Assembly (NCBI GenBank): GCA_030649165.1
Contig: JAUSGG010000015.1
Coordinates: 29,238 to 93,237, forward strand
Length of the DNA stretch: 64,000 bases
Source of the DNA: Armatimonadota bacterium
GTDB taxonomy: Bacteria > Armatimonadota > UBA5829 > JAUSEB01
Direction of reading: 5' to 3'
In this document: positions 1 through 64,000 of the stretch, one piece after another
Layout of the letters: each line of letters opens with the position of its first letter
How positions within the stretch are numbered: position 1 is the first letter of the stretch
The notes under the pieces: generated by a model
Database searches by the model: none
What the model was told of the DNA's origin: nothing
Seen by the model: the letters and a program-made list of their open reading frames with translations, nothing else
Translations under genes and position numbers: made by a program

Positions 1-1
1 G

Positions 2-973
2 CTCGATGCAGAACCGTTCAAGGGCAAGTCCCATGCCGAGGTCGCGCGACTGCTGAAGGAAATGGGAATAGACGCCGTCTGCTCCGTTCCGGAAGACCGG
101 GGCCTCATCCGGCAGCTCCATTTGGCCGGCATCAAGGTCTACGCGGAAATGGGCATGTTCGCCGGCAAGCATTGGGAGAGCCACCCCGAAAGCAGGCCGA
201 TAAAGGCGGACGGCCAACCCGGCGGCGAGCCCGAGCCGGGTTACTGCGGCGTATGCCCAAACCAGGATTGGCTCCGGAAGGAAATCCTCGAGAAAGTGTC
301 TCTGAAGTTCCAGCATTACGAGTACGACGGCCTGTGGCTCGACTTCATCCGCTACCCCGGCAAATGGGAACAGAAGAAACCGGCGCTGGAGGACCTCTGC
401 TTCTGCAACGCCTGCCTGGAGAAATTCGCGAAGGCAAAAGATGTCCGCTATCCGGCGAAGCTGAAGACGAACGTGGAAAAGGCGCAGTGGATACTCGCGA
501 ACCACAGGCAAGAGTGGGTGGAGTTCAAGTGTCAATCGGTCACGGATTTCGTCGGGCAGATCAAGGCGACGATAGTCCAGTTGAGTCATGAGGCGATACT
601 CGGCATCTTCAGCGTCCCCTGGACGCGGGAGGATTTCGACGGCGCGATGCTGAACGTCCTCGGCCAGGATATACAGGCGCTTGCGAAACACGTAGACGTG
701 TTCTCACCTATGGTGTATCACGAGATGTGCCACCGGCCTTTGAAGTGGGTCGAAGATCACACTAACTACGTCTGGGAGAACACGGACAGGAGGGTTTGGC
801 CGATCGTGCAGGTGTGCGATGAACCGGTGGTGATGACGGCGGAGGACGTTTTCCGCACGCTGAACGCCGGCTTGGACGCATACGGTAGTTCGGGAGTGAT
901 GATGTTCGCCTTCCGTCACGCGCTCGCCGAGCCGGCGAAGCTGGATGCGCTCAAGGAAGCTTTTCGGAGGTAG
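2..973 (+). CDS. Hypothetical protein, 5'-partial (frame open to window start); possible glycoside-hydrolase-like TIM-barrel family
   Basis: Frame 2 is open from nt 2 with no stop, so the gene starts upstream of the window. The 303-aa listed ORF contains the LWLDFIRYP motif seen in putative glycosidase-like families. The function is not firmly recognised. Confidence 0.5.
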   Translation, partial: LDAEPFKGKSHAEVARLLKEMGIDAVCSVPEDRGLIRQLHLAGIKVYAEMGMFAGKHWESHPESRPIKADGQPGGEPEPGYCGVCPNQDWLRKEILEKVSLKFQHYEYDGLWLDFIRYPGKWEQKKPALEDLCFCNACLEKFAKAKDVRYPAKLKTNVEKAQWILANHRQEWVEFKCQSVTDFVGQIKATIVQLSHEAILGIFSVPWTREDFDGAMLNVLGQDIQALAKHVDVFSPMVYHEMCHRPLKWVEDHTNYVWENTDRRVWPIVQVCDEPVVMTAEDVFRTLNAGLDAYGSSGVMMFAFRHALAEPAKLDALKEAFRR

Positions 974-1026
974 GGGGCCGTAAACGCGATATTTGCGCCG
1001 GTTTCTCTCGAACGGCTCCCGAACGG

Positions 1027-1055
1027 CTTGACAAGCAGGCGGGCGGGATATAGAG
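1027..1055 (+). promoter_or_regulatory. Possible sigma70-like promoter (TTGACA-17-TAGAGT) upstream of the PEP-CTERM gene
   Basis: TTGACA at 1027-1032, 17-nt spacer, TAGAGT (4/6 match to TATAAT). Confidence 0.3.
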
Positions 1056-1294
1056 TGCCCATGAAATCTGCGCGTACCTTTGGCGCACTGGCCGCAAGCG
1101 CCTCGCGGCCTGACAACAGCGACGCGTGAAGTAAGGAATTCGGCCCGACGATAATGCCTGGCCTTGTTACGCTTTTCCTGTCATCCGCGGCACAACCGGT
1201 GAGCCGGTTCCACTGTCATTTCACTGGTTTGTGCGCGGCTCCGCGGAGCGAGCGAAGCGTACGCGGGAAATGCAGCAGGAAAGGAGGTGAGTGA

Positions 1295-1945
1295 TTGAGA
1301 ATTTACGTCTGTGTGATCCTGGCTCTCGCGTTGTCCCTGGGGTTGGTCATCCCTGCCTTCGGGGGCGCGACCGTCACTTCGACCGTATACCAGGTAAGCG
1401 AGTACAGGTATCAGTACTCGTATCACGTGAGCTTATACCCTGAAACAGGCTCCACCATCGATATGGGCCTGTCCCAGTTCGTCGTAGCCACTTGGAACAA
1501 GAACCTGGACAACTACACGAATTGGCAGGCGCCGATGGGATGGTTCGCGTCACTGGTAGCGCTGGGAGGAACTGAGGGCATTCAAAGCGCCCGACACTAC
1601 TCCCCTACCGGGGAAGTGTATCAAGGGGAGATTCTCAACGGCCCGCACCTACTGGTATGGACGGGCCCAAGCGGATTCGGCTCCCTTGATTTCGGGTTTG
1701 AGTCCAATGGCGTCCCTTGGAACATGGGTTGGCGTGCAGACGGATGGGAGACCTTCTGGGTTTACGACCCGGAGCTGCCGCCAATGCAAAGCCAGATTGG
1801 CTTTGGCAGCAGCACTGACTGGTCTGCTCCTGTCAACTGGGGCGCAGGTCCGGTTTACGGACCGGCTCCGGAGCCTGGGGCACTGGTCGTTCTCGGATCG
1901 GGGCTGCTTGCCCTGACCGGAGCGATGTTGAGAAGACGCCGGTAG
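1295..1945 (+). CDS. PEP-CTERM sorting-domain secreted protein
   Basis: TTG start preceded by the strong RBS AAGGAGGTGA. N-terminal signal peptide. C-terminus ...PAPEPGALVVLGSGLLALTGAMLRRRR is the PEP motif plus TM helix plus Arg cluster. Confidence 0.8.
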   Translation: MRIYVCVILALALSLGLVIPAFGGATVTSTVYQVSEYRYQYSYHVSLYPETGSTIDMGLSQFVVATWNKNLDNYTNWQAPMGWFASLVALGGTEGIQSARHYSPTGEVYQGEILNGPHLLVWTGPSGFGSLDFGFESNGVPWNMGWRADGWETFWVYDPELPPMQSQIGFGSSTDWSAPVNWGAGPVYGPAPEPGALVVLGSGLLALTGAMLRRRR

Positions 1946-1975
1946 AGCGTCGAAAAGTTCAACACTCGAAGGAGG

Positions 1976-2009
1976 AGAGGGAGGTAGAAGACCGCTTCCC
2001 TCTTTTTTC
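1976..2009 (+). terminator. Intrinsic terminator after the PEP-CTERM gene
   Basis: Hairpin AGAGGGAGG-tagaagaccg-CTTCCCTCT followed by TTTTTTC. Confidence 0.7.
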
Positions 2010-2024
2010 ACACTCCCTGTCACT

Positions 2025-4025
2025 TCAACTCTCCAGGTTCAGCCAACGCAGCTCTTCAGGCGTCAAGCCCACGTCGAGCGCGAGCATGGATATCCGCATC
2101 TCTTCCATCGTCCGCGGCCCGAACAGCGCGAACGTCGGAAACGGCTGGCAGAGCACGTAAGCCATAGCTATCGTGACCGCCGGAACGCCGCGCCGGGCGG
2201 CCAGTTCCCTGGCGCGGGACAACCGCTGGAAATTGTCGTCGCTGTGCCAGCAGCGAACAAGCTCCGGGTCCGATTGGTCGTCCGGGTTTCCCCAGGCGAA
2301 GAACCCCCGCGCGGCGCTTGACCATGCGAACAGCGGCATTTGGTTCTTCGCGAACCATTCGCGGGAATCGCAGTCCGAAGATGAGAGGCATCCCGTCCAT
2401 ACCGGCTCCATGCACCGAGCAAGGCTGAAGTTGTTGCTTACGGCGGCGAACTCCATCAGTCCGTGTTCGCGAGCGTAGGCGTTCGCGGCCTCCACGCGGT
2501 CGAGTGTCCAGTTCGAGCCGCCGAACGCGCGAATCCGCCCTGCTTTGTGGTGTTCGTTCAGAACGTCCACGAATTCCCCGACCGGCACTTCCAGGTTGTC
2601 GCGATGCATCAAGTAAAGGTCGATATAGTCGGTCTGCAGCCGCTCCAGACTCTCCTGAAGATGTCTGGTCAAATCGTCCGGGTTGCAGTGCGGTGTGTGC
2701 GCGCCCTTACCCAGGATGACCACCTGCTCGCGGACACCTCGGCTCTTAACCCACCGGCCCAGGAGCGAGTCCGCCGGGCCATAAATATGCGCAGTGTCGA
2801 AGCAGTTGCCGCCGCGCGCGAAGAACTCGTCGAACATCAGGAACATGTGCGACGTCACAAACTGGATCCTATCGACTACGGTCCCCATCACGAGGCGCGA
2901 TACCGGCTTGCCGATGTCTTTCACTTCTCCGTACCGCATATTACACTCCGGCCTGATTTCAACCGGACGCGCGTCCACGGTCGGGTAGTCTACATCCGCC
3001 TTCTCCGTATCATAGGTCACACCGACCGCCATACGCCACAGGTCGAGCGTTCGCATATTGCCGAGCGAATCGTCCCAGGTCATCGCGGGCGACGGGGCCT
3101 GTCTCTTGTCTAATGACGCGGCCACCGTGTCGGCCTCTATCGCATAGAGCAAGTCGGTCCCGACGTCCAGCCCTATTTCCTCCGGCTGCTTCTCTTTATA
3201 GCGATGCACAATGATCTTCGGCCCGCCGGTATCTCTCCCGCAGAACCAGGGCGAGGGGACGAAGATGCTTCCCTCCGACCCGTCGATGCGCACGACGCTC
3301 TCCTGACGCACTCCAACGCCGGTCGCCAGTTGGGCGATGATGTCCCCCGGAAACTTGAGCGTCGCCGCCGCGTACTCGTCAACTCCGGTGACTCCTATAT
3401 GCCCGGCCCCTTTCACTTCGATCGGGTCGGCGAAATCATGTCCGATGGCGACTCCCGCGATCAGCCGAGCCATCGAGGCGGTGTAGCATCCTACGTCCAG
3501 AATCCCGCCGCCGCCGAGAGCATTCTTGAACAGACGGCTCTCAGGGGTGAACCCCGCGTCGAAGCTGAACGTCGCGTGGATCATGCGCACTTCGCCGATC
3601 GCCCCGCCGCGGATCAGTTCGACCAGTTTCTCCGTCTGCGGGTGACAGCGATACATGAACGCTTCCATCAGGAAAACGTCGTTTCGGCGCGCGGCCTCGA
3701 CAACGGCCATCGCCTCGGGATAGTTGAGCGTGAGGGGTTTCTCGCAGAGGATGTGCTTCCCCGCGTCGGCGGCTTTCACAGCCCATTCGGCGTGCATCGG
3801 GTGCGGCGTCGAGATGTAAACCGCCTCCACGTCCGGGTCAGCGAGGAGCGCTTCATAGCTGCCGTACCGGCGAGGGATGCCATGCTCCTCGCCGAACTTG
3901 TCCGCTTTGTCCTGCGTTCTGCTGGCAACCGCAGTGACCTGTCCGGTTTTGGACGCGGCGACCCCTTTCGCGAATACGCCTGATATCCGTCCCGTGCTGA
4001 TTATGCCCCACGAAAGCTTGCTCAT
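2025..4025 (-). CDS. Bifunctional oxidoreductase: N-terminal Gfo/Idh/MocA NAD(P)-binding dehydrogenase fused to a C-terminal aldo/keto reductase
   Basis: N-terminal Rossmann GIISTGRISG...EKPL motif of the Gfo/Idh/MocA family. C-terminal half has AKR-like features (GGNCFDTAHIYG..., YIDLYLMH). Start chosen at the internal ATG (MSKLSWGII), which gives an ATGA overlap with the upstream gene stop. Confidence 0.75.
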   Translation of the reverse strand: MSKLSWGIISTGRISGVFAKGVAASKTGQVTAVASRTQDKADKFGEEHGIPRRYGSYEALLADPDVEAVYISTPHPMHAEWAVKAADAGKHILCEKPLTLNYPEAMAVVEAARRNDVFLMEAFMYRCHPQTEKLVELIRGGAIGEVRMIHATFSFDAGFTPESRLFKNALGGGGILDVGCYTASMARLIAGVAIGHDFADPIEVKGAGHIGVTGVDEYAAATLKFPGDIIAQLATGVGVRQESVVRIDGSEGSIFVPSPWFCGRDTGGPKIIVHRYKEKQPEEIGLDVGTDLLYAIEADTVAASLDKRQAPSPAMTWDDSLGNMRTLDLWRMAVGVTYDTEKADVDYPTVDARPVEIRPECNMRYGEVKDIGKPVSRLVMGTVVDRIQFVTSHMFLMFDEFFARGGNCFDTAHIYGPADSLLGRWVKSRGVREQVVILGKGAHTPHCNPDDLTRHLQESLERLQTDYIDLYLMHRDNLEVPVGEFVDVLNEHHKAGRIRAFGGSNWTLDRVEAANAYAREHGLMEFAAVSNNFSLARCMEPVWTGCLSSSDCDSREWFAKNQMPLFAWSSAARGFFAWGNPDDQSDPELVRCWHSDDNFQRLSRARELAARRGVPAVTIAMAYVLCQPFPTFALFGPRTMEEMRISMLALDVGLTPEELRWLNLES

Positions 4026-4429
4026 TGCTGTTCCCGTCCCTCGTCTTCCCGGTTGAATTCCCTGTTGCGCCACACGTCCCAGTCGATCTCTTTTCCGCCC
4101 TCTGAAGCCTGCTTGAGAACGTCCTCGGCTTCCGCCCGTTTCGATGCCGGCACGAGCACAACAATCGGCCGTTCGTGCAGAAGAGTTGCGCGGTAAATGT
4201 GCATCGTATCGGATTGGACGAGAACCGGGATTCCCGCGGACCCGAGGATCGTTTTGATAATGTCCGCCTCGATCACGTCCTGGGCGACCATCAGCGGCGT
4301 CGGTTCATCCCCCGAACTCGACTTCGGAGTTTCTTCCGGCGGAAGAACTCGTTCCAGCGGAACGTCACAGTCGGGACAAACCGCTACCCCCTCGACGTAC
4401 TCGTACCTGCATTTAGGACAAAACGGCAT
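4022..4429 (-). CDS. Zn-ribbon plus DUF2007-like (putative signal-transducing) small protein
   Basis: Start MPFCPKCRYEY...CPDCD gives CxxC-x-CxxC, with RBS AGGAGA upstream. C-terminal region resembles DUF2007. It sits 5 nt downstream of the 758-aa gene. Confidence 0.65.
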   Translation of the reverse strand: MPFCPKCRYEYVEGVAVCPDCDVPLERVLPPEETPKSSSGDEPTPLMVAQDVIEADIIKTILGSAGIPVLVQSDTMHIYRATLLHERPIVVLVPASKRAEAEDVLKQASEGGKEIDWDVWRNREFNREDEGREQQ

Positions 4430-4433
4430 GTTT

Positions 4434-6710
4434 TCATTTCTCCTCATGCACACGAGCCATAACCCGGCCCAACGGCTCGTCGTCCGCCGGCGGCTCCAGC
4501 AGACGAGACAGCGGGCGGTGTTGCGCATAGAACCGCAGCGTATCGACGAAGCGCACCGACCCATCAGGACAGCACCTGCCGAAGCTCAGTTCGCCCTCGT
4601 CGTAATCCCTCGTGTAATCGCGCGACTCAGGATGCTCGTATAAATCGTTCACCTCCCGCCGCTCTTTCACCTTTCCCGTGGAGACCTCCCACCCGGCCAG
4701 CGCGGAGAATATCGTCCCCGTTTTCCTGAACGGCAGGATCCGCTGACGCAGAGCGCGCTCGATAGCGTCCAGATGCCTCGGCTGAACACCCAGCGCCTTG
4801 TCCGCCTGGGCCAACTGCCACGCGCCCTCGGTCGCCAGCTCGCCGTACGCAAGGCTGGACCGGGGATGAGGATATCTCCACCCGCCAAGTGGGTCCTGGT
4901 TATCCGTCAGAAAGTCCGCCACCGCCTGAACGACATCGCGCAGCTTCGGCTCATCCGTCGTGTGTTGGATAAGCTCCGGTAGACCCGAAAGAGCGTAACC
5001 CAGAATATACGGCTTCGCGAATGGGTACAAGCGCCAGGCGCTGTCGTCCTCGATGAACGGGGGATTGGCGTATATCGGCCTGCCGCTTTCAGTAAACAGG
5101 TCTCCTGTCGAAAGAAGGTTTCTAAGCTCGCGAAACAGGCGCAGGGCCTGATCGAGGTAAACGCGTTCTCCCGTGCAGCGATACAGCCTCACGAAATCCA
5201 GAACACAGCCGACGTTGCGCGTGCCGTTGCGGCCCGCGCGCACGTGCTCAGACGTGTACGCGACCTGAGCCTTGAGCGCGTCGAGCATACGGGGATCGCC
5301 CGTGTGTTCGTAGGCCAGCAGAAACGCATAGAAGCCTTTCGTGCAGAAATGCGATTGGCCATTCGTCCGCCACTGGAATGTCCGATCGTCATGCGGCGGC
5401 TTTTTGCCAATAGGAATAACATTGGGATAGCGCGTTCCGCCGGTCTTACCCGGCCCCCACCAAACCGTCAAATCGTGAAAGTTCTCGCACCAGAGCAAAG
5501 CGGCCTTGAGGAGGCGACCGTCACCGGCCCGGTAGGCGTCTTCAAAGATCGGGATGCACAGGTTCAAGCGGTTCATCCCGTTGATCGCCCCATGGTCCGA
5601 CCCGTCGTGGAACATGGTCACGTTGCCCCAATCGTCGCCAAGCGCGGCGCTGCGGCGAATCGCCTCACGATGATACTCCACAATCTCGGCGAGTTCCGGG
5701 TAATCGCACAGATCCAGCGGGCTGCCGATGCCGTACAATTCATCCCACAGCCGAAGGTCCACAGTTACCGCGTGCGGGTATTCGAGCGTTTCCGCAAGTG
5801 GGGCAAGCCCGGCGGGCGCAATTGTGAACTCCGCCTTCCGCCACGCGGCCTGCTGCATCGGGACCTTTTCCTCCACCGTGGAGCGCAGATAGCGGTAGGA
5901 GATTCGTCCGGCCACGGCCCGTTTGATGGTCACCAAGCCCCGGCGCTTGAACTGCGCCGTCGGATGCCGAAGCGCAAAGCGACAATTGTCGAAGAAGGCC
6001 GCGCAGGAAGCGTCGCCCTCGAACTTGTGCGTTATCGCTCTTTGCCCGACCTTGTTAGCTCCATCCTCCGGTTCGAGAACGGCGGAGCTTGCCTCCACGT
6101 CCAGTTTCCACCCGAACGCCGGCGCATACCCGTTTCCTCTCAGATTCCGCTGCAGATGGGCGATCACGGTGACACCGCCCAGGACGTCCGCCCGAACTTC
6201 GATCACGCGAGGCCAACGCGAATCGGGCAGTAGAACCCTTGTCCACGTAAAGTAGCTGTTAGACTCGACGATCTCCGTTTGCGCCGGTTCACAACTCGTC
6301 CGTCTGGGAGCGACGAGGCGCGCGCGGAAGACGGGGCCGTCGCGATAAGTAATACTGACCGCTTCGCCATCCACTACAACGTCCGCCGCGAACGCCAGCC
6401 GCGGTTCCGACGAGCCGGACACAGGCATGAGTTCAAACCTGACCGGCTTCACGCTCTTGAACTCGTACGGAAACGTTACCAGCCCTCTGCGAACGGAGGA
6501 AGGCTTCTCTTCGCCGGGATGGTAAGACAACGGGCGCAGCGCTGCCATAACCCTGCTCCGGCCATCCGAAACCTCCAGGACTTCGCCCTCCCGCACAAAC
6601 CCCTTCGGAAAAGGCAGAGAGTACCGCACCAATTGCCGACCTGACGCAGCCGGAGTAACGGCGACATCAACCGATTCGGTCTTTCTAAGATCACTACTCA
6701 CTTCTCGCAA
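4434..6710 (-). CDS. Hypothetical 758-aa cytoplasmic protein (possible alpha/alpha-toroid hydrolase or lyase-like); TTG or nearby GTG start
   Basis: Long ORF in the operon with no recognised catalytic motif. Start codon uncertain (TTG at 6710 or GTG at 6701). Confidence 0.6.
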   Translation of the reverse strand: MREVSSDLRKTESVDVAVTPAASGRQLVRYSLPFPKGFVREGEVLEVSDGRSRVMAALRPLSYHPGEEKPSSVRRGLVTFPYEFKSVKPVRFELMPVSGSSEPRLAFAADVVVDGEAVSITYRDGPVFRARLVAPRRTSCEPAQTEIVESNSYFTWTRVLLPDSRWPRVIEVRADVLGGVTVIAHLQRNLRGNGYAPAFGWKLDVEASSAVLEPEDGANKVGQRAITHKFEGDASCAAFFDNCRFALRHPTAQFKRRGLVTIKRAVAGRISYRYLRSTVEEKVPMQQAAWRKAEFTIAPAGLAPLAETLEYPHAVTVDLRLWDELYGIGSPLDLCDYPELAEIVEYHREAIRRSAALGDDWGNVTMFHDGSDHGAINGMNRLNLCIPIFEDAYRAGDGRLLKAALLWCENFHDLTVWWGPGKTGGTRYPNVIPIGKKPPHDDRTFQWRTNGQSHFCTKGFYAFLLAYEHTGDPRMLDALKAQVAYTSEHVRAGRNGTRNVGCVLDFVRLYRCTGERVYLDQALRLFRELRNLLSTGDLFTESGRPIYANPPFIEDDSAWRLYPFAKPYILGYALSGLPELIQHTTDEPKLRDVVQAVADFLTDNQDPLGGWRYPHPRSSLAYGELATEGAWQLAQADKALGVQPRHLDAIERALRQRILPFRKTGTIFSALAGWEVSTGKVKERREVNDLYEHPESRDYTRDYDEGELSFGRCCPDGSVRFVDTLRFYAQHRPLSRLLEPPADDEPLGRVMARVHEEK

Positions 6711-6862
6711 CCCTCACAAACCCCATAAACCTCACCACCACGGCAAATCACTCATCATTCTCTTCCATTTCGGTCTTTCGTACTTTCGTGATTTCGGGAT
6801 AAAGGATTTCCTTTCCCGTTTTCCTTGCTTTCCTGTTTTCCTAGTTTCAACACCGTCAGGCG
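6711..6862 (-). promoter_or_regulatory. Purine-rich mRNA leader with at least 5 tandem GGA motifs (RGGAAARC repeats) between the activase stop and the 758-aa gene
   Basis: Minus-strand reading: AGGAAAACAGGAAAGCAAGGAAAACGGGAAAGGAAATCC ... GAAATGGAAGAG. Confidence 0.4.
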
Positions 6863-7765
6863 CTATGAAACGTTCAGTCCATAGATAGAAAGCATTTTCC
6901 TGGCAAACTGGAGATGCTCGTTCGTCGGCTCGGCCGCATCCGCTGCCGGCATTTCGCGTCCGAGCGCTCGCCACTTGACCTCGCCTCGTCGGTGAAACGG
7001 AAGCAGCTCGATGTTCAACCGCCCGATCGAGGAAAGGACCTCGCCAAACGCGCGCACCGTTTTATCGTCGGCGTTGTAACCGGGCACAAGGCAAATCCGA
7101 ACGACCATCGCGCCTTTTTGCTCGTAACGATGTCTAATGTTGTCCAAGGTTACGCGATTTCCCTGACCAGTTATGCGAGCGGCTTGGTCGTCGTCGGGAT
7201 GCTTCAAGTCGATGAATAGCAGATCGATCAGCGGAAACAACTCCGGCAGTCTTGGCTCGGAACCATTGGTTTCAACCGCGGTGTGAATGCTCTGTTCGCG
7301 CAGCCCGGCCAGCAACTCCGCAACCCCATCGAATTGGCACGCCGGCTCTCCCCCGCCGATCGTGACCCCACCCAACTTGCTGTAGAAGGACCGATAGCGA
7401 GCGGCCTTGTCCACAATCGCCTGGACGGACATCAGCCCTCCCGCCAATTCAAATGCGCGGCTGTTGGACTTCAGGCAGGGGAAATCGTCGCAAGAGGCGC
7501 AGACGAGCGTATCCCGGCGGACGCCATCAGGACCAACGCGGACCGCGCCCATCGGACAGGCTTCCGACAGGCGGACTGGTTCGTCCGCGCGACCTGAGTA
7601 GAAAAGGACCTCGGGCCTGTGGGCCATCGACTCCGGCGCGGCGCACCACGGGCAGCACATATTGCAGCCCTTGAGGTAGACGACCATCCGCTGCCCCGGT
7701 CCGTCCACGGCAACGGTGAACCCTGTGTTGAGGACCAGCAGGTTGTGGGCCTGGGTCTCGCTCAT
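6863..7765 (-). CDS. Glycyl-radical enzyme activating protein (radical SAM, PFL-activase family)
   Basis: CX3CX2C motif (GCNMCCPWC). Extra Cys-rich insert (CASCDDFPC). Start MSETQAHNLLVLN overlaps the GRE stop as ATGA. Confidence 0.85.
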   Translation of the reverse strand: MSETQAHNLLVLNTGFTVAVDGPGQRMVVYLKGCNMCCPWCAAPESMAHRPEVLFYSGRADEPVRLSEACPMGAVRVGPDGVRRDTLVCASCDDFPCLKSNSRAFELAGGLMSVQAIVDKAARYRSFYSKLGGVTIGGGEPACQFDGVAELLAGLREQSIHTAVETNGSEPRLPELFPLIDLLFIDLKHPDDDQAARITGQGNRVTLDNIRHRYEQKGAMVVRICLVPGYNADDKTVRAFGEVLSSIGRLNIELLPFHRRGEVKWRALGREMPAADAAEPTNEHLQFARKMLSIYGLNVS

Positions 7766-10221
7766 GCGACTCCCGCAAGACGCGTGGAGTCTGGATCGAG
7801 TCTCGTGATGATATCCTCCTGTATCGCGGGCGAGAGATCGAGAAAGTTCACGAAAGTGCCGTGGATGCGCATTATGTATATCCCGCTTGGGACCATTTCC
7901 TTCGGGTTTTCGAGAATCTTCCGCAGGCGTTTGGCAGTGTCCACGTTGAGATAAACGTAGTATCCTCCCCGTCGGTCGTCGCCGGTGTAACCGAACAGCG
8001 GGTTGATAACGTAATCCCGCAATCCGCGCCCAAATCTGTCCTCGCCGAACGCTTTTACCAGCGCGGCGTCGAGCCCGATGTGGCTTGCATACCCTCCGAG
8101 AAAATCCTCGTACGGTAGATTGCGCATACTCATTATCCTCACCGGCAAACCTTTCGTTGCCATCCCAGCGGTGGGATCGACGCCGTAGCCAAGCATCTTG
8201 CGAGCGCTCCGGCCGTCGGGAGTCGCTCCGGCCCAATAGCCGTACAGCAGATGGGTGCTCGGCGTGCTCCAGTCCGGCAGGAAAGGATTTCCGAACGAGT
8301 TCCGAAGCGCGTAGACTCGCGCCGAGACCTGTCGGGCAATTTCTCCCGCGTACGCATCGACGAACGCTTCGTCGTTTCCGTACTTAGGCGACTCCAGCAG
8401 CAAATCGCGCAATCCCTCGTGGCCCTCGAAATCCGCCAGCAGCGCTTTCGGCAGATCGGCTAAGGATTCGGGAGCGGTCGCGGAAGCATAGTCTATTGCC
8501 GCAAAGCTGTCCGCGACGATACTCAGCCCGTGGATGAGACATCCGGAAGCGTTGTATTTCGTCCCCTTTGCCGTGATGTCGCGCATGTCGCGGCCTGTAG
8601 TCAATCCCCCCATGAAGCAGGAGAGAAACGGAACGGGCAGGAGCGCAAGCGCTTCGGTACAGCCGTTGGCGGCCTTTGCCATACGCGGCACGAAGTAATC
8701 CAACTGCTTCCAAAAGGCCGATCTGAAGCGCTCCGGGTTACCAATGGGATTCCGCGGGTCAAGGCCCGTTTCCTCGTATGACAAACCGATCTTGCGCCCG
8801 CTGATCGCGCTCTTGCCGCCGTGAATCGTCAGTTCCAGGACCTTCGCCAGGTTCAGCCAACTGTTCGTGGTATTGCCCGACTCCTTGCCCATAATCAGCG
8901 GCTCCTGGCACCCGGCGATGCCGTAGAATGGCAGGTCTTCTTCCTCGATGCCCTTGCGCCGCAGGACTTCGAACATGCGGTCGTCGTTGAAGAAACTCGG
9001 AGTCAGGCTGCCCGGCGTCGTGAAAAACCGGCTCATAGCGTCGTAAAGGCGCTCCGGCGTGCCGGAATGCAGCTTGACGGAGAGCGACGGCTGCGGGTAG
9101 TTGCTCCGGAAGAAAGCGTCAAGGACAACGTAGGTCATCTCGCCAGTCAGATCGTGACCGTTCTCGCATCGCCCCCCCGCCATTATGTTCTGGCTGATCG
9201 CCCAATTGCGGTCCCCGACGTTGAAGAGCGCGAGAAGATGCCGCGTGAGCTGTACGGCAACTTCGTGGTCTACCGGCGCCTTATCGAAGAACGGCTGCAG
9301 AATCCTGTCCAGATTCCCCACACTGAACGCGTACGGGTTCGGAGCCTGCTCGATTGCCATCGCCATCCAAAGGAGGATGAACGACTGAATGGCTTCGTAC
9401 AGATCACGCGCCCCTTCGCGAAGGACACGTCCGCAGGTGGATGAGATACGCTGCAGCTCGCTTCGCCGCACCGGGTCCGCTTCAGTCTCGGCCATTTCCG
9501 CCGCCAGGGCCGAATACCGGTCCGCCAGATGAAGATCCCCCGACATCGCTATCACCGCGGCTTCGTAGAAGTCTCTCCTCTCTCCTTCCGCCGTGTTCGC
9601 CGCGGATTTGGCCCGTTCGATTAGATGAGTGAGCCCCTGCTCCATCGCCGGCCGGAAATCCGCCACCGTATGCCCGGTAACCTGCTCCACGAAGTATACG
9701 ACTTCCCCTGTCTCAAGTCCGGTTTCGGCGTAAACAGAGTTGAGCGCCTGAGCGTACTCCTCCTTCGCCCAAAAGTCTCGAACCCGTTGTATGCGCTCTT
9801 CCGTCAACCCCAATTCGGGCGCGGGCGTTATGTCGCCGTAAACCGCCATCGGGTCGCAATAGCCCGCGAAGGTCTCGACGCGAAACTCCGGGTTGATCAG
9901 CGCGTAGGTTCGGGCGAACGCATCGTCCTGAGTTCCCGCGAAGACTTCGTCGGGCCGGATCGAAAGTCGCATGCGTTTGCATACCGCCTCGAACAGCTTC
10001 GCCTGCGCGAGAACTCTTGGGAGCGAGACCCCTCCCCAGCCCTCCCCTGAAGAGGGAGGGAGCGCCCTTGCCCGTAAGCCCTCAAGCGCTTCCTTCCGGA
10101 TTTCCTGAATATAAAACCACCCGTCGAGGCGGACCATCTCCCGGTTCTGCTTCTGCACCGACAGAAGCTGCTCCGCCAAACGGTCCGGATCGAATCGAAT
10201 CTTCTCCTCCACAACAGCCAT
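7762..10221 (-). CDS. Glycyl radical enzyme (PFL/eliminase superfamily) with a divergent glycine-radical motif
   Basis: 819 aa. Cys loop GIAGCQEP (C-x-E, eliminase-type). C-terminal RIHGTFVNF...QEDIITR aligns to the canonical RVSGYAVRF...QQDVITR. N-terminal region resembles the GRE N-domain. Confidence 0.85.
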   Translation of the reverse strand: MAVVEEKIRFDPDRLAEQLLSVQKQNREMVRLDGWFYIQEIRKEALEGLRARALPPSSGEGWGGVSLPRVLAQAKLFEAVCKRMRLSIRPDEVFAGTQDDAFARTYALINPEFRVETFAGYCDPMAVYGDITPAPELGLTEERIQRVRDFWAKEEYAQALNSVYAETGLETGEVVYFVEQVTGHTVADFRPAMEQGLTHLIERAKSAANTAEGERRDFYEAAVIAMSGDLHLADRYSALAAEMAETEADPVRRSELQRISSTCGRVLREGARDLYEAIQSFILLWMAMAIEQAPNPYAFSVGNLDRILQPFFDKAPVDHEVAVQLTRHLLALFNVGDRNWAISQNIMAGGRCENGHDLTGEMTYVVLDAFFRSNYPQPSLSVKLHSGTPERLYDAMSRFFTTPGSLTPSFFNDDRMFEVLRRKGIEEEDLPFYGIAGCQEPLIMGKESGNTTNSWLNLAKVLELTIHGGKSAISGRKIGLSYEETGLDPRNPIGNPERFRSAFWKQLDYFVPRMAKAANGCTEALALLPVPFLSCFMGGLTTGRDMRDITAKGTKYNASGCLIHGLSIVADSFAAIDYASATAPESLADLPKALLADFEGHEGLRDLLLESPKYGNDEAFVDAYAGEIARQVSARVYALRNSFGNPFLPDWSTPSTHLLYGYWAGATPDGRSARKMLGYGVDPTAGMATKGLPVRIMSMRNLPYEDFLGGYASHIGLDAALVKAFGEDRFGRGLRDYVINPLFGYTGDDRRGGYYVYLNVDTAKRLRKILENPKEMVPSGIYIMRIHGTFVNFLDLSPAIQEDIITRLDPDSTRLAGVA

Positions 10222-10251
10222 TACCGCTCTCCTGTGATTCGCCTTAGAACC

Positions 10252-11682
10252 CTAAAACCCTTCCCCAAACAACGTCTTTCCCGCCGCCGTCCAATCCGCG
10301 TATACTCCGGTCGCGATTCCCGCCGCCAGGGCCGCGCCTACGGCGGCCTCTTCCGGGTGAGGCGGCATACGGAGCGTCATACCAACTTGTTTCTGTATCT
10401 CATTCCTCACCACGATATTTCTTCGCACCGCGTTCCCTGACCCGGAGCAGAATTTCGGAACGGCGCCCGCTCGCCGGGCGCAATCCAGAAACGCCGCCAA
10501 TTCGGCTACCATACCTTTGATAACCGCTCGCGTGAGATTTCCGACCGTGAAATTCGCGCCGCTCACATTTGCGATAGAGCCGCGCGCCCCCGGATCCAGC
10601 CGGCTGCCTTCGAACAGCGTCGACGCCGTCAGCACTCCGCACTCCTCGTCCGCATCCGCCGCCAGACGGTTCATCCGATCATAAAGCCTTTCCGTTCCAC
10701 CGGCATCGAATAAACTACTGCCAACGCCGGCGAAAAACTTCTCCAGGATTTCGTAAGCCCGTCCACCGCACAAACTCGCGCCCACGAGGAGCCATTGCCC
10801 GGCAACGAGGGGCCGGGTATCCAATCCATCCGCTCGCGCGAATCGCCCTATCGGCGCGGACATCTGGCCGCCCGTCCCCAGGCTCAACAAAACGCTTTCG
10901 CTCATAGAAGGAACGCTGCCCATGAACGACGCCTGGTTGTCACCCAGCGCCGCGGCGACCGGCGTTCCGTACGGCAAATCGATCCGTTGCGCGACATCCG
11001 GCAGCAGGCCGCCTGCCACTGATCCTGTCGGGACCACGCCGGGCAGCATTCCGTCCGGCAGACTCAGGGCGTCGAGGGCTTCAGGGAGCCAGCGCGAGCC
11101 GTGGCGGACGTCGAATATCCCCCAGCTCGCTGCGTCGGTCGGGTCGGTGACCGCGGCGCCACATAAAACGCGAACGATCAGATCGTGGATCGTTAGAGCC
11201 GTTGCGCCGGCAGGCAGGCAGCCTTCTTCCTTCATCCTGAGCAGAGTGACCGCTCCATAGCCGGTCGCCGGGCCGCAGCCGCTTGCTTTCAAAGCCTCGT
11301 CGCCAAGCCGATGGGCGAGCTCTTCCGCGTAACTCCGGCCGCTCGTGGAATACTCCGCGGTTCCGCGCCCATCCTGCCAGGTAACCAGAGGAGTAACCGG
11401 ATTAGCCGCGGAATCCACCACAACTACTCCGTGCATTTGGCCGGTGACGCCGATCCCAACGACCTCGGACTGCCGAATCTCCGGCCGGCTCGAAAGGCGG
11501 GCCAGCAGCGCCAGGGACTTGCCTGCAATCGAGCCGGCGTCCTGCTCCGCGACCCCTGGCGCGGACTCAACCCGCGAGTCGTTAGGCGCATCCTCGACGG
11601 CCATCATACGGCCACTCGACGAGTCCAAAGCCGCGGCGCATAGTTTCGTAGTGCCGATATCAAGGCCGATAAGAACACCCAT
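10252..11682 (-). CDS. FGGY-family carbohydrate kinase
   Basis: Start MGVLIGLDIGTTK matches the FGGY N-terminal motif. The product would be about 476 aa. The longer upstream ORF extension is low-complexity and likely non-coding. Confidence 0.8.
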   Translation of the reverse strand: MGVLIGLDIGTTKLCAAALDSSSGRMMAVEDAPNDSRVESAPGVAEQDAGSIAGKSLALLARLSSRPEIRQSEVVGIGVTGQMHGVVVVDSAANPVTPLVTWQDGRGTAEYSTSGRSYAEELAHRLGDEALKASGCGPATGYGAVTLLRMKEEGCLPAGATALTIHDLIVRVLCGAAVTDPTDAASWGIFDVRHGSRWLPEALDALSLPDGMLPGVVPTGSVAGGLLPDVAQRIDLPYGTPVAAALGDNQASFMGSVPSMSESVLLSLGTGGQMSAPIGRFARADGLDTRPLVAGQWLLVGASLCGGRAYEILEKFFAGVGSSLFDAGGTERLYDRMNRLAADADEECGVLTASTLFEGSRLDPGARGSIANVSGANFTVGNLTRAVIKGMVAELAAFLDCARRAGAVPKFCSGSGNAVRRNIVVRNEIQKQVGMTLRMPPHPEEAAVGAALAAGIATGVYADWTAAGKTLFGEGF

Positions 11683-12180
11683 AGGACCCCTATATATCCC
11701 CTTTCGTACTCTATCCCGCGTCTCCTTCCTTGTCAATGCCGGAGTCGGTTGGGGGTGATGGTTGTTGGTTGTCGGACCTGTCCGACGGGTCCGACTCGTC
11801 CGTCCGACAGCCTGCACCGAACGCGCTTCCCAACTCCCTGCAATCCTAGGGGCGGTCTGCCGATAATAGGTACCGTGCAGCTTGTCTGCAACGCATCCCC
11901 ATTGTTCCGAGGAGGATAATCGGAATTGGCACAATGCGACTATTGGTGGTTTGCCGGCGAGGTTGAATGGTGCGACCTCCGAGGTGATTCGTGCAAGTGC
12001 GGAGGCTGGCACGAGTCGTGCTACTTGCGTGGCAAGGGACAGGCGCTGGCTGACGAGAAGGACCTCCCCGTCCGCGCTCCATCCCGACTCAGGCAAGACA
12101 GATACGCGCGGCATCCGTCCCCGGACGGGCGGCCGTAGACGGTTGACGGTTGACGGTTGACCATTCTGCCCCATCCCCCA

Positions 12181-13767
12181 TCACCCGTCACCCATGCGGC
12201 TTTGTCGCGTCCAGATCAGCCCGGCAAATGACAAGACGACGCACAGGTACGCGAACCAGTCGCCGAGACGCGTATAGGGCGCTTGCCTCGTCAACGGTAC
12301 TATGTCGCGGTAGATGATCTTCTTCCTGAAAATCCCTGCCGAGTCGAGGACCCGGCCCCACGGATCGATCACGCTGGATATGCCCGTGGCCGCGCAGCGC
12401 GCCAGGAACCGCCGGTTCTCGACCGCCCGCAGCACGGACATAGCGTGGTGCTGCTCGGCAGCGGCCGTGCGTTTGAACCAGGCGTCGTTCGTCATTACTA
12501 CTAACACGTTCGCGCCTCGCTTCGCGAGTTGGCGCGAGATTTGCGGGAATATCGACTCGAAACAGATCATCACGCCCAGGTTGCCGAAATCCGCCCGCAG
12601 CGGCAGATAACCGGGTCCGGGAGCATAGTCGAAGTCCCTTATCTTGTACCGCGCCAGGAACGGCAGCCACTTTCTGCCAAACACCACTTCGCCGAACGGA
12701 ACGAGGTGCGCCTTGTAGTACTTTCCCACAAGGTCTCCGTGAGGAGAAAACAGAAATGCCCCGTTATACTCCCTCATCGCGTCGCCGGACGGGCCGGGAA
12801 CGATGTCCGAAGCCCCTACAAGCAAGTAGACTCTTGCCGCGCTCGCCAGATAGCCCAGCAGCCGGCGCGGTCCGCCCGGGCGGGAGAACTGGTCGGGTAT
12901 GGCGGTCTCAGGCCAGATGACCAGATCCGGGCGACGCTTCAGGGTCTCGGATGTAATAGTCACGTATTCGGCAATGGTTCGCGTCCTGTGCTCGTCCCAG
13001 GTCTGCCGAGGACGGACCTCCTGGTCCACGTTGCCCTGTATGATGGCGACTCGGACCGGCTTCCCGCTCGCCCGCCCGGCGCACAGGGCGAACGCGCCCC
13101 AGATGATCGCCGCGCATATCGCCGCGGCCACAAGGCCGGCCTGCGCGAGGGCCGTCCGGCGCGACAGTAGCAATTCAGCCAATGCGACGTTCGCCGCCGC
13201 GATCAAAAATGCAAGGCCCCACGGCCCGGTCACGCTGACGACTTGAATAACAGGAAGGTAGTTGACCTGCGACTGCGCCAGATTGCCCCAAGTGAACCCG
13301 AGGAGTCCAAGCGATCTGAGCCACTCGAACGCCGTCCAGACGGACGGAACGACAAGCAGCCTGAACCACGCCGAACGAGCGCGGAACGCCGGATACGCGA
13401 CTGCACAGAAGCCGACGAAAAACAAGGCCTGAAACAGAGCGAGCAGGACCCACGGCGCGTACCCGAAGATGGTTATCCAGTAGAGCAAGCCGCCGAAGAA
13501 AACCGCGCCCATCAAGAGCGTCGCGGCCAGACTTGTCCTGAAGGAGGATTTGCTGTACACGATGAAGATCGGCGCAAGCGCGACCCACGCAAGCGGCCAC
13601 AGGTTGAAGGGCGCAAATGCCGCTATCAACCCCCCGGCGGAAATCAAAGCCAGAAAGTAAGCAAGCGCGTTCACAACCAATACCCCAAAGGCGCTATAAT
13701 GTGTAGGGTTATAAGGGTCGCGAGGTTGTAGGTTTGTAGGTTTATGAGGTCTGTGAGGTTTAGACAC
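12181..13767 (-). CDS. lnt: Apolipoprotein N-acyltransferase
   Basis: N-terminal polytopic membrane domain plus a CN-hydrolase domain (VAIIQGN...WPETA...ICFESIFP). The N-terminus of the listed ORF overlaps the tandem octamer repeat, so the true start may be downstream. Confidence 0.75.
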   Translation of the reverse strand: MSKPHRPHKPTNLQPRDPYNPTHYSAFGVLVVNALAYFLALISAGGLIAAFAPFNLWPLAWVALAPIFIVYSKSSFRTSLAATLLMGAVFFGGLLYWITIFGYAPWVLLALFQALFFVGFCAVAYPAFRARSAWFRLLVVPSVWTAFEWLRSLGLLGFTWGNLAQSQVNYLPVIQVVSVTGPWGLAFLIAAANVALAELLLSRRTALAQAGLVAAAICAAIIWGAFALCAGRASGKPVRVAIIQGNVDQEVRPRQTWDEHRTRTIAEYVTITSETLKRRPDLVIWPETAIPDQFSRPGGPRRLLGYLASAARVYLLVGASDIVPGPSGDAMREYNGAFLFSPHGDLVGKYYKAHLVPFGEVVFGRKWLPFLARYKIRDFDYAPGPGYLPLRADFGNLGVMICFESIFPQISRQLAKRGANVLVVMTNDAWFKRTAAAEQHHAMSVLRAVENRRFLARCAATGISSVIDPWGRVLDSAGIFRKKIIYRDIVPLTRQAPYTRLGDWFAYLCVVLSFAGLIWTRQSRMGDG

Positions 13768-13821
13768 TCCTCAATACCCCGAAAACCTTAGAACCCTGAA
13801 ACCCTAGAACCCTGTAACCCT
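13711..13821. repeat. Inverted pair of tandem octamer arrays (TAGGGTTA/GTAGGTTT ... AACCCTGA/AACCCTAG) in a divergent intergenic region
   Basis: Read directly from sequence. The G-rich array on the left faces a C-rich array on the right. Confidence 0.7.
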
Positions 13822-14499
13822 ATGAGTCGTTTTCCCACAATAATGCTTGCCGTGTTCGCCGCGCTCGCGCTCACTGGATGCGCCCGCGCCCCCGCGGGCG
13901 GACCCGGCGCCGCGCGCAGACTGGTCATCGAGATGCGCGTCGCGGGCGTCATCAATCCCGACTATTTCTATTACGTCGCAATCGACAATGATGGTGACCC
14001 GAACGACGGTCCCCAAGCGGTCGTCGGCCCGCCCTGGGGCAACGGCTGGGGCGCCGGGGCGATTACCCATTACGTTCAGTTCGACACCAGCCTTCCGCAG
14101 GGCGGTTACGGCCTATTCAGGATACCCGATGCCGGTCTTTTGGGCAAGGTTTACCTCGGCCCGCCTGTCAACTTCATCACCCCCGGCCCCAGCGGCAACA
14201 CGCTCAGGTTCACGCTGGATCTGGACGATCTCGTAATCCCTCCGCAGACGGATGGAAACCAGATACAGACGCTTGAGATAAACTTCATTGCCACGGACGT
14301 GGTCCCCACCGACCCATCCTTCGTGGGCCCGCGGCAATGGGACGCGCTCGGGGACGGGAGCAGCAACGCGTTCCTGCGACTGAACGTTACCCCGGGGCAG
14401 TTCATTTCTAATGGCACGGAAGGACTGGAGCCGGACGGCGACGTCTTCCACCCCGATTTGGACATAGTGGACTGGTCGATAGAAGTGCAGCAACTATAA
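13822..14499 (+). CDS. Lipoprotein (signal peptide with lipobox LTGC), function unknown
   Basis: MSRFPTIMLAVFAALALTGC. Confidence 0.7.
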   Translation: MSRFPTIMLAVFAALALTGCARAPAGGPGAARRLVIEMRVAGVINPDYFYYVAIDNDGDPNDGPQAVVGPPWGNGWGAGAITHYVQFDTSLPQGGYGLFRIPDAGLLGKVYLGPPVNFITPGPSGNTLRFTLDLDDLVIPPQTDGNQIQTLEINFIATDVVPTDPSFVGPRQWDALGDGSSNAFLRLNVTPGQFISNGTEGLEPDGDVFHPDLDIVDWSIEVQQL

Positions 14500-14670
14500 G
14501 ATATTGAGTAAGAGTTCAGAAATGGAGAGAACTTTCACCCTCACCCCATTCGCTTCGCTCAGGGCAGGCTCTAACCCTCTCCCTCAAGGGAGAGGGGATT
14601 ACGCTCGCGTTCTCCCCGGGGGTCAGCAGCGAGAAGAGTCGTACCGACCCTTCCTGAACTGAGTACGATA

Positions 14671-14699
14671 TTGACAATCCTCCCCAATTCCCCTACAAT
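14671..14699 (+). promoter_or_regulatory. Sigma70-type promoter: TTGACA - 17 nt - TACAAT
   Basis: -35 at 14671-14676 and -10 at 14694-14699. It drives the downstream leader and the operon that starts at 14899. Confidence 0.65.
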
Positions 14700-14766
14700 T
14701 CCACTTGGCTGGTCGGCAAAAAAGCAATAGCAATCGCAGGAGAAACGCCATCCCAGCCCCTGAGGC

Positions 14767-14830
14767 GCCTGCTTATTCACGGTCTTGCCCTGTACGGCGG
14801 AGGTCGTGGATAAGCGGGCGTTTTGTTTTT
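14767..14830 (+). terminator. Leader terminator/attenuator (possible riboswitch expression platform) in the 5' UTR of the 14899 operon
   Basis: 11-bp stem CGCCTGCTTAT...ATAAGCGGGCG enclosing an inner hairpin, followed directly by TTTTGTTTTT. It lies between the promoter and the start codon. Confidence 0.6.
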
Positions 14831-14898
14831 GCAGTGAACAATTGAGCGTCCGGATGCATCATGCTATATGGACTGTCGGCAGGCGGGAGGTATCAAGT

Positions 14899-16482
14899 AT
14901 GTTCGGATTGCTGGGGAAAATCGTCAAAATAGAGAAGAAAGAGGAGAGCGGCCTCAGTCGTTTCGAGGTCAGCTTCAAGGCCGCCTGCACTCTGCCGACC
15001 AGGGCAGCCGTTCCTGAGTGGCTCAAAGACCAGGTTCTCAAGATAGACCGTGAGGTCGTCGATCCTCGTGAGCTTGGCAACCCGGGTGACAGCATTGTTC
15101 TGACGCCGTCGGAATCCGCGCGCTGGCTCTATCCGCTGACCGTTGCTCCGCAGACGGCTTACGGAGAATTGCCTGAAACTCTTCGGATCGACCTTCGCTG
15201 GTGGAAGAGCGACGACCCGCCCGAGTACGCGGTCCGCGCGAACGGCAGGCAGATCACCGGCAAGTTCACCAAGGAAGATGGAGAGTTCCTTGCTGACATT
15301 CGGACCGGGGACTTCTACACGTCGCAGCCGCGACTTCCGGTCTCTTTCCGGATAACGTGCGACAAAATGGCAGCAGCGTGCTCGGTCCTGCCGGACGACG
15401 GGCCGTTTTGGACGGAAATCCTGCCGCCGCGGGGCGAGCTTCACCGGCTTGAGAACGAGTGGTACGCCGTAGACGTCACCGCGAAAATGCACGCCGGAGG
15501 AGTCGTCGCCCTGTTCGAAAAAGGACGGCAGGTAGATCACTTCCGGTGTCCCGAAAACTTGATTCAGCCGACGTTGAAGAACGGGGGACATACAGATCGG
15601 CTCCTGCGCGGATGGGGATGGTACGACAAACTGAACGAAATCGCCATGACGTGCCACGGCGCCAGGCGTGAAGGAAACGCGACGAGCCTCCACCTCGACG
15701 GCGTTGTGGACGACGGACAGGGCATCAGGACTTCGGTGGCCTACACGGCCTTTGACGCCTTCCCGCTCATTACGCTTAAGCGAGAGTACCACGTACACAC
15801 CCTAAAGAAGGATGAGGCCAAGGACAAGGAGAAAGAAACCGCCCCCAAGGAACCAATAGACGAGGCCATGCCGCTCAAGCTTGTTTTTCGCGCGTCGTGG
15901 AGAGTCGAAGACAACGGCAAATCCGGAAGCCGGGCGCTGTGCCTTGACGGCGAGAAACTGGCCGTCATACGAACCGGCCAGACACAGGAGATCGCATTTG
16001 CCGGTGACTGGCGCATGCGCCAGGGTTGGGCTATCGTCGAACATCCGGCCCGTCGGGAATACACGATGTACTTGTTCGACGATCAGGCCCAGCCCAGCCT
16101 CTGCGTCTACCACGGCCCTTACGGCATCAGTCTGGAGCCGCATTGGCTGCCGGTTGTGCTGAAGCCCGGCGACTCGATAGGCTATACTCTCGGACTGACT
16201 GCCGGCGAACTCTGCGGCGCGAGTCCCGCGGGCGCGTGGGTAGCCTGCCGGACGCGGCTTTCCTCCGGCGGCGTGCGCTGCGGTGTCGTTGCGCGCGCAA
16301 ACGCCGGAGAAGAGAACGTTACTTTCAAAGTCGGAACAGCAGAACGCCGCATGAATCTAACGAAGCTGCTTGCGCCTGGGTTGGGCGAGGTATGCTGCGC
16401 TGTCGCCGATTTTCCTGACGCGACCATGGAGGACCATTTCGACGCCGTGGTCGCCGGCATTGAAGCCCGGAGGGGACTATGA
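14899..16482 (+). CDS. Hypothetical 527-aa cytoplasmic protein (no recognised domain)
   Basis: RBS GGGAGG is 8 nt upstream of the ATG at 14899. Its stop overlaps the next gene's ATG (ATGA). Confidence 0.65.
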   Translation: MFGLLGKIVKIEKKEESGLSRFEVSFKAACTLPTRAAVPEWLKDQVLKIDREVVDPRELGNPGDSIVLTPSESARWLYPLTVAPQTAYGELPETLRIDLRWWKSDDPPEYAVRANGRQITGKFTKEDGEFLADIRTGDFYTSQPRLPVSFRITCDKMAAACSVLPDDGPFWTEILPPRGELHRLENEWYAVDVTAKMHAGGVVALFEKGRQVDHFRCPENLIQPTLKNGGHTDRLLRGWGWYDKLNEIAMTCHGARREGNATSLHLDGVVDDGQGIRTSVAYTAFDAFPLITLKREYHVHTLKKDEAKDKEKETAPKEPIDEAMPLKLVFRASWRVEDNGKSGSRALCLDGEKLAVIRTGQTQEIAFAGDWRMRQGWAIVEHPARREYTMYLFDDQAQPSLCVYHGPYGISLEPHWLPVVLKPGDSIGYTLGLTAGELCGASPAGAWVACRTRLSSGGVRCGVVARANAGEENVTFKVGTAERRMNLTKLLAPGLGEVCCAVADFPDATMEDHFDAVVAGIEARRGL

Positions 16483-17699
16483 GCATATTTGAGCCACAAA
16501 CATACAGTGTTGACTGGGAATCGGCTGTAGTCGATAAGCTGGACCGATGCGTGGACTCGGAGAGGCTCACGGGCTTCGCCGGGATGCTCCACAAGGAGTT
16601 CGACCTCCCGATTCAGACCGACTGGAACGCGATTGAGTTCGCCCTTGGCGTGAACTCTTCGTTCGCTCAGTTGTGGGACCGGGTCCAGCAAGTTACGGAC
16701 CGGGCGTCGCAGGTGTTCCGAGAATATGATCTCGACATCTTCCCCCTGGGCTCGCATCCGACGGAGCCAATGTTCTTTGGCGCTCACGTCCACGTCGGCA
16801 CCATCCACGACGAGTCCGCGGCGATTCATCTCGCGAATTGCGTAACCCGATACTTACCGGCGTTTGCGGCGCTGGCGGCGAATTCGCCTGCGTCGCACGA
16901 GAGGAAGGGAGAGTTCAAGAGCTATCGCGTGCGACACAGCGCCCGCTGGGCGTCAACACCAACGTTCCCACGCGATCCGGAGGTGACCCAGGAGACGTGG
17001 GGGACGGACGTATTGCCGAAACTCTACGGCGCGCCTACGATCGAGATCCGCGTTATGGACAGCGCGTCCTCCCGCCGTCTTCTAGCGGAGATGGCTACGT
17101 TCGTCGCGGCGTTCGTTCACCACGTCGGAACCAGAATGGAGAAGCGCAATGTGACGAAGGATGAATACCGCGAATATCTCAATAACCGGTGGACCGCGGC
17201 GCGTTACGGCCTGCAAGCCACGTTTGCCTGGGATGGCAAACCCAGGCCGGTTACCGAGATTCTTGACGAGATGCTCGACTCTTGCGCCGCCGAGCTTCAG
17301 GCTCTGGGCGTGGACCGTTCGGATTTCGGAATGATCGACGCAATGCTGCGGAAGCGGGTCTGCCAGGCGGATTACCTGCGGGATCTCGTCGAGCGCTATC
17401 CCGATCCGTTCCAACTGGCCTCCGTTTGCGGCAAACTGCTTCGGCAGTGGGACATCTTCGACGAGTATCTCGATACCGCGCCGGCGCTTGAGCCGTGTCC
17501 GGCTTTGGATAATGAAACCATCCTGGCCGAGCATCTGGATTGGGTCGGCGACGGCACGCACTTCTACCACCTTAGGTACCCGATGTGGTATTCGCCGTCG
17601 TTATCCGATGAGCTTATCGCGCAAATGGTCGAGCGAGGACTGATCAGCCGGGAGGTCACGCCAAACCGCGGGACGCTTCTGCACCGAACCGACCGCTGA
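16479..17699 (+). CDS. Carboxylate-amine ligase, glutamate-cysteine ligase family 2 (YbdK-like)
   Basis: GCS2-type features including FGAHVHVG. Confidence 0.7.
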   Translation: MSIFEPQTYSVDWESAVVDKLDRCVDSERLTGFAGMLHKEFDLPIQTDWNAIEFALGVNSSFAQLWDRVQQVTDRASQVFREYDLDIFPLGSHPTEPMFFGAHVHVGTIHDESAAIHLANCVTRYLPAFAALAANSPASHERKGEFKSYRVRHSARWASTPTFPRDPEVTQETWGTDVLPKLYGAPTIEIRVMDSASSRRLLAEMATFVAAFVHHVGTRMEKRNVTKDEYREYLNNRWTAARYGLQATFAWDGKPRPVTEILDEMLDSCAAELQALGVDRSDFGMIDAMLRKRVCQADYLRDLVERYPDPFQLASVCGKLLRQWDIFDEYLDTAPALEPCPALDNETILAEHLDWVGDGTHFYHLRYPMWYSPSLSDELIAQMVERGLISREVTPNRGTLLHRTDR

Positions 17700-17711
17700 G
17701 AGGATGAAAAC

Positions 17712-18596
17712 GTGGCGAGTTCCACCATCATAGACACGTATCCGGCCTTTGCGCAGTTTTGGGGCCAGGCGAAGAATGAACCCGTAGATCGACAAATCGA
17801 TCTGTGGCTCCAGGATTATATGTCGCACTGGCCCGAGTTGGTGGAAAAGCAGATCAACTGCCATGCCGGTAGAGGTTACGACTGGCGGCAAGTGGCTCGG
17901 GAGCGCATTTTCCCATTTCTCGACCAACGGGAAGCAGGGATGGCTGATGCCCGGGAGAATCTTCTCCGCTGCGTCGCGCCGGTGGGACGCACAGCGCAGG
18001 AGGTCTTCGGCTCAGACCTCGACCTTGTGTTCGTCCTGTACGTCGGTATCGGCTGCGGGGCGGGCTGGGCGGCTTCGTATTCGGGCAAGCCCGCGGTCCT
18101 CTTCGGCCTGGAGAAGATAGCGAAGTTGAACTGGACCGCATTGGAGACCGTCGAGGCGCTTACCGCGCACGAACTGGGTCATATCCTCCACCTCCATTTG
18201 CGCGGAGAAGCCGGGGAACCTGAAGCCGCGGGAGATTTCGCCGCGCTCTACGGGGAAGGCGTCGCAAAGAGAAGCGAAGAGCTCATCCTCGGCGAAAGCC
18301 GTCACTATGAGACACTGTATCACAAGGACGATTGGCTCAAATGGTGCACGGACAACCGCGCCTGGCTGGCCGCTGAGTTTCTGAGGAAAGTAGATCAGGG
18401 CGAGCCGACAAACGTGTTCTTCGGCGACTGGTTCAAGGTGCGTGACCACAGCCAGTGCGGTTACTTCCTGGGACTTGAGGTAGTGCGGGCTTGGGAGGAA
18501 AACCTGAGTTTCCAAGCGATCGTTGTCATGCCACCAGACAAGGTGAATACGCGTGTTCGCGATACGCTGCAGGAAATGGCGGCGGAAGCATTGTAG
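17712..18596 (+). CDS. HExxH-motif protein (putative Zn-dependent peptidase/hydrolase, DUF2268-like)
   Basis: AHELGHILH motif. Otherwise unrecognised. Confidence 0.5.
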   Translation: MASSTIIDTYPAFAQFWGQAKNEPVDRQIDLWLQDYMSHWPELVEKQINCHAGRGYDWRQVARERIFPFLDQREAGMADARENLLRCVAPVGRTAQEVFGSDLDLVFVLYVGIGCGAGWAASYSGKPAVLFGLEKIAKLNWTALETVEALTAHELGHILHLHLRGEAGEPEAAGDFAALYGEGVAKRSEELILGESRHYETLYHKDDWLKWCTDNRAWLAAEFLRKVDQGEPTNVFFGDWFKVRDHSQCGYFLGLEVVRAWEENLSFQAIVVMPPDKVNTRVRDTLQEMAAEAL

Positions 18597-18634
18597 GAAG
18601 CATATAGGGTGAACGCAGGAGTTACGACAGGCAA

Positions 18635-19381
18635 ATGACACCTAAGCCGATTATCGCGGTCGCCACGGGATCGCACAGCATGTATACACCTCGGTCGGAA
18701 ACGCAGACCGTCTGGTCCGGCATCCCGCTCGACTATCTGAAGGCTCTGATCAGATCGGGAGGCGCGCCCATTCTCCTGCCGTACATTGCGGACAAGCAGG
18801 CGATACAGGCGGTATTAGAGTCCTCCGACGGTGTCCTTCTTCCCGGCGGCGGGGACGTGGTTTCGCTGGCGTACGGCGAAGAGCCACACCCCGCGAGCCA
18901 TTATCAAAACGCCATGAGAGATCAGATGGAGTTCGAGGTAATCCGCCTCGCCATCGAGATGGGACTCCCGATTCTCGGCATTTGCCGCGGACCGCAGGTT
19001 CTCAACGTCGCCCTCGGCGGAACGCTCGTACAGGACATTCCCTCCCAGGTTGAAGGCGCTTTGAAGCATTACTCCGAAGGACCGGCGCTGTTCCCCCTCC
19101 ATACGGTGGACATCGAGCCCGATTCCCTCCTCGCGCGCGTTCTCAATACCGATTCCCTCCCAGTCAATAGTTGGCACCACCAGGCGGTAAAAGACCTGGG
19201 TCGCGGCCTGCGCATCAATTGCCGAGCCAAAGACGGCGTTATCGAAGGCGTGGAATCCAGCGAAGGATTGCCGATACTCGCGGTGCAGTGTCACCCGGAG
19301 CAGATCGCGGAGACATATCCGCCTTTCCAGGCGTTGTTCGATTGGCTGGTAGCCGAAGCGGCGAAGCGCGTCGGGAAATGA
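18635..19381 (+). CDS. Gamma-glutamyl hydrolase, peptidase C26 / class-I glutamine amidotransferase-like (PuuD family)
   Basis: Catalytic Cys in GICRGPQ and His in QCHPE. The overall pattern matches gamma-glutamyl-GABA hydrolase-like proteins. Confidence 0.75.
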   Translation: MTPKPIIAVATGSHSMYTPRSETQTVWSGIPLDYLKALIRSGGAPILLPYIADKQAIQAVLESSDGVLLPGGGDVVSLAYGEEPHPASHYQNAMRDQMEFEVIRLAIEMGLPILGICRGPQVLNVALGGTLVQDIPSQVEGALKHYSEGPALFPLHTVDIEPDSLLARVLNTDSLPVNSWHHQAVKDLGRGLRINCRAKDGVIEGVESSEGLPILAVQCHPEQIAETYPPFQALFDWLVAEAAKRVGK

Positions 19382-19419
19382 TAACTGCGCCCCAAGTCCG
19401 GTTATGCGCTTCGGCAGCG

Positions 19420-19460
19420 CCACTGCCGCTCTGCTACCGAAGGATCGTGGGCTTTCTCAA
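19420..19460. repeat. 40-bp structured repeat, copy 1 (CTTCGGCAGCGCCACTGCCGCTCTGCTACCGAAGGATCG); second copy at 38391
   Basis: Near-identical sequence at two intergenic sites. It contains nested inverted repeats (CCTTCGG...CCGAAGG and CGGCAG...CTGCCG). Confidence 0.6.
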
Positions 19461-19649
19461 TCCACTTCTTTCCTCCAGATCGGCTCTGTCCATCACACTT
19501 CAACCCTCACCCCTACCCTCTCCCTTCCAGGGAGAGGGGGTTTCCGCCTTCGACTCCTCCGACTCCCTCGACTCTTCCGCCCCCCACACAGGAAATTCCC
19601 CATCCAGGGTATAAGACAACACTAGCCAACCGGCCACTCGGAGGACTGG

Positions 19650-21410
19650 ATGCTTCAGGCCCGACAATTAGTACACGCCCCGGCGGCCCTGCGACTCGCG
19701 CTGGCCCAGGTTAACTCGACCGTGGGCGATCTGGAAGGCAACGCCTCCAAGATCATCGAAACCATAGCGCGAGCGAAAGAGCAGAAGGCTGATCTCGTCG
19801 TCTTCCCCGAACTGGCTCTGACCGGCTACCCGCCCGAGGACCTGCTGCTCAAGCCGCACTTCACGGCCGACAATCTGACTCAGCTCCAGGCCATACTCTC
19901 TCACACCCGCGGAATAACGGTCGTGGTTGGATTCGTAGACGGCAACGCGGACATCTTCAACGCGGCGGCGGTCATCCACGATGGTGAGATTGTCGGCGTC
20001 CATCATAAGGTCTACCTCCCTACTTATGGCGTGTTCGACGAGGACCGTTATTTTCAGAGCGGCGACTCGCTCCAGGTTTTCAAGCTGAAAGAGGTTACTT
20101 TCGGCGTCAGCATTTGCGAGGACATCTGGCACCCGGACGGACCGCACAGGGCGCAGGCTCTTACAGGCGACGCCGAGCTGATAGTCAATATCAACGCATC
20201 GCCGTTTCACGCCGAAAAGTGGATGGGGAGAGAGCGAATGCTCGCCCTTCGAGCTTCGGACGACGAGGCCGTTATCGCTTACGTGAATATGGTCGGGGGA
20301 CAGGACGAACTGGTCTTCGACGGCCATTCGCTTGTGGTCGGCGCCAATGGGGAAATCTTGGCGCGGGGCAAATCGTTCGAGGAGGAGCTCATCTTCGTCG
20401 ATGTTGACATAGGCTCCGCGCTGCACAGCCGGCTCATCGATCCGAGGCGGAGGAAAGAGAAACTCGCGCTCCAGGCCCAGTGTCCTCCTGTCGAGACGAT
20501 AAAGCTGGATGCAGGCGCGGACGCGGCAAAGCCCAAGCTGCCCGTCAGGTACGTGAATCCGCCGGACAGACTCGAGGAGATTTACAGGGCGCTGGTCCTC
20601 GGTCTACGGGACTATGTCCACAAGAACGGCTTCACATGCGCTGTGCTGGGACTCAGCGGCGGAATAGACTCGGCCCTGACCGCGGCTATCGCTGTGGACG
20701 CGCTTGGGGCGGACGCGGTCACCGCCGTAAGTATGCCGTCTGAGATAACCTCATCGGAGAGCAAAGAAGATGCGGAATCGCTGGCGCGGAATCTCAACAT
20801 CGGGTTCCTGACGATCCCGATCCGCGAGATATTCGACGCCTACAAGTCAGCATTGAGCGGGTCCTTCGCTCACACAAAGGAGGACATAACCGAGGAGAAC
20901 CTGCAGGCGCGGGCGCGCGGCAACATCCTCATGGCCCTTTCCAACAAATTCGGATGGCTTGTGCTGACGACGGGTAACAAGAGCGAGATGGCCTGCGGCT
21001 ACGCCACGCTCTATGGGGACATGGCGGGCGGATTTGCAGTCATAAAGGATGTGCCGAAGACCCTGGTGTATGAGCTTGCTGAGTACAGGAATCTGGAGAG
21101 CGAGATCATCCCGCGCAGAATAATCGAGCGCGAGCCGACGGCGGAGCTTCGCCCGGGACAACGGGACATAGACACACTGCCGCCGTATTCCGTGCTCGAT
21201 CCCATCCTCCGGCTCTATGTCGAGGAAGATCGCAGCGTCGAGGAGATTGTCCGCACGGGATTTGACGCCGAAATAGTCAGAAAAGTCGCGCGGATGGTGG
21301 ACCGCAACGAATACAAAAGACGCCAGGCGCCGCCGGGGGTGAAGATAACACCCAAAGCGTTTGGCCGAGACCGCCGCCTGCCGATTACAAACAAGTACAG
21401 GGCGGAGTAG
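19650..21410 (+). CDS. nadE: Glutamine-dependent NAD+ synthetase (N-terminal nitrilase domain plus C-terminal NAD synthetase)
   Basis: CN-hydrolase motifs (VVFPELALTGY, ICEDIWHP) and PP-loop GLSGGIDSAL. RBS GGAGGA upstream. Confidence 0.9.
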   Translation: MLQARQLVHAPAALRLALAQVNSTVGDLEGNASKIIETIARAKEQKADLVVFPELALTGYPPEDLLLKPHFTADNLTQLQAILSHTRGITVVVGFVDGNADIFNAAAVIHDGEIVGVHHKVYLPTYGVFDEDRYFQSGDSLQVFKLKEVTFGVSICEDIWHPDGPHRAQALTGDAELIVNINASPFHAEKWMGRERMLALRASDDEAVIAYVNMVGGQDELVFDGHSLVVGANGEILARGKSFEEELIFVDVDIGSALHSRLIDPRRRKEKLALQAQCPPVETIKLDAGADAAKPKLPVRYVNPPDRLEEIYRALVLGLRDYVHKNGFTCAVLGLSGGIDSALTAAIAVDALGADAVTAVSMPSEITSSESKEDAESLARNLNIGFLTIPIREIFDAYKSALSGSFAHTKEDITEENLQARARGNILMALSNKFGWLVLTTGNKSEMACGYATLYGDMAGGFAVIKDVPKTLVYELAEYRNLESEIIPRRIIEREPTAELRPGQRDIDTLPPYSVLDPILRLYVEEDRSVEEIVRTGFDAEIVRKVARMVDRNEYKRRQAPPGVKITPKAFGRDRRLPITNKYRAE

Positions 21411-21419
21411 ACTTTCCAG

Positions 21420-21620
21420 TTTAACGTTGAATGTTGAATGACTTGGCATCGGCAGGTCCGCTTTCAACTTGATCGCGCGCGATATGCCATCGCGTGCGAA
21501 ACAGAATATTGTCCCGATCCATCGGGACTGAGTTCTGTTTCGGGCATCATTGCAAATAACGCCCGATCGGGACTGCGCATCGGCAAGCGCACTTTCACCA
21601 TTGAACATTAAACATTCAAC
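21420..21620. repeat. MITE-like element: about 20-bp terminal inverted repeats (GTTGAATGTTGAATG / CATTGAACATTAAACATTCAAC) flanking about 160 bp with internal palindromes, upstream of prs
   Basis: Read directly from sequence. Confidence 0.45.
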
Positions 21621-21639
21621 CGAACCAAGGAGATACGAC

Positions 21640-22611
21640 ATGAGTTCACTTGACGACATGAGGATTTTCACCGGCTCACCCTACCCACGGCTCGCTGTCG
21701 AAATATGCCGTTACCTGGGTATATCTCCGGGCAAGGCCCTGGTGTCTCGTTTTGAAGACGGTGAGATCAGAGTCAAGGTGGACGAAAGCGTGCGCGGCGC
21801 GGATGTGTTCATCATCCAGTCGGGCTGCTGCACCGTAAACGACTCCATCATGGAGCTCCTGATCATGCTGGATGCGTTCAGGCGAGCGTCGGCCAGGCGC
21901 ATAAACGTCGTCATGCCGTACTACCCGTATTCGCGGCAGGACAAGAAGATCCAGCCGAGGGAACCGGTGACCGCCAAGCTTCTGGCAAATCTCATCACCT
22001 GGAGCGGCGCGACGCGAATACTTACGATCGACCTTCACGCGGGACAGATCCAGGGGTTCTTCGATGTGCCCGTTGACCACCTGTACGCCGGTCCGATTAT
22101 GGAGGATTACTTCCGCAACAATGTCGCCCTGAACGACGATGCGGTAGTCGTCTCACCCGATGTAGGCGGCGTGCCCAGAGCTCGCGCGCTTGCGGAGGCC
22201 CTTGGAACCCCGATAGCCATTATAGCCAAACGGCGGCCGGAGCCTAATCGTTCCGAGGTCATGGAAGTGATCGGCGACGTAAGGGACAAGGTCGCCATAA
22301 TGATCGACGATATGATAGACACCGGCGGGTCCGTCGCGAACGGCGCGGCGATTCTGGCGGAACGCGGGGCCAAGATAATATATGCGTGCTGTACGCATCC
22401 CGTGTTCTCGGATGACGCGCCCAGGCGGCTGCAAGAGGCGCCCATCGAGAAAGTGATCGTCACCGACACGCTTCCCATTCCGCCCAGCAAGAGAATAGAC
22501 AAACTTGTCGTCCTCTCAGTCGCCCCTATGCTCGCCGAGGGTATCCGGCGCATACACATGGAGCTTTCCGTCAGCGAGCTGTTCAGCGATTCCTGGGTCG
22601 GGCTGTCGTGA
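21640..22611 (+). CDS. prs: Ribose-phosphate pyrophosphokinase
   Basis: Start MSSLDDMRIFTGS with RBS AAGGAG. PRPP synthetase motifs present. Confidence 0.9.
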   Translation: MSSLDDMRIFTGSPYPRLAVEICRYLGISPGKALVSRFEDGEIRVKVDESVRGADVFIIQSGCCTVNDSIMELLIMLDAFRRASARRINVVMPYYPYSRQDKKIQPREPVTAKLLANLITWSGATRILTIDLHAGQIQGFFDVPVDHLYAGPIMEDYFRNNVALNDDAVVVSPDVGGVPRARALAEALGTPIAIIAKRRPEPNRSEVMEVIGDVRDKVAIMIDDMIDTGGSVANGAAILAERGAKIIYACCTHPVFSDDAPRRLQEAPIEKVIVTDTLPIPPSKRIDKLVVLSVAPMLAEGIRRIHMELSVSELFSDSWVGLS

Positions 22612-23189
22612 AGCTGATCGTCGGCATCGGAAACCCGGGCAGGCGGTATGCCCGCACCCGCCATAACGTCGGTTTCGACGTGATCGACCTGCTCGCCAAA
22701 GCACACCACATTCGCGTCCTGCGCCGCTGCTGCCGGGCGTTAATTGGACAAGGCGTAGTCGCCGGCCAAGAAGTGGTCATGGTCAAGCCCCAGACGTACG
22801 TAAATCTCAGCGGCGGGGCTGTTGCAGAACTCGCAAGGAGGTACGGGGCTGGGACAGAGGACGTGCTGGTCATCGTGGACGACGCCGATCTGCCCGTCGG
22901 ACGGATACGAATCCGTACGGGAGGCTCCTCCGGCGGCCACAAGGGACTGAAATCGATCATCGACCATCTCCGTACGCAGGAATTTCCGCGCATCCGAATC
23001 GGGATCGGAACCATGCGCGGCGACGCGGTCGACTACGTTTTGAGCAAGTTTTCCCGCGCTGACCAGCCTCTGATCCGGTCGGCGATGCGGACCGCGGCTG
23101 AAGCCGTCGAAATGCTCCTGGCCGAGGGCATCGAGCCGGCCATGAACAAGTACAACCGCGCGCCCGACGCGGACACGATAAAGTCATGA
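22608..23189 (+). CDS. pth: Peptidyl-tRNA hydrolase
   Basis: MKLIVGIGNPG...YARTRHNVGF. Confidence 0.9.
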   Translation: MKLIVGIGNPGRRYARTRHNVGFDVIDLLAKAHHIRVLRRCCRALIGQGVVAGQEVVMVKPQTYVNLSGGAVAELARRYGAGTEDVLVIVDDADLPVGRIRIRTGGSSGGHKGLKSIIDHLRTQEFPRIRIGIGTMRGDAVDYVLSKFSRADQPLIRSAMRTAAEAVEMLLAEGIEPAMNKYNRAPDADTIKS

Positions 23190-24568
23190 CCTCAAGAGAC
23201 CCAAATCACGCCCAAGACGAACTCGTAACCGCTATTACCGAAGGCAGCGTGTGGCATGTGGTCTGGAGGCTTTCCTGGCCGACAATGATCAGTCTCTTCC
23301 TTTCCACCGCGCAGTTGTGGATCAACACCATCTTTGTCGGCAAGCTCGGTAAGGAAGCGATTGCCGCCGTTGGATTGGGCGGCAACGCGCTCATGGTCAT
23401 ATTCTCTCTGACAATCGGCATAACCGCGGGCGGAACCGCGTTGGTGGCGAGGTTCACCGGGGCAAGATCGTACGATGAAGCCGCGGATGCCGCGAAACAA
23501 GCCATTATCCTCTCATTATTGTCATCGATCGTGGTCACAATGGTCTGCATGCCGCTTGCAAAACCCGTCATTGAATGGATGGGCGCCAGAGGTATCGTGG
23601 CCGATCTCGGCGCCGTGTATACGGTCCTCGGCGTTATTTCGACCACACCCTATTTCCTGTGGCTCGTGCTGAGCGCGGTCTTCCGCGGAATTGGCGATAT
23701 GCGCACGCCTTTGTATATCGCCGGCGTCGTAATAGCGCTCAACATTGTAGGGGACTGGGTACTGATTTTTGGCAAAGGCCCGTTTCCAAAGCTAGGCGTA
23801 CCGGGCGCGGCGTGGGCATTGATGATCTCACGAGCGGCAGGCACAGCCCTAAGCTTCTGGTGGCTGCTCCGATCGACTATGCGAAGATCGCTCGCCCCGC
23901 CGTGGACGCCGCGTCTTGACTGGTTCCTGCGTATTGCCAGAATCGGCGTCCCGGCGGTTATCCAAAGCTTGCTGTTCAGCCTCGCGTTCGTAGGGTTCTT
24001 CTGGGCTCTTGGCAAACTGCCAAACGTCGTGGACGCGCAGGCGGCCCTCGTCATCGGCCTCCGGGCTGAAGCCATCGCGTTCATGCCGGGATTTGCTTTT
24101 ATGACCGCGGCAACCTCTCTCGTAGGACAGAATCTCGGCGCGCAGCGGCTCGACAGGGCAGAGCGGGGCGCTTGGATCTGCGCCTGGCAAAGCCTTGCGG
24201 TGATGTCGGTGTTTACAGTTGTATACTTTGTCTTGGCGGAACCCTTCTCCCGCTTATTCACGAACGATCCGCAGGTGATAGCGCTGTCGGTTTCCTACCT
24301 AAGGATAAACGCGATCTCCGAGCCCTTCCTGGGATTCGCCATGGTCTTCACCGGGGCAATGCAGGGGGCGGGAGATACCAGAGACCCCACCATTGTCGCA
24401 TTCCTGACACTGTGGATTATCCGCCTGCCCCTGACCTACATCGCCGCAATAGTCTTCCACGGCGGCGCGACAGCGGCCTGGATTATCATGTCCGGCACAA
24501 CGATCCTTCGCGGCATCATAATGATCGGCCTCTTCAAACTCGGCAAGTGGAAGACCGTCCAGGTCTGA
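23186..24568 (+). CDS. MATE family efflux transporter
   Basis: 12-TM protein with MATE-like N-terminal motifs. Confidence 0.8.
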   Translation: MTSRDPNHAQDELVTAITEGSVWHVVWRLSWPTMISLFLSTAQLWINTIFVGKLGKEAIAAVGLGGNALMVIFSLTIGITAGGTALVARFTGARSYDEAADAAKQAIILSLLSSIVVTMVCMPLAKPVIEWMGARGIVADLGAVYTVLGVISTTPYFLWLVLSAVFRGIGDMRTPLYIAGVVIALNIVGDWVLIFGKGPFPKLGVPGAAWALMISRAAGTALSFWWLLRSTMRRSLAPPWTPRLDWFLRIARIGVPAVIQSLLFSLAFVGFFWALGKLPNVVDAQAALVIGLRAEAIAFMPGFAFMTAATSLVGQNLGAQRLDRAERGAWICAWQSLAVMSVFTVVYFVLAEPFSRLFTNDPQVIALSVSYLRINAISEPFLGFAMVFTGAMQGAGDTRDPTIVAFLTLWIIRLPLTYIAAIVFHGGATAAWIIMSGTTILRGIIMIGLFKLGKWKTVQV

Positions 24569-24660
24569 CCATCACAACCCTCACAAACCTACAAACCTAC
24601 AACCCTCACAAACCTACGAACCTACGAACCTACAAACCTATGACCCTATGAACCTATGGC
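24569..24660. repeat. Tandem octamer array (AAACCTAC/GAACCTAC/GACCCTAT, about 10 units)
   Basis: Read directly from sequence. Confidence 0.75.
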
Positions 24661-24661
24661 A

Positions 24662-24690
24662 TTGACACCACGCCGCTTCCGCAACATAAT
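24662..24690 (+). promoter_or_regulatory. Sigma70-type promoter TTGACA - 17 nt - CATAAT for cstA
   Basis: -35 at 24662-24667 and -10 at 24685-24690, about 50 nt upstream of the ATG. Confidence 0.55.
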
Positions 24691-24740
24691 AAATGTACCA
24701 GTCCGACAACGGAGTCGGCGAACGAGACGAGGATGGTAGC

Positions 24741-26585
24741 ATGAACTCGCTGACTCTGCTCGCGATAACTCTTTGTCTTTTCGCGCTTGCATACAGATAT
24801 TACTCGGCGTTTTTGGCCGCGAAAGTGGCCATTCTCGATCCCAGGCGCCCAACCCCGGCCCATCAATTCCGTGACGGGCACGACTACCACCCGACCAACA
24901 AGTACGTCCTGTTCGGCCACCATTTCGCCGCCATAGCCGGGGCGGGGCCATTGATCGGACCCGTGCTGGCGGCGCAATACGGCTATCTTCCGGGCGCCCT
25001 ATGGATACTTGTCGGCTCGGTTTTCGCCGGCGCGGTGCACGACTACATCAGCCTTTACGCGTCTGTCAGGAACGGCGGCGAGTCGATCTCTAGAATCGCG
25101 CATAAGTACCTTGGCGGACCCGCGGGCTGGTGCACCGGAGTCGCCATTCTGTTCATCATAGTCGTCGCGTTGGCGGGTCTAGCGCTGGTCGTGGTCAATG
25201 CTCTCTCCGAAAGCGCGTGGGCCGTCTTCACCATCGCGTGCAGCATTCCGATAGCCTTCCTGATGGGCCAGTGGATGTATAAGATCAGGCCCGGCAAAGT
25301 CACGGAAGCGACGATCGTTGGCGTGATTCTGCTAATGGTCGGGGTCATAGCCGGAGGGCCGTTATCCGGCGTCAAGTGGTTCACCGAAGCCTTCACCTAC
25401 AAAGAATGGGTCCTAAAGCTGGCGCTTCCCACGTACGGGTTCATAGCCGCCGCGCTGCCCGTCTGGATGCTGCTCTGCCCGCGCGACTACCTAAGCTCGT
25501 ATATGAAGATCGGGACGGTCGCGCTGCTGGCGATCGGCATATTCGTGGTGCGGCCGGAACTGCAGTTTCCCGCGACGGCAAACCTCGGCGGCGGGCCGAT
25601 CATCCCTGGCCCGGTGTGGCCGTACGTCTGTCTGACCATCGCGTGCGGCGCCATATCCGGGTTCCACTCTCTGATCGGGTCGGGAACGACGCCCAAGATG
25701 ATCAACAACGAGTCGGACATCCGCTTCATCGGCTATGGCGCGATGCTCACCGAAGCGTTCGTGGGCATAATGGCCCTGATCGCGGCATGCGCGCTGCAAT
25801 TCCAGGACTATCTTGCGATTAACGTGAAGCCTGAGGTCTTCGGCCCCGCCCCGGCGCATTTGGCTGTGCTTGCAAGGCAGGTGGGAGAGGCGAGTCTTGC
25901 CGGTCGCACGGGCGGCAGCGTCACACTCGCGGTCGGCATGGCGCAGGTCTTCGGCGCAATACCCGGGATGAAGGCTCTGATCCCGTACTGGTATCACTTC
26001 GCGATTATGTTCGAGGCGCTGTTCATCCTGACCACCATCGACACGGGCACGCGTGTGGCCAGGTTCATTCTGCACGAGATCGTGCGGGGGCTCCATAGGC
26101 CGCACGTGACCAAGTCCTCGCTCCCCGCGACGATCGCGACCAGCGCGCTCGTCTCCTTCTTCTGGGGCTATCTGCTCTGGGGAGGCTCGGTCCAAACCAT
26201 TTGGCCGATGTTCGGCGTAGCCAATCAGCTCCTCGCCATAATCGCGCTTGCAATAGGCACGACGTTCATACTGCTGAAATCGGCGAAGAGGAGCTACGCG
26301 CTCCTGACTTTCGTCCCGTTCGTGTTTATGGCGGTGACGGTGCTGACGGCCGGGGTAAGGAATATCACCAGCATCTACCTGCCGATCATCCTGGGGCGTG
26401 TGCCGAATGCGGCTGATAAAGTCACGGCGATGGGCATAATGGCGACTTTGACCGCCATCATGATCGGCCTGACCGCCGTGGTCATCGTCGCAAGCATCCT
26501 GCGGTGGGGAGGAATCCTCACCAGCGGGCCACGGCAGCCCGAAGTGGAAGAACCCGAGCCGGAGCGGGAAGGCGTGTACGTTTAG
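24741..26585 (+). CDS. cstA: Carbon starvation protein A (peptide/pyruvate transporter family)
   Basis: Start MNSLTLLAI with RBS GAGGA. CstA N-terminal conservation. Confidence 0.85.
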   Translation: MNSLTLLAITLCLFALAYRYYSAFLAAKVAILDPRRPTPAHQFRDGHDYHPTNKYVLFGHHFAAIAGAGPLIGPVLAAQYGYLPGALWILVGSVFAGAVHDYISLYASVRNGGESISRIAHKYLGGPAGWCTGVAILFIIVVALAGLALVVVNALSESAWAVFTIACSIPIAFLMGQWMYKIRPGKVTEATIVGVILLMVGVIAGGPLSGVKWFTEAFTYKEWVLKLALPTYGFIAAALPVWMLLCPRDYLSSYMKIGTVALLAIGIFVVRPELQFPATANLGGGPIIPGPVWPYVCLTIACGAISGFHSLIGSGTTPKMINNESDIRFIGYGAMLTEAFVGIMALIAACALQFQDYLAINVKPEVFGPAPAHLAVLARQVGEASLAGRTGGSVTLAVGMAQVFGAIPGMKALIPYWYHFAIMFEALFILTTIDTGTRVARFILHEIVRGLHRPHVTKSSLPATIATSALVSFFWGYLLWGGSVQTIWPMFGVANQLLAIIALAIGTTFILLKSAKRSYALLTFVPFVFMAVTVLTAGVRNITSIYLPIILGRVPNAADKVTAMGIMATLTAIMIGLTAVVIVASILRWGGILTSGPRQPEVEEPEPEREGVYV

Positions 26586-26690
26586 GGTTGTGAGGTTTAT
26601 AAGGTTTATAAGGTTTATGAGGTTCCAGGGGGTCAAGGCTCCAGGGGCTTCGTTGGTTGGGCAAACCCTATAACCCTATAACCTTATAAC
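26586..26690. repeat. Inverted pair of tandem octamer arrays (GGTTTATA x3 ... AACCCTATAACCCTATAACC) in a convergent intergenic region
   Basis: Read directly from sequence. Confidence 0.7.
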
Positions 26691-27364
26691 TTGTCATAAC
26701 AGTACCTCGGATCCCAGTACGGCTTCCTGACCCCCGCCTTCCTTCCCGACGACGTTCTCGCGTTGAAGTATGATGGTTCCGATTCCGGCCCGACGTCTTT
26801 CATCCCGACCGTCTGAACGTGGCCATCCACGAACGCCGCATTTATCCTGGCGCCGTCGGCTATCGGTCCCCCACCCCAATGGAACGGCTGCCGCTCGTAT
26901 AGCATCACTTGTTTCGCCGGGAACGCGAAGTACTCCTTGGCGAAACCTGTCCTGGCGGCAACGTTGACGGCGTGTTTGTAGTAGTAGGAAATGGAGCTTC
27001 CCCGCCCGTTGGCGTCCGATGGACAGTAATAGGCGTCCGGGTGCTCCACGAATTCCGCGATAGCCCCGGCCCAGGTCGTCGCAGGGCCGGCGGTTGCATT
27101 TTTCTTCAGCTTGGTCTCGAAGGTCAGATCGTCCTTGGCGACGCCTGACACCGGGAAACAGCCCTGCCAATCCTCGACGTACATCGACATTGCGTTGGCC
27201 AGTTCCTTGAGATAGCCCTGACACGATGGCTTTCGGGCGGGCTCGCGGGCCTTGGGAAAAACGGGAGCCAATATGGCTATCAGGATAGCCACGATACCCG
27301 CCACAACCACCCACTCAAGCGGCGTGAGTCCCCTTCTTCGCGGAGGAGCCATTCGTCTTACCAT
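26684..27364 (-). CDS. Prepilin-type N-terminal cleavage/methylation domain plus DUF1559 protein
   Basis: N-terminal region RRGLTPLEWVVVAGIVAILIAIL followed by the DUF1559 body. C-terminal KPYWDPRYCYDKL. Confidence 0.75.
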   Translation of the reverse strand: MVRRMAPPRRRGLTPLEWVVVAGIVAILIAILAPVFPKAREPARKPSCQGYLKELANAMSMYVEDWQGCFPVSGVAKDDLTFETKLKKNATAGPATTWAGAIAEFVEHPDAYYCPSDANGRGSSISYYYKHAVNVAARTGFAKEYFAFPAKQVMLYERQPFHWGGGPIADGARINAAFVDGHVQTVGMKDVGPESEPSYFNARTSSGRKAGVRKPYWDPRYCYDKL

Positions 27365-27394
27365 AGGCCAGCGCCTGCCTTTCCTACACAGAGC

Positions 27395-28102
27395 TTATTG
27401 GTGCTTATCAAAGCAGTACCTCGGGTCCCAGTACGGCTTCTTCACTTTGGCCGCCTTGGGATTTGATGTGTCTAGGAAGTTGAAGTACCGCGGTTCCTTG
27501 TCCGGGGCGACGTCGATCATTCTGACTGTTGATACGTGGGTGTCCATGAACGCCGCATTGACGGATGCCCCATCCATGATGGGTCCCCTGCCCCAGTGGA
27601 ACGATTTCCGCTCGTAAAGGACTATCTGCTCCGCGGGCCAGTTGAAATCGGCTTCGACCAGACCGGCCTGTCCTGCACGATTCACCGCATGCTTATAATA
27701 GTACGAGTTGTGCACGCCTCCCGCTGCCGGATCGCTGGGACAGCGGAGAATATCCGGCGAAGAGCGACGGTATTTATCTGTAGCACGCACCCACGTGGTC
27801 GCTCGACCCGAGTTACCGGGTGCGCCAGAGGTGATCTCGAACTCCTCATCATTGCCGCCTTTCACGGCGCACGGAAACCTGAGATCATGGTCCTGAGCGT
27901 ACATGTTGACCGCCAACGATAGTTCCTTGAGATTAGACTGGCAACCGGCTTTTCTGGCCGACTCCCTTGCCTTTGCGAATACGGGAAACAGTATCGCCGC
28001 GGGTATCGAAAGCAGCAAGAGCAGGACTACGCACCCACCGCAGGCAATGAGCGCGATCAAGCCGCCCGATAATCCTTTTCGCCGTTCAGGCTGAGACTCC
28101 AT
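27395..28102 (-). CDS. Prepilin-type N-terminal domain plus DUF1559 protein (tandem paralog)
   Basis: AILFPVFAKARESARKAGCQSNLKEL. C-terminal KPYWDPRYCFDKHQ. Confidence 0.75.
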   Translation of the reverse strand: MESQPERRKGLSGGLIALIACGGCVVLLLLLSIPAAILFPVFAKARESARKAGCQSNLKELSLAVNMYAQDHDLRFPCAVKGGNDEEFEITSGAPGNSGRATTWVRATDKYRRSSPDILRCPSDPAAGGVHNSYYYKHAVNRAGQAGLVEADFNWPAEQIVLYERKSFHWGRGPIMDGASVNAAFMDTHVSTVRMIDVAPDKEPRYFNFLDTSNPKAAKVKKPYWDPRYCFDKHQ

Positions 28103-28153
28103 AACATCCCCCTCCCCTATTCACCACGCTAAGACCCTACAACTCCACCAACC

Positions 28154-29179
28154 TCATAAGCCTACGGAACCCAACCTTACCTTCAACTGGTCGAGAACCA
28201 CGGCGAGCAGAATAACCCCGCCCTTGATCACCATCTGCCAGTACGTGGAAACGTCGGTTATGTCCAGCCCCACCGCGAGCACGCCGATCACCAGCGATCC
28301 CAGCAGCGTACCGGCGACGCTGCCCGTCCCGCCCATCAGGCTCGTGCCTCCCAGCACGACCGCCGCGATAGCGTCCATTTCGAACATCTGACCGGACTTT
28401 GGATCTCCGGCGCCAACGCGCGCCGCAAACATCAGACCACTCAGGCCGGCTAACAACCCGGCGATAGTATACACTCCCAGTTTCGTGTGTGCTACGTTGA
28501 CGCCGGACAGCCGCGCAGCTTCCTGATTCCCACCGATCGCGTACACGCGCCGGCCGAAATCGGTTTGCGTCAAAACGACATACCCCACGACAAATACCAG
28601 AATCGCCAGAGGCACGAGGGGCGGAATCGCCCTCAATATCGACGGCCCGCCCACTACATTAGTGAACGCTGTCGGCAGAGGACTGATCGGCACGGCGTCC
28701 GTGAACACCATCGAAAGACCCCTGGCGGACCCCATCATTGCCAGTGTGGCGATAAACGGCGTGACCCGGAGACGGGTGATGCAAAAGCCGTTGAACGCTC
28801 CAGCCGCCGCGCCGACGGCCATACTGACCATCCCGGCTACTAAGACCGCGACGACGAGTGGCCACGCCGTCACGGCTGGGCCCTGATGCATCCTTGAAAA
28901 CACCTGCAGAAGCGACATCGTCGACAGCACGCCCGCAAGAGAGAGGATCGAGCCGACGGAGAGGTCTATGCCTCCACTGATGATGACAAATGTCATCCCC
29001 ACGGCGATTATCGTGTTGATCGCGGTTTGCTGCAGTATGTTGACTATGTTGCTGCCGCTCAGGAACAGGCCGCGAGTGACGTAATCGAAGTACAGGCAGA
29101 GGAGAACAAAAAAGACCAGTATGCCGTAGGAAAGGAGCTTAACGAGCAGGTTTCTGACGCCGATGTCCGGTTTGCCCAC
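28154..29179 (-). CDS. Sugar ABC transporter permease (RbsC/branched-sugar family)
   Basis: Multi-TM permease, in an operon with the ATPase and the substrate-binding protein. Confidence 0.8.
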   Translation of the reverse strand: MGKPDIGVRNLLVKLLSYGILVFFVLLCLYFDYVTRGLFLSGSNIVNILQQTAINTIIAVGMTFVIISGGIDLSVGSILSLAGVLSTMSLLQVFSRMHQGPAVTAWPLVVAVLVAGMVSMAVGAAAGAFNGFCITRLRVTPFIATLAMMGSARGLSMVFTDAVPISPLPTAFTNVVGGPSILRAIPPLVPLAILVFVVGYVVLTQTDFGRRVYAIGGNQEAARLSGVNVAHTKLGVYTIAGLLAGLSGLMFAARVGAGDPKSGQMFEMDAIAAVVLGGTSLMGGTGSVAGTLLGSLVIGVLAVGLDITDVSTYWQMVIKGGVILLAVVLDQLKVRLGSVGL

Positions 29180-29182
29180 GGG

Positions 29183-30694
29183 TCACTCTCCACCCGTAGC
29201 CAAATGCATGATCTTCTCCTGCGTGGCGTCTTCGCGGGAGAGTTCGCCGGCGAGCCGGCCCTCGTGCATGACGAGGATGCGGTCGCTCATGCCGAGGATT
29301 TCAGGCAGTTCGGACGATATCATAATGATCCCGGCGCCGTTTTCCGCCAGCCGATTCATCAACTGGTAAATCTCCACCTTTGAGCCTACGTCGATTCCGC
29401 GAGTCGGTTCGTCAAAGATCAGAATTCTCGACTGAGTGAACAGCCATTTCGCGAGGACGACCTTCTGCTGATTCCCACCGCTCAGGTTCTGCACCGTCTG
29501 CTCGGTCGAAGGGGTTTTTATCATCAGATCGGCGATGTACCTGTTGGCGACATCGCGTTCCCGTTTCCTGCTGACGAAGCCCAGGCTCGCCAGGCTGCCG
29601 AGGTTGGCCAGTGAAATGTTCTCCCTGACCGCCATTCCCAGCACGAGACCAAGAGCTTTACGGTCTTCGGTTACCAGACCGATTCCCAGGCGAATCGCGT
29701 CCCGCGGAGACCGGATGTTCACATCCTTGCCGTCCAGCCGAATCCTGCCGCCGTCGATTGGATCCGCGCCGAAAACGGCCCTCGCGACCTCCGTGCGTCC
29801 CGCGCCGACGAGACCCGCTATGCCAAGCACCTCGCCCCGACGCACTTCAAAGCTGACGTCTTCAATGGCTCCGGCGCGCTGGAGATGCTCCACGGACAGG
29901 ATCACGTCACCAATCGAAGCGGGCTTCTTCGGTATCTTCTCCTTCAACTCCCGGCCTACCATCATCTGGATGATATCTTCGCGGTCCGTGTCCTTCACGT
30001 CCTTGGTTGCGACCAAATGGCCGTCACGAAGGACTGTCACCCGGTCCGCGATCTGGAAAATCTCCTCCAGTCGGTGGGAGATGTAGATGATGCTTACGCC
30101 CTGCTCCTTGAGCGACCTGATAAGCGCGAAGAGGTTATCCAGCTCGTGCTCGGTGAGCGTGGCGGAAGGCTCATCCATCGCGATAATGCGGGCGTTTCTG
30201 GAGGTCGCTTTCGCGATCTCAACCATCTGCTGCTGCGCCACCGAGAGGCGGTTCACCGAAGTTCGGACGTTCAGCTTGACGCCCAGACGATCGATGATCG
30301 CCTGGGCGTCGCTGTACATCTTCGAGAAGTTGACAAATCCGGGGATGGCCGCTCTTGGCTCGCGGCCCAGGAATATATTCTCAGCTGCGGTCATATAAGG
30401 AACCAGGTTGAACTCCTGGTAGATAATGCTGACGCCGAGGGCCATAGCCGACTGAGGCGAGTCTATGTGCGCCGGCTGCCCGTCGATAATAATCGCCCCC
30501 GAGTCGCGCGATTGCGCGCCGGCCAATATCTTCATCAGCGTCGATTTGCCCGCGCCGTTTTCGCCGACTAGAGCGTGGACTTCTCCCTCGCGGACCTCGA
30601 AATCGACGCCGTCGAGCGCTCGCACACCGGGGTAAGTCTTAGCAATGCCCTCCATTCGGAGGACGGTTCTCTCTTCGGCTGCTACTGGAGTCAT
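29183..30694 (-). CDS. Sugar ABC transporter ATP-binding protein with duplicated NBDs (RbsA-like)
   Basis: Two Walker A motifs (GENGAGKST, GLVGAGRTE) and two signature motifs (LSVAQQQ, LSGGNQQK). Confidence 0.85.
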   Translation of the reverse strand: MTPVAAEERTVLRMEGIAKTYPGVRALDGVDFEVREGEVHALVGENGAGKSTLMKILAGAQSRDSGAIIIDGQPAHIDSPQSAMALGVSIIYQEFNLVPYMTAAENIFLGREPRAAIPGFVNFSKMYSDAQAIIDRLGVKLNVRTSVNRLSVAQQQMVEIAKATSRNARIIAMDEPSATLTEHELDNLFALIRSLKEQGVSIIYISHRLEEIFQIADRVTVLRDGHLVATKDVKDTDREDIIQMMVGRELKEKIPKKPASIGDVILSVEHLQRAGAIEDVSFEVRRGEVLGIAGLVGAGRTEVARAVFGADPIDGGRIRLDGKDVNIRSPRDAIRLGIGLVTEDRKALGLVLGMAVRENISLANLGSLASLGFVSRKRERDVANRYIADLMIKTPSTEQTVQNLSGGNQQKVVLAKWLFTQSRILIFDEPTRGIDVGSKVEIYQLMNRLAENGAGIIMISSELPEILGMSDRILVMHEGRLAGELSREDATQEKIMHLATGGE

Positions 30695-30696
30695 AC

Positions 30697-31617
30697 CTAT
30701 TGCTTCTTCTCGGCCTCCAGGGACTCCTTGTCGATGATGCCGACCTCAACCGGCTTGTTCGCAGGGACCTTCTCACCGCTGAGATGACGCGAAACCATCT
30801 CGATTGTGGTCTTGCCGATTTCCCGCGGATACTGCACGGCGTCCGCTTTCAACGGGCTGCCCGCAAGAATGGCTTCTCTCGCCTCGGGATCGCCGTCGTA
30901 GCCGACGACAACAATATCGGTTCTCTTGGCGTGGCTTAGAGACGCAAGGACCCCCAGCGCGGTGTTGTCGTTGATCGCAAACACGCCTTTGATGCCGGGG
31001 TGGGCCTGCAGCATGTTGTCCATCGCCGCCATTGACTTGGCTCGGTCGGCGTCGCCGTTCGGGCGGCCCACGACCTTTATCTGAGACTTGCCGACCGCCT
31101 CCATGAAGCCCTTGGTTCTGTCCTGTACGCTTGTCACGGTGGGATAGTCGATGACAACGATTTCGCCCTTGCCTTTCAGAAGCTTCACCATGTGTTCGCC
31201 CGCGAGCCGTCCGCCGGCGACGTTATCTGAGGCAATATGACAGACCACGTCGCCGCCCTTCGCCGCGATGTCCGCGGTAAACACGGGTATCTTCGCATCG
31301 TTCGCTCTGCGAATCGCCCCGACAATACTGGCCGAGTCCACCGGACAGATAACGATGGCGGCGACCTTCTGCGTTATGAAGCCGTCCACCTGCGAGTTCT
31401 GCGTCCCCAATTGCGTCTCCGCCGACTGGATGCGCAGCGTCATGTTCCTGGCAGCCGCTTCCTCCTTCATCGCTTTCTCCATCTGCTGGTAGAAAGGATG
31501 CGCCTTGGTAAGCAGCGTTACGCCTACCACCGGTCCGGTCGAAGTCGCGCGCTTGGCGCACGACGAAAGCGTCGCCGCAACGGCGACGGCTGCAAGTACA
31601 GCAGCAATCTTCTTCAC
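30697..31617 (-). CDS. Sugar ABC transporter periplasmic substrate-binding protein (RbsB-like); GTG start
   Basis: Signal peptide with lipobox-like SSC. Periplasmic-binding fold motifs. RBS AGGAGG. Confidence 0.8.
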   Translation of the reverse strand: MKKIAAVLAAVAVAATLSSCAKRATSTGPVVGVTLLTKAHPFYQQMEKAMKEEAAARNMTLRIQSAETQLGTQNSQVDGFITQKVAAIVICPVDSASIVGAIRRANDAKIPVFTADIAAKGGDVVCHIASDNVAGGRLAGEHMVKLLKGKGEIVVIDYPTVTSVQDRTKGFMEAVGKSQIKVVGRPNGDADRAKSMAAMDNMLQAHPGIKGVFAINDNTALGVLASLSHAKRTDIVVVGYDGDPEAREAILAGSPLKADAVQYPREIGKTTIEMVSRHLSGEKVPANKPVEVGIIDKESLEAEKKQ

Positions 31618-31636
31618 GATCTAGCCTCCTGAATAA

Positions 31637-31662
31637 AGGCGGCGCATTCGCGCCGCCTCGTA
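31637..31662 (-). terminator. Intrinsic terminator (GGCGGCGCGAATGCGCCGCC followed by TTTATT on the minus strand) between the TPR gene and the ABC operon
   Basis: Perfect 8-bp GC stem with a T-rich tail on the minus strand. Confidence 0.6.
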
Positions 31663-31753
31663 GTGGAACCTGTCTCGATTTGCAGTCTCAAACCGCAATC
31701 TTTTACTATCCCTCCAGGTAAGATACCTGGAGGGATACAATTTACAATCCGCC

Positions 31754-34543
31754 CTACGGCCCCAGTGAAGGCATGGACGGCTGAGCCACCGGCCCCGCCG
31801 GCGGCGGGCCTGGAGCGTTCTCAGGTCCAGGGAACCGAGGAATATCCGGCGGAGGAGCGGGCTGCGGCTTCAGACGCCGAAGAGCTGCCTGGACCTCCTG
31901 ATTGGAGGGATCACCGTTGCTCAAGCTCTGAAATTCAGCCACCGCTTCCTCGGTCTTGCCCAGATACTCCAGACATTGCGCCATTCTGACCTGCGTCTGA
32001 TCGACGCCAAAGAAGAACATCTGTCTGCTCTTCCAATTCTTGTACGCCGCCAGCGCGTCGGCGTATTTCCTCTGGCTGAAGTAGATGTTTCCGATTCCCT
32101 TGTAGGCAGACGCCTTGGGATTCTCCGGAATCCCGGTAATGGCCAGAACTTTCTTGTAGGTTGCCAATGCCTTGTCCGTCTGCCCGGATTTTTCGTAGTA
32201 CGCGCCTAACGCCAAGGTCGCCTGTGGGTCCTTGGGGTCCTTCTTCATCTGCTCCTCGACGGCCGCAATAGCCTCCGGAGCGCGGCTGGCCTTGGCGTAC
32301 TCATCCAGCATGATAGTGTACAGACCCGACATTCCAACGTCCTTCTTGCCCAATAGCGACTTGAGGTAAGCGAGCCAATCGCTGGTTGTCTTCGTGTCGT
32401 TCTTGTCCGTGACGAGTTTCTGCAGCATGCGCAGAGCGTAACTCTGTGACGGCTTCTTATCCAGGGCTTTCTTGTACTGTTCTATAGCCTCATCGACTTT
32501 CTTCTGCTTCTCATACACTCGCGCAAGTCCGATCGATGCTTCCTCATCGTCGGGCTTCGTCTTGAGTATCTCCTGGTACTGTTTTGCGGCTTCGTCCATA
32601 TCGCCGTCCTGCCGCGCAAGCAGCGTTTGGGCCAGAACATAACGCGAAGTCGGATTCTGAGGTTTGGCGTCGATGAGCTTACGGTACTCCGCCAGCTCAT
32701 CTTCCTCTTTGCCGGTCTTCTTCTTAACAGCCGCCGCCACCATACCGTAGAACTCGCGGCTGTCCGGGTTCATATCGATGAGCTTTCTGTATTCCTCGAT
32801 GGCCTGATCGAGCGTTGCCGTGTCCTTTTCGTAAATCTGCGCCAGTCCCCGACCCGCGTCCGTGCTTTTTGGGTCTTTCTCCAGGTATTGCTTATATTGG
32901 TCCGCGGCCTTCGCCAGTTGGTTGTCCTTCTCGTACACCGATGCCAGAGTTCGGAATGGGTCTATTCGCCGGTCGGGATCTTTGGGGGCCTTGGGATCTT
33001 TCGGTTCCTGGGGCGGCTTCATCTTCAAGGCCATCTTCTTGGCCGCTTCAAGTTCGGGGATGGATTTCTCGCGCTCCGCTTTGTCCTCCGCGCCTGCGTA
33101 CAAATAAGCGATCTTCATCTGCGTGTCCAGATCGTCCGGCTTGAGCTTCAGAATCGCCCTGTACTGTTCGGCGGCCTTGTCGGTTATTTTCTGCTGCTGC
33201 AGATAGGACGCCCGGGCAGCCATAGCTTCCGTGTCCTTCGGGTACTTCTCCACCAGTTGCTGGAACAGCCCCAGGGCCTTCTGCTTTTCGCCCGCCTGAT
33301 CGTATAAACCCGCCAGCCTGAGGCCCGTTTTCACATCGCTGTCCCGAGCCGCGTAAAGCTTCTCCACTATCTGGAGGGCTTCTTTTGGTTTGCCGCCCAC
33401 CTGGTAAAGATAGGCGAGTCCTTCAAGGATAACCGGATTGTCCGGATCGATCTTCTGCGCCTGCTTATAGTGAATCTCAGCCTTCTGATTGTCTCCGAGG
33501 TACAGCTCGGCGAGACCAAGCATACCAGCCGCCTGTGGGTAGTTGGGGGCCTTCTGCACGATGGGCCGCAGATATTCGGCCGCCTTCTTGTAGCCCTCTT
33601 TGGAATTCTTGGACGTTCTGTCCATGAGGAGGATTCGCGCTGCGTTCAGTCTCGCCGGGGCCAACCAGGGATTCTTCGCCATCAGTTTCCTGTAGTATTC
33701 CAGAGCGAGCTTGGGCTGTCCGGTTCGCTCGTACATGTTGGCCACGGCAAACTGAAGCTGCGGGTTGCCGGGATTCCTGGCGAGCGCCTTCTTATATATA
33801 GCCAGGGCTTTCTTCGGCCCATTGACCTTGTCCGCCTTTTCCTCGATCGATGCCTGCATTCCCAGAATCCGGTCGTCTTTTGGAGCCACAGCCGCCGCTC
33901 GCGCCAACGCCTGCCGCGCCTTCGCGTAATCGCCCGCTTGGCCGTAGATGATCGCCTGGTTAAAGAAGGCCCCCACATTCTTGGGATCGAGCTGGGCCGT
34001 TGTGCGGAACTCCCTCAACGCGCCGGCGGTGTCTTTTTTCATCAGGTAGGCGACACCGAGCATGAAGTGGATGCGCGGCTCTTTCGGTTTCAGCTTCACG
34101 GCCTGCTGTCCCATTGAAACGGCATCTGAAAGGCGGTTCGTCTGCATGTACATCTGCAGGAGTTGCATCCGCACATCGATATTCGCCGGATCGAGTTGGG
34201 CAACCCTTTTCAGGTGGGGCTCCGCGGATTTGACATCCCCCTTTGCGAGGTATGTCGTGCCCAGGTAAAAATAGCCGGCTGGGCTTTGCGGAGCGATCTT
34301 GATAACCGCCTTGAACTCCGCGATGGCTTCGTTCAGCTTACCCTTTTTCCGGTATTCCATTCCTTTGAGCAAATGCTGCTGGGCGAGCTGCATCGCCTGG
34401 CTCGGCGCCGCGGAGGGCTGCGCCTGAGGTCCTCCCGGGGACGGCCATTTGAAAGAGGATTGCGCCAAACCTGCCGTTGCCATACAACCGGCAAGTCCGG
34501 CAATAGCGGCAAGACTTATGAGAGAGCGCGGTATGCGCATCAA
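31754..34543 (-). CDS. Secreted tetratricopeptide-repeat protein, 929 aa, with a Pro-rich C-terminus
   Basis: Signal peptide. Many TPR-like A..Y..G repeats. Confidence 0.8.
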   Translation of the reverse strand: MMRIPRSLISLAAIAGLAGCMATAGLAQSSFKWPSPGGPQAQPSAAPSQAMQLAQQHLLKGMEYRKKGKLNEAIAEFKAVIKIAPQSPAGYFYLGTTYLAKGDVKSAEPHLKRVAQLDPANIDVRMQLLQMYMQTNRLSDAVSMGQQAVKLKPKEPRIHFMLGVAYLMKKDTAGALREFRTTAQLDPKNVGAFFNQAIIYGQAGDYAKARQALARAAAVAPKDDRILGMQASIEEKADKVNGPKKALAIYKKALARNPGNPQLQFAVANMYERTGQPKLALEYYRKLMAKNPWLAPARLNAARILLMDRTSKNSKEGYKKAAEYLRPIVQKAPNYPQAAGMLGLAELYLGDNQKAEIHYKQAQKIDPDNPVILEGLAYLYQVGGKPKEALQIVEKLYAARDSDVKTGLRLAGLYDQAGEKQKALGLFQQLVEKYPKDTEAMAARASYLQQQKITDKAAEQYRAILKLKPDDLDTQMKIAYLYAGAEDKAEREKSIPELEAAKKMALKMKPPQEPKDPKAPKDPDRRIDPFRTLASVYEKDNQLAKAADQYKQYLEKDPKSTDAGRGLAQIYEKDTATLDQAIEEYRKLIDMNPDSREFYGMVAAAVKKKTGKEEDELAEYRKLIDAKPQNPTSRYVLAQTLLARQDGDMDEAAKQYQEILKTKPDDEEASIGLARVYEKQKKVDEAIEQYKKALDKKPSQSYALRMLQKLVTDKNDTKTTSDWLAYLKSLLGKKDVGMSGLYTIMLDEYAKASRAPEAIAAVEEQMKKDPKDPQATLALGAYYEKSGQTDKALATYKKVLAITGIPENPKASAYKGIGNIYFSQRKYADALAAYKNWKSRQMFFFGVDQTQVRMAQCLEYLGKTEEAVAEFQSLSNGDPSNQEVQAALRRLKPQPAPPPDIPRFPGPENAPGPPPAGPVAQPSMPSLGP

Positions 34544-34756
34544 GGGTCTCCTTTCGCGGACTCCATCCGGGTCCGCATTGGTGAATCTTCTGAAATTCTA
34601 TGAACTGGCTCAGCAAAAGTCAAGGGAGGGGGCCGGAAGCGAGTGGAATGTGAGGAGTCGGGGGAGTCAGGAGAGTCGAGGGAGTAGACCGCGTCCCAGA
34701 ACGAACCCCTGAACCCCTAAGCCCCTATGACCCTGGAACCCTAACAACCTACAACC

Positions 34757-35734
34757 CTACCTCGGCACTTCCACCGCGTTCAGCAGCCTGCCGATCACCT
34801 TGTCCGGCGTCGCGCCCTCGATCTCCGCCTCCGGCCTCAAGATAAGCCTGTGCCTGAGAACCGGCGCGGCGAGCGATTTGACATCGTCCGGGATCACGTA
34901 ATCCCTTCCATTTATCGCGGCCAGGGCCTTCGATGTCAACAGCAGAGCAACAGACGCCCGCGGGCTCGCCCCGAGAATAAGGCTGCGGTCTTTGCGGGTC
35001 CTGCGCGTAATCTCCGCGATGTAGCGCACGATGGCTTCGTCAACACGGACAGCGGCCACCACCTTCCTGCACTGATTCAGGTCTTCCGCGCCGGCAATGC
35101 GCGCTATCCCGGCTTCCTCCAACCTCAGCGCCCGAAAGCCCCGGTTGTAGTTGTCCAGAATCCGTCGCTCTTCCTCCTCCGACGGGTAGTCCATTACGAT
35201 CTTCAGAAGAAACCGGTCCAACTGCGCCTCGGGAAGAGGATACGTCCCCTCGTATTCCACCGGATTCTGCGTCGCCAAAACGATGAAAAGGCCCGGCAGC
35301 GGATGCGGCTTTCCATCAACGGTGACGCGGCGTTCTTCCATTGCTTCCAGCAGCGCGGCCTGGGTCTTGGGCGGAGTCCGGTTGATCTCGTCGGCCAGAA
35401 GCACATTCGTGAAGACAGGACCGTGCCTGAAGCTGAATTCCCCTGAAGTCGAACTGTAAACGTTCGTTCCGATAACGTCGGACGGCATAAGGTCCGGCGT
35501 GAACTGTATCCTTTTGAAGTCCGCTCCTATCGTGAATGCGAGCGCCCGGACCAGGAGAGTCTTGGCGATGCCGGGAACGCCCTCTAGCAGAACGTGACCG
35601 TCCGCCAGCAGCGAGACCAAGGCCTGCTCCAACACTGCTTCCTGTCCAACGACGACCTTGGCGACCTCGCGCCTGATGTCCTCGACTATCCTGCAGGTCA
35701 GGCCCGCATCGGCCGGTTCCGAATTATCGGTCAA
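34757..35734 (-). CDS. MoxR-family AAA+ ATPase
   Basis: Walker A LLEGVPGIAKT. MoxR-type layout. Confidence 0.85.
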   Translation of the reverse strand: MTDNSEPADAGLTCRIVEDIRREVAKVVVGQEAVLEQALVSLLADGHVLLEGVPGIAKTLLVRALAFTIGADFKRIQFTPDLMPSDVIGTNVYSSTSGEFSFRHGPVFTNVLLADEINRTPPKTQAALLEAMEERRVTVDGKPHPLPGLFIVLATQNPVEYEGTYPLPEAQLDRFLLKIVMDYPSEEEERRILDNYNRGFRALRLEEAGIARIAGAEDLNQCRKVVAAVRVDEAIVRYIAEITRRTRKDRSLILGASPRASVALLLTSKALAAINGRDYVIPDDVKSLAAPVLRHRLILRPEAEIEGATPDKVIGRLLNAVEVPR

Positions 35735-36866
35735 TCCCCGTCTCCTTCCTCAGAGAGCATATTGTGCCGGCCAGGCGGACCAACTCGCTCTGGCTGATCG
35801 GCTCGTCGCCCCGGCGCCGTTCGATCAGATGAAGTAGATCTGTCGAGTCCGCGCCTGTCATACCCTCGGTTGCCGCGATGGCGTCTCGATCGCTGGAATC
35901 CGCCGGAATACTTAGCCTGACGCATAGATCGGCCCAGAATGCGTCGTAGATGATCTCGAACGCCGCCCGGCCCGCGTCGGCTTTTCTGTATAACCTTCCC
36001 ATCGCCTGCACGTACTCGTGCGCCGGCCTGCGAGATCGACCCTCCACAGCGGCATTCACCGAACCGAATCTTCTTCCAGCCGAGTAGACCGCCAACAGCG
36101 CGGCAAGCGCTATTTGGACCAACGCGAACTTCCACGCGTGCGGCAGTACCCCCAGCGGTGTCTTGGGGACGGCGTATCCCTGGCTGTATTCGTCAAAGAC
36201 GACAGCCTCTCCTTTGTTGACCCGGGCGGAGATGAGGTTCACCAGGAAAACGGCGTTATCGGATTTGCCGATTTCCGAGTTCGAAGCTATCCAGGGATCG
36301 GACACGACGATGATACGGCCCTTGCCAATTGGTTTTTCCGCCGCAATTACCCCCTGTGAGTCTCCTGCAATCACCGACCATCCCTGCTCAGCATACAACC
36401 GATCGCCGGAGCGCAGGTCCAACCGGCGCACTCCCGCCGCGTAAGCCGGCTCAACGCGCAGGCGGAACGCCTTGCGCCCGCCGGCGCGCTTGGACGCCTC
36501 TATCCCAAGTCCTTGAAAAGACTCCTCCCCTCCCAAAAACACGATTGCGCAACCGCCGCTTCGCAGCCAACGGCCCAATCGACCACGGAAGCTGGGATAT
36601 CCGCGCGTCGGCTTCTCTACTATCAGCAAGCCGGCCGCCGGAGGAACGGAGTCGGGATCATCGACTGCTCGTTCAGGGCGATACCCCAACCGTTTCAACA
36701 GCGTGAAAAACGCTTTTGTGCCGCTGCGTTTGGAGCTGTAGCTCGTGTAGTGCGGGCGTTTCTCCGGCTCCTGGCTTTGCGGCGTATTTCGGAGCGAGAC
36801 GAAAGTCACAGCCGAGAACAATAGAAAGAGAACCAGCACGAGCCATGCGTCACGCGACAGCTTCAT
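35724..36866 (-). CDS. DUF4350-like membrane-anchored protein (MoxR partner)
   Basis: Start MKLSRDAWLVLVLFLLF (TM). ATGA overlap with the upstream gene stop. This architecture is typical next to MoxR/DUF4129. Confidence 0.55.
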   Translation of the reverse strand: MKLSRDAWLVLVLFLLFSAVTFVSLRNTPQSQEPEKRPHYTSYSSKRSGTKAFFTLLKRLGYRPERAVDDPDSVPPAAGLLIVEKPTRGYPSFRGRLGRWLRSGGCAIVFLGGEESFQGLGIEASKRAGGRKAFRLRVEPAYAAGVRRLDLRSGDRLYAEQGWSVIAGDSQGVIAAEKPIGKGRIIVVSDPWIASNSEIGKSDNAVFLVNLISARVNKGEAVVFDEYSQGYAVPKTPLGVLPHAWKFALVQIALAALLAVYSAGRRFGSVNAAVEGRSRRPAHEYVQAMGRLYRKADAGRAAFEIIYDAFWADLCVRLSIPADSSDRDAIAATEGMTGADSTDLLHLIERRRGDEPISQSELVRLAGTICSLRKETGIDR

Positions 36867-37642
36867 CCGGCCCTCCCCTGGAGCCCTATCCCTCCAGGTG
36901 TCCTCACCTGGAGGGATGAGTAAACCTTCAGACATGCCTCGTAATGCTCCACCCGACACGCCCGCGCCCCGTAATGAGTGAGATCGAACACGCGCGTCAA
37001 CTCCTCGACCTCTTCGGCGAGTCCGGCTCGACCGTCAGACTTGAGAGCCCGAACATAGTCCCAGTTCGTGCTCGATCTGTTCCAGTTGATCATCCCCGAA
37101 CGGTCCAGGGAAAAAAGAAGCGCGACGTACAGAAGACGGAACGCCTCGCCGATGTCGCCATTCTCAGCCTGGGCGAAAGCCTTCCGCGCCAATTCCTGCG
37201 CAGAGGCGCGTCGGTGCGATACGACCGCATCGGGCGATGGCTGAGCGTTTTTTTTCCGACCCGAAAACCGGACCAACCTCATCAGTAGAAGCCACGCCGC
37301 GACCGCTATCACCACCACGGTTACGACAATGACGGCACGGACGAAGAAGCTTGATTCCGACAGGTTAAGCCCGGATTTGCCCGACAGCCACCGCAGAAAC
37401 CCGGCCAGGGTGTCGATTAACCAGTTGACCGCTTTCACCCGCCACGATTCGCTCGTGTCGGCGTGAAACTCGGACCTGGCGAGTATATCGGCGGTGACCT
37501 TATGTATCGCGGCCGGACCCGGTCGCCCGTCCGCGTTTGAAACCCCTGCCTGCGCCGAACTGGCCGAGACGGCGATGGCCAGAGGTAAAACGAACGCCTG
37601 AAGCCGTTTCAATAGCTGTCTACAGTTGGCCAACTCACTCAT
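36863..37642 (-). CDS. DUF4129-like protein (transglutaminase-related C-terminal domain), with signal/TM segments
   Basis: Start MSELANCRQLL. Internal TM VIVVTVVVIAVAAWLLL. C-terminal conserved W/Y pattern. Confidence 0.5.
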   Translation of the reverse strand: MSELANCRQLLKRLQAFVLPLAIAVSASSAQAGVSNADGRPGPAAIHKVTADILARSEFHADTSESWRVKAVNWLIDTLAGFLRWLSGKSGLNLSESSFFVRAVIVVTVVVIAVAAWLLLMRLVRFSGRKKNAQPSPDAVVSHRRASAQELARKAFAQAENGDIGEAFRLLYVALLFSLDRSGMINWNRSSTNWDYVRALKSDGRAGLAEEVEELTRVFDLTHYGARACRVEHYEACLKVYSSLQVRTPGGIGLQGRAG

Positions 37643-37983
37643 GCTATGCCCAAGATACCAGACTTGGGCAGTATTCGGCAACGACCGCGGCCAGTGAACT
37701 GTGACCAGGTGAACAGCAACCGACGACTGACAAATGACAACCCACAAGCTTAGCTCGCCTTGGCGTGCTTCGATCGCTGCAGACTCGTCGTTCACGGCGA
37801 GGGAGCGCTGTGTCCACGTCGATCCGCGTTGATCCGCGTTCATCGGCGGTTTCAAGATCCTCGCTTGCCATCTGTGTGCATCTATGGTTGGGACCGATTT
37901 CGTGTCTTGGCCGATTTGACTTGTCATCCAAAAAGTGGCATACTACCCGAAGTACCGGAATACGGCATCAACAGGAGATACGA

Positions 37984-38308
37984 GTTGGCTGACAAGTTGA
38001 AGCTGTCCAGGTTGGTCCGAACGGTCTCGTCGGAAGTATACGTGATATGGGATGACGATCGCCGCGTGGGCCAGCTACATCTGCACTTCGCGCACGATAC
38101 GATTCACGCTACCCTGCTGTTCGAAGTAGACCTAGGTATGACCGAGGAGGAAGAACTACTGGCGCAGATAGACGAGGACATCGTGTCCTCCTACCTCCCG
38201 AGTTTCGAGCGTGAGGACCTCCTTTTCACCATTTTCCGCGCGGAGGAGCTGAGTTCTTTCAGCTATTCGGCAAACCAGATGGACGATATCGGCCCCGACG
38301 AGGAATGA
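37984..38308 (+). CDS. Small acidic hypothetical protein (start uncertain; TTG with RBS GGAGA)
   Basis: ORF with a poly-E stretch. Weak support. Confidence 0.3.
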
Positions 38309-38390
38309 AGCGCAGGAATTGCCGTGATGAAATAGCACAAGCCTAAGACGGCTGGGGAGCCCTCCCCAGCCTTGTTCCCTTGCCTCCTTC

Positions 38391-38430
38391 GGCAGCGACG
38401 CTGCCGCTCTGCTACCGAAGGATCGGAAAT
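38391..38430. repeat. 40-bp structured repeat, copy 2 (CTTCGGCAGCGACGCTGCCGCTCTGCTACCGAAGGATCG)
   Basis: Matches the copy at 19420 with 2 substitutions. Confidence 0.6.
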
Positions 38431-38520
38431 GCCGGGGGCTGGCTTCGGCTTCAAAGAACAAGCCGAAGCATCCGGCCTACGAACCTTAGAACCCTGGAAC
38501 CCTCATAAACCTCATAACCC

Positions 38521-39141
38521 TCACAACCCTTCCCCCTTCAGCTCCGCTATTGCCGCCATCACCCTTCTACCTATCTCTTCCAGCGCATCACGGTCGGAGC
38601 CGCGGTCGTACAGATCATCTATATGCACGGGTTTTCCAATTCTGACGCGAACTTTGGCAAAACGGAGAAACGGAGAGTGAGGAGGGAGGAGCTTATCACT
38701 GCCCAGGAGGGCCACGGGGATAATCGGCGCGCGCGATTTCATCGCTATCATGCTGATACCTAGCTCGGCCTTCAGCAGCGTGCCGCCCGGGCTGCGCGTG
38801 CCCTCGGGGAATATGCAGACGACTTCGCCGGTCTCCAGCAGGCTTATCGCCTGTTTCAACGCCGCACGGTCCGCGGTCGCCTGCTTCACCGGAAAGGCCC
38901 CGACAGCGCGTATCAGCGCCCCGAATATCGGAACCGCGAACAGTTCCGATTTGGCCATAAACCTTACCTGACGCCGCGACGCCGCTCCTACGACAGGCGG
39001 GTCCGCATAGCTGATGTGGTTGGGCGCAAGTACCACTCCGCCTGTGCGCGGAATATTACAGCGGCCGATCACTCGCCAACGGCCGAAGACCGGAAGTATT
39101 ATTGCTCTCAGCAGAAACCACGCTACGTAGTAGAGCAGCAA
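38521..39141 (-). CDS. plsC: 1-acyl-sn-glycerol-3-phosphate acyltransferase
   Basis: NHISYAD and FPEGTR motifs. Confidence 0.85.
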   Translation of the reverse strand: MLLYYVAWFLLRAIILPVFGRWRVIGRCNIPRTGGVVLAPNHISYADPPVVGAASRRQVRFMAKSELFAVPIFGALIRAVGAFPVKQATADRAALKQAISLLETGEVVCIFPEGTRSPGGTLLKAELGISMIAMKSRAPIIPVALLGSDKLLPPHSPFLRFAKVRVRIGKPVHIDDLYDRGSDRDALEEIGRRVMAAIAELKGEGL

Positions 39142-39815
39142 CCGCGCATCCTTTCCTCACACAGTCTCAGCACCGCCTCAACCACCTGATCTATGGTCAT
39201 ATTGTCGGTGTCTATGGGCGCGGCGTCCGCCGCCTGTCTGAGCGGCGAGTCCTCCCGACTGCTATCCCGGTCGTCACGCTCGCGCATTTGCGCCGCCAGG
39301 TCATCGAGCGATGACTCTATCCCTTTCTCCGCAAGCTCCAACTGTCGCCTGCGAGCGCGTTCCTCAGGAGAGGCTGTGAGGAAGACTTTGACCTCCGCGT
39401 CGGGAAATACGACCGTGCCGATATCGCGGCCTTCCATCACTATCCCGCCCGCGGTCCCCATTTCCCTCTGCATCTCTACCAGGCGGCGGCGAACTCCCGA
39501 TATTGCGGAAACCGGGGACGAGAGTCGTGTAACCTCCGGAGTCCTGATCGCTTCGGTCACGTCAGTTGAATCCGCGAAGACTCTCTGGCCGTTCGACCTG
39601 TCGAACCGGATCGTCATGCTTTTAGCTAGAGCGGTGATACCATCGGAATCCGACAGAGAGACTCCCGCCCGAAGCGATTTCCACGCAACCGCGCGGTACA
39701 TCGCGCCGGTGTCCACGTAGATAAACCCCAGTTTTTCCGCCACGCGCCTCGCGATTGTGCTCTTGCCCGCGCCGGCCGGACCGTCGATGGCCACAATAGG
39801 CTTGCGTGATGTCAT
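39123..39815 (-). CDS. cmk: Cytidylate kinase
   Basis: IVAIDGPAGAGKST. ATGA overlap with the tyrA stop. Confidence 0.9.
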   Translation of the reverse strand: MTSRKPIVAIDGPAGAGKSTIARRVAEKLGFIYVDTGAMYRAVAWKSLRAGVSLSDSDGITALAKSMTIRFDRSNGQRVFADSTDVTEAIRTPEVTRLSSPVSAISGVRRRLVEMQREMGTAGGIVMEGRDIGTVVFPDAEVKVFLTASPEERARRRQLELAEKGIESSLDDLAAQMRERDDRDSSREDSPLRQAADAAPIDTDNMTIDQVVEAVLRLCEERMRGCCSTT

Positions 39816-40696
39816 TCTCTGCTCCGAATCAACATCTCCCGGAGTTCGCTTGCGCGCTTGAACAGATTCTCTACGGCGTCGCAATCGCCGGACTCTATGA
39901 CCTCGCGTATCGCGGCCAGTTCCTTCTCGAATCTCAGCAGCGCGGCTGCCACGGCCTCACTGTTGCTCAGACAAATGTCCCGCCACAGAGCCGGAGGGCT
40001 TCCCGACACCCTCGTCAAGTCGCGGAAGCTGCCTGCGGCTATTGAGAAGATGTCCCCCGGATGCTCTTCCTCGGCCTCGTTAGCTATGGATAGCGCCGCG
40101 GCGGCCAACACGTGCGGAACGTGGCTTACCAGCGCCGTCGCATAGTCGTGCTCCTCCGGGCTCATGACTATCGTCCTTGCGCCGATCGCTTTGGCGAACT
40201 TCAGCATCTTCCTCATCGCGGACAGGTTAGTGCGGTCGGTCGGGGTGATGATGTAGGCCGCGCCTTCGAACAGATCGGGCCTGGCCGCCTCTACGCCGGA
40301 AGCCTCCGATCCAGCCATCGGATGTCCGCCTACGAAATGGGGGCCTGCTCCAAGCACGGCTTCCGCTCCCGAAACGACCTCGGCCTTCGTGCTGCCGACA
40401 TCGGTGACAATCGCTCCCTCTTTGAGCGACCCTGCAAATGCTTTGATGTTAGGGACGATATCCCTGACGGGGGTACAGACGACCACAAGATCGGCTTCGG
40501 CAACGCCTTGGGAACGGTCGAGGGTGTAGCTGTCGATCGCGTTGAGCTGCTTCGCTCGGTCGAGCCGGGCCTCATTCCTGCCAATCCCGATAACCCGCTT
40601 TGTCAGGCCACGGGCCCGCGCGGCCATTCCGAGAGATCCACCGATCAGGCCCACGCCGACAATGGCGATGACGTCAAAGTTGGCTTCGTCACCCAT
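39812..40696 (-). CDS. tyrA: Prephenate/arogenate dehydrogenase
   Basis: NAD-binding IAIVGVGLIGGS. TyrA-family core. Confidence 0.85.
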   Translation of the reverse strand: MGDEANFDVIAIVGVGLIGGSLGMAARARGLTKRVIGIGRNEARLDRAKQLNAIDSYTLDRSQGVAEADLVVVCTPVRDIVPNIKAFAGSLKEGAIVTDVGSTKAEVVSGAEAVLGAGPHFVGGHPMAGSEASGVEAARPDLFEGAAYIITPTDRTNLSAMRKMLKFAKAIGARTIVMSPEEHDYATALVSHVPHVLAAAALSIANEAEEEHPGDIFSIAAGSFRDLTRVSGSPPALWRDICLSNSEAVAAALLRFEKELAAIREVIESGDCDAVENLFKRASELREMLIRSRE

Positions 40697-41718
40697 CAGA
40701 CGGACCGCCCTACTGCCGCCGCGACCGAGCCGACCTCGTTCATCAACTGCTGGAACTTGTCCGGTCTGAGCGACTGCGCCCCGTCTTTCAGGGCCTTTTC
40801 AGGATGAGGATGCACTTCCACTATGAGCGCGTCGGCGCCCGCGGCTATTGCGGCCCGCGAGACCGCGCTGACGAGCTGCCATTTCCCTGTGCCGTGGCTC
40901 GGGTCGGCGACGATGGGCAGGTGACTCAGCATTCCCACGGCAGGTATCGCGCTGATGTCAAATGTGTTCCGGGTGAACGTCTCGAAGGTGCGGATGCCGC
41001 GCTCGCAGAGCATAATGCTGTAGTTGCCGCGTCCGGCGATGTATTCAGCCGCCTGCAGCCATTCCTCTATCGTGGAGGACATGCCTCGCTTGAGCATCAC
41101 GGGCTTCCTCGTCTCGCCGACCTCGCGGAGAAGCGGGAAATTCGCCATATTGCGCGTGCCGATCTGCAGAATGTCGCTGTATCGGGCGATCAACTCTACG
41201 TCCCGCGCGTCCATTACTTCGGTTATAAACGGCAGTCCGGTCGCCTCCCTGGCCTTGGCCAGTATCTTGAGACCGTCCTCGCCAAGCCCCTGGAAGCTGT
41301 AAGGAGAAGTGCTCGGCTTGAACGCGCCGCCGCGCAGTATCGTCGCCCCGGCCGACTTGACGGCCGCCGCCGTTTCGAGCGTCTGTTGTTCGCTCTCCAC
41401 GCAGCACGGGCCGGCCATCACAACGACCTTCGACCCGCCGATCTCCACGCCGCCGGCGTTTATCACCGTCTTGTCCGGATGGAACTCCCTGCCGACAAGC
41501 TTGTACGGCTTCAGGATCGGAACGACGCGCTCGACGTACCTGAACGACTCGATCTGTTCCGCGATTACGGCCTTGTCTTCGTCAGGCGCGCCGATAGCGC
41601 CGACGATGGTCTTTTCAACGCCTTTGGAGACGTGAACGCCGTAGCCGCGCTCTTTCAGGTTGCCGATGAGCTCCTGCAGGTCGTTTTCGGTCGCCTCTGG
41701 CGAGAGGATGATAATCAA
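40696..41718 (-). CDS. 3-deoxy-7-phosphoheptulonate (DAHP) synthase, type I-beta, with an N-terminal ferredoxin-like regulatory domain
   Basis: KDO8P/DAHP synthase family core ([15 protein letters not shown]..., DPSHG). Confidence 0.85.
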
Positions 41719-41809
41719 GCCAATACCTCGGTCAACGATACTATCCCTATTATCCCTGCTATCCTTGCTATCCCTCCAGGTACCCTACCTGGAGGACGCG
41801 CGCAAACGA

Positions 41810-42931
41810 TCAAGCCAATACCTCGGTCAAGGCGTTGATGAACCGCCTGTTCTGCTCCTCCGTGCCGATGGTTACGCGGATGTGGGTCGGCGCGCTGAAG
41901 ATATCGCCGGTGCGCACGATCACCCCGCGCCGCAGAAGCTGCTTGAACACCTGGACGGAGTCCGTCTTGACATCGACCCAGATGAAATTCGCCTCCGTCG
42001 GAGAATATTTAAGACCCATACGGTCGAACTCGGCATACAGATACCGCTTCCCGGCTGAGTTAAACGCCCTGCTGCGCGCGACCTGCTCCGGGTCCTCCAA
42101 ACTGGCAATTGCGCCGGCCATCGCGACGCTGTTGACGTTGAACGGTTCGCGGACCCTTTCGACATACTTGATGATCTCCCGCCTCGCGATACCGTATCCC
42201 ACGCGGAGTCCCGCGAGGGCATAAACTTTGGAGAAAGTCCGCAGCACAATGACGTTGCGCCCCTGTTTGACCCACTCGATAGACCTCGGGTAGTCATCCC
42301 TCTCGACGTATTCATAGTACGCCTCGTCCATTACGAGGACGCAGCGCTCCGGCAATCGATCCAGCAGCCGCTGGACCTCGTCGTGCGCGACCATAGTGCC
42401 CGTCGGATTGTTTGGATTTGCGATAAAAATGAGCTTGGTCTTCTCGTTGACAAGCCTCGCCATTGCGTCTACGTCGTAGGTGAAATCCTTGACCGGCGCC
42501 ATCCGGCAGCAGCTATTGTTCAAAACGGCGCAGGTCTCGTATTGCGAGAATGTCACGTCGCCCTGGACACACTCGTCTTCGTCGCGCAGAAACGTAAGGC
42601 CGATCATGTGGATGATGTCGTCGGAGCCGTTGCCGAAGATCAGATTGTCCGGCTCAACATCGCAATGCTTTGCGACCGCCAGCCTGAGGCTGAAACAGCT
42701 ACCGTCCGGGTACAGCGCGACGTCATTCAGAGCACGCCGCATCGCCTCGATCGCGCGCGGCGACGGCCCCAGCGCGTTCTCATTGGAGGCCATCTTGATG
42801 ATGTCGGTTATTCCGAGCTCGCGCTCGACCTCCTCAATAGGCTTCCCGGGCACGTACGGCCTGAGCCTGTGTATACTGTCTCTAACGAAATCCTCGCTCA
42901 CTTCCGCCTCCTGCTGGCAAGAGTTTACCAT
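41810..42931 (-). CDS. hisC: Histidinol-phosphate/aromatic aminotransferase (HisC family, PLP class II)
   Basis: Class-II aminotransferase motifs (NPNNPTG, TFSKVYALAGLRVGY). Start uncertain (42931 or 43018). Confidence 0.8.
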   Translation of the reverse strand: MVNSCQQEAEVSEDFVRDSIHRLRPYVPGKPIEEVERELGITDIIKMASNENALGPSPRAIEAMRRALNDVALYPDGSCFSLRLAVAKHCDVEPDNLIFGNGSDDIIHMIGLTFLRDEDECVQGDVTFSQYETCAVLNNSCCRMAPVKDFTYDVDAMARLVNEKTKLIFIANPNNPTGTMVAHDEVQRLLDRLPERCVLVMDEAYYEYVERDDYPRSIEWVKQGRNVIVLRTFSKVYALAGLRVGYGIARREIIKYVERVREPFNVNSVAMAGAIASLEDPEQVARSRAFNSAGKRYLYAEFDRMGLKYSPTEANFIWVDVKTDSVQVFKQLLRRGVIVRTGDIFSAPTHIRVTIGTEEQNRRFINALTEVLA

Positions 42932-43173
42932 GAACTCAGGAGAGATGACAAACAGATCGGGTCGTATCTGTGGTACGTGGGGGTTCAGGGAAGAACGTGG
43001 ATGAACACGGATAAACACGGATGGGGAAGGGAATTGTCAGTTGTTAGTTGTTGGTTGTTCAGGACTAACACATCGGAGCGTGTAACTGATACATGGGCAA
43101 ATCGTGCGGAAATAGTCAGAAACCTCATAAGAATCATCCGATTTCCTGCATCTCATGCTATAGAGGAACTCAA

Positions 43174-44607
43174 ATGTGCAGTTCACAAGTTGCGGACGCT
43201 GAGCTCGTGGCGGCTGCACGAGCCGGAGACGCGGCCGGCTTCGGCGAACTGGTCAGACGCTACCAGGGGCTGATCTATGGTCTCGCTTATCACCAGGTCG
43301 GCAACTTCGCGGACGCTCAGGACATCGCGCAGAATGCCTTCGTGAAAGCATTCAGACGACTGGACCAACTGGAGCAGCCGGAGTGTTTTAGCGCCTGGCT
43401 GAAAACCATTGCCGCCAACGAGTGCAAGACGTGGATACGCGCGAGCAGGAGCGCCATTCCGCTGGAGGATGCGGAGACGCGGCCTTCTTACGCATCCTTG
43501 TCGGCCAACAAATGGAGACAGCACGAACGACAGACAGAGGTCCGACGGGCTGTGGCGTCCTTGCCGGAACGAAGCCGGCTGATGGTCGATCTGCACTATC
43601 TGTCGGGACTATCGCACCGCGAGATCGGCGAGTTCCTCGGCGTGCGCGCGAACGCGGTCGCGCAGCATCTATACCGGGCTCGTCAGCAGCTCAAACAGAT
43701 GCTGATGCCGGAGATCGAGGAGGGTTATGCTATGAATAAGCTGCCGGAAAGCTTTACCGAGGACGTGTTGGGTAGGATAACGCTCTACCCGGTGGAGGAA
43801 GGCAAGTTCATGGTCTGCGACGGCGATGGAGACGCGCGCGGGATGACGATGGCTGTCGAAGGTGTTGGTCCCGAGAAGTCCTACATTACACTATGGATGA
43901 GGCAAGACGACCTCGACGACGTCGTCTTGGGAACGCTGCCGCGGAGAACCGCCGAAAAGGCAAAAGGACGCGCGCTCAACAGCGCTCTTGAGTTGTTGAA
44001 CGCACTTGGCATTGAACTGAAGCAGGTAGAGATTCGTCTGTCCGGGGACAGAAAATGTCGCGCCGCTGTGCGACTGGCGCAGGACAACACCGAGACGACC
44101 GTGGATATGCGGCCGAGCGACGCTCTCGGCCTGGCTGTTCGTGTGAAAGCGCCGGTTTATGTAGAGGAGCCGGTCGTTCGGCGCGGAAACGTGGGAGAGG
44201 ATGACCTACCCACGCCGGATTCAGACATGGACCCGGACACCCACAACGAGGAATATGAGAAGTTTCGGTGGCACGACCGCTTGGTGGACAAGGTTTTCGA
44301 GATGGGCGTTTCCACTGAGGACTGCATAGACACGGTTCGTTTCCGCAAGGACGAGGCCAACGGCGTTCTCAGAGTTTGGCTGGAGGCTGTTCCCGAGAAA
44401 GAAGCAACGTTCGATCTCATGGAATACGGACCGGGGGTGGAGATGATCTTCGACCTCGGCGGACGCAGAGGCGCGACCGGACGCTTGTGCGAAGGCGACC
44501 CCGTTCGGGGTTTCCGCAGGCGTTACAAACTTCTCTACTCGCTGCTGGGTGGTGACGCGCGGGTCCGCGTCATTCTGGAGGCGCCGGACGCGCAAGAGGG
44601 GGAATGA
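43174..44607 (+). CDS. ECF-type sigma-70 factor fused to a C-terminal BFN/DUF151-like domain
   Basis: Region 2 (LVRRYQGLIYGLAYHQVGNFADAQDIAQNAF) and region 4 (LSGLSHREIGEFLGVRANAVAQHLYRARQQL). C-terminal VDMRPSDALGLAVRVKAPVYV matches the BFN signature. RBS GAGGA before the ATG at 43174. Confidence 0.7.
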   Translation: MCSSQVADAELVAAARAGDAAGFGELVRRYQGLIYGLAYHQVGNFADAQDIAQNAFVKAFRRLDQLEQPECFSAWLKTIAANECKTWIRASRSAIPLEDAETRPSYASLSANKWRQHERQTEVRRAVASLPERSRLMVDLHYLSGLSHREIGEFLGVRANAVAQHLYRARQQLKQMLMPEIEEGYAMNKLPESFTEDVLGRITLYPVEEGKFMVCDGDGDARGMTMAVEGVGPEKSYITLWMRQDDLDDVVLGTLPRRTAEKAKGRALNSALELLNALGIELKQVEIRLSGDRKCRAAVRLAQDNTETTVDMRPSDALGLAVRVKAPVYVEEPVVRRGNVGEDDLPTPDSDMDPDTHNEEYEKFRWHDRLVDKVFEMGVSTEDCIDTVRFRKDEANGVLRVWLEAVPEKEATFDLMEYGPGVEMIFDLGGRRGATGRLCEGDPVRGFRRRYKLLYSLLGGDARVRVILEAPDAQEGE

Positions 44608-44712
44608 GCGATGAACAGGAGGCTGCTGGAGGTGTTGTCGTGCCCTTGCAGGAACGCCTGCCTCACCTGTCGAAAACTCCCGATAAGACCATAACCTGCG
44701 GGGGGCGACAAG

Positions 44713-45945
44713 ATGGCAGACAACTACAAACCAAAATACGCACTACTCGTTCAAGACATCCAGACCCGAGGCGTTGACGTCAATAAGGTCAAAGCTCGTC
44801 TGAAAGCCCAGCAAATCGAAACACCTTCCTGGGGCTATTCCGACTCCGGCACGCGGTTCGGCCCCTACCGGCAGCCCGGCTCGGCGGTGACGATCGAGGA
44901 GAAACTCGCCGACGCGGCGCGGGTCCACAAGTTCACTGGAGTGGCTCCGAGCGTGGCGGTCCACGTGCTTTGGGACTTCAAGGGCGACAACTTCGGCGAG
45001 ATCAGAGCATACGCCGAGTCGCTGGGCGTGGCTATCGGCGCGATAAACCCGAACGTCTTTCAGGATCGCGAGTACGCCTTCGGCAGCATAACCAACACCG
45101 ATCCCAAAGTCCGCAAGATGGCGGTCGATCACATGCTCTACAGCATAGAGATCGGGAAAGCGCTCGGTTCGGAAGTCCTGTCGCTCTGGTTCGCCGACGG
45201 AACCGACTACCCCGGCCAGGCGGATTTCCGCGCGCGCAAGAATTACGCCGAGGAGTCGCTCCGGACCGTCTACAACGCAATGCCTCCCGGTATGCGAATG
45301 CTCATCGAGTACAAACCCTTCGAGCCCGCGTTCTATCATACCGATTTGGCGGACTGGGGAATGGCTTACTCGTTCGCGAACAAGTGCGGTCCAAACGCGC
45401 ACGTGCTCGTCGATCTGGGGCATCACTTCAACGGCCAGAACGTCGAGCACATCGTGGCGTTCCTACTCGACGAAGCCCGGCTTGGCGGCTTCCACTTCAA
45501 CAATCATAAATACGCGGATGATGATCTGACCGTCGGTTCCGTGAACCCGTACGAGCTGTTCCTCATCTACAACGAACTGGTGAAAGCCGAGGATACGCCA
45601 AATAGCAACCCGCCGGTCGCTTACATGATCGACCAGTCGTTCATAACCAAGAGCAAGATCGAGGGGATGATACAAACGGTTATGGCGATCCAGTCCGCCT
45701 ACGCCAAGGCCATGCTTGTGGACCGCAGGAAGCTTGCGGCGGCGCAGTCGGCGCACGACGTGCTCGGCGCGGAACTTGTGATGCAGCAGGCATACAACAC
45801 GGATGTCGAGCCGCTGCTTAAGGTCGTTCGGGAAGAGATGGGTCTGGACCCGAACCCGCTGGAGGCGTTCAGCACGAGCGGGTATATGGACAAAATACGC
45901 AAGGAGCGCGGGACCAGGGCTGGAGCGGGGGGACTGGGGGCGTAA
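44713..45945 (+). CDS. rhaI: L-rhamnose isomerase, Pseudomonas stutzeri-type (xylose-isomerase-like TIM barrel)
   Basis: Close motif match to P. stutzeri L-RhI (SWGYSDSGTRFG, VDLGHHF, GGFHFNNHKYADDDL, YMIDQSF). Confidence 0.8.
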   Translation: MADNYKPKYALLVQDIQTRGVDVNKVKARLKAQQIETPSWGYSDSGTRFGPYRQPGSAVTIEEKLADAARVHKFTGVAPSVAVHVLWDFKGDNFGEIRAYAESLGVAIGAINPNVFQDREYAFGSITNTDPKVRKMAVDHMLYSIEIGKALGSEVLSLWFADGTDYPGQADFRARKNYAEESLRTVYNAMPPGMRMLIEYKPFEPAFYHTDLADWGMAYSFANKCGPNAHVLVDLGHHFNGQNVEHIVAFLLDEARLGGFHFNNHKYADDDLTVGSVNPYELFLIYNELVKAEDTPNSNPPVAYMIDQSFITKSKIEGMIQTVMAIQSAYAKAMLVDRRKLAAAQSAHDVLGAELVMQQAYNTDVEPLLKVVREEMGLDPNPLEAFSTSGYMDKIRKERGTRAGAGGLGA

Positions 45946-45951
45946 GGTTTA

Positions 45952-47019
45952 TTACGTAAACCTCTTCCCCGTCACCTCTTCGTATATCGCAAGCACGTTC
46001 TCGATCGGCGTGTCGGGCTGGATGCAGTGCGCGGGGGCGAAGATGTAGCCTCCGCCTTTACCGATTACGTCTATGCGGTGGCGGGCTTCGGCGCGGCATT
46101 GTTCTACTGTGCCGTGGGGCAGGGTCTGCTGGGTGCTGATCATGCCGCAGTAGGTCAGGCGGTCGCCGTGTTCGCGTTTCAGCTCTTCGGGGTCCATGCC
46201 GACCGGCTCGGGTTGGACCGCGTCGAGCACGTCCAGGCCCATGTCGATCAGCCTGGGCTGCAGCAGCCGCGTGGAACCGCAGGAGTGCATCATCGCCTTT
46301 GCGCCATAGTTGTGCGCAAGCTTGATGAACTTCTCGATGCGCGGGCGGAAGAAACTGTCGAAGGTCTCCGGGCTCATCGTCGGCCCCTTCTGTGAACCCA
46401 AATCCTCACCGAGGCATAGAATGTCTATTCCACCCTGCGCCGCTTCCAGCGATCCCCTGCACCACTCGTAGTAGAAATCGACGCGCCTGTCGATTATGGC
46501 GATCCCGACCTCATCCACGGTGATGATGTCTACCAACACCTCCGCCATGCCGCGGCCTCGCCCGACCCCGTTTATGATGTCCGGAATACTCGCGCTGCCT
46601 AAGCAAACCGCGTAATCTTTAACATTGTTGACCAGCTCGGGGAGAACCGAATAGTCGTAGTCGTCGGCATTTGGCCAGGGGTAACGCTCTACCTCGTCGA
46701 GCGTTGACAATCGACCCAGCGTCAAGTCGGTCGCCTCCAGATACTGCCCACCTGCGTCGTTGGCCACGAGCGAATAGCCGATTCCCCACATATCCCGCGC
46801 GTCGCAATTGTCTTCGGCCTCCGGCGCCCTGTACCTCGGCCGCCCCACCGGCTCCACGGATCGGAAATCCACTTCAAACGCAACACGGTAGTCCGTTTCG
46901 CCAAAATGCCCGCGAAGCGCCGCGTCGATCTCCGGTGTCACATATATCGTAATCGGCGGTCGGTCCGGTTCCTGATGGGCAATAGCCAGCCGCACACGTT
47001 CCTTCGGTATCAATGCCAT
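45952..47019 (-). CDS. Uroporphyrinogen decarboxylase (URO-D)-like family protein (not in a heme context)
   Basis: URO-D fold conservation in the C-terminal half. Start MALIPKERV with RBS GGGAGA. Confidence 0.65.
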   Translation of the reverse strand: MALIPKERVRLAIAHQEPDRPPITIYVTPEIDAALRGHFGETDYRVAFEVDFRSVEPVGRPRYRAPEAEDNCDARDMWGIGYSLVANDAGGQYLEATDLTLGRLSTLDEVERYPWPNADDYDYSVLPELVNNVKDYAVCLGSASIPDIINGVGRGRGMAEVLVDIITVDEVGIAIIDRRVDFYYEWCRGSLEAAQGGIDILCLGEDLGSQKGPTMSPETFDSFFRPRIEKFIKLAHNYGAKAMMHSCGSTRLLQPRLIDMGLDVLDAVQPEPVGMDPEELKREHGDRLTYCGMISTQQTLPHGTVEQCRAEARHRIDVIGKGGGYIFAPAHCIQPDTPIENVLAIYEEVTGKRFT

Positions 47020-47089
47020 TCCGCTCTCCCGATTGCCGGTCGCGTCCCACTCTATCTGCGTTCTTCCCTGAACCAACCCAACCGACGAG

Positions 47090-48811
47090 CTACTTCGGAA
47101 ACACTACCGTCGCCTTCGTCCCCCCGTTGTCCTCCAACGTGAACGACCCGTTCAGATTATCGTGGACGAGGTTCTCAACTATCTGCAGGCCCATCCCACG
47201 AGCTTTTCGAAAATCGAAGTCCGGTTCGAGCGGCTCGCCGTCGTTCGAGATAACCATTTTCAGCTCGTCCTGCTCCTCACCCAGCTCGACCGTGATCTTC
47301 CCGCCGCTGATCGACTTGAACCCGTGCTCCACCGCATTTTGGATCAGCTCGTTCAGGATCAGCGCGACCGACGTAGCTTTGCCCGACGGCAGAAAAACGT
47401 CCACCCCGCGCACCGACATCGTGATGTGCTTGTCCGGCGGCACGAGCCCCTGGCTCGTAGCGGCGATGATATTCTCCGCGATCTTCTTTATGCTGACGTT
47501 GTCCATATTTTCCTGCGACAGCATCTCGTGGACCGCCGCGATGCTGAGTATTCGAGTGATGCTCTCATTCAACACCTGCTCTACGGACTCGAACTTGCCG
47601 TAACGGATTTGCAGTCGTAGAAGGCTGGCAATCGTCTGCAGGCTGTTCTTGACCCGGTGGTGCATCTCTTGAATGATCGCCGATCTGACCATCAGCTTGG
47701 CGTTCTCAATCGCTATTGCCGCGTGGCTTGCCAGCGCGCTGAGGAGCTGCAAATCCTCGTCCGTAAAGACGTGAGGCCTGGCCGTGTAACAGTTCAAAAC
47801 GCCGATCGTCTTGTTCTTGACCGACAGCGGCATGCAGACGAGCGAGCAGAGTCCTTCCTGTTTCGCGATATCGGGGAACCTGTATCCCGGGGTTTTGCGA
47901 ACGTCGAGCACTGTCAGAGGCTTGCCTTCCAATACCGCGCGGCCCGCGAGGCTCTCGCCGAGCTTGAGGTTCGGCTTCTTCACATAAGCCTTGCTCTGGC
48001 TCTGGGTCGCCTTGATAACCAACTCGCCGCGATCTTCGTCCAGCAGCATAACAGAGCAGATCTTGAAGCTCATGCTGTCCGCCGTCATCCCGACTATAAG
48101 CTGCAGAACTTCGTCGAGGTACAAGTCGGAGGTGATGGTCTTGCTGATCTCGGATAAAGTGCTGAAACGCGAAGCCTGCGCCTGAAGCCGTTTGTACTGG
48201 ACCGAACTCTCAACTGCCCCGCCGACCATGCTCGCAATGCTGTTCAGCAGGCGTATCTGGCCCTCTCGGTATTCGTGTGGTGGGTTCGTGCGAACGTTGA
48301 TCACACCTACCAACTCCGTTTTGCCTGGGAGCGGCACGGAAAGCATCGACTGGTAGTTGTCCTGCTGGAATCCCGGAACCGGCTTGAACCTGGCGTCGAG
48401 GAAAGCGTTGCGGTTTAGAGCCACGTACTTACGTTCCTTGGCGACCCACCCGGTTATCCCCTCGCCCACTTTCAGGCGAATCTTGCCGATAACGCCTCTC
48501 GCCGGCCGGCTGGCGGCGCGAAGGACGAGCTCTCTCTTGGACTCGTTGAGGATGTAGATCAGGCAGAGGTCGGTGCCGGTCACCTTCACGACGATGTCGG
48601 CCGCCATCTTGAGCATTTCTTCGAGGTCGAGGGTTGATGCTATTGCCTGTCCCAGCAGCCGGATTGCTTCGGTTTCCACATCCTTGTCATGAAGAGCGCT
48701 CTCCAGGCGAGAGTTCCGCGCCCTGGCGTCATCCAGCGCCTTGCGAAGCTGCTGCAGCTCATCATCCGCCCCGGAATCGGAGCCGGACTTGGATATCACG
48801 TTTCTTCTCAT
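47090..48811 (-). CDS. Sensor histidine kinase with two GAF domains and a HisKA_2/HWE-type kinase core
   Basis: HHRVKNSLQ H-box. C-terminal HATPase region (ILNELIQNAVEHG). Confidence 0.8.
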   Translation of the reverse strand: MRRNVISKSGSDSGADDELQQLRKALDDARARNSRLESALHDKDVETEAIRLLGQAIASTLDLEEMLKMAADIVVKVTGTDLCLIYILNESKRELVLRAASRPARGVIGKIRLKVGEGITGWVAKERKYVALNRNAFLDARFKPVPGFQQDNYQSMLSVPLPGKTELVGVINVRTNPPHEYREGQIRLLNSIASMVGGAVESSVQYKRLQAQASRFSTLSEISKTITSDLYLDEVLQLIVGMTADSMSFKICSVMLLDEDRGELVIKATQSQSKAYVKKPNLKLGESLAGRAVLEGKPLTVLDVRKTPGYRFPDIAKQEGLCSLVCMPLSVKNKTIGVLNCYTARPHVFTDEDLQLLSALASHAAIAIENAKLMVRSAIIQEMHHRVKNSLQTIASLLRLQIRYGKFESVEQVLNESITRILSIAAVHEMLSQENMDNVSIKKIAENIIAATSQGLVPPDKHITMSVRGVDVFLPSGKATSVALILNELIQNAVEHGFKSISGGKITVELGEEQDELKMVISNDGEPLEPDFDFRKARGMGLQIVENLVHDNLNGSFTLEDNGGTKATVVFPK

Positions 48812-49383
48812 ACTTCGTGCGCGATCACAATGGCCTCGGCAATCTCCCGCATGGATTTCCTGGTATTCATGCTCTGCGCCTGGATTCTGCGGAAGGCCTC
48901 AGCCTCTTTCAAGCCGTACTGGTCCATCAGAATGCCTTTGGCGCGGTCGACTACCTTCCTGGTCTCAAGCTTCTCGGACAAATCCCCGGCCTGAGTTTCC
49001 ATCTCCTGGTATTCGAGATATCTCGCAATTGCGACCTCAATCGCAGGCGTCAGGTCCGCCTCCTTGAATGGCTTAACGAGATAGGCGAAAACGCCCGCTT
49101 CCTTGGCGCGATCTATCAGGTCTTTCTGGCTGTACGCGGTCAGGAGGATCACCGGCGATATCTTCTCCGCTGAGATGATCTTGGCCGCGTCGAGGCCATC
49201 CATAATGGGCATCTTGATGTCCATTACCACTACGTCCGGGCGAAGCGATCGAACGAGGTCCAGGGCCTTCTGGCCGTCAGCGGCTTCGCCCACGACGGCA
49301 TGCCCCATTTCCTCGATCATCTTCTTCAAGTCCAGCCGTATGATGGCTTCGTCATCCGCGACCACGATTCTCAGTTGATCCAT
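48808..49383 (-). CDS. Response regulator with a C-terminal ANTAR RNA-binding domain (AmiR/NasT-like)
   Basis: Receiver domain (VADDE...D...K) plus ANTAR motif (VDRAKGILM...EAFRRIQAQSMN). RBS GGAGG. Confidence 0.85.
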   Translation of the reverse strand: MDQLRIVVADDEAIIRLDLKKMIEEMGHAVVGEAADGQKALDLVRSLRPDVVVMDIKMPIMDGLDAAKIISAEKISPVILLTAYSQKDLIDRAKEAGVFAYLVKPFKEADLTPAIEVAIARYLEYQEMETQAGDLSEKLETRKVVDRAKGILMDQYGLKEAEAFRRIQAQSMNTRKSMREIAEAIVIAHEV

Positions 49384-49473
49384 CCGTTCGCCTCCAATAA
49401 CCACTCCCTTGCTGTCCACCCATTGTAATCTATGCTATAATCCGTTGTCAAAGTTCCGGGCGAGGTTGCGTCA

Positions 49474-50280
49474 TTGCGCAGAACAATTCTGATCCGATTG
49501 AGCGTGGCTCTGGCCGCCTATCTGCTTCTCTCCGTCGTGGTGCCGCGGCTAAGCGTGTTCGGTCGCCAGATTGACCTCATCGTCTTCACGGTCATCTTCA
49601 TGGCCGCGCAGATGCTCGTCATCAGGTACATCTGCGCCATGCAAGTGAGCTTCGCGGCCGGCGGCGTTATCTTCATTGCGTCACTCGGAGCGTTTGCCGG
49701 CCTCCTGGCGGCAAAACACGCCACCGATGGAGTCCTCCTGCTCGGTCTGCCGATAGACCTGTCGCGGATAGTTGCCGCCAGTTTCCTCGGATATCTCGTG
49801 TCGTTTGTGCTCAGAGATAAGAACATTGTGCTGCCCATAGCGGGATTTGCCGCGTGTCTCGATATATGGACCGTGACGTGGGGACCAACGAGGCATATGA
49901 TTGAAAAGGCGCCGAAGCTCGTGGAAGAAGTCAGCGCGCCCATACCCATCCCGGGCGGTCACGGCGACCTGGCTTCAGTAATAGGTCCCGCGGATTTCGT
50001 CTTCCTCGCGGTCTTCTTCGGAGCGATTTACCGGCTCAAGATGGAGCCCGGCCTCACCTTCCGAATCGTCCTTCCCCTACTCTGCTTGACGATGATCGCG
50101 GTCAACTCCACACCGTACTTCCCAGGCATACCGGCGCTTGTCCCGATGGGCATTGGCGTCATAGCCGCGAACTACCGTCACGTCAAGTTCAGCAAACAGG
50201 AAAAGTGGTCGGTTATTATAATGTCAATCATACTCACGCTCGCGCTCGCGGCGCATCTGCTGTATCGGGCCGCGCGCTGA
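49474..50280 (+). CDS. Polytopic membrane protein with a GxGD-like motif (GGHGDLAS); possible A24/presenilin-type aspartyl peptidase
   Basis: At least 7 hydrophobic segments, LGLPIDL and GHGD motifs. Weak inference. Confidence 0.45.
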   Translation: MRRTILIRLSVALAAYLLLSVVVPRLSVFGRQIDLIVFTVIFMAAQMLVIRYICAMQVSFAAGGVIFIASLGAFAGLLAAKHATDGVLLLGLPIDLSRIVAASFLGYLVSFVLRDKNIVLPIAGFAACLDIWTVTWGPTRHMIEKAPKLVEEVSAPIPIPGGHGDLASVIGPADFVFLAVFFGAIYRLKMEPGLTFRIVLPLLCLTMIAVNSTPYFPGIPALVPMGIGVIAANYRHVKFSKQEKWSVIIMSIILTLALAAHLLYRAAR

Positions 50281-50443
50281 CCCCCTCCCCTTTCAGGGGA
50301 GGGCTGGGGTGGGGTCAAATCTGCCGACAATATCGGATTCTCACGAGGAAATAAGGAAAGGAAGGAAAGCAAACAATGGCGCTTATTGCTTTCTTTTCCC
50401 CTTTTCCTACTCTTTCCAGTCTTCCTCGTCAAAGCCTTTTCAG

Positions 50444-51205
50444 ATGAACATCCAAATCTGCGCGGAAACACGAATCGGCTCTCGTACCGCAAATGAGGAC
50501 AGCTATCTCATCATTCAGGGGCCCGATCTGCCTGATGGAGTCCTGGCCGTCCTGGCTGTCGCCGACGGCATCGGCGGAATGGGCAATGGGCATGTTGCCA
50601 GTTCCACTGCGCTGACCACCTTCGCCGAAACGTTTCGCAGGTTCGCTGCTGCGCACAAGCGGCGCGACCCTCCCATTGCTGACTGGCTCGCATTCTGTTT
50701 CCACAAGGCCAACTCGCGCGTTCTACGTATGGGACTCGCTCTCCCTGAGTTGAAGGGAATGGGAACAGCCTGCACAGCCGCGGCCATCACGCGCTCTCAC
50801 GTTCACGTCTGTCACGTAGGTGATGGCCGTGGATATCTGTGGAGAGAATACGCTCTGCGCCAGCTCACGGATGACGAATGGTACCGCGACTTGAGAAAGC
50901 CTCGACCCCCCGACAAGGCTGTCCACAATGCCCGGCCAGGCCGGCGGCCGGGCGTGACGCTTGTGAATCAGGCAATCGGCTGGCAGCCAATGATAAACCC
51001 GTCCAAAATCGTCGAGCCGCTGCGACCCGGCGACGGAATTCTCCTCTGCACTGACGGCCTCACCGACAGCCTGCCAATTGAAGAGATCGAGCGCCTGCTC
51101 CGCTCCACCCCCGGCGCCGGCGACCTTTGCCGCGATCTCGCCGACCAGGCAGCCAAGACGCCAAACTCCGACAACGTCACACTCATTTACGCCCAACTGC
51201 CTTGA
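50444..51205 (+). CDS. PP2C-family Ser/Thr protein phosphatase
   Basis: VADGIGGMGNGHVAS and the C-terminal DG(L)TD motif. Confidence 0.8.
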   Translation: MNIQICAETRIGSRTANEDSYLIIQGPDLPDGVLAVLAVADGIGGMGNGHVASSTALTTFAETFRRFAAAHKRRDPPIADWLAFCFHKANSRVLRMGLALPELKGMGTACTAAAITRSHVHVCHVGDGRGYLWREYALRQLTDDEWYRDLRKPRPPDKAVHNARPGRRPGVTLVNQAIGWQPMINPSKIVEPLRPGDGILLCTDGLTDSLPIEEIERLLRSTPGAGDLCRDLADQAAKTPNSDNVTLIYAQLP

Positions 51206-51402
51206 CCGCCCCACTCATCCTAACCGTCAACCGACAACTGTGAACAAAAAACTTCCCAAAAACTTCCCAAGTCTTGACAACCAAACGGTGAAAGAAGTAG
51301 TCTAACTATAATAGTTGCACCATTCACAGCCGTTCCCTCACGGCAACAGGCACGCGCATTTTCCCCGCGCAAAGCCATCGGATATAAGGAGAAGAGGAAG
51401 TC

Positions 51403-54400
51403 ATGCGCCGATTCAGTCCATGTTTCTCCCTGGTTCTTGTCGTCTGGCTGTTCCTGGCGATAGTCCCCGCGCTTGCTGACATCGGATTCGTGTACACCTG
51501 CGACCAGGTCCCCCACCTGGCTCCGTCGGCGTGGAACGTGTCTCCAAACGGCCCGTCAAACAGCGTCCATACGGAACAATGTGGAGGAAGCTGTAATGGC
51601 ATCACAAACAGCGTAGTTACGGACGGGGGATCCAACGTGTGGAAGGTGGTGGACGCGAACACATCCTACTGCGGAATCTGGAAAAACGCCAACCTGAGCG
51701 GCATGAATTTAGGCAGGGGCGTGACGATAGCTGCCAACATAAGGTGTGAGGAAAACTCATCAGACAGTTCCTTTACGCTTGGTATTAATAAGACGAATTC
51801 CGCTGTGCTGTTTCTCTGCGTCAGAACGGATGGCTGCCTTCTTATGGACAGAGAAGGCGTGGTAAAGAGTTCGTACTCATTTACGGCCGACACCACGGGC
51901 TACCACCGCTATTATCTGACCGCACAGAATCCTCCCGGGGTGGGCGACGACCAGTGTGTCTGGACTGTCTATCGAGACGGCCAGTCGGTGATGACCTATA
52001 CACCAGGTCTTCTAGCGAACTGGACAGCCAGCAACGCATTCTTCGCCGGGCACGGGGGACCGTATACGACGAATATTGGCTCCGGGACGGGAACGTGGTA
52101 TTTCGACTGGATCGCGTGCAGGACTGACGGAGCCTTCAGCCCAAGCCAGTGGGACCCCATGCTTCCGCCACCGGCTCCGACGGTCACGGCGCCGGCCAAC
52201 GGTTCCACGGTCATCATCCTCAACCCAACCATACAATGGACGAACACCTATTACGACAGCTATGAGGTCCACGTCACCACGACAAACAACCCCACCGGCG
52301 CCATCGCCTGGGACTCCGGCGTAGTGGTGAGCACAGCGAATTCCTGCACTCCGGCCAACCTGGCGAACGGGTCATATTACATATTCATCCGCCTGCGCGC
52401 CCCTGCGGGATGGGGACCCTGGAGCGCCGAAGGTTACAGGTTCACGGTTGATGCGCCTACCAGTCCGCCCGTCGCGCCCACTATGACTGCGCCTGTTCCC
52501 GGGTCAACTCTGAACACAAGAAACGTCGTGATTGGGTGGACGGGAGGCACGCGCGACGGCTACCAAGTCCACATAAATACCACCAATCTGCCGAACGACG
52601 CGGACGGATGGGACTCCGGCTCGGTAATGAACAAAGCCAATGACTGCCTTTCCGGAAGCCTTGCGAACGGCTCTTATTACGCTTTTGCCAGGTTGCGCAA
52701 TCTGGCCGGCTGGGGGGAATGGAGCACGGGCGTTAACTTCACAGTGGACGTTTCGTCAGTCCTGCCGGGGGCGCCCGTCGTGGTAACCCCGATGGACGGG
52801 TCGAACGTGGCGCTGCAGAAGCCCGTGGTTCGGTGGATCGGAGATGCGCACGACAAATACGAGGTCCATGTCAACACAACGAACACTCCTGCCGACACGG
52901 ACGCCTGGACCTCCGGCGAGGTATCCAGCGCCGATGACTGGTGCGACTCCGGTATCCTGACCAACGGAGCCTACCACGTCTTCGTCCGCGTGCATAACGA
53001 CGCGGGCTGGGGTCCATGGAGCGCCGGACGAGCCTTCACGGCGAACTTCACCGGCTCCGAGATGAAGAAGGGTTGGATCTTCCTTCGCGACGACCTGCCT
53101 TACCACCTGGAATTGCTCACTCACGCCCGTGAGTACCACGTGAACCATTTGCAGATATCCCACGACATAATGATGTACGCTTGGCAGCCGATCAATGATG
53201 TGGCAAAGCGCAGCAAGATCAACCAACTCATTGATACGGCTCACGCTAACGGCGTAAGCGAAGTAGTATTGTGGTCTCACGAGATAATGTACCGCGACTT
53301 GCCGCCGCAGTACAGAGTCGGCGGAAAGGTCAACCTGGACGATCCCGGCTTCTGGACGTGGATGGACTCAGAGTACGAAACACTGTTCACAGTGTGCCCG
53401 AACGCCGATGGACTCGTTTTCACGTTCAGCGAGTCCGATGTGGACTTCGACAACCGTTTCGAAACCATTCACACCGGCAAGACGCCCATAGACACGTACG
53501 CCAAGGCGATTGAGACCCTGTGGAACGTCTGCCACAGGCACAACAAATCCCTCTACATACGCACTTGGGGATCTGACAAGTGGATCCGCGACGGCCTCAT
53601 GCGCAACGATCCCGCCATCTGGCTCATGAATAAGGCCACCGGCGCCGCCGACTGGAACGTGATCCAGGAAGATTACGATATGGTCGGCACGGCTCCGGGG
53701 CATCCGGAGTTGATGGAATTCGACTTTACGGGCGAGTATTGGGGACTTACCTACACTCCGTGGGCCGGCATAGACTTCACGCGACACCTGTGGTCCGAGT
53801 TTGGCTTGCCGCGCGGGGTTGATGGCATGGCGGCAAGGATAGACAGAGACAACGGAAACGCTGTCCAAACTCCCAACAGGATCAATATGGCCGCGCTGGA
53901 TATTCTGGCTGATTCCCCGGACATCTCTTCCGATGATATCTACAGCTATTGGTCTAACCACTGGTTCGGCCCCTCGGGGGCGAAGATAGCGTCTTCGCTG
54001 AAGAGGACCTTCGACATCACGAACGCCTGCTACGGCCTGCCAACCGTCTACCCGTTCTCCTATTGGGTCGCTATCAACGACATCAAGTCATCCACGTTCG
54101 ACCTGAACTGCGTGGCCCCCAGCCTCAAAGCCGACACCAACTACCAGTCCGGCGTCACGGCCTACGACCTGTTCCACGGGCGAATGATGAACGCCGCGGC
54201 CAAATTGGGGATTGGCGTACCGACAACACTATTCGGCGACTTCACGCCCATTTACAGCAACGAGACGAGCCCGACGTGTACCGCGACGATCGTGGACGCG
54301 TCAACGGGACTGAACCCGTCCTCGTTCTACGTCGAGTACTCTACGGACGGCGGATCATCATGGACCCCCTACTCCAACATCACGGTCACGGCGGAGGGAT

Positions 54401-57159
54401 CGTCGACTAACCCTTACCACATAACAGCCAACTCCGTGCCTTTCGGGCAGGTTCGGGTCGCAAAGAACAAGCTGAGGTTTGGCGCCGCCAATCTGGCCGG
54501 CGGCGCAAACTCCCAGGTCTTCACCGTTCGAGGCTCGGACGTTGCCTACGCCACGCTCGGGACTGACGTGGAGACCGACGGGATCAATTACGCCCAGGGC
54601 GGAGACGGGGACACTACCCCGGCCACCATGGGAGGAAGATCCTGCCGCACACCCGCCACAACAGGCGACTCCAACTTCTATTTCCAGACAGATGAAGGCT
54701 TTGCTTTCGACAGATCGCCGCGAACAGTCTATCTTCAGGTGGACTACTACGGTTCGTCCGGCTCCATCGCGCCCTGGTACGACAGTATCTGGAGAAACGA
54801 CGAACCGCTTCCGCCGGTCTACCTGAGCGGAGGCACGACCTGGCGCACCGCGACATGGAAGCTCGACAGTGTGAACTTCGGACACAGGTTGAGCGGGTGG
54901 TTGGATTTTGCCCTTCGCGTTCCCGGCGGCTCCGGAACGGTTTTCATCAGCGACGTAAGGCTATCCTATTCGCCGCCTGCCGGAACGCTTGCTCAACCCG
55001 CGGGTCTCAGGACTTCGGCCCTCTCGCCGACCAGCGCCGGGCTTGTGTGGACCCCGGTGGCTGGCGCAACGACGTATCAGGTGTGCAGGGACGGCGTCTT
55101 CGTCGGGTGGTCGAACACCCCCAGCTTCACAGACTCAGGGCTTTCGCCAAATACGCAATACGCGTACACGGTGACTGCGTTCAACGCGTCGAATCACAGC
55201 TCGCCCGCAAGCAGGAACGCGTACATTACTGCTCTCGCCGCGCCGGTCTCCCCCACGACCATCACCTCCGACCCTCTTCCCGGGACTTGGCAGACTTCGG
55301 ATTCCATCAATTTCACGGCTGTCGGCGGGTTCGGCGCCGGGAAAGTGGCCTACTATCAATATGCCTGGGACCAATCCCCAAACCATGTCTGGACCGGAAA
55401 CGAACCGACTTGGCCGGCAACGACAGGCAACCCTCCGTCCGGCGCCGGTTGGGACGTGTGGCGAGCCACCTCTTCGCCAGTAAACCAGGCCCCTTGGCTC
55501 ATGTACGAAGGCTCAACCCAGCAGCGATGCATGTCTGAAGAGACTACGCTGGAGAACGGGATACCAACCTGGATCCTTAATGACCAGGGCCGCGTCTTCG
55601 GGACCAAGGGCAAGTTTGCCATTTGGCCGAACCTGCCCACTAACAGGGATACTGGTATGACCGTCGTCGGAAGAATCAGATGCGTGGACGAACCGTCGGG
55701 TTGGTATAACACCAGCACGAACTTCGGAATCAACCTGCTTGATTGCCCCGATATCGGCATCTCTATCAGGCCGGACTCTCTCCAATTGGGCGGAGACCAG
55801 TGGCAGCCTGCTGACAACGGTTACACCTACCACACTTACACCCTGACGTTGAAGAATGCCGGCCCGGGCAATAACAACACGGCTGTATACAGCCTGTACC
55901 GAGACGGGAGCTTTGTGTCGAGTATGGTCCAGGGGCCATCAGGACCCAGCGCTCGGTCAGGCCCGTTCTTCGGACATTGGAGGAGCGACGCCACCGGTGG
56001 ATGGGCTTGGCAGTGGATCGCATGGAATGCCACCGGGGCCTACGTTCCGTCGAACAGCGCGACGCTCACAACGACCGCTTCTCAGTACGGCAGTTATTAT
56101 CTCCACATCAGAGGCTTCAACTCAGATGGAGCGCCTGACGCGGCGGCCAACCTCGGCCCGTACTACTACTGGAACGGCTCCACTCCTGTCGACCCAACGG
56201 TTATCGACGATGGCGATTACACAACCGATGACGCTATTCACGCTAAGTGGAGCCCCGTGGCCCCGGACGGTGGAACAGCGATCTCATACGAGTACGGCAT
56301 AGGGACCGCCGCCGGTCTCGACAACATCGTTCCTTTCGCCGATATCGGCCCTTCGCTTGAAGTCATCAAAACAGGGCTTCATCTTGCTGAAGGAAGCACA
56401 TACTACGTGACCGTCAGAGCGATCGCCGGCGCCACCGCCTACAGCGGATCGAGCGACGGCATAATCGTTGCTCCCAAGCGGCAAAGGGTTGCCCATATCA
56501 AGAAGCTGGCGGACGACGATCCTGTGGCCCTCTACGGTAAGACTGTTACCGCCGTATTCCCGGATTACGCCTACATTCAGGACAAGAACGGGATGGGGAT
56601 CCGGGTGGTCACCGCAAGACCGATAGCGGAGGGCGATATCGTCGATCTTGCCGGCACAATCATCGGTTCAAAGGAAGAACGATGGATAGAGGCTGATTCC
56701 GTTTTCAAGAGGGGGGCCGAAACGCCTAAGCCGCACTCTCTGTCAACCGCCGGAATCGGCGGCTCCGAATACGGCGAACCCGGAACCGGCAAAGGCCAGC
56801 CGGCTACCAAGGCCTATCAGTGGTTTGTCGACAGACAGACAAAGAAAAGAGTCAGGTCTACGGTCGAGTTGGACGTTCCGGGGCTCAACACGATCGGCCT
56901 TCTAGTAACGACTTACGGTCGGGTGACTTCGGCCGCCGGGAATAGTTTCTACCTGGACGATGGCTCCGGACTGGACGAGTACTATGACACTAAGAGGGAC
57001 GGCCCGGCGGGGATCAAGGTCCGGTTGCCCGAAAACATCTCGGCGCCTGCGCCTGGGACCTTCCTCTCGGTCACGGGAATAACTTCCTGCTATAAGTCCA
57101 GGGGCCATCTCAATCGCCTCCTTCTCGTGCGCCGCCTGAGCGACTTGCAGACATTCTAG
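51403..57159 (+). CDS. Giant secreted multidomain protein (1918 aa): signal peptide, 2 LamG/ConA-like lectin domains, 3 tandem roughly 95-aa Ig/FN3-like repeats, putative glycosidase-like central domain, FN3 and CBM-like domains
   Basis: Internal repeats (YEVHVNTTN...WDSG...NGSYY...AGWGPWS, three copies). Duplicated NIRCEE...YRDGQSV...WYFDWIA module. FN3 segment LRTSALSPTSAGLVWTPV...YQV. Confidence 0.8.
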   Translation: MRRFSPCFSLVLVVWLFLAIVPALADIGFVYTCDQVPHLAPSAWNVSPNGPSNSVHTEQCGGSCNGITNSVVTDGGSNVWKVVDANTSYCGIWKNANLSGMNLGRGVTIAANIRCEENSSDSSFTLGINKTNSAVLFLCVRTDGCLLMDREGVVKSSYSFTADTTGYHRYYLTAQNPPGVGDDQCVWTVYRDGQSVMTYTPGLLANWTASNAFFAGHGGPYTTNIGSGTGTWYFDWIACRTDGAFSPSQWDPMLPPPAPTVTAPANGSTVIILNPTIQWTNTYYDSYEVHVTTTNNPTGAIAWDSGVVVSTANSCTPANLANGSYYIFIRLRAPAGWGPWSAEGYRFTVDAPTSPPVAPTMTAPVPGSTLNTRNVVIGWTGGTRDGYQVHINTTNLPNDADGWDSGSVMNKANDCLSGSLANGSYYAFARLRNLAGWGEWSTGVNFTVDVSSVLPGAPVVVTPMDGSNVALQKPVVRWIGDAHDKYEVHVNTTNTPADTDAWTSGEVSSADDWCDSGILTNGAYHVFVRVHNDAGWGPWSAGRAFTANFTGSEMKKGWIFLRDDLPYHLELLTHAREYHVNHLQISHDIMMYAWQPINDVAKRSKINQLIDTAHANGVSEVVLWSHEIMYRDLPPQYRVGGKVNLDDPGFWTWMDSEYETLFTVCPNADGLVFTFSESDVDFDNRFETIHTGKTPIDTYAKAIETLWNVCHRHNKSLYIRTWGSDKWIRDGLMRNDPAIWLMNKATGAADWNVIQEDYDMVGTAPGHPELMEFDFTGEYWGLTYTPWAGIDFTRHLWSEFGLPRGVDGMAARIDRDNGNAVQTPNRINMAALDILADSPDISSDDIYSYWSNHWFGPSGAKIASSLKRTFDITNACYGLPTVYPFSYWVAINDIKSSTFDLNCVAPSLKADTNYQSGVTAYDLFHGRMMNAAAKLGIGVPTTLFGDFTPIYSNETSPTCTATIVDASTGLNPSSFYVEYSTDGGSSWTPYSNITVTAEGSSTNPYHITANSVPFGQVRVAKNKLRFGAANLAGGANSQVFTVRGSDVAYATLGTDVETDGINYAQGGDGDTTPATMGGRSCRTPATTGDSNFYFQTDEGFAFDRSPRTVYLQVDYYGSSGSIAPWYDSIWRNDEPLPPVYLSGGTTWRTATWKLDSVNFGHRLSGWLDFALRVPGGSGTVFISDVRLSYSPPAGTLAQPAGLRTSALSPTSAGLVWTPVAGATTYQVCRDGVFVGWSNTPSFTDSGLSPNTQYAYTVTAFNASNHSSPASRNAYITALAAPVSPTTITSDPLPGTWQTSDSINFTAVGGFGAGKVAYYQYAWDQSPNHVWTGNEPTWPATTGNPPSGAGWDVWRATSSPVNQAPWLMYEGSTQQRCMSEETTLENGIPTWILNDQGRVFGTKGKFAIWPNLPTNRDTGMTVVGRIRCVDEPSGWYNTSTNFGINLLDCPDIGISIRPDSLQLGGDQWQPADNGYTYHTYTLTLKNAGPGNNNTAVYSLYRDGSFVSSMVQGPSGPSARSGPFFGHWRSDATGGWAWQWIAWNATGAYVPSNSATLTTTASQYGSYYLHIRGFNSDGAPDAAANLGPYYYWNGSTPVDPTVIDDGDYTTDDAIHAKWSPVAPDGGTAISYEYGIGTAAGLDNIVPFADIGPSLEVIKTGLHLAEGSTYYVTVRAIAGATAYSGSSDGIIVAPKRQRVAHIKKLADDDPVALYGKTVTAVFPDYAYIQDKNGMGIRVVTARPIAEGDIVDLAGTIIGSKEERWIEADSVFKRGAETPKPHSLSTAGIGGSEYGEPGTGKGQPATKAYQWFVDRQTKKRVRSTVELDVPGLNTIGLLVTTYGRVTSAAGNSFYLDDGSGLDEYYDTKRDGPAGIKVRLPENISAPAPGTFLSVTGITSCYKSRGHLNRLLLVRRLSDLQTF

Positions 57160-57265
57160 CCTTCATGGCGGGGGCGACCCCTTGCGGTCGCCCCTGCCGT
57201 TCGGGAAAGCCCGCTGGGGTTCCCCCTCCTCCCAGGAAACTCTGAGCTTTACTCTGAGCTTTCCG

Positions 57266-57294
57266 TTGACACTCCCGGGCGCCGATGGTAGAAT
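57266..57294 (+). promoter_or_regulatory. Sigma70 promoter TTGACA - 17 nt - TAGAAT for tRNA-Leu, preceded by a direct repeat (ACTCTGAGCTTT, two copies)
   Basis: -35 at 57266-57271 and -10 at 57289-57294, about 19 nt before the mature tRNA 5' end. Confidence 0.65.
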
Positions 57295-57312
57295 AATTTG
57301 TGCTCTGGGCGT

Positions 57313-57398
57313 GGGGATGTGGCGGAATGGCAGACGCGCTTGGTTGAGGGCCAAGTGACCGCAAGGTCGTGGAGGTTCAACTCCTCTCATCCCCACCA
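57313..57398 (+). tRNA. tRNA-Leu (anticodon GAG), long variable arm, genomically encoded CCA
   Basis: Manual fold. Acceptor GGGGATG/CATCCCC, 3-bp D-stem, anticodon stem CTTGG/CCAAG, loop TTGAGGG, T-arm, A73, CCA. Confidence 0.85.
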
Positions 57399-57566
57399 AT
57401 TGTCGAAGCCGCTTTGCTTGCGGTAGAGCGGCTTTTTTGCCGCAGGGCGGCCCTGTCTACGGGAGCCATGGTGCCCAGAGAGCGAAGCGTGACCGGTGGG
57501 GGGCCTTCCTGCTAGACACAACATCTTGCTCTTGCCTTTGCCTACAAGAGGAAAAAAGGGAACGTC

Positions 57567-58097
57567 GTGAACCTTGACTGGCTCAACACTAATGCGGGAG
57601 CTTCCGCCGTCCTAGTGACGGCAGTGCTGGTGGTCGTGACGGCAGTCTATGTTTGGCTGATGCGCAGCAGCGTCAAAGAACTTGAACGCCAGCGGCTAGC
57701 CACTGCCCTGCCTGTCGTAGTGGGTATATGGGAAATCCCAACTCAAGAGTTAGCGCTTCGCGATGCAGAGTTTCACCCGGTGTTGCCCTATCTGCACATC
57801 CGGAATTGTGGCAATGGTCCCGCGCTGGATGTCTCAATGACTGTTGATTCAAATGTCGGAATAGGGCTGCATGGAGAGAAAACAAGAAAGTGGGTCCTGC
57901 GGGCTCTCGAACCATCCGGGCAGCATAATACTGGGATCGCGCAGTATGTCGATACGTCCGAAAAGCCTGCTTTCGATGTCACCATCGAATCTCACGACAT
58001 ACATAATCGCAGGGTGGTGACGAGGCACACTATGGATGTGGACGGCTGTTTGTATATGGAAGTGAATGGCAAGATACTGGTTGGCAAGAAGCCGTAG
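57567..58097 (+). CDS. Hypothetical membrane-anchored protein (islet gene, visibly lower GC); GTG start
   Basis: N-terminal TM (AVLVTAVLVVVTAVYVWL). RBS AAGAGGAAAAAAGGGAA. Confidence 0.55.
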   Translation: MNLDWLNTNAGASAVLVTAVLVVVTAVYVWLMRSSVKELERQRLATALPVVVGIWEIPTQELALRDAEFHPVLPYLHIRNCGNGPALDVSMTVDSNVGIGLHGEKTRKWVLRALEPSGQHNTGIAQYVDTSEKPAFDVTIESHDIHNRRVVTRHTMDVDGCLYMEVNGKILVGKKP

Positions 58098-58185
58098 ATC
58101 AAGCTTGCTGGGCTGGCTCAGAAAAGCGTGATCGCCGTTCCTGGCCCTTCCTGTCTCCGGGCGACAGATGCCCCTCCCGGCAGTG

Positions 58186-59232
58186 TCAGGGCATTCTTAC
58201 GCAGCGGAAGCCTTGAGAACCATAGAGAGGGACGCCCTTCTCCGGATCACCACCACCCCGAGCGGCACACCTGAAGGTAACCAGGGCGGCGCTACCAAAG
58301 TCCCATGAACCTCCGCGCAGCACACGCGACCGCCCTTCCGCAGGACCAGTGGGATTCGAAGACGGGGCCGTCGCATAGTAGGTTTCATCGTCGTCGTACC
58401 AGTCGGCGCACCATTCAACCGCGTTTCCTGCCATGTCACAGCACCCATAGGGACTCGCTCCCTTGGGGTAACTGCCCACAGGCATTGGGCCGTCCAGTTC
58501 GCGCTTCACCGAGTTAGCGCAGCGCGAAGGGTTCCATTTGTTTCCCCATGGGAAAATGCGCCCGTCGGTACCCCGCGCGGCCTTTTCCCATTGCGCTTCC
58601 GTTGGTAGAGATGCGTCAGCCCATTTCGCATAGTCCGCTGCGTCCTGCCAAGTCACCCCATCTACGGGTCGGTCGTTCTTCCACCCGATATAGGGCGGGT
58701 CGGGCATGGCTCTGCCTGTTGCCTTGCAGAACCGTCGGTATTGCGTGACCGTTACCTCGTACTTGTAGATCCAGTACCCATCGAGGTATATTCTGCGCTG
58801 TGGCTTTTCGGAGTCGCACCAACTTGCCTGGACGTACTTCGGATTACCCCTCAGCATTGCCGCAACCTCTGAATCCGTGCTGCCCCTCAGAAACTCTCCC
58901 GCTGGAACCCAGACCATCTTCGCGCCATCTCGTGGATTGGTGCGCACCTCGCCGGCCTTTGCAGGGCTGACTGGCACGCGACTACTGGTAGCTGATGCAG
59001 GCGGGCTCGCACTACTATGGGCGGGACGAATAGCACCCTGGGGAGTGGGCACGAATAGCTTGGACAAGAGCACTATAAGTGCTATAAGCACAACGGCAGC
59101 GATTACCAGCGCGAGATTCACCGGCACAGTGAACCAGTTTCTGACAGCCCGCGCTCGCGCCTGCCTCTCGGCTCGAATTCGGGCTTCTTCTTCTTCGTAA
59201 ATCCTGCGCCTTTCCTCCGGTGTCAACTGCAT
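58186..59232 (-). CDS. Formylglycine-generating-enzyme (FGE/SUMF1) domain protein with an N-terminal charged helix and TM anchor
   Basis: FGE-sulfatase domain conservation (DGYWIYKYEVT, WEKAARG, RVLRGGSW, GFRCV). Start MQLTPEERRRIYEEE with RBS GGAGG. Confidence 0.75.
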   Translation of the reverse strand: MQLTPEERRRIYEEEEARIRAERQARARAVRNWFTVPVNLALVIAAVVLIALIVLLSKLFVPTPQGAIRPAHSSASPPASATSSRVPVSPAKAGEVRTNPRDGAKMVWVPAGEFLRGSTDSEVAAMLRGNPKYVQASWCDSEKPQRRIYLDGYWIYKYEVTVTQYRRFCKATGRAMPDPPYIGWKNDRPVDGVTWQDAADYAKWADASLPTEAQWEKAARGTDGRIFPWGNKWNPSRCANSVKRELDGPMPVGSYPKGASPYGCCDMAGNAVEWCADWYDDDETYYATAPSSNPTGPAEGRSRVLRGGSWDFGSAALVTFRCAARGGGDPEKGVPLYGSQGFRCVRMP

Positions 59233-59246
59233 GTCAAGACCTCCGT

Positions 59247-59714
59247 TCAAACCCGCCAGCGGTATCCGCAGTCGTGGCATTGCCTGTGAGTTTCGGTGAC
59301 TGGCTTCCGGCCAACAAAGGGAATAAGGAGAAGCAGTGGCGCAAAGAGACAACAGCCAAGGCAACCCGCAGCCCACTTCATAGAATCGTCGCCACCCGAT
59401 TCTACCTCGAACTCCTTGATGCGTGTTGACCCGCATTGCGGGCACTTGCCCAGCTTAACCGAGGCCCAATAGGCAGCTTCCCTCTGCGCGTCCCGCTTGC
59501 GCCTTTGTTCGTCGAGCTCTGCCTGGCGTTGCTCGTTATACAGGGCGCGGCTCAGTCTTTCCTCGTTCGCCTTGCGCCTCTCTTCCTCTGCTATGCGGGC
59601 CTTCTCTTCCCTGTGAATCCGGCGGCGTTCTTCGGGCGTCAACTCCGCCATAGGTTTCAACTCGTCCGTTTTCTCGCTCTTCTCTTTGGGCTGTTCGGGA
59701 GTCTCTTCACTCAT
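59247..59714 (-). CDS. Zn-ribbon (CPQC...CHDC) small membrane protein sharing the N-terminal TPEERRRI motif with the adjacent FGE-domain gene
   Basis: MSEETPEQ...MAELTPEERRRIHREEKARI. C-terminal TM and CxxC pairs. Start choice uncertain. Confidence 0.5.
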   Translation of the reverse strand: MSEETPEQPKEKSEKTDELKPMAELTPEERRRIHREEKARIAEEERRKANEERLSRALYNEQRQAELDEQRRKRDAQREAAYWASVKLGKCPQCGSTRIKEFEVESGGDDSMKWAAGCLGCCLFAPLLLLIPFVGRKPVTETHRQCHDCGYRWRV

Positions 59715-59906
59715 TCTGTTCACCATCCTTAGAGTCACAGGGATCCGGCGCACTGTATGCAGCCGGGGTCTCACGCCGTTTGTGGCAACGAAAAGTAAGG
59801 TTAGAGTCCCTCGTACATAGCCCCGCCATGCCGCAGGCTCCGTCATGGGATTTGCGACGCGCTCGGACCACCTGCCGAGCGCCATATAGTGACAAGCCCA
59901 TCTGAA

Positions 59907-60629
59907 TCACTTCCTGCGCTTCAGCAGAACGCCTCCCAAGCCACTGACGCTACAGAGGAGCACAATAAGACCGGAGGGTTCGGGGACAACCACCAGACTT
60001 CTTGAGACTTCGTCATACGACCAATTGGCAACGCCGTGGCCGCGGTCTACGGCACTGACTGACAAGCTGCTAATCCCAATATCCGACGTAAACCCGTGGT
60101 ACTCAGGGCCATATTGGATGAAGAGCGGGTGTGATATGCTTACCAATGTAGCTGCGCCATTCGCTTCATTGAGAAGCACATCCCAGTCGCCGTTCCACGA
60201 CTGGAACCAGAATCCTATGGCGCCGACACGCTTCCCGGTACCGAAGCTTATTGTGTGCGTCCCGATAGCGTTGGTCATCAAAGAGCCGGGGGCGCTCACT
60301 GTGCTCCACGGCGAATCCCATATGTGCCAAACTGCTTGTCCCGGGTCAGGCAACCTCTTGTTGGTCTGGTAGGAGACCCCATCAAGCTCGATTTCGTACG
60401 TGTAGAAACGAATTGGGTAAGAAGGCCGGGGAAACTCGTCGAACGTCTCAGTGGACGCTATGGAAGCATTGGCTCGGAAGCCGGGTTCGGATGTATAGTG
60501 ACTCACTGCGGCATGGGCAATGCCACCGAACGGCGGAAAGCCAACCAGGGCCAACCCTATGCTCAGGACGATAATAGCCCTCACTGACACGGCGGCGGCT
60601 GCAAGTAGGCAAAGTGTGAAGCGGTTCAT
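59907..60629 (-). CDS. PEP-CTERM sorting-domain secreted protein
   Basis: Signal peptide. C-terminal VVVPEPSGLIVLLCSVSGLGGVLLKRRK. Confidence 0.8.
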   Translation of the reverse strand: MNRFTLCLLAAAAVSVRAIIVLSIGLALVGFPPFGGIAHAAVSHYTSEPGFRANASIASTETFDEFPRPSYPIRFYTYEIELDGVSYQTNKRLPDPGQAVWHIWDSPWSTVSAPGSLMTNAIGTHTISFGTGKRVGAIGFWFQSWNGDWDVLLNEANGAATLVSISHPLFIQYGPEYHGFTSDIGISSLSVSAVDRGHGVANWSYDEVSRSLVVVPEPSGLIVLLCSVSGLGGVLLKRRK

Positions 60630-60946
60630 CCCTTTCCTCCTCCTGCCCTGTTCGGGGCGTCAAGACACAAAAAGCCCGCTGTACTACAGGTCTGCTGACA
60701 GCAGCCCCGGTATTGCGCGGGCTCAAGCTCCTTATACTCCAAACCGTGCCTGCCTGTCAAGAATGACTTGACACAGGAAAGCGCGAAAATGTAACATACC
60801 AGCACAGGGTAACACGAACCAAGTAGGGTTATTGGGGTATCGTCTTCCCCACTTGGTTCATGCGGAAGGCGTCTGAAGCTTACCGCGCATGGTTACGAAT
60901 CAAGCAAGGTATTCTGTGCTCAGAAGGGTCAAGCGCGCCGGTGTTC

Positions 60947-61025
60947 GGCGGAATGGCAGACGCGCTTGGTTGAGGGCCAAGTGACCGCAAGGTCGTGGAG
61001 GTTCAACTCCTCTCATCCCCACCAA
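60947..61025 (+). repeat. 79-bp perfect direct repeat of the 3' part of tRNA-Leu(GAG) (pseudo-tRNA lacking the 5' acceptor strand); attR-like islet boundary
   Basis: Identical to 57321-57399. The 5' acceptor strand is replaced by a non-pairing sequence. Confidence 0.8.
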
Positions 61026-61108
61026 AAGCAACCTCGCCGTCCCAGGCGCTCCCCGTACTTGTTCCCTCCCCGCTCGAACCGCCGTGCCGTGAGTGGAGTC
61101 GAATCGAG

Positions 61109-62137
61109 ATGAACTCAGTGGATAGAGTAATGACAGCCCTGCGCCGGCAACAGCCGGACCGCGTTCCTATTGTCGAGTTCATAATCGACGAAAGAATAGC
61201 AAGAGCGATCGATCCGGACGCCCGTGACGTGCCCGACTTCATGGATCGTATAGGCTTGGACGGAGTGTGTTGTGGAGCATCCTTCTCTAAGGTTTCGGAA
61301 AGCGAGGATGGAACATACGTCGACGAGTGGGGAGTTACCTACAAGACCGACGCCATCGAGTTCGTCAACCATCCTCTGAGAGGTCCAATACGAACACTCG
61401 AAGACGCCAAACGGTACAGTCCGCCCGATCCGGACGCGCCCCATAGGCTGGGCAAGCTGCCCGATATGGTAGATCGTTACAAGGGCAAGAGGGCTATCGT
61501 CTTCTTCCACCGGGCGGCTTTCATGTGGTCAGCCTACCTGATGGGCTTGGACATGCTTCTGGAATCGCTTCTCGCCGAACCCGAATTGGCGGAACTCGTG
61601 ATGGACAAAGTCCTCGAGGCCAACATCGCCGTCGCCCGACGCGCAGTACGCGCCGGGGCCGAGGTCGTCGTTCTTGGCGACGACTTTGCGCACAACACAG
61701 CGCCGCTCATGAGCCCGGCGCTGTTCGACGAGTTCATACTCCACCGCCTCACAAAGATGGTCCGCGCGATCCATGACGAAGGCGCGTTCTGCGTCAAACA
61801 CACTGACGGTAACATATACTCCATCCTGGACCCCATAGTCGCGTCGGGCGTCGACGCGATCAACCCCATCGAACCATTGGCCGGAATGGATCTAAGAACG
61901 GTAAAGCGACTCGTCGGCGACAAGGTCTGCATCGTAGGAAACATCGACTGCGGTCATCTTCTCTCAAATGGCTCCCCGGAAGAAGTAGAGGCCGCCGTGA
62001 TCAGGGCGATACAGGACGCCGGAGCCGGCGGCGGATATATCCTTGGCAGTTCCAACAGCATCCACAGCTCCGTCAAACCCGAGAACTTCGTCGCTATGGT
62101 GCGTACCGCCCGCCGGTACGGCGCCTACGGTTCATAG
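61109..62137 (+). CDS. URO-D-like family protein (second paralog)
   Basis: Start MNSVDRVMTAL downstream of the tRNA repeat. URO-D fold motifs in the C-terminal half. The longer GTG-initiated ORF would overlap the tRNA fragment. Confidence 0.65.
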   Translation: MNSVDRVMTALRRQQPDRVPIVEFIIDERIARAIDPDARDVPDFMDRIGLDGVCCGASFSKVSESEDGTYVDEWGVTYKTDAIEFVNHPLRGPIRTLEDAKRYSPPDPDAPHRLGKLPDMVDRYKGKRAIVFFHRAAFMWSAYLMGLDMLLESLLAEPELAELVMDKVLEANIAVARRAVRAGAEVVVLGDDFAHNTAPLMSPALFDEFILHRLTKMVRAIHDEGAFCVKHTDGNIYSILDPIVASGVDAINPIEPLAGMDLRTVKRLVGDKVCIVGNIDCGHLLSNGSPEEVEAAVIRAIQDAGAGGGYILGSSNSIHSSVKPENFVAMVRTARRYGAYGS

Positions 62138-62188
62138 TCGTTCGTTGACAGTTGTCGGTTGTCGGTTGTCAGTTCTCAGTTGTCGGAC

Positions 62189-62222
62189 TGGTCGGACGTT
62201 TCCGACCAGTCCGACTCCTTCG
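62189..62222 (+). terminator. Strong hairpin (TCGGACTGGTCGGA-cgtt-TCCGACCAGTCCGA) after the URO-D-like gene, preceded by GTTGTCG heptamer repeats; no U-tract
   Basis: 14-bp perfect stem, read directly from sequence. Confidence 0.45.
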
Positions 62223-62264
62223 ACTCGTCCTCCGCCCCTCCGCCTCCCGGCCCGCCTCCCGGCC

Positions 62265-62293
62265 TTGACAACCCCCCTCACATCCCATACAAT
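62265..62293 (+). promoter_or_regulatory. Sigma70 promoter TTGACA - 17 nt - TACAAT for tRNA-Val
   Basis: -35 at 62265-62270 and -10 at 62288-62293. Confidence 0.65.
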
Positions 62294-62314
62294 ATCCTCG
62301 TTGCGTAACCACGC

Positions 62315-62389
62315 GGGCGATTGGCTCAGTGGGAGAGCGCCTCGTTCACACCGAGGAGGTCACTGGTTCGAATCCAGTATCGCCCACCA
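62315..62389 (+). tRNA. tRNA-Val (anticodon CAC), encoded CCA
   Basis: Manual fold. Acceptor GGGCGAT/ATCGCCC, D-stem GCTC/GAGC, anticodon stem CCTCG/CGAGG, loop TTCACAC, T-loop TTCGAAT. Confidence 0.85.
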
Positions 62390-62532
62390 TCGAACTCGGG
62401 CGGAATTCGGCCGGCGGCAGGGAGACACGTTTCCCGCCGCCCTGTTCGTATTACGCGCGGCGATTTGGCCGGTCCCCTCGCCGGCCACTCTCCATCCGCC
62501 CGCTTTTCAACCTACGCGACCGAGGTTAGACG

Positions 62533-64000
62533 ATGATACGGTATCCGAAGCTGCTCCCCCTCACCATCCTTTCCGTCCTGCTGCTGATGACTCTGCCGCA
62601 TATCGCCTCAGCGTCCCCGGAGTTTCAGGAAGCTATTGTCGCCTCCGGCGGCAAATGCGATTGGATTATCTTCGTCCACGAGCCTCCGGCCGGTCTCAAG
62701 CCTTCGGACGTCTATAACCTCGGATGGGCGTACTGGACTTACGGTTTCGAAAAGGTAGCGGCGGACGAACTGGCTTCGCTCATCGAGAAGATGACCGGCG
62801 CCAAACCGCAAGTCGCGACGGTGATTGACAAGTCCGAGATTCCCGCCACGAAAGCCATAGTCGTTGGCTCCTTGGCAGCCGACCTGGGAGCTATTCCGCC
62901 CAAGAGCAAGTACGGGATCGACGGGAGTGTGGTCCAGGTCGAAAAGGACAGAATACTCCTCGCCGGCGAAACCCCCCTCGCCTCCTACTTCGCAATGGTC
63001 CGGCTCGCCGAGATGGCCGGCTGCAGGTGGTACATGCCCGGCGAGCTGGGGGAGATCATCCCGAAGCTGGATGAGCTTGCTTTCAAGGAGGGTAATTACG
63101 AGGAGGTTCCGACGGTCTGGTCCAGGTATTTGTGGTTCCACGGCGGGGACGACGCAGCCGTATCGGGGCAGAGCCGTTGGCTGCTTCACAACAGGCAGTA
63201 CGGCAGGGTCGTCTCGTGCGGCCACAACTGGGAGAACATTCTGCCGGCATCGAGGTACTTCAAGGACCATCCGGAGTGGTACGCGTCTATCCACGGAAAT
63301 CGAGTGCCTTTCATGCTCTGCACTACTAACGAGGAGATGACGAAGGAGTTCATCAAGAACCTCAAGGAGTTGATCAAGGCCAATCCCAGCCAGACGTGGT
63401 GGTCTATCTCGCAGGACGACGGCAACTGGTTCTGCGACTGCGGTAACTGCAGAGCGCTGGACCCGAACCTCAAGGAAGTCGCAATGCCCGATCTGCCCCA
63501 GATCACGGACCGGCTGGTCAACTTCTACAACAAGGTGGCGACGGAGGTCGTGAAGGAGTATCCCGACAAGTACTTCTGCTTCCTCGCCTACATAAGCACA
63601 ATCGCGCCTCCGCTCAGGGAGAAGCCCCACCCGCATCTTATGCCGATGATCGCGCCCATCTTTCACTCGTCATACCGGCCAATAGGCGCGCCGGACTGCG
63701 AGGACATGCAGGCGCTCAAGACATATGTCGAGGGCTGGAGTGGGATGTGCGACCAGATCGCGTTCTACGACTACGGCTTCAATCTCAACGATCTTGTCCT
63801 GCCTTACACGCGGGAGAGCCAGACGCGCCTCGATATGCCGTTCCTGGCGCGAAACAAGACCGGGTGTGTGTGTATTGAGACCTCCAACGTCTGGCAAAAC
63901 CTGCTGCCTTATTACTACCTGCTGGCCCGGATGAATATCGACCCCGGGCTGGACGCCGACAAGGTGGTGAACGAGTTCTACAGGGACTTCTTCGGCCCGG
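62533..64000 (+). CDS. Secreted DUF4838-like (glycosidase-like) protein, 3'-partial; not in the supplied ORF track
   Basis: ATG at 62533 with RBS GAGG. Signal peptide MIRYPKLLPLTILSVLLLMTLPHIASA. Frame stays open to the window end. LCTTNEEM...WWSISQDDGNWFCDCGNCRALD resembles DUF4838. Confidence 0.7.
   Translation, partial: MIRYPKLLPLTILSVLLLMTLPHIASASPEFQEAIVASGGKCDWIIFVHEPPAGLKPSDVYNLGWAYWTYGFEKVAADELASLIEKMTGAKPQVATVIDKSEIPATKAIVVGSLAADLGAIPPKSKYGIDGSVVQVEKDRILLAGETPLASYFAMVRLAEMAGCRWYMPGELGEIIPKLDELAFKEGNYEEVPTVWSRYLWFHGGDDAAVSGQSRWLLHNRQYGRVVSCGHNWENILPASRYFKDHPEWYASIHGNRVPFMLCTTNEEMTKEFIKNLKELIKANPSQTWWSISQDDGNWFCDCGNCRALDPNLKEVAMPDLPQITDRLVNFYNKVATEVVKEYPDKYFCFLAYISTIAPPLREKPHPHLMPMIAPIFHSSYRPIGAPDCEDMQALKTYVEGWSGMCDQIAFYDYGFNLNDLVLPYTRESQTRLDMPFLARNKTGCVCIETSNVWQNLLPYYYLLARMNIDPGLDADKVVNEFYRDFFGP

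Follow-up and report, generated by a model that had tools for sequence, protein, structure and literature searches.

Related radical enzymes and sugar pathways

YbiW and PflD, the 1,5-anhydrohexitol-6-phosphate C–O lyases of E. coli and gut bacteria, are the only glycyl-radical enzymes (GREs) known to act on sugar phosphates, and they use the CxE mechanism established for GRE eliminases (PMC13450708). The locus analyzed here, a row of genes in a 64,000-nucleotide stretch (the window) of an Armatimonadota MAG, encodes a GRE that shares with these lyases a PFL-like character, a single-Cys CxE loop, a dedicated activase, and a setting of sugar uptake and phosphorylation, and that is predicted to form a ketyl radical and then cleave a β C–O bond of a sugar phosphate, as they do (PMC13450708). 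By contrast, the glycyl motif is RIHGT in this GRE and RVAGY in YbiW/PflD, the GRE reaches 171.8 bits with the NCBIfam model for PflD (cutoff 1109), an FGGY kinase takes the place of PTS phosphorylation, no FSA aldolase is linked to the GRE loci, and the aldose–ketose isomerases and mutarotases that are linked imply that the sugar is a reducing one and not an anhydro-alditol.

The best sequence and structure matches of the GRE are the B12-independent glycerol dehydratase and 1,2-propanediol dehydratases (1r8w, 5i2a, 9rco). The GRE shares their Cys-x-Glu loop, and its His184 corresponds to His164 of glycerol dehydratase, whereas the glycerol-binding His281, Ser282, Tyr339, Asp447, and Tyr640 side chains align with Tyr297, Ala298, Ser343, Asn453, and Ser652 in the GRE. 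Moreover, the GRE loci carry a sugar kinase and isomerase instead of microcompartment genes or aldehyde dehydrogenase/reductase partners. The sulfonate GREs downstream of sulfoglycolysis (IslA/IseG, HpsG, and HpfG) perform the same eliminase chemistry that we predict here, but act on C2/C3 sulfonates and not on sugars (PMC12890257); the NCBIfam HpsG and HpfG models give the GRE 180–188 bits against cutoffs of 1000, and its loci lack a sulfoquinovosidase signature and Yih transporters. In gene content, the GRE loci resemble the pathways for L-fucose (FucIK-A), L-rhamnose (RhaAB-D), and xylose (XylAB), which also combine an isomerase, an FGGY ketose kinase, a mutarotase, and an importer. The third enzyme in those pathways, however, is an aldolase or epimerase, not a radical enzyme.

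An uncharacterized GRE family with an eliminase-type active site

The GRE (819 aa; positions 7762–10221, minus strand; PF02901, 2.2e-110; PF01228 not detected in the Pfam search) is a member of a large uncharacterized family, as judged from sequence comparisons. Its identity to every characterized GRE is only 19–27%, its top PDB sequence match, in the glycerol dehydratase/diol dehydratase group, scores 211 bits, and it falls far below the cutoff of every NCBIfam equivalog, so that it clusters with no characterized family. At least 540 metagenome matches belong to this family, which spans Armatimonadota, Bacillota, Bacteroidota, Planctomycetota, Verrucomicrobiota, and Sumerlaeota.

Alignment shows that the GRE keeps the full predicted eliminase/C–O-lyase apparatus: the radical Gly788 in the RIHGT motif, thiyl Cys438 and general-base Glu440 in a Cys438-Gln-Glu440 loop, and His184. 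The alignment with 1r8w extends through the glycine motif, the catalytic residues also align with those of YbiW/PflD and are unchanged across 25 diverse family members, and among 93 GRE loci the RIHGT, GCQEP, and VTGH motifs occur in 91, 93, and 90, respectively. An AlphaFold2 model (pLDDT 81.6, pTM 0.88) has the full GRE fold, with a TM score of 0.79 to both 1r8w and 9rco at 22–24% identity. The original prediction had allowed for radical C–C as well as C–O cleavage; the former is unlikely because the active-site loop is of the single-Cys CxE type found in eliminases and C–O lyases and lacks the Cys-Cys pair of PFL.

The gene row and its conserved unit

Six minus-strand genes, each with family support, lie where they had been placed. 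The operon had been described as having seven genes, but only these six were named; the next minus-strand gene upstream (12181–13767, 498 nt from the row) encodes an unrelated Lnt. The row begins with an FGGY sugar kinase (476 aa; 10252–11682; PF00370, 6.9e-35; PF02782, 3.7e-09), whose start at 11682 agrees with profile position 2. Its top NCBIfam match, XylB, scores 146.7 bits, far below the cutoff of 380, and the kinase thus fits no known equivalog. The GRE gene follows after 30 nt, and its stop codon is overlapped (ATGA) by the ATG of a radical-SAM GRE activase (300 aa; 6863–7765; minus strand; TIGR02494, 210.4 bits, above the cutoff of 174.35), the translation of which contains the CX3CX2C motif. 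Upstream of the kinase is a minus-strand promoter-like element, TTGACA-17-TAGAGT (11708–11736), found by a consensus scan; its TTGACAA and TA(G/A)AGTAC blocks are kept in two related loci, L095 and L096, suggestive of a putative promoter function.

A 152-nt purine-rich spacer with repeated CGAAAG (6711–6862), as read from the sequence, separates the activase from the downstream genes; it had no match in Rfam, and our scan found no terminator-like site within it. The matching junction in L095 measures only 19 nt. Because of this spacer, translational coupling does not hold throughout the row, as had been proposed, but is seen as ATGA overlaps at the GRE/activase and DUF2007/Gfo-AKR junctions only, and the genes may form two transcription units. 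The gap between the 758-aa and DUF2007 genes, given as 5 nt, measures 4 nt.

The first gene beyond the spacer (4434–6710, minus strand) matched no Pfam family. Its 758-aa reading frame opens with TTG at 6710, and a GTG at 6701 is the likelier start, giving a 755-aa protein (4434–6701) with a mutarotase-like β-sandwich and an (α/α)6 barrel, a six-hairpin, PL26-like architecture. Compared with the PL26 exo-rhamnogalacturonan lyase, it is 10% identical and, as read from its sequence, lacks the C-terminal third domain and a signal peptide; it is probably a cytoplasmic, lineage-specific addition. Next is a Zn-ribbon/DUF2007 protein (135 aa; 4022–4429; minus strand) with an N-terminal CPxC...CPxC zinc ribbon (PF09413, 7.5e-07; 29.7 bits, cutoff 25.7). 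The row ends with a fusion of Gfo/Idh/MocA and AKR domains (666 aa; 2025–4025; minus strand; PF01408, PF22725, PF00248), whose N-terminal half best matches dimeric dihydrodiol dehydrogenase (2o48, 6.6e-43) among PDB entries.

Comparison of loci divides this row, with three of its six genes forming a conserved unit and the other three not doing so. Among 42 GRE loci with full flanks, the GRE is adjoined by an activase in 36, an FGGY kinase in 33 (the gene is missing nearby in the other 9), and a PMI-like isomerase in 20. The predicted partnership with a kinase is therefore strongly conserved, in several phyla and in at least four gene orders: activase–GRE–FGGY, with or without the PMI-like gene (39 loci); FGGY–GRE–activase (7 loci scored; this is the order in the window itself, which was scored as FGGY–GRE); FGGY–activase–GRE (4 loci); and GRE–activase–FGGY (1 locus). 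Because it recurs across phyla in several orders, this adjacency goes far beyond chance, and the conserved unit is kinase, GRE, and activase, usually with an aldose–ketose isomerase as assigned by homology. Three unrelated isomerase folds occur in these operons. The PMI-like bicupin matches PDB 1qwr at 1.7e-18, and its place is taken in some loci by a D-lyxose isomerase (L037; PF07385, 1.6e-101) or a YihS-type, AGE-family enzyme (L052; PF07221, 2.8e-108; 35% identical to E. coli YihS). Homologues of all three are absent from the 64-kb window. Several loci also carry mutarotases and ribose-type ABC or MFS transporters, and we saw neither a conserved aldolase nor any other conserved downstream enzyme across the GRE loci. 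Glycan contexts vary (GH32-like, GH172/GH116, GH38, and ADP-ribosylglycohydrolase-like), and thus indicate no single sugar.

A possible sugar route and its alternatives

Literature searches on the GRE family and its partners, together with a 2026 GRE review, yielded no description of the kinase, GRE, and activase combination. Given a GRE outside the characterized families and a conserved kinase, it is reasonable to read the locus as a new anaerobic route for a sugar, based on radical C–O chemistry; a family of oxygen-sensitive GREs found almost always next to a sugar kinase points to an undescribed anaerobic breakdown route for some sugar. We lean modestly toward a catabolic module in which an isomerized, phosphorylated reducing sugar undergoes radical C–O (or C–X) cleavage. 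The PMI-like, D-lyxose, and YihS-type isomerases, mutarotases, and importers of other lineages suggest that the GRE step would follow the import of a free reducing sugar, its aldose–ketose isomerization, and its phosphorylation by the FGGY kinase. The activase would place the glycyl radical on the GRE, a carbinol carbon of the sugar phosphate would lose a hydrogen atom to Cys438, and deprotonation of the hydroxyl by Glu440 would give a ketyl radical. Cleavage of the adjoining C–O bond, with a hydroxyl, ether oxygen, or other leaving group, and return of the hydrogen atom would then yield a deoxy-keto sugar phosphate within reach of ordinary aldolases. In this lineage, the PL26-like protein might conceivably release or convert the sugar, and the Gfo-AKR fusion might stand in for the isomerase by a reduce-then-oxidize route.

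The GRE could instead act first, on an unphosphorylated sugar or polyol (by alditol dehydration or anhydro-sugar ring opening, for example), leaving the isomerase and kinase to turn the product into a central phosphosugar. Such an order would explain why only these two genes are conserved beyond GRE and activase, and the closest structures are dehydratases of free diols; E. coli XylB-type FGGY kinases, moreover, accept deoxy-ketoses. We nonetheless consider it unlikely, as eliminase products should have a CH2 beside the new carbonyl, making most of them poor C1/C2 isomerase substrates, and the mutarotases of several loci favor an imported reducing sugar over a polyol. Still less probable is a PTS-independent anhydroglycolysis, with the GRE family as the functional counterpart of YbiW/PflD: 1,5-anhydroglucitol or 1,5-anhydromannitol would be phosphorylated by the FGGY kinase, and opening of the ring ether by the GRE would produce 1-deoxy-fructose-6-phosphate. 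Many of the host phyla lack sugar PTS systems, and in the window the Gfo-AKR fusion would serve as 1,5-anhydrofructose reductase. Its Gfo half matches AFR (2glx, 2e-26) as well as dimeric dihydrodiol dehydrogenase, its second half is an AKR, and DHDH, AKR1E2, and AFR are reported 1,5-anhydrofructose reductases (PMC12441222). Yet the GRE family, at 23–26% identity, is no closer to YbiW/PflD than to other GREs, an FSA-type aldolase is not among the linked genes, and 1,5-anhydroalditols, with neither an anomeric centre nor a carbonyl, would leave the conserved isomerases and mutarotases without a role. The fusion itself is common in Armatimonadota (62–72% identity), and the one homologue examined on a long contig (L101) has no GRE nearby. 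We also know of no FGGY kinase that acts on pyranoid polyols. Similarly doubtful is a sulfosugar route, in which sulfoquinovose would become sulfofructose, the FGGY kinase would phosphorylate C1, and the GRE would eliminate C6 sulfite, on the model of IslA and HpsG with C2/C3 sulfonates, to give 6-deoxy-5-ketofructose-1-phosphate. Operons L052 and L060 do pair a mutarotase with a YihS-type isomerase, related to the E. coli SQ isomerase, and the ubiquity of sulfoquinovose fits the wide habitat range of the family. SftI also turns F6P into G6P, the sulfonate mimicking the 6-phosphate (PMC7491151), so that a 6-sulfo sugar could conceivably be the substrate of a PMI-like enzyme. C–S lyases, too, are known among GREs, although none of them works on an intact sugar (PMC12890257). 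YihS-type genes, however, occur in only 2 of 93 loci, YihO/P/T/U homologues in none, and neither an exporter nor a reductase for sulfite was noticed. No sulfoquinovosidase was found either: in the two GH31 proteins nearby, the R301/W304 loop is missing and Y508 is changed.

A separate question is whether the three downstream genes belong with the GRE at all. That they are functionally unrelated to it, their adjacency being synteny inherited within one Armatimonadota lineage, is a serious possibility, if one we hold a little short of even. The original prediction of a single GRE operon is not supported by the distribution of the full trio, which accompanies the GRE in one close relative only (L095) and is missing from 91 other GRE loci; in L001, where the GRE is 75% identical, DUF2007-PFK-PfkB genes are found instead. 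The 152-nt gap ahead of the 758-aa gene points the same way, and the 758-aa and Gfo-AKR families are widespread in unrelated contexts, with no GRE in the vicinity. Synteny extends just as well to the unrelated Lnt gene in L095 and L096, and at such distance it therefore proves little. Against this stand the single strand and tight packing of the row, the L095 junction, where a 744-aa gene begins just past the activase, the plausible carbohydrate-related roles of all three genes, and the DUF2007 gene, which lies 3' of the activase in each of the three closest relatives with downstream sequence (the window itself, L001, and L095).

Two other predicted sugar-related features were confirmed in the window, 17–33 kb from the row: an L-rhamnose isomerase (44713–45945; TIGR02635, 551.7 bits, cutoff 531) and a ribose-type ABC importer (28154–31617).

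The six-gene row and its downstream genes

Six ORFs, each independently supported, follow one another on the minus strand at positions 2025–11682. From the upstream end, they encode an FGGY kinase (10252–11682) with both the N- and C-terminal FGGY domains above the Pfam cutoff (PF00370, 121 bits; PF02782, 37 bits), an 819-residue PFL-like glycyl radical enzyme or GRE (7762–10221), a radical-SAM GRE activase (6863–7765; TIGR02494, 210.4 bits versus a cutoff of 174.35), a 758-residue protein without a Pfam family (4434–6710), a Zn-ribbon/DUF2007 protein (4022–4429), and a Gfo/Idh/MocA-AKR fusion (2025–4025; PF01408, 83 bits; PF22725, 68 bits; PF00248, 155 bits) that reached no NCBIfam equivalog. 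A better start for the 758-residue gene is a GTG at 6701, with GAGGG 9 nt upstream, which gives a protein of 755 residues. The original prediction was of a seven-gene, translationally coupled GRE operon for anaerobic carbohydrate cleavage, but it described only six genes, and Lnt, the gene that comes next upstream on this strand, is separated from the row by 498 nt. ATGA overlaps do occur at the GRE/activase junction, where the activase start overlaps the GRE stop, and at the DUF2007/fusion junction; the kinase and GRE genes are separated by 30 nt, and the gap between the 758-residue and DUF2007 genes is indeed short, albeit 4 nt and not the 5 nt claimed. Because 152 nt lie between the activase and the 758-residue gene, however, the row is not translationally coupled throughout.

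This 152-nt spacer (6711–6862) is purine-rich, with repeated CGAAAG/GGAAA motifs. It matched nothing in Rfam, contained no terminator-like site, and resembled no other sequence in the window. L095, a close relative whose GRE is 77% identical and whose gene order (kinase, GRE, activase, 744-residue protein, DUF2007 protein, fusion) is the same, lacks the spacer; there, the 744-residue gene begins only 19 nt past the activase. A consensus scan placed a promoter-like TTGACA-17-TAGAGT immediately upstream of the kinase, and this element is kept in two relatives. No tRNA was found upstream of the kinase, and no Rfam family matched positions 1–15000 of the window at E values up to 1.

None of the three genes downstream of the activase accompanies the GRE beyond its closest relatives. 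Lnt, which is unrelated, is likewise syntenic in L095 and in L096, another relative, and synteny at such a distance is thus weak evidence of common function. In L001, also a close relative (GRE 75% identical), DUF2007-PFK-PfkB genes take the place of the trio. The 755-residue protein belongs to a well-conserved "hypothetical" family of Armatimonadota, Verrucomicrobiota, and Acidobacteriota, whose neighbors elsewhere are unrelated, and Armatimonadota, Abditibacteriaceae included, very commonly encode the Gfo-AKR fusion (62–72% identity); in L101, the one long contig inspected, the fusion lies in another sugar context with no GRE. We rejected the idea that the trio travels with the GRE as a mobile module, since its genes are found separately elsewhere, and the trio may be functionally unlinked to the GRE module. 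A DUF2007 protein follows the GRE-activase pair in all three close relatives with downstream sequence, whereas the other downstream genes differ. The equivalents at 4956–5291 in L001, 8952–9290 in L095, and 4022–4429 (minus strand) in the window combine a CPxC...CPxC Zn ribbon with DUF2007, and they may serve the GRE as accessory or regulatory partners specific to the lineage. A 2026 GRE review reports a rubredoxin-like accessory subunit for MASS only.

A GRE family apart from characterized classes

Judged from its sequence, the GRE has an intact catalytic apparatus. The PFL-like ten-stranded barrel domain is present (PF02901, 2.2e-110), and an AF2 model has the complete GRE fold (pLDDT 81.6, pTM 0.88), with TM scores of 0.75–0.79 to about 50 GRE structures. 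The radical glycine, Gly788, aligns with Gly763 of glycerol dehydratase (GDH) and with the RVAG glycine of YbiW/PflD; its motif, RIHGT, is an unusual variant of RVxG[FWY], and a Pfam search did not detect PF01228 in this protein. The G437-C-Q-E-P441 loop aligns with GCVEP in GDH and GCIET/GCVEL in YbiW/PflD and thus contains a single cysteine in the arrangement Cys438-Gln-Glu440; this CxE arrangement, a single catalytic cysteine followed by glutamate, defines the GRE 1,2-eliminase and C-O-lyase "isomerase" classes (PMC13450708). His184 is the counterpart of GDH His164. An AARE, in which Ala, Ser, or Thr stores the radical (PMC13450708), was rejected because the aligned residue is glycine in 91 of 93 family members.

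The activase required by such an enzyme is encoded next to it. Read from its translation, this protein contains CX3CX2C plus, in the ferredoxin-like insert, only Cys69, Cys88, Cys91, and Cys96, and these four additional cysteines are enough for one auxiliary cluster; eliminase activases usually carry two.

The GRE stands apart from characterized families, scoring below every NCBIfam equivalog cutoff. Scores for HypD, CutC, HpsG/HpfG, the indoleacetate and HPA decarboxylases, and PFL were 62–193 bits against cutoffs of 994–1150. B12-independent glycerol dehydratase was rejected at 262.9 bits versus a cutoff of 678 (TIGR01774, PFL2-3 subfamily): although the HMMER alignment of the GRE to glycerol dehydratase 1r8w covers the full length, it scored only 211 bits, the two enzymes are 24% identical, and the glycerol-binding His281, Ser282, Tyr339, Asp447, and Tyr640 of GDH are all replaced, with only His164 retained. 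The anhydrohexitol-6-phosphate C-O lyases YbiW/PflD, the only known GREs that act on sugar phosphates (PMC13450708), were rejected as well (NF007437, 171.8 bits versus 1109; 23–26% identity to the E. coli proteins), and neither PTS nor FSA aldolase genes, the partners of YbiW/PflD, were present in the gene row of the window or in the loci examined. The structural model is about equally close to all eliminases and isomerases (TM 0.75–0.79, 19–24% identity), with diol dehydratases ranking first. The PDB holds no close entry for the family, the June 2026 NCBIfam release has no model for it, the 2026 GRE review does not mention it, and the literature searched for the family or its partners contained no description of it.

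The family is large and sharply motif-defined, with members in gut, digester, sediment, and soil anaerobes. Relatives with 62–78% identity to the window GRE were found in Armatimonadota, Sumerlaeota, and Verrucomicrobiota, and relatives with 50–54% identity in Bacillota, Bacteroidota, and Planctomycetota; many of these proteins are named only "pyruvate formate lyase family protein," and the window GRE itself is on record, with identical sequence, from an Armatimonadota MAG. Cultured carriers of the family include Cellulosilyticum sp. I15G10I2, Sunxiuqinia sp. A32, and Oscillospiraceae PP1C4, and Hydrogenoanaerobacterium encodes a Bacillota GRE-activase pair. Scanning metagenomes with two peptides specific to the family gave at least 540 confirmed relatives, and among 93 loci the motifs RIHGT, GCQEP, and VTGH were present in 91, 93, and 90, respectively.

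Conserved partners and proposed pathway

ORFs called in the 93 sampled loci were clustered by similarity, with agreement from Pfam-annotated contigs, and neighbors were counted in the 42 loci where the GRE is flanked by 4 kb or more on each side. Greedy ORF calling misses some genes, including the activase in the window's own row, and the following counts are therefore lower bounds: activase, 36/42; FGGY kinase, 33/42; a ~357-residue PMI-type bicupin (PDB 1qwr, 1.7e-18), 20/42; and a GntR/AraR-like regulator, 9/42. The kinase adjoins the GRE through at least four gene orders, which argues for functional coupling as opposed to inherited order. The finding is real, but what is new is a GRE-kinase(-isomerase) module of wide distribution and not a seven-gene coupled operon. 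Identification of the kinase as XylB or another named FGGY equivalog was rejected (XylB, 146.7 bits versus 380; GlpK, 70 versus 590), with a similar NCBIfam outcome for its Bacillota orthologue.

In some loci without the PMI-like gene, other isomerases take its place: a D-lyxose/D-mannose isomerase in one GRE operon (L037; PF07385, 1.6e-101) and a YihS-type AGE isomerase in two others (L052 and L060; PF07221, 2.8e-108; 35% identity to E. coli YihS). Aldose-1-epimerase or DUF4432 genes, ROK proteins, and ribose-type ABC, MFS, or EamA transporters also recur near the GRE, and in three loci (L034, L040, L090) a conserved ~353-residue protein with no Pfam family is encoded in the operon immediately behind the PMI-like gene and ahead of an EamA transporter. 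Across all 64 kb of the window, we found no PMI-like, lyxose-isomerase, YihS, mutarotase, ROK, PfkB, or GH32-like homologue; the sole match to a partner was an ABC transporter at 28–31.6 kb.

No single source glycan stood out, as the nearby glycoside hydrolases vary by locus. GH32-like genes lie near the GRE in Bacteroidota PULs; GH172, GH116, and GH95 genes are close to it in one Armatimonadota genome; and GH31, GH38, and GH51 genes occur in other loci, as do ADP-ribosylglycohydrolase-like proteins. In four Bacteroidota-type loci (L008, L018, L056, L070), the module lies within SusC/SusD loci that encode GH32 and divergent GH32-like proteins, one group of which has ENP for the RDP motif and no Pfam hit. 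These observations suggest an unusual furanoside substrate in the Bacteroidota-type carriers.

Beside the observed catalytic residues, fold, family breadth, and conserved partners, we infer a mechanism. The CxE/His apparatus points to hydrogen abstraction from a carbinol carbon, which would form a ketyl radical and then lead to loss of the β substituent, as in GRE eliminases and YbiW/PflD. Isomerases of three unrelated folds, mutarotases, importers, and the FGGY kinase together imply that a reducing sugar would be imported, isomerized to a ketose, and then phosphorylated by the kinase. In the fucose, rhamnose, and xylose pathways, by contrast, an aldolase or epimerase holds the position taken here by the GRE; plausibly, a radical enzyme is needed for a bond that resists hydrolysis or an aldolase, for instance an ether linkage, a C-S bond, or a hydroxyl in an awkward position. 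For the window's lineage, which lacks the isomerase, we speculate that the Gfo-AKR fusion could supply an aldose-to-alditol-to-ketose conversion.

There are also rival readings. The GRE may act ahead of the kinase, on a free sugar or polyol. A minority reading has a sulfoquinovose route ending in sulfite elimination from sulfofructose-1-phosphate, which is chemically and ecologically attractive and draws on the YihS homologues in two loci, but the sulfoquinovosidase signature is missing from the GH31 proteins nearby, and YihO/P/T/U homologues were not found. No GRE is known to act on an intact sulfosugar (PMC12890257). Kinase-dependent anhydroglycolysis of an anhydro-alditol is weakened by the isomerase and mutarotase partners, which do not fit it, although the Gfo and AKR families do; 1,5-anhydrofructose is reduced by DHDH, AKR1E2, and AFR alike (PMC12441222). 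The boldest reading, tentative and taken as a whole more doubtful than probable, is that these proteins form a new functional GRE class. Their substrate would be a ketose phosphate supplied by the partner isomerase and FGGY kinase, and their reaction a radical bond cleavage hitherto undescribed for GREs; candidates are the de-etherification, dehydration, or desulfonation of an intact sugar. Such a class would define an anaerobic sugar pathway that does not depend on a PTS and is widespread, with carriers in at least six phyla, and in Armatimonadota the Zn-ribbon/DUF2007 protein may be a novel accessory subunit of the enzyme.

GREs perform chemically difficult steps in anaerobic metabolism, and to our knowledge each newly characterized family so far (CutC, HypD, IslA, YbiW/PflD) has opened a new nutrient route. 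The partner set of the present family (kinase, isomerases of three folds, mutarotases, and importers) is unusually informative and conserved, which makes its function tractable and directly testable. Were the substrate an abundant but "indigestible" sugar derivative, this pathway would close a gap in the anaerobic carbon cycle and, were it a sulfosugar, in the sulfur cycle as well; it would also provide a second case of radical sugar-phosphate chemistry besides anhydroglycolysis.

Other genes in the window

The predicted L-rhamnose isomerase was confirmed at 44713–45945 on the plus strand (TIGR02635, 551.7 bits versus a cutoff of 531). It stands alone among the annotated neighbors examined, namely a URO-D-like gene and a gene for an ECF-type sigma factor that carries a nuclease domain. 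Neither a rhamnulokinase nor an aldolase was seen beside it, and apart from the GRE-linked kinase no FGGY kinase was identified in the window. A 216-residue secreted protein (1295–1945, plus strand) has a PEP-CTERM-like sorting signal at its C terminus, PEPGALVVLGSGLLALTGAMLRRRR, and a 225-residue lipoprotein-like ORF lies at 13822–14499 (plus strand); neither had a Pfam match where tested.

Between Lnt and the kinase, and divergent from the latter, is a small unannotated ORF (11926–12138, plus strand) with a TTG start and 70 codons, whose product reads MAQCDYWWFAGEVEWCDLRGDSCKCGGWHESCYLRG followed by a variable basic tail. An 86-nt conserved block upstream of the kinase was considered as a regulatory RNA and rejected, as it belongs to this small protein gene on the opposite strand. 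Counterparts occur at 1719–1507 in L095 and 8351–8145 in L096, and gene callers placed ORFs on the wrong strand at this site in the relatives. Over the first 35 codons, substitutions by codon position numbered 1/1/16, 1/2/17, and 1/3/13, nearly all at the third; this bias and an excess of synonymous over non-synonymous changes show that the ORF is a genuine gene evolving under purifying selection. Neither Pfam nor NCBIfam has a family for its product, whose relatives share invariant Cys4, Trp7, Cys16, Cys23, Cys25, Gly27, and Cys32, an Arg-rich tail, and a length of ~68 residues, the size of 18 of the 21 representative hits.

Follow-up and report, generated by a model that had tools for sequence, protein, structure and literature searches.

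A widely distributed candidate subfamily of glycyl radical enzymes with RIHGT and GCQE loops, encoded in carbohydrate-related gene cassettes

Introduction

Metabolism in the gut and in sediments is shaped by the chemically hard anaerobic reactions of glycyl radical enzymes (GREs). Their radical site is described by the published fingerprint RVxG[FWY]x6-8[FL]x4Qx2[IV]x2R, the CxE motif is kept by all GRE eliminases and isomerases, including the C-S and C-N lyases among the eliminases, and a Cys-Cys pair on the Cys loop is known only in pyruvate formate-lyase (PFL) and TdcE (PMC13450708).

The described systems closest to the locus considered here are glycerol dehydratase (GD) of Clostridium butyricum (1r8w/1r9d) and propanediol dehydratase (PD; 5i2g, 9rco), which share with it the 10-stranded barrel, the Cys-x-Glu motif, an aligned His and an activase of the same TIGR02494 type. 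They differ from it both in the loops, RVAGY and GCVE instead of RIHGT and GCQE, and in the neighbouring genes, which are those of 1,3-propanediol dehydrogenase or microcompartments rather than of a sugar kinase and a phosphomannose-isomerase-like (PMI-like) isomerase. Another related pair, YbiW and PflD of E. coli (8id7, 8id0, 8yjo), acts on 1,5-anhydroglucitol-6-P and 1,5-anhydromannitol-6-P, these being the only known sugar-acting GREs (PMC13450708). Similarly to the present enzyme, they have CxE and the His, an activase and a catabolic sugar operon; however, their radical loop is the canonical RVAGY, their substrates enter as phosphates through the PTS, and their genes neighbour one for an FSA aldolase, whereas here we find an FGGY kinase and, in many genomes, a PMI-like cupin.

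Aminoacyl radical enzymes (AAREs), discovered in 2024, are PFL-like proteins with a non-canonical radical motif and a function that is not known (PMC13450708). The RIHGT proteins resemble them in having a radical-site motif that departs from the canonical fingerprint, but in AAREs Ala, Ser or Thr stands in place of the radical Gly, while the RIHGT proteins keep Gly and instead alter both residues flanking it, as well as the residue after the catalytic Cys. As Gly788 is retained in every member of the clade, an AARE identity was rejected.

Results

The GRE gene and its relation to described families

All positions refer to the window, i.e. the full 64-kb stretch of DNA that was analysed. The initial annotation had placed a GRE with RIHGT and GCQE motifs at 7762-10221 and gave no strand; we find there an intact ORF on the minus strand.

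7762..10221, minus strand: GRE catalytic subunit of the RIHGT/GCQE clade, 819 aa (ORF, ATG start)

The protein matches the PF02901 profile with E=2e-110, and, given that both motifs are also invariant in the 120/120 closest homologues in the databases (identity as low as 50%), the motif match is not due to chance. The AF2 model (pLDDT 90, pTM 0.93) has the canonical GRE fold, the PFL-like 10-stranded beta/alpha barrel being seen consistently with PF02901, AF2 and Foldseek. In the latter comparison more than 40 GRE structures gave a TM-score of about 0.8, and GD, PD and CutC gave 0.78-0.82, at identity not exceeding 25%.

The suggestion that this is a divergent GRE subfamily of unknown substrate was corroborated. 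The closest sequence match among solved GRE structures in the PDB is about 25% identical, the best NCBIfam subfamily model, TIGR01774, yields 262.9 bits against a cut-off of 678.2, and NCBIfam release 20 holds no equivalog for the protein. A targeted literature search found no characterised member of the RIHGT/GCQE clade and no paper on it, and the 2026 GRE review (PMC13450708) contains no enzyme of this type; hence, although RIHGT occurs often, it is confined to a clade in which no characterised member was found. In databases, the homologues are named 'pyruvate formate lyase family protein' or 'formate C-acetyltransferase'.

The radical site and the cysteine loop

Three elements of the putative active site were located on the gene.

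7801..7869, minus strand: glycyl-radical fingerprint region R785-R807, RIHGTFVNFLDLSPAIQEDIITR (HMMER and MAFFT alignments, AF2 hairpin, invariance)
8902..8913, minus strand: Cys loop G437-C438-Q439-E440 with the putative thiyl radical Cys438 and catalytic base Glu440 (alignment, AF2, invariance)
9670..9672, minus strand: His184 (motif TGH), matching in the alignment the general acid of glycerol dehydratase, His164 (codon checked)

The C-terminal segment IMRIHGTFVNFLDLSPAIQEDIITR (residues 783-807) had been proposed to align with the PFL-type radical site with Gly and Arg retained, and the alignments to 1r8w, 9rco, 2f3o, YbiW and PflD agree with this. In HMMER, RIHGTFVNFLDLSPAIQEDIITR matches RVAGYSAQFISLDKSIQNDIIAR of glycerol dehydratase 1r8w column for column, and the equivalent segments of 9rco and 2f3o align as well; RVAGYSAFF of E. 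coli YbiW and PflD aligns likewise. The RIHGT motif occupies positions 7855-7869, the codon of the putative radical Gly788 being at 7858-7860 on the minus strand. Compared to the published fingerprint, it has two deviations, so that the strict pattern does not match: the aromatic residue after Gly is replaced by Thr, as had been noted, and Val is replaced by Ile, which had not been mentioned. The His, in turn, sits at the free 'x' position, and the downstream fingerprint positions L, Q, I and R all fit.

Unlike PF02901, the PF01228 (Gly_radical) model does not match, not even when the last 125 residues are searched at E<=10, due to the strong divergence of the C-terminal domain. In the AF2 model, Gly788 is located at the tip of the beta-hairpin 783-786/789-792, the place of the Gly loop, and hence both the model and the alignments leave the radical motif where it had initially been assigned. 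As neither the strict fingerprint nor the Pfam Gly_radical model recognises the site, radical installation at Gly788 is an extrapolation, and Gly788 is to be considered the predicted glycyl-radical residue.

The GIAGCQEP segment (residues 434-441) carries the other loop. Here GCQE aligns with GCVE of GD and PD, GCIE of YbiW and GCVE of PflD, so that the reading of the loop as an eliminase-type Cys-x-Glu with Gln in place of the usual Val/Leu stands, C438-Q439-E440 having the form seen in GRE 1,2-eliminases and isomerases. Cys438 is at the tip of the hairpin 433-436/440-443 in the AF2 model, as is the case for the catalytic-Cys finger loop. His184, at the general-acid position, is invariant in the clade, and the same position is occupied by His in 93/111 non-clade GRE representatives. 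By contrast, the substrate pocket of GD is not preserved: in the alignment all five residues differ (Tyr339 to Ser343, Tyr640 to Ser652, His281 to Tyr297, Ser282 to Ala298, Asp447 to Thr452). The loss of two pocket tyrosines suggests a pocket larger and more polar than that of GD. Asn450, Thr451 and Asp650 are invariant in the clade, and Asn453 is nearly so.

Extent of the clade and the His/Gln pair

A search for other RIHGT-containing GREs, as envisaged in the initial annotation, showed that the RIHGT/GCQE signature is not an oddity of one gene and belongs to a large clade spanning several phyla. At least 584 loci carry the clade signature peptides in a collection with one genome per species; the carriers belong to Armatimonadota, Bacillota, Bacteroidota, Verrucomicrobiota, Lentisphaerota, Spirochaetota and Planctomycetota, and include human and herbivore gut species. 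In 117 homologues with identities as low as 50%, Gly788, Cys438, Glu440 and His184 never vary, and RIHGTFVN as a whole shows extreme conservation across phyla.

His787 and Gln439 stand where Ala/Ser and Val, respectively, are usual. The His at position -1 of Gly co-varies with the Gln at position +1 of Cys, Gln being present in 10/10 His-bearers versus 2/111 other proteins; this pair defines a wider superclade. We infer that the two residues most probably link the Gly and Cys loops through a polar contact.

The superclade includes sister clades with RVHG[Y/M/F] and GCQEP (representatives P0128, P0133, P0134, P0136, P0162 and P0171), which share with the RIHGT clade not only the His before Gly and the Gln after Cys, but also the signature residues His184, Tyr297, Ala298, Trp340, Ser343, Thr451 and Thr452. 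They are 34-40% identical to it and differ by having Val instead of Ile, and an aromatic residue or Met instead of Thr after Gly. Unlike the RIHGT clade, they match PF01228 in P0133, P0134 and P0136, the three representatives for which precomputed Pfam annotation was seen. The sister clades are likewise uncharacterised and also lie in sugar-related gene clusters: one has as neighbours genes for a RuBisCO-like protein, a split TPP enzyme, SIS and PfkB, another has a gene of the nucleoside-hydrolase family, and a third has GH38.

Gene neighbourhood in the window

The GRE gene lies in an apparent operon on the minus strand, listed here from the upstream to the downstream end.

10252..11682, minus strand: FGGY-family sugar kinase, 476 aa (PF00370 and PF02782)
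6863..7765, minus strand: GRE activating enzyme (radical SAM), 300 aa (TIGR02494, gene call)
4434..6701, minus strand: conserved hypothetical protein, 755 aa, downstream of the activase (AF2, fold match)
4022..4429, minus strand: small zinc-ribbon/DUF2007 protein, 135 aa (PF09413, E=7.5e-7)
2025..4025, minus strand: fusion of a GFO/IDH/MocA oxidoreductase and an aldo-keto reductase (AKR), 666 aa (PF01408, PF22725, PF00248)

The activase and GRE genes share 4 nt, at the start of the former and the stop of the latter. The protein scores 208.5 bits with TIGR02494, above the cut-off of 174.35, and contains the CX3CX2C motif CNMCCPWC together with one auxiliary Cys motif; the GRE is hence accompanied by a dedicated radical-SAM activase. 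The FGGY kinase gene is immediately upstream of the GRE gene in the same orientation. Its product yields 145 bits with the XylB model, under the cut-off of the latter; its homologues are named 'sedoheptulokinase' in the automated annotation by the JGI and NCBI pipelines.

The 755-aa protein has no Pfam or NCBIfam match and shows weak GH127/GH88 similarity. Its AF2 model (pLDDT 91) is closest to a PL26 exo-rhamnogalacturonan lyase (TM 0.57), so the predicted fold resembles that of a carbohydrate-active enzyme. Among the 83 loci compared, its gene adjoins the GRE gene only in this window, and its membership of the GRE system, limited to this lineage, is uncertain. A homologue of the DUF2007 protein (44% identity) follows the activase in locus L003. 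The GFO/IDH/MocA-AKR fusion is the last gene of the apparent operon, and GFO-type genes are found near the GRE gene in a few other loci. The 64-kb window itself contains neither a PMI-like gene nor any GH32, GH38 or GH172 gene.

The cassette in other genomes

In the well-flanked homologous loci (n = 58), the GRE gene is adjoined by the activase in 54 and by the FGGY kinase in 49, and the PMI-like cupin is adjacent in 29; in locus L045 the kinase and the cupin are fused. Sugar-type regulators (ROK, LacI/GntR, DeoR) and ribose-type ABC or MFS transporters are found near the clade loci. In Bacteroidota, the clade genes are carried in GH32 fructan PULs, GH172 is adjacent in two Armatimonadota loci, and GH38 is directly 3' of the cassette or near it in six loci. 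Thus, the genome context of the clade points to carbohydrate metabolism. Fructosidase or mannosidase genes are sometimes close to the clade loci.

Beyond the kinase and the cupin, the clade loci have no universal accessory enzyme. The typical product of GRE elimination is a deoxy-keto sugar, for whose breakdown an aldolase of its own would be expected. The cassette has no conserved gene of this kind, DeoC-family members adjoining it only in L002/L013. These points, like the absence of PMI-like, GH32, GH38 and GH172 genes from the window, count against the explanation favoured below.

Discussion

The enzyme probably breaks a C-O bond in a sugar. An active eliminase or isomerase that cleaves a C-O bond of some hexose-sized sugar or polyol is the most likely identity, a reading supported by the two hallmarks of GRE eliminases and isomerases, Cys-x-Glu and the aligned general-acid His. 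We lean, by a modest degree, towards the view that it is the functional catalytic subunit of an uncharacterised, widely distributed subfamily in carbohydrate catabolism, working as follows. The co-transcribed radical-SAM activase would abstract H from Gly788 at the tip of the C-terminal finger loop, and the radical would move from there to Cys438 on the facing Cys loop. The thiyl radical would then take H from a hydroxyl-bearing carbon of the substrate, presumably a neutral, hexose-sized sugar, anhydro-sugar or polyol, probably of fructose/mannose-type configuration. With the hydroxyl deprotonated by Glu440 and the oxygen on the neighbouring carbon protonated by His184, the C-O bond would break, which would be either dehydration or ether-ring opening as in YbiW and PflD, and the product radical would regain H from Cys438. 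The resulting keto sugar would be phosphorylated by the FGGY kinase, and in most other genomes the PMI-like cupin may then isomerise the product towards glycolysis or the pentose phosphate pathway. Of this picture, the fold, the motifs with their conservation, the activase and the neighbouring genes are observed, while the formation of the radical, the type of reaction, the kinase-GRE order, the nature of the substrate and the His-Gln contact are inferred.

The order of the kinase and the GRE could also be the reverse: the kinase would phosphorylate an imported sugar or anhydro-alditol, and the GRE would act on the sugar phosphate, in a PTS-independent 'anhydroglycolysis'. That YbiW and PflD share CxE and the His with our enzyme fits this reading, as do the presence of a kinase in the clade organisms where E. 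coli has the PTS, and the GFO/IDH/MocA-AKR fusion at the end of the window operon, both families having members that reduce 1,5-anhydrofructose. The basic Arg338, moreover, aligns with Lys/Arg of YbiW/PflD in MAFFT, in an indel-rich and hence unreliable region. We nevertheless consider this order unlikely, as the GRE is 24-26% identical to YbiW/PflD, no nearer than to glycerol dehydratase, and the PflD-type model NF007437, whose cut-off is 1109, yields 171.8 bits. Neither PTS nor FSA genes were found near the clade loci, so that the YbiW/PflD context is missing as well as the equivalog match. In E. coli, fsaA/fsaB are adjacent, whereas the cassette has no conserved neighbour coding for a fructose-6-phosphate aldolase or a transaldolase-like protein, and 1-deoxyfructose-6-P would not be accepted by a PMI-type aldose-ketose isomerase. 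Lyase activity on a C-S or C-N bond of a substituted sugar, e.g. sulfoquinovose/sulfofructose or an amino sugar, is still less plausible. The cupin would then isomerise a sugar with a phosphate-mimicking C6 substituent, and the GRE would eliminate sulfite or amine, in line with the same CxE in the known GRE C-S and C-N lyases, the scores of the HpsG and HpfG models on the GRE (181-188 bits), a GH31 gene upstream in one locus and a TauE-family exporter at the end of one sister-clade locus. However, the sulfonate-lyase model scores are far under the cut-offs and below that of the GD-type model; a sulfite exporter, sulfite reductase or sulfoquinovosidase is not conserved in the 80-odd loci, and the GH32, GH172 and GH38 contexts indicate unsubstituted fructose and mannose.

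Orthology to B12-independent glycerol dehydratase or 1,2-propanediol dehydratase, with the FGGY protein being a glycerol kinase, is suggested by the top PDB sequence and fold matches, 1r8w (GD) and 9rco/5i2g (propanediol dehydratase), and by glycerol kinases being the best PDB matches of the kinase. With the identity of only 25%, TIGR01774 far under its cut-off and all five GD pocket positions changed, it seems improbable; in addition, the GlpK model, with a cut-off of 590, gives the kinase 68 bits, less than XylB does, and 1,3-propanediol dehydrogenase and microcompartment genes are absent from the gene neighbourhood. A catalytically dead relic or pseudoenzyme might be expected to escape PF01228 and to lack the aromatic residue after Gly, but the extreme cross-phyla conservation of Gly788, Cys438, Glu440, His184 and RIHGTFVN, the retention of the activase in nearly all well-flanked loci, the intact ORF and the confident model make this highly improbable. 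Finally, the database names of the homologues and the PFL-like fold are what pyruvate formate-lyase (formate C-acetyltransferase) itself would show, as in the automated annotation; with one Cys in GCQE instead of a Cys-Cys pair, 62.7 bits with TIGR01255 against a cut-off of 994.2, and a match to the PFL structure 1h16 only at E=9e-17, we give this identity practically no credence.

Going beyond the C-O-cleaving eliminase or isomerase, one may consider the combination of an undescribed GRE reaction type on a free (unphosphorylated) hexose-type substrate with a His/Gln polar bridge that alters the Gly-to-Cys transfer, although as a whole we regard it as speculative and rather doubtful. One option is radical ring-opening or a ketose/aldose-type isomerisation, possibly producing a fructose- or mannose-configured sugar, which the kinase and the PMI-like isomerase would feed directly into glycolysis. 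If true, gut Clostridia, Bacteroidota and Armatimonadota would share a widespread 'radical hexose' cassette, and the His/Gln pair would be a new bridge between the radical-storage and the catalytic loops.

The clade is under very strong sequence constraint and occurs in gut species; as it escapes the Pfam Gly_radical model, domain-based GRE censuses can miss it. The compact, portable cassette of the activase, the GRE, a sugar kinase and a PMI-like isomerase provides a testable hypothesis of a new anaerobic carbohydrate pathway, and the co-varying His/Gln pair beside both radical residues is a natural experiment on the communication between the Gly and Cys loops.

Signature motifs and predicted structure

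The gene of the glycyl radical enzyme (GRE) is one uninterrupted ORF of 819 aa, and it lies in an apparent operon with the order kinase, GRE, activase, 755-aa protein, DUF2007/zinc-ribbon protein and oxidoreductase fusion. The features are:

10252-11682, minus strand: FGGY kinase, the first gene of the apparent operon
7762-10221, minus strand: GRE
8902-8913, minus strand: coding position of GCQE
7855-7869, minus strand: coding position of RIHGT
6863-7765, minus strand: radical-SAM activase with a CX3CX2C motif, overlapping the GRE stop codon by 4 nt
4434-6701, minus strand: 755-aa hypothetical protein, following the activase
4022-4429, minus strand: DUF2007/zinc-ribbon protein
2025-4025, minus strand: GFO/IDH/MocA-AKR fusion, the end of the apparent operon

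The protein ends in ...GIYIMRIHGTFVNFLDLSPAIQEDIITRLDPDSTRLAGVA, and its residues 434-441 are GIAGCQEP. In HMMER alignments with glycerol dehydratase (1r8w), propanediol dehydratase (9rco) and an Archaeoglobus GRE (2f3o), RIHGTFVNF... falls exactly on RVAGYSAQF..., and GCQEP on GCVEP; the same register was obtained with MAFFT against E. coli YbiW and PflD. The two motifs had thus been correctly described in the initial annotation, which had also placed RIHGT on the radical-glycine motif, but had given no strand and had not named the change of Val to Ile. Compared with the published fingerprint RVxG[FWY]x6-8[FL]x4Qx2[IV]x2R (PMC13450708), there are two departures, Val to Ile and the aromatic residue to Thr, while the other positions fit and His787 occupies a free x position. 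In the aminoacyl radical enzymes, the other known departure from the fingerprint, the radical glycine itself is replaced (PMC13450708), whereas the clade studied here keeps it. Among Pfam families, the PFL-like domain PF02901 was matched (E=2e-110); Gly_radical (PF01228) gave no match either in the GRE or in its last 125 residues alone, even at E<=10.

In an AlphaFold2 model built from the 117-sequence alignment (pLDDT 90, pTM 0.93), the putative catalytic Cys438 is at the tip of the hairpin 433-436/440-443, and the putative radical Gly788 is at the tip of the hairpin 783-786/789-792. In Foldseek comparisons, the model matched every solved PFL-like GRE with TM 0.74-0.82 and an identity never exceeding 25%, the top match being glycerol dehydratase.

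Spread of the clade and co-variation of the two loops

The database entry identical to the GRE is a 'pyruvate formate lyase family protein' of an Armatimonadota MAG. All 120 best database matches, with identities falling from 79% to 50% and coming from Armatimonadota, Sumerlaeota, Bacillota, Bacteroidota and Planctomycetota, have RIHGTFVN[F/L]L[D/E]L as well as GCQEP. The alignment of 117 homologues has about 110 invariant positions, including Gly788, Cys438, Glu440, His184 and the whole segment R785-N792. The initial annotation had raised the question of other RIHGT-bearing GREs, and the motif is not a one-off: a scan for the peptides RIHGTFVN and GDR[SN]WAISQ in a one-genome-per-species collection of 185,579 species yielded at least 584 confirmed loci. 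Among the best 80 of these are Verrucomicrobiota, Lentisphaerota and Spirochaetota, the isolate Christensenella tenuis, and many members of the Acutalibacteraceae, Oscillospiraceae and Lachnospiraceae living in the guts of humans and herbivores.

HMMER, run exhaustively against 1.84 billion representatives of 50% identity clusters, retrieved 749 proteins at E<1e-30. The core clade is represented by P0121 and P0122 (RIHGT) and P0123 (RIHGQ). Sister representatives at 34-40% identity have RVHGM, RVHGY or RVHGF, and all of them GCQE; below approximately 33% identity, only the ordinary RV[A/S/T/G]G[Y/F/W] with GC[V/I/L/M]E is seen. Among the 121 full-length representatives, Gln follows the Cys in all ten proteins with His before the Gly, compared with two of the 111 others. 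Since the two residues co-vary in this way, we conclude from the aligned sequences that they are a coupled pair defining a superclade. In the active sites of GREs, the Gly loop comes into contact with the Cys loop (PMC13450708), from which we infer that His787 probably touches Gln439. The ten His-bearers also have in common His184, Tyr297, Ala298, Trp340, Ser343, Thr451 and Thr452, while Thr789, Ile786, Asn450, Asn453 and Asp650 are confined to the core clade.

The sister clades with RVHG[Y/M/F] and GCQEP (proteins P0128, P0133, P0134, P0136, P0162 and P0171; loci L089-L094) likewise reside in sugar gene clusters. The P0134 genes have the order DeoR, activase, GRE, RuBisCO-like protein, split TPP enzyme (E1 alpha/beta type), SIS and PfkB, with lyxose isomerase, FGGY kinase, class II aldolase and a TauE exporter nearby, which looks like another uncharacterised radical sugar pathway. 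P0131 (746 aa, 36% identity) has Asp (GDEL) at the position aligned with Cys438 and a Gly loop RVPGA; it may be a paralogue without the catalytic Cys.

Gene neighbourhood

Neighbouring ORFs were clustered over 81 loci, and the only conserved partners are the activase, the FGGY kinase and a phosphomannose-isomerase (PMI)-like cupin related to the Bacillus enzyme (E=4e-20 against 1qwr; 95 bits for TIGR00218, short of the cut-off of 116). In the 58 homologous loci with at least three genes on each side, the activase is adjacent in 54, the kinase in 49 and the cupin in 29. The kinase is labelled 'sedoheptulokinase' by automated pipelines; on the XylB and GlpK models, it scores far under both cut-offs. 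A single ORF of 852 aa in an uncultured Lachnospiraceae genome (L045, 12401-14959) joins the kinase to the cupin, a fusion suggesting that they work consecutively. In Bacillota, activase, GRE, kinase and cupin constitute a stand-alone cassette surrounded by housekeeping genes (for example pyrimidine synthesis, panCD, adhE and sporulation sigma-factor genes).

The remaining partners vary and include ROK, LacI/GntR and DeoR regulators, ribose-type ABC transporters and MFS transporters. Links to glycoside hydrolases recur among the at least 80 loci compared, each in few loci: three-gene GH32 fructan PULs with GRE genes in Sunxiuqinia and Tannerellaceae, GH172 adjoining GRE genes in two Armatimonadota, and GH38 alpha-mannosidase immediately 3' or close by in six loci. 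The cupin is absent from the GH32 or GH172 loci and present in four of the six GH38 loci, numbers too small to rely on. The Symbiothrix locus contains a psicose-epimerase-like gene and a DalD-like polyol dehydrogenase, and the Armatimonadota locus L003 contains PFK and a PfkB kinase. In the 64-kb window, no gene for a PMI-like cupin, GH32, GH38 or GH172 was found. The flanking genes of the at least 80 loci did not single out a substrate, and the neighbours of P0383, a distant kinase homologue outside GRE cassettes, gave no pointer to a non-radical replacement enzyme.

Several loci deviate from this arrangement. Two tandem activase-GRE pairs precede the kinase and cupin in L076 (uncultured Ruminococcus sp.). 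The GRE and activase are flanked not by the kinase and cupin but by URO-D-family genes (PF01208) in L030 (Christensenella tenuis NSJ-35) and in L033; a URO-D gene also occurs in the sister-clade locus L092. L030 additionally contains genes for a ribose-type ABC transporter and a Zn-dependent alcohol/polyol-type dehydrogenase.

Other genes in the window

The 755-aa protein matches no Pfam or NCBIfam family. Its more than 270 homologues come from Armatimonadota, Verrucomicrobiota and Acidobacteriota, some of them being fused to Abhydrolase_7/DLH domains. In the AF2 model (pLDDT 91), a beta-sandwich precedes a helical region that has weak GH88/GH127-type similarity; among solved structures, the PL26 exo-rhamnogalacturonan lyase comes nearest (TM 0.57, 10% identity). 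The protein probably represents an undescribed family of carbohydrate-active enzymes.

The GFO/IDH/MocA oxidoreductase and the aldo-keto reductase (AKR) form a single 666-aa ORF, overlapping the preceding gene by 4 nt; 1,5-anhydrofructose reductases are reported from both families (PMC12441222). In this window as in L003 (4857-5291), the GRE module is followed by a small zinc-ribbon and DUF2007 protein, the two proteins being 44% identical. The plus-strand ORF of 1918 aa at 51403-57159, with Pfam matches to fn3 and a Rha78A-like Ig domain only, probably encodes a large carbohydrate-related protein that is secreted or located at the surface. Two predicted plus-strand ORFs just beyond lnt, 13822-14499 (225 aa) and 14785-16482 (565 aa), have no Pfam or NCBIfam match.

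Activity and possible reactions

The activase scores 208.5 bits against TIGR02494, exceeding the cut-off of 174.35. The retention of the activase and the invariant Gly, Cys, Glu and His residues together speak strongly against a dead relic, a reading that we consider hardly credible. The GRE is very probably an active member of a new subfamily. The name pyruvate formate-lyase, under which the identical entry is filed, is excluded by one Cys instead of two and by 63 bits for TIGR01255 against a cut-off of 994, which leaves this function practically no probability.

All GRE eliminases, whether they cleave C-O, C-N or C-S bonds, keep Cys-x-Glu, as do the isomerases HplG, YbiW and PflD (PMC13450708). 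In the clade, His184 is aligned with the general-acid His164 of glycerol dehydratase. Orthology with the glycerol or propanediol dehydratase, to which the top structural match might point, fails on identity, pocket residues and gene context, and is quite improbable. Both pocket tyrosines of glycerol dehydratase are replaced by serine (Tyr339 to Ser343, Tyr640 to Ser652), and hence the alignment suggests a larger and polyhydroxylated substrate. Further changes are His281 to Tyr297, Ser282 to Ala298 and Asp447 to Thr452; Asn450, Thr451, Asn453, Asp650 and His657 are invariant or near-invariant polar positions.

We somewhat favour a chain in which an active GRE would act on a neutral sugar or polyol of hexose size, cleaving a C-O bond either through dehydration or by opening an ether ring, after which the product would be taken up by the FGGY kinase and the cupin. 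In the main alternative, the kinase would act first and the GRE substrate would be phosphorylated, as for YbiW and PflD; the GRE is not a member of the YbiW/PflD group by alignment to the E. coli proteins and by operon comparison, and we regard this order as rather unlikely. A sulfo-sugar or amino-sugar lyase, for which the Cys-x-Glu of C-S and C-N eliminases would also be suitable, is given little credence, though slightly more than dehydratase orthology. All eliminase readings share one weakness: they lead one to expect a deoxy-keto sugar as product, yet a dedicated aldolase is not conserved. Speculative candidate reactions, none with specific support, are the opening of an inositol ring, the dehydration of hexitols, the opening of levoglucosan, mannosan or difructose anhydrides, and the desulfonation of sulfoquinovose.

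A June 2026 review lists the characterised GRE classes and states that many clades are still unannotated; none of the characterised GREs listed there has a link to an FGGY kinase (PMC13450708). NCBIfam release 20 (June 2026) holds no equivalog for this GRE, sequence and Foldseek searches gave no close PDB entry, and the literature search gave no characterised member of the clade or relevant paper, the matches to the motif string being misspellings of 'right'. Thus, the clade is GRE in its fold and machinery, set apart by a distinct signature, the coupled His/Gln pair and a new gene context. This context is one of carbohydrate catabolism, with fructose- and mannose-type sugars at its centre.

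What the first reader, a model, noticed from the sequence alone, without database searches (positions are those of the whole stretch)
14671..19381. Promoter plus leader-terminator controlled operon pairing a GCS2 (YbdK-like) ligase with a C26 gamma-glutamyl hydrolase and an HExxH protein: possible new gamma-glutamylation pathway
A textbook promoter (TTGACA-17-TACAAT) is followed by a roughly 190-nt leader. The leader contains an 11-bp stem (CGCCTGCTTAT/ATAAGCGGGCG) immediately followed by TTTTGTTTTT, an intrinsic terminator placed before the first gene, which implies attenuation or riboswitch control. The operon encodes an unknown 527-aa protein, a GCS2-family carboxylate-amine ligase (HVHVG), an HELGH metallohydrolase-like protein and a PuuD-like C26 hydrolase (Cys/His dyad). 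The genes are linked by an ATGA overlap and short gaps. A ligase plus a gamma-glutamyl hydrolase is the hallmark of gamma-glutamylation catabolic routes (Puu, Ipu, aniline), but those use GS-like ligases, not GCS2.
Basis: partly seen in the sequence, partly recalled or inferred. Interest (0 to 1): 0.75.

Follow-up and report, generated by a model that had tools for sequence, protein, structure and literature searches.

The report
Candidate riboswitch leader before ligase operon
A short, conserved RNA leader that no RNA database lists sits in front of an uncharacterised ligase/hydrolase gene cluster in Armatimonadota bacteria, and it looks like a new on/off switch that decides whether transcription stops before the genes.

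Summary
TTGACA-17-TACAAT is at 14671-14699. A terminator hairpin at 14762-14824 (about 28 bp, longer than the 11 bp reported) is followed by a U-tract, and four co-directional genes follow.

The leader is a conserved RNA. A covariance model built without the window recovers 14702-14775 (E about 1e-8). The same element lies directly upstream of the orthologous first gene in seven other Armatimonadota-type contigs, each time with a promoter 6-7 nt before it and a long terminator after it. Rfam 15 has no match.

Covariation supports a 6-bp P1. It also supports a 9-bp helix whose 3' strand is the base of the terminator's 5' arm, which makes it an antiterminator. P1 and this helix together have pseudoknot topology.

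The gene set is only partly conserved:
- The orphan 527-aa protein (galactose-mutarotase-like fold) and the divergent GCS2 ligase are adjacent in every readable locus.
- The C26 hydrolase follows in 15 of 21 loci.
- The HExxH gene, a gluzincin-fold peptidase, occurs in none.

Best reading: a new candidate riboswitch or attenuator controls a clade-specific carboxylate-amine ligase module. The chemistry is unresolved. Gamma-glutamyl "add then remove" is plausible. The EgtA/EgtC pair and a published ligase/GATase-like peptidase pairing are precedents, so the ligase-hydrolase pairing itself is not new.

The parts
14537..14597 (+). REP-like palindromic element (ACCCTCACCCC...CCCTCTCCC-loop-GGGAGAGGGG), upstream boundary of the unit
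   Evidence: Only two copies occur in the 64-kb window, and they bracket the operon. Probably an insulator or terminator for the upstream gene. It is not part of the regulatory RNA.
14671..14699 (+). Sigma-70-type promoter P1: TTGACA-17-TACAAT
   Evidence: A promoter at the equivalent position, 6-7 nt before the RNA motif, is present in L014, L016, L024, L032, L015 and L034.
14702..14775 (+). Conserved leader RNA motif (candidate aptamer plus antiterminator). P1 5' strand GGCTGG 14707-14712. A-rich joining region 14713-14735. Antiterminator 5' strand GCAGG 14736-14740, bulge AGAAA, then CGCC 14746-14749. P1 3' strand CCAGCC 14753-14758. Antiterminator 3' strand GGCGCCTGC 14764-14772.
   Evidence: CM R1, built without the window, hits here at 50.9 bits, E about 1e-8. 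R2 gives 68.5 bits. Pair counts are 114/114 cells paired with 3 compensatory pairs. RNAalifold finds P1 independently. There is no Rfam match.
14762..14830 (+). Intrinsic terminator: hairpin of about 28 bp (14762-14824) and U-tract TTTTGTTTTT (14821-14830). Its basal 5' arm is the antiterminator 3' strand.
   Evidence: -41.2 kcal/mol, z -6.3. Equivalent long hairpins with U-tracts occur in the 7 other motif loci. The base helix is 98.6% paired with 2 compensatory pairs.
14842..14871 (+). Possible weak proximal promoter (TTGAGC-17-TATATG) containing a TATA-like box (GCTATATGG, 14863-14871) that recurs 34-60 nt upstream of ORF1 in other loci
   Evidence: the box is seen in the window, L001, L003, L009, L014, L016, L017 and L026. 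Its function is not established. It is absent from the type-B leader loci.
14899..16482 (+). ORF1, 527 aa: orphan all-beta protein with a galactose-mutarotase-like supersandwich domain. Always paired with the ligase.
16479..17699 (+). ORF2, 406 aa: divergent GCS2/YbdK-family carboxylate-amine ligase. ATGA overlap with ORF1.
   Evidence: PF04107 at 48 bits. TIGR02050 at 102.7 bits, below its cut-off of 176. YbdK structures 1r8g and 1tt4 are the only PDB relatives. Invariant D12, E14, E53, H103, H105, E189 and R191 match the YbdK active-site motifs.
17712..18596 (+). ORF3, 294 aa: gluzincin-fold HExxH...E metallopeptidase-like protein. A lineage-specific insertion, not part of the conserved module.
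18635..19381 (+). ORF4, 248 aa: Peptidase C26 / class-I GATase-like gamma-glutamyl hydrolase (PuuD/SpuA-like)
   Evidence: PF07722 at 199 bits, full length. PuuD equivalog at 101 bits, below its cut-off of 266. Best PDB relatives are Lin1909 3fij, 7d4r and PuuD 6vtv. The GICRG and HPE motifs are visible in the sequence. It follows GCS2 in 15 of 21 loci.
19503..19539 (+). Second copy of the REP-like element, downstream boundary of the operon

Best explanation
Promoter P1 starts a transcript that begins, within a few nucleotides, with a conserved RNA element of about 70 nt.

The element can form two helices:
- P1, 6 bp: GGCUGG / CCAGCC.
- A 9-bp bulged helix: GCAGG-[bulge]-NGCC pairing with GGCN-CCUGC.

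The strands occur in the order P1-5', AT-5', P1-3', AT-3'. That is an H-type pseudoknot topology. An invariant A-rich joining strand (GAAAAAACCAUA-like) lies between P1-5' and AT-5'.

The 3' strand of the 9-bp helix is also the basal 9 nt of the 5' arm of a very long intrinsic terminator. The helix is therefore an antiterminator. Only the base of the terminator is contested, and the contiguous terminator stem should win by default. I therefore infer that the default state is termination about 75 nt before ORF1. I also infer that a bound effector, most likely a small molecule, stabilises the pseudoknot/antiterminator and lets RNA polymerase read into the operon. That would make it an ON switch. 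The opposite polarity (OFF) is not excluded.

The controlled module is a clade-specific pair, usually followed by a third gene:
- an orphan protein with a mutarotase-like fold;
- a divergent but catalytically intact GCS2 carboxylate-amine ligase, translationally coupled to it;
- usually a C26 gamma-glutamyl-amide hydrolase.

I infer that the ligase makes an amide, probably a gamma-glutamyl amide, on a substrate handled by ORF1, and that C26 later removes the acyl group. In this genome a gluzincin-type peptidase gene has been inserted between the ligase and the hydrolase.

What is shown: the elements, their conservation, the covariation, the synteny, the folds and the active-site conservation. 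What is inferred: ligand binding, switch polarity, substrate and pathway chemistry.
For: Leader RNA:
- The leader is conserved in 8 loci whose ORF1 proteins are only about 45-58% identical. A CM built without the window finds the window at 50.9 bits. There is no other copy in the 64-kb window or in about 320 kb of related loci.
- The promoter lies at a fixed distance of 6-7 nt from the motif, and a long terminator with a U-tract follows it, in all 8 loci.
- Pseudoknot/antiterminator model: 15 pairs, 114/114 cells paired, against 33-47% when the partners are slid. There are three pairs with compensatory changes: P1 G-C to A-U; AT C-G to U-A; AT C-G / U-G / U-A.
- RNAalifold predicts P1 and the terminator on its own MAFFT alignment.
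- The AT helix appears in the single-sequence MFE of 4 of 7 leaders, and partly in a fifth, when the terminator 3' arm is left out.
- In L032 and L015 the terminator ends only about 30 nt before the start codon, leaving no room for another promoter. The element must therefore be a 5' UTR there.
- Other clades carry different promoter-leader-terminator arrangements before the same gene: L012/L020, L013, L023 and L028/L029.
- No Rfam family matches.

Genes:
- ORF1-GCS2 adjacency holds in every locus, and C26 follows in 15 of 21.
- GCS2 active-site residues are invariant.
- The C26 match is full length.
Against: - There are only 8 sequences in two subgroups, so the compensatory changes amount to about 3-4 independent events.
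- The alignment used for the pair counts was made by hand to fit the model, with N as a gap placeholder.
- The folding energies of the aptamer part are no better than those of shuffled sequences (z about 0).
- A TATA-like box lies downstream of the terminator in the window and in several loci. It could be a second promoter, which would make the leader dispensable or a separate sRNA.
- About two thirds of related loci lack this motif.
- No ligand can be named.
- An alternative P1 extension that sequesters the AT 5' strand is possible in type-A leaders. That would reverse the polarity.
- The substrate and the role of ORF1 are unknown. C26 is missing from 6 of 21 loci and is not specifically linked to the leader.
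Confidence: 0.6

Rival explanations
1. The leader is a cis-acting attenuator, but a protein (an RNA-binding antiterminator, possibly a product of the operon) or another macromolecule reads it, not a small molecule. The terminator/antiterminator competition is the same. Only the effector differs.
For: The terminator/antiterminator architecture fits protein-dependent antitermination equally well. The motif is small and has few helices. No ligand is evident from the gene content.
Against: No RNA-binding regulator gene is conserved near the loci. The pattern of invariant unpaired nucleotides together with covarying helices, starting at the transcription start, is typical of aptamers. The motif is not the two-hairpin ANTAR or RAT type.
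Confidence: 0.2
2. Promoter P1, the motif and the terminator form an independent small-RNA gene of about 120 nt that merely neighbours the operon. The operon is then transcribed from its own proximal promoter at the TATA-like box (14842-14871).
For: A strong promoter and a very strong terminator delimit a discrete RNA of about 120 nt. A conserved TATA-like box sits 34-60 nt upstream of ORF1 in the window and in at least 7 other loci, including loci without the motif.
Against: The element is always immediately upstream of ORF1 on the same strand (8 of 8). In L032 and L015 the terminator is about 30 nt from the ATG, with only a Shine-Dalgarno sequence between them. The covarying helix competes with the terminator base, which implies conditional rather than constitutive termination.
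Confidence: 0.12
3. Enzyme-level rival: the C26 protein is not a product hydrolase. It is the glutaminase subunit of a glutamine-dependent amidotransferase, and the GCS2 ligase uses the released ammonia to amidate a carboxylate.
For: C26 belongs to the class-I GATase fold (PF00117, 56 bits). In L014 the gene after the ligase encodes a nitrilase-superfamily (CN_hydrolase) domain, the fold that serves as the glutaminase in NadE. Carboxylate-amine ligases include ammonia-using members (PMC2588565).
Against: The best matches are PuuD/SpuA-type gamma-glutamyl-amide hydrolases, not synthase-associated GATase subunits. C26 is absent from 6 of 21 loci, where no glutaminase replaces it in 4 of them.
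Confidence: 0.12
4. Enzyme-level rival: the ligase is an EgtA-like gamma-glutamylcysteine ligase that supplies a sulfur donor for a thiol or thio-metabolite. C26, or CN_hydrolase in some loci, plays the EgtC role of removing glutamate.
For: Characterised GCS2 enzymes make gamma-Glu-Cys (YbdK and EgtA; reference list; PMC5790434). In L014 and L016 the operon continues with proteins carrying an EgtB/SenA/OvoA-like FGE domain. In L014 that domain is fused to a CN_hydrolase amidase. GNAT genes recur in L003, L009, L016 and L031, and a PIG-L gene occurs in L031. These recall low-molecular-weight thiol pathways.
Against: The EgtB-like hits are partial and far below the family cut-offs (95 bits against 360). 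They occur in only 2 loci and not in the window. No EgtD- or EgtE-like genes are present. ORF1 has no counterpart in any thiol pathway.
Confidence: 0.12
5. The hairpin is simply the terminator of the upstream gene (13822-14499), and the promoter match is a chance occurrence.
For: The upstream gene is co-directional and has no other obvious terminator apart from the REP hairpin. An 11/12 promoter match is not very rare in 64 kb.
Against: The promoter, motif and terminator are conserved together in loci whose upstream genes are unrelated to each other. The hairpin lies 260 nt beyond the upstream stop codon and after a promoter.
Confidence: 0.02

Closest known systems
Transcriptional riboswitches with pseudoknotted aptamers and terminator/antiterminator expression platforms (for example the preQ1, SAM-II/V, fluoride and guanidine-III classes; named from my own knowledge)
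   Same: It is a 5'-UTR element that starts at the transcription start site. It is small (about 55-70 nt). It has covarying helices in an H-type arrangement, invariant A-rich single strands, and an intrinsic terminator with which one helix is mutually exclusive.
   Different: There is no sequence or structure match to any of the 4227 Rfam 15 families. The ligand is unknown. The long joining strand lies between P1-5' and the second helix. The terminator stem is unusually long (about 28 bp), and only its basal 9 nt are contested.
EgtA / EgtC of mycobacterial ergothioneine biosynthesis
   Same: A GCS2-type ligase installs a gamma-glutamyl amide, and a GATase-like amidohydrolase encoded in the same operon later removes the glutamate (PMC5790434). 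Two related loci even carry EgtB-like FGE-domain proteins.
   Different: The hydrolase here is a class-I C26 enzyme, not a class-II (Ntn) EgtC. The window has no EgtB, EgtD or EgtE. The ligase scores below all curated GCS2 subfamily cut-offs. The obligatory partner ORF1 has no Egt counterpart.
Puu / Ipu / aniline-type gamma-glutamylation catabolic pathways
   Same: There is a PuuD-like C26 gamma-glutamyl-amide hydrolase in an operon with an ATP-dependent amide-forming ligase.
   Different: The ligase is GCS2-like, not glutamine-synthetase-like. No oxidase or dehydrogenase acts between ligation and hydrolysis. C26 is dispensable in 6 of 21 loci.
'New CAL' family of Iyer, Burroughs and Aravind 2008 (GCS2-sized carboxylate-amine ligases next to a GATase-like thiol peptidase or an Aig2 gamma-glutamyl cyclotransferase)
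   Same: It shows the same pairing of a GCS2-like ligase with a GATase-like peptidase, predicted to make glutathione-like peptides or metabolites (PMC2588565).
   Different: That family was described in proteobacteria and firmicutes. No ORF1-like partner and no RNA leader were reported. Whether ORF2 belongs to that family was not tested here.
Galactose mutarotase / aldose-1-epimerase-like supersandwich proteins
   Different: Sequence identity is 14% or less. There is no Pfam Aldose_epim hit. Extra N- and C-terminal beta domains are present. The same fold also serves as a non-catalytic domain in glycosidases and in YidC. Catalytic residues were not assessed.

Membership tests
Intrinsic (Rho-independent) terminator | Stable G+C-rich stem-loop | tested here: met
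   Hairpin 14762-14824, -41.2 kcal/mol, z -6.3, 0 of 200 shuffles as stable.
Intrinsic (Rho-independent) terminator | U-tract immediately 3' of the stem | tested here: met
   TTTTGTTTTT at 14821-14830. U-tracts follow the equivalent hairpins in the 7 other loci, the weakest being L016 with UUUU.
Intrinsic (Rho-independent) terminator | Termination of transcription in vitro or in vivo | not testable with these tools
   Needs Term-seq or single-round transcription assays.
Riboswitch (metabolite-sensing cis-regulatory RNA) | Conserved structured element in the 5' UTR of a consistent gene set | tested here: met
   8 of 8 instances lie directly upstream of ORF1 on the same strand, and none is found elsewhere in about 380 kb searched.
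Riboswitch (metabolite-sensing cis-regulatory RNA) | Covariation supporting the secondary structure | tested here: inconclusive
   100% of 114 cells are paired and 3 pairs carry compensatory changes. RNAalifold supports P1. However, there are only 8 sequences in 2 subgroups, and the alignment was hand-fitted.
Riboswitch (metabolite-sensing cis-regulatory RNA) | Expression platform with mutually exclusive structures | tested here: met
   The antiterminator 3' strand is the basal 9 nt of the terminator 5' arm in all 8 sequences.
Riboswitch (metabolite-sensing cis-regulatory RNA) | Direct, selective binding of a small molecule | not testable with these tools
   Needs in-line probing or ITC. No candidate ligand has been identified.
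Any Rfam 15 family | Covariance-model match at or near the gathering score | tested here: not met
   Permissive E<=10 scans of the window, L014 and L032 leaders gave only chance hits to eukaryotic or hairpin families, far below their gathering scores.
GCS2 / YbdK carboxylate-amine ligase (ORF2) | Pfam PF04107 above its gathering score | tested here: met
   48.1 bits against a cut-off of 21, although only residues 97-159 align.
GCS2 / YbdK carboxylate-amine ligase (ORF2) | Curated subfamily or equivalog cut-offs (TIGR02050 and the NF0100xx glutamate-cysteine ligases) | tested here: not met
   Best is 102.7 bits against a cut-off of 176.4. All equivalogs fall far below their cut-offs.
GCS2 / YbdK carboxylate-amine ligase (ORF2) | Conserved metal/ATP-binding acidic residues, the HVHVG motif and the E-x-R-x-x-D motif | tested here: met
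   D12, E14, E53, H103, H105, E189, R191 and D194 are invariant in 31 homologues. The LEFA, HVHVG and EVRVMD segments align to the YbdK-type structure 1tt4.
GCS2 / YbdK carboxylate-amine ligase (ORF2) | Gamma-glutamyl:cysteine (or other) ligase activity | not testable with these tools
   Needs an enzyme assay.
Peptidase C26 / PuuD-like gamma-glutamyl hydrolase (ORF4) | Full-length PF07722 match | tested here: met
   199 bits, profile positions 1-219 of 219.
Peptidase C26 / PuuD-like gamma-glutamyl hydrolase (ORF4) | PuuD equivalog (NF008471) cut-off | tested here: not met
   101.1 bits against a cut-off of 266. It is a family member but not a PuuD orthologue.
Peptidase C26 / PuuD-like gamma-glutamyl hydrolase (ORF4) | Cys nucleophile and His-x-Glu of the class-I GATase triad | tested here: met
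   The G-I-C-R-G and Q-C-H-P-E motifs are read directly in the translation. This was not checked by structural superposition.
Puu/Ipu-type gamma-glutamylation catabolic pathway | Glutamine-synthetase-like gamma-glutamyl ligase | tested here: not met
   The ligase is GCS2-type.
Puu/Ipu-type gamma-glutamylation catabolic pathway | Oxidase or dehydrogenase acting on the gamma-glutamylated intermediate, encoded in the cluster | tested here: not met
   None is present in the window operon or among the conserved neighbours.
Ergothioneine-type (Egt) pathway | EgtB sulfoxide synthase and EgtD methyltransferase in the cluster | tested here: not met
   Absent from the window. Partial EgtB-like FGE domains occur only in L014 and L016, at 94-95 bits against a cut-off of 360.
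Gluzincin metallopeptidase (ORF3) | HExxH plus a downstream Glu ligand, and a thermolysin-like fold | tested here: met
Pfam DUF2268 (ORF3) | Score above the gathering threshold | tested here: not met
   18.3 bits against a cut-off of 23.6.
Aldose 1-epimerase (ORF1) | Mutarotase supersandwich fold | tested here: met
Aldose 1-epimerase (ORF1) | Sequence-family match and catalytic His/Glu residues | tested here: not met
   No Pfam or NCBIfam hit. Catalytic residues were not examined.

The most novel reading that the evidence does not exclude
The leader is a new riboswitch class. It would be a pseudoknotted ON switch whose second helix is itself the antiterminator. It would sense the substrate or product of a previously unknown pathway in Armatimonadota, built on an orphan mutarotase-fold protein and a divergent GCS2 ligase. 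Identifying its ligand would reveal both a new RNA-ligand pair and the chemistry of the pathway.
Probability: 0.35. Interest if true: 0.8.

Novelty: new variant of a known kind. Interest (0 to 1): 0.66.

Why it matters
If the leader binds a metabolite, it adds a riboswitch class from a barely studied phylum. It also gives a direct experimental handle, ligand screening against a 70-nt RNA, on the function of an orphan gene pair that homology cannot annotate.

It would also show a compact design in which one pseudoknot helix of the aptamer competes only with the base of an over-long terminator.

If no small molecule is involved, it remains a clean, comparatively supported example of conditional termination in Armatimonadota, where almost nothing is known about gene regulation.

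The enzyme module extends the "attach an acyl/glutamyl handle, then remove it" logic to a GCS2 ligase with a new obligatory partner.

Tried and rejected
- Rfam at permissive thresholds on three leaders gave nothing real.
- PADLOC on all four proteins gave no hit, so this is not a known defence system.
- The small P2 hairpin (GCA...UGC) that I first put in model R1 is not maintained in the window or in L034, so I dropped it.
- Short ORFs in or near leaders:
  - The 42-aa genes called in L031 and L035 are unrelated to each other.
  - The ATG that starts in the motif of L014 and L016 is absent from the window and L024. The conservation is therefore at the RNA level.
- P0302 looked like an ORF1-GCS2 fusion. 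Its ligase part is garbled exactly where HVHVG should be, so it is a frameshifted sequence and not Rosetta-stone evidence.
- A scan of viral contigs for the motif core gave 11 pattern hits. The best CM score was only 20.9 bits, which I treat as chance.
- Folding energy of the aptamer part against shuffles was uninformative.
- The afdb50 fold library was unavailable.
- ORF3 as recent horizontal transfer: its GC and GC3 match its neighbours, so there is no compositional support.
- Literature searches for GCS2 + C26, and for riboswitch + Armatimonadetes, returned no papers.
I therefore could not scan public collections directly with the RNA pattern.

Full report
**1. What is in the window**

The region carries four co-directional genes:
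- ORF1, 14899-16482, 527 aa.
- ORF2, 16479-17699, 406 aa. It overlaps ORF1 by ATGA.
- ORF3, 17712-18596, 294 aa, 12 nt after ORF2.
- ORF4, 18635-19381, 248 aa, 38 nt after ORF3.

Pfam gives the following:
- ORF1: no hit.
- ORF2: GCS2, 48 bits.
- ORF3: a sub-threshold DUF2268 match.
- ORF4: a full-length Peptidase_C26 match, 199 bits.

The promoter TTGACA-17-TACAAT lies at 14671-14699 and is the only such site in 13500-20000.

Its energy is -41.2 kcal/mol with z = -6.3. TTTTGTTTTT follows it directly.

The proteins are identical to entries from an Armatimonadota metagenome-assembled genome.

**2. The leader is a conserved RNA**

I fetched 30-odd related loci through the ORF1 and GCS2 homologues. 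The 350 nt upstream of ORF1 are mostly not alignable between loci. In several loci, however, a block is nearly identical to the window's leader.

A covariance model built from five of these, without the window, recovers window 14702-14775 at 50.9 bits (E about 1e-8). It also finds further copies in L015 and L034. A second model built from all eight finds the same eight and nothing else in about 320 kb, including the whole 64-kb window.

All eight copies lie directly upstream of ORF1 on the same strand. In the seven loci that are complete at the 5' end, a TTGAC(A/G)-17/18-TAnnnT promoter ends 6-7 nt before the element, so the RNA starts essentially at its first helix. In all eight, a long hairpin plus U-tract follows.

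The ORF1 proteins of these loci are only about 45-58% identical to the window's. Non-coding conservation at this level is therefore striking.

Rfam 15, searched permissively on three leaders, has no matching family. Literature searches found nothing.

**3. Structure of the leader**

Two subtypes exist. Type A comprises the window, L014, L016 and L024. Type B comprises L032, L015, L034 and L018.

*Helix P1.* P1 is GGCUGG/CCAGCC in type A and GGUUGA/UCAGCC in type B. That is one C-G to U-G change and one G-C to A-U double change. RNAalifold finds P1 on its own alignment.

*Second helix.* It pairs GCAGG-[bulge of 2-5 nt]-NGCC with GGCN-CCUGC. It forms fully in all eight sequences and covaries at two positions:
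- The terminal pair is C-G in type A and U-A in type B.
- Another pair is C-G (window and type B), U-G (L014, L024) or U-A (L016).

*Pair counts.* I counted pairs on a hand-made alignment in which N stands for a gap. All 114 cells are paired and three pairs carry changes on both sides. Slid controls give 33-47% paired.

*Antiterminator.* The 3' strand of the second helix is the basal 9 nt of the terminator's 5' arm. That base helix also covaries with the terminator's 3' arm. The second helix is therefore an antiterminator.

*Topology.* The strand order is P1-5', AT-5', P1-3', AT-3', which is an H-type pseudoknot topology. An invariant A-rich strand lies between P1-5' and AT-5'.

*Limits of this evidence.*
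- There are only eight sequences in two subgroups, so about 3-4 independent events.
- My alignment was fitted to the model.
- The folding energy of the aptamer part is no better than that of shuffles, which is expected for pseudoknots but gives no support.
- In type-A leaders a short P1 extension could sequester the AT 5' strand instead.

**4. How it most likely works**

Only the base of a very long terminator is contested, and a contiguous stem should displace a bulged 9-bp helix. I therefore infer that termination is the default, and that an effector which stabilises the pseudoknot/antiterminator permits read-through (an ON switch). The reverse polarity cannot be excluded.

The effector could be a small molecule. 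I favour this because invariant unpaired nucleotides, covarying helices and a start at +1 are together typical of aptamers. It could also be a protein, but no conserved RNA-binding regulator gene is nearby.

The stand-alone sRNA reading gets some support from a TATA-like box (GCTATATGG, 14863-14871) that recurs 34-60 nt upstream of ORF1 in at least eight loci. Against it, in L032 and L015 the terminator ends about 30 nt before the ATG, with only a Shine-Dalgarno sequence between.

Other clades place different promoter-leader-terminator units before the same gene: L012/L020, L013, L023 and L028/L029. This suggests that conditional termination is a recurrent way of controlling this operon.

**5. 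The genes**

*Synteny.*
- ORF1 and GCS2 are adjacent, often overlapping, in every readable locus.
- C26 follows within 1 kb in 15 of 21 distinct loci that have enough downstream sequence.
- ORF3 occurs in none.

*ORF2.* It is a divergent GCS2. It scores above the Pfam threshold but below every curated NCBIfam cut-off. It keeps the acidic, HVHVG and EVRVMD-type motifs of YbdK.

*ORF4.* It is closest to Lin1909 and to SpuA/PuuD-type hydrolases.

*Loci without C26.* The next genes encode one of the following:
- a GNAT;
- a SAM methyltransferase;
- an ATP-grasp-like protein;
- in L014 and L016, proteins with an EgtB/SenA-like FGE domain. In L014 that domain is fused to a CN_hydrolase amidase.

The leader travels with ORF1-GCS2, not with C26.

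**6. Comparison with known systems**

The RNA works like a transcriptional riboswitch or attenuator but belongs to no described family.

The enzyme pairing is not unprecedented:
- EgtA (a GCS2-type ligase, from my own knowledge) and EgtC install and then remove a gamma-glutamyl group within one operon (PMC5790434).
- Iyer et al. described a GCS2-sized ligase family next to a GATase-like thiol peptidase (PMC2588565).

It is not a Puu/Ipu-type pathway, because there is no GS-like ligase and no oxidoreductase. It is not an Egt cluster, because the window has no EgtB, EgtD or EgtE.

My working mechanism is amide (probably gamma-glutamyl) ligation on a substrate bound by ORF1, followed by C26 hydrolysis. 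This is an inference with low confidence. A glutamine-amidotransferase reading and a gamma-Glu-Cys/thiol reading remain open.

**7. Verdict**

The regulatory interpretation is supported and sharpened to a new candidate riboswitch/antiterminator. The four-gene "pathway" shrinks to a two-to-three-gene core, and its claimed uniqueness is overstated.

Novelty: a new variant of a known kind.

Interest: about 0.66, driven by the RNA element and the orphan ORF1-ligase pair.

Noticed in passing
window 14537-14597 and 19503-19539: A REP-like element (ACCCTCACCCC...CCCTCTCCC-loop-GGGAGAGGGG) occurs exactly twice in the 64-kb window, both copies in the same orientation, and the two copies bracket the four-gene operon. 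L024 carries a reverse copy between the leader terminator and ORF1. It could be an insulator or terminator element, or a trace of cassette mobility.
   Followed up: partly
window 14863-14871; L001, L003, L009, L014, L016, L017, L026 at -34 to -60 from the ORF1 ATG: A conserved TATA-like box, c(T/G)ATATAGGA, lies upstream of ORF1 in many loci, including loci that lack the leader motif. It may be the -10 of a proximal promoter or a regulator-binding site. In the window it is preceded by TTGAGC at a 17-nt spacing.
   Followed up: partly
L012 1750-2070 (= L020), L013 4735-5063, L023 3465-3797: A different leader type precedes ORF1 here. It has a consensus promoter, a Shine-Dalgarno sequence, a 19-aa ORF (MSMRDPIRDLVSRLGPGHR / MSLPIRANVVVSRPGRSHY) and then a terminator. 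The 3' part of the short ORF is complementary to the terminator's 5' arm, which suggests a leader-peptide attenuator.
   Followed up: partly
L028 5780-5900 (= L029): A third arrangement occurs here: promoter TTGACT-17-TAACAT, a short leader and a terminator (GAGAGAGAATAAACA...TGTTTATTCTCACTC-TTTTTT) about 115 nt upstream of ORF1, with yet another sequence.
   Followed up: no
L014 7496-9847; L016 9827-12710: Directly after the GCS2 gene, L014 encodes a 783-aa fusion of a CN_hydrolase amidase and an EgtB/SenA/OvoA-like FGE-sulfatase domain. L016 encodes a GNAT followed by a 605-aa protein with the same FGE domain. This hints at thiol or sulfoxide-synthase chemistry in some versions of the cluster.
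   Followed up: partly
L003 7227-7784, L009 9743-10270, L016 9827-10372, L031 5063-5575 and 414-1172: GNAT acetyltransferase genes recur inside or next to the operon in four loci, and a PIG-L deacetylase gene lies just upstream in L031. This combination recalls mycothiol/bacillithiol-type pathways.
   Followed up: no
window 19650-21410; L005 2919-4385: NAD-related genes flank the cluster in two loci: glutamine-dependent NadE downstream in the window, and NAPRTase upstream in L005. With only two cases this may be coincidence.
   Followed up: no
window 13822-14499: The co-directional upstream gene encodes a 225-aa protein with a lipoprotein-like N-terminus (LTGCARAP) and no Pfam or NCBIfam match.
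   Followed up: no
protein P0302 (770 aa): This is an apparent ORF1-GCS2 fusion protein in the representative library. Its ligase part is scrambled where HVHVG should be, so it is most likely a frameshifted assembly and not a true fusion.
   Followed up: yes
window 17712-18596 (ORF3) and its homologues P0183-P0301: ORF3 belongs to a sizeable, unannotated family (more than 400 clusters) of cytoplasmic gluzincin-fold HExxH...E proteins of about 290 aa, common in Anaerolineae/Chloroflexi. In the one homologue context I read, it sits next to an Rce1-like CPBP protease gene. The family has no Pfam model.
   Followed up: partly
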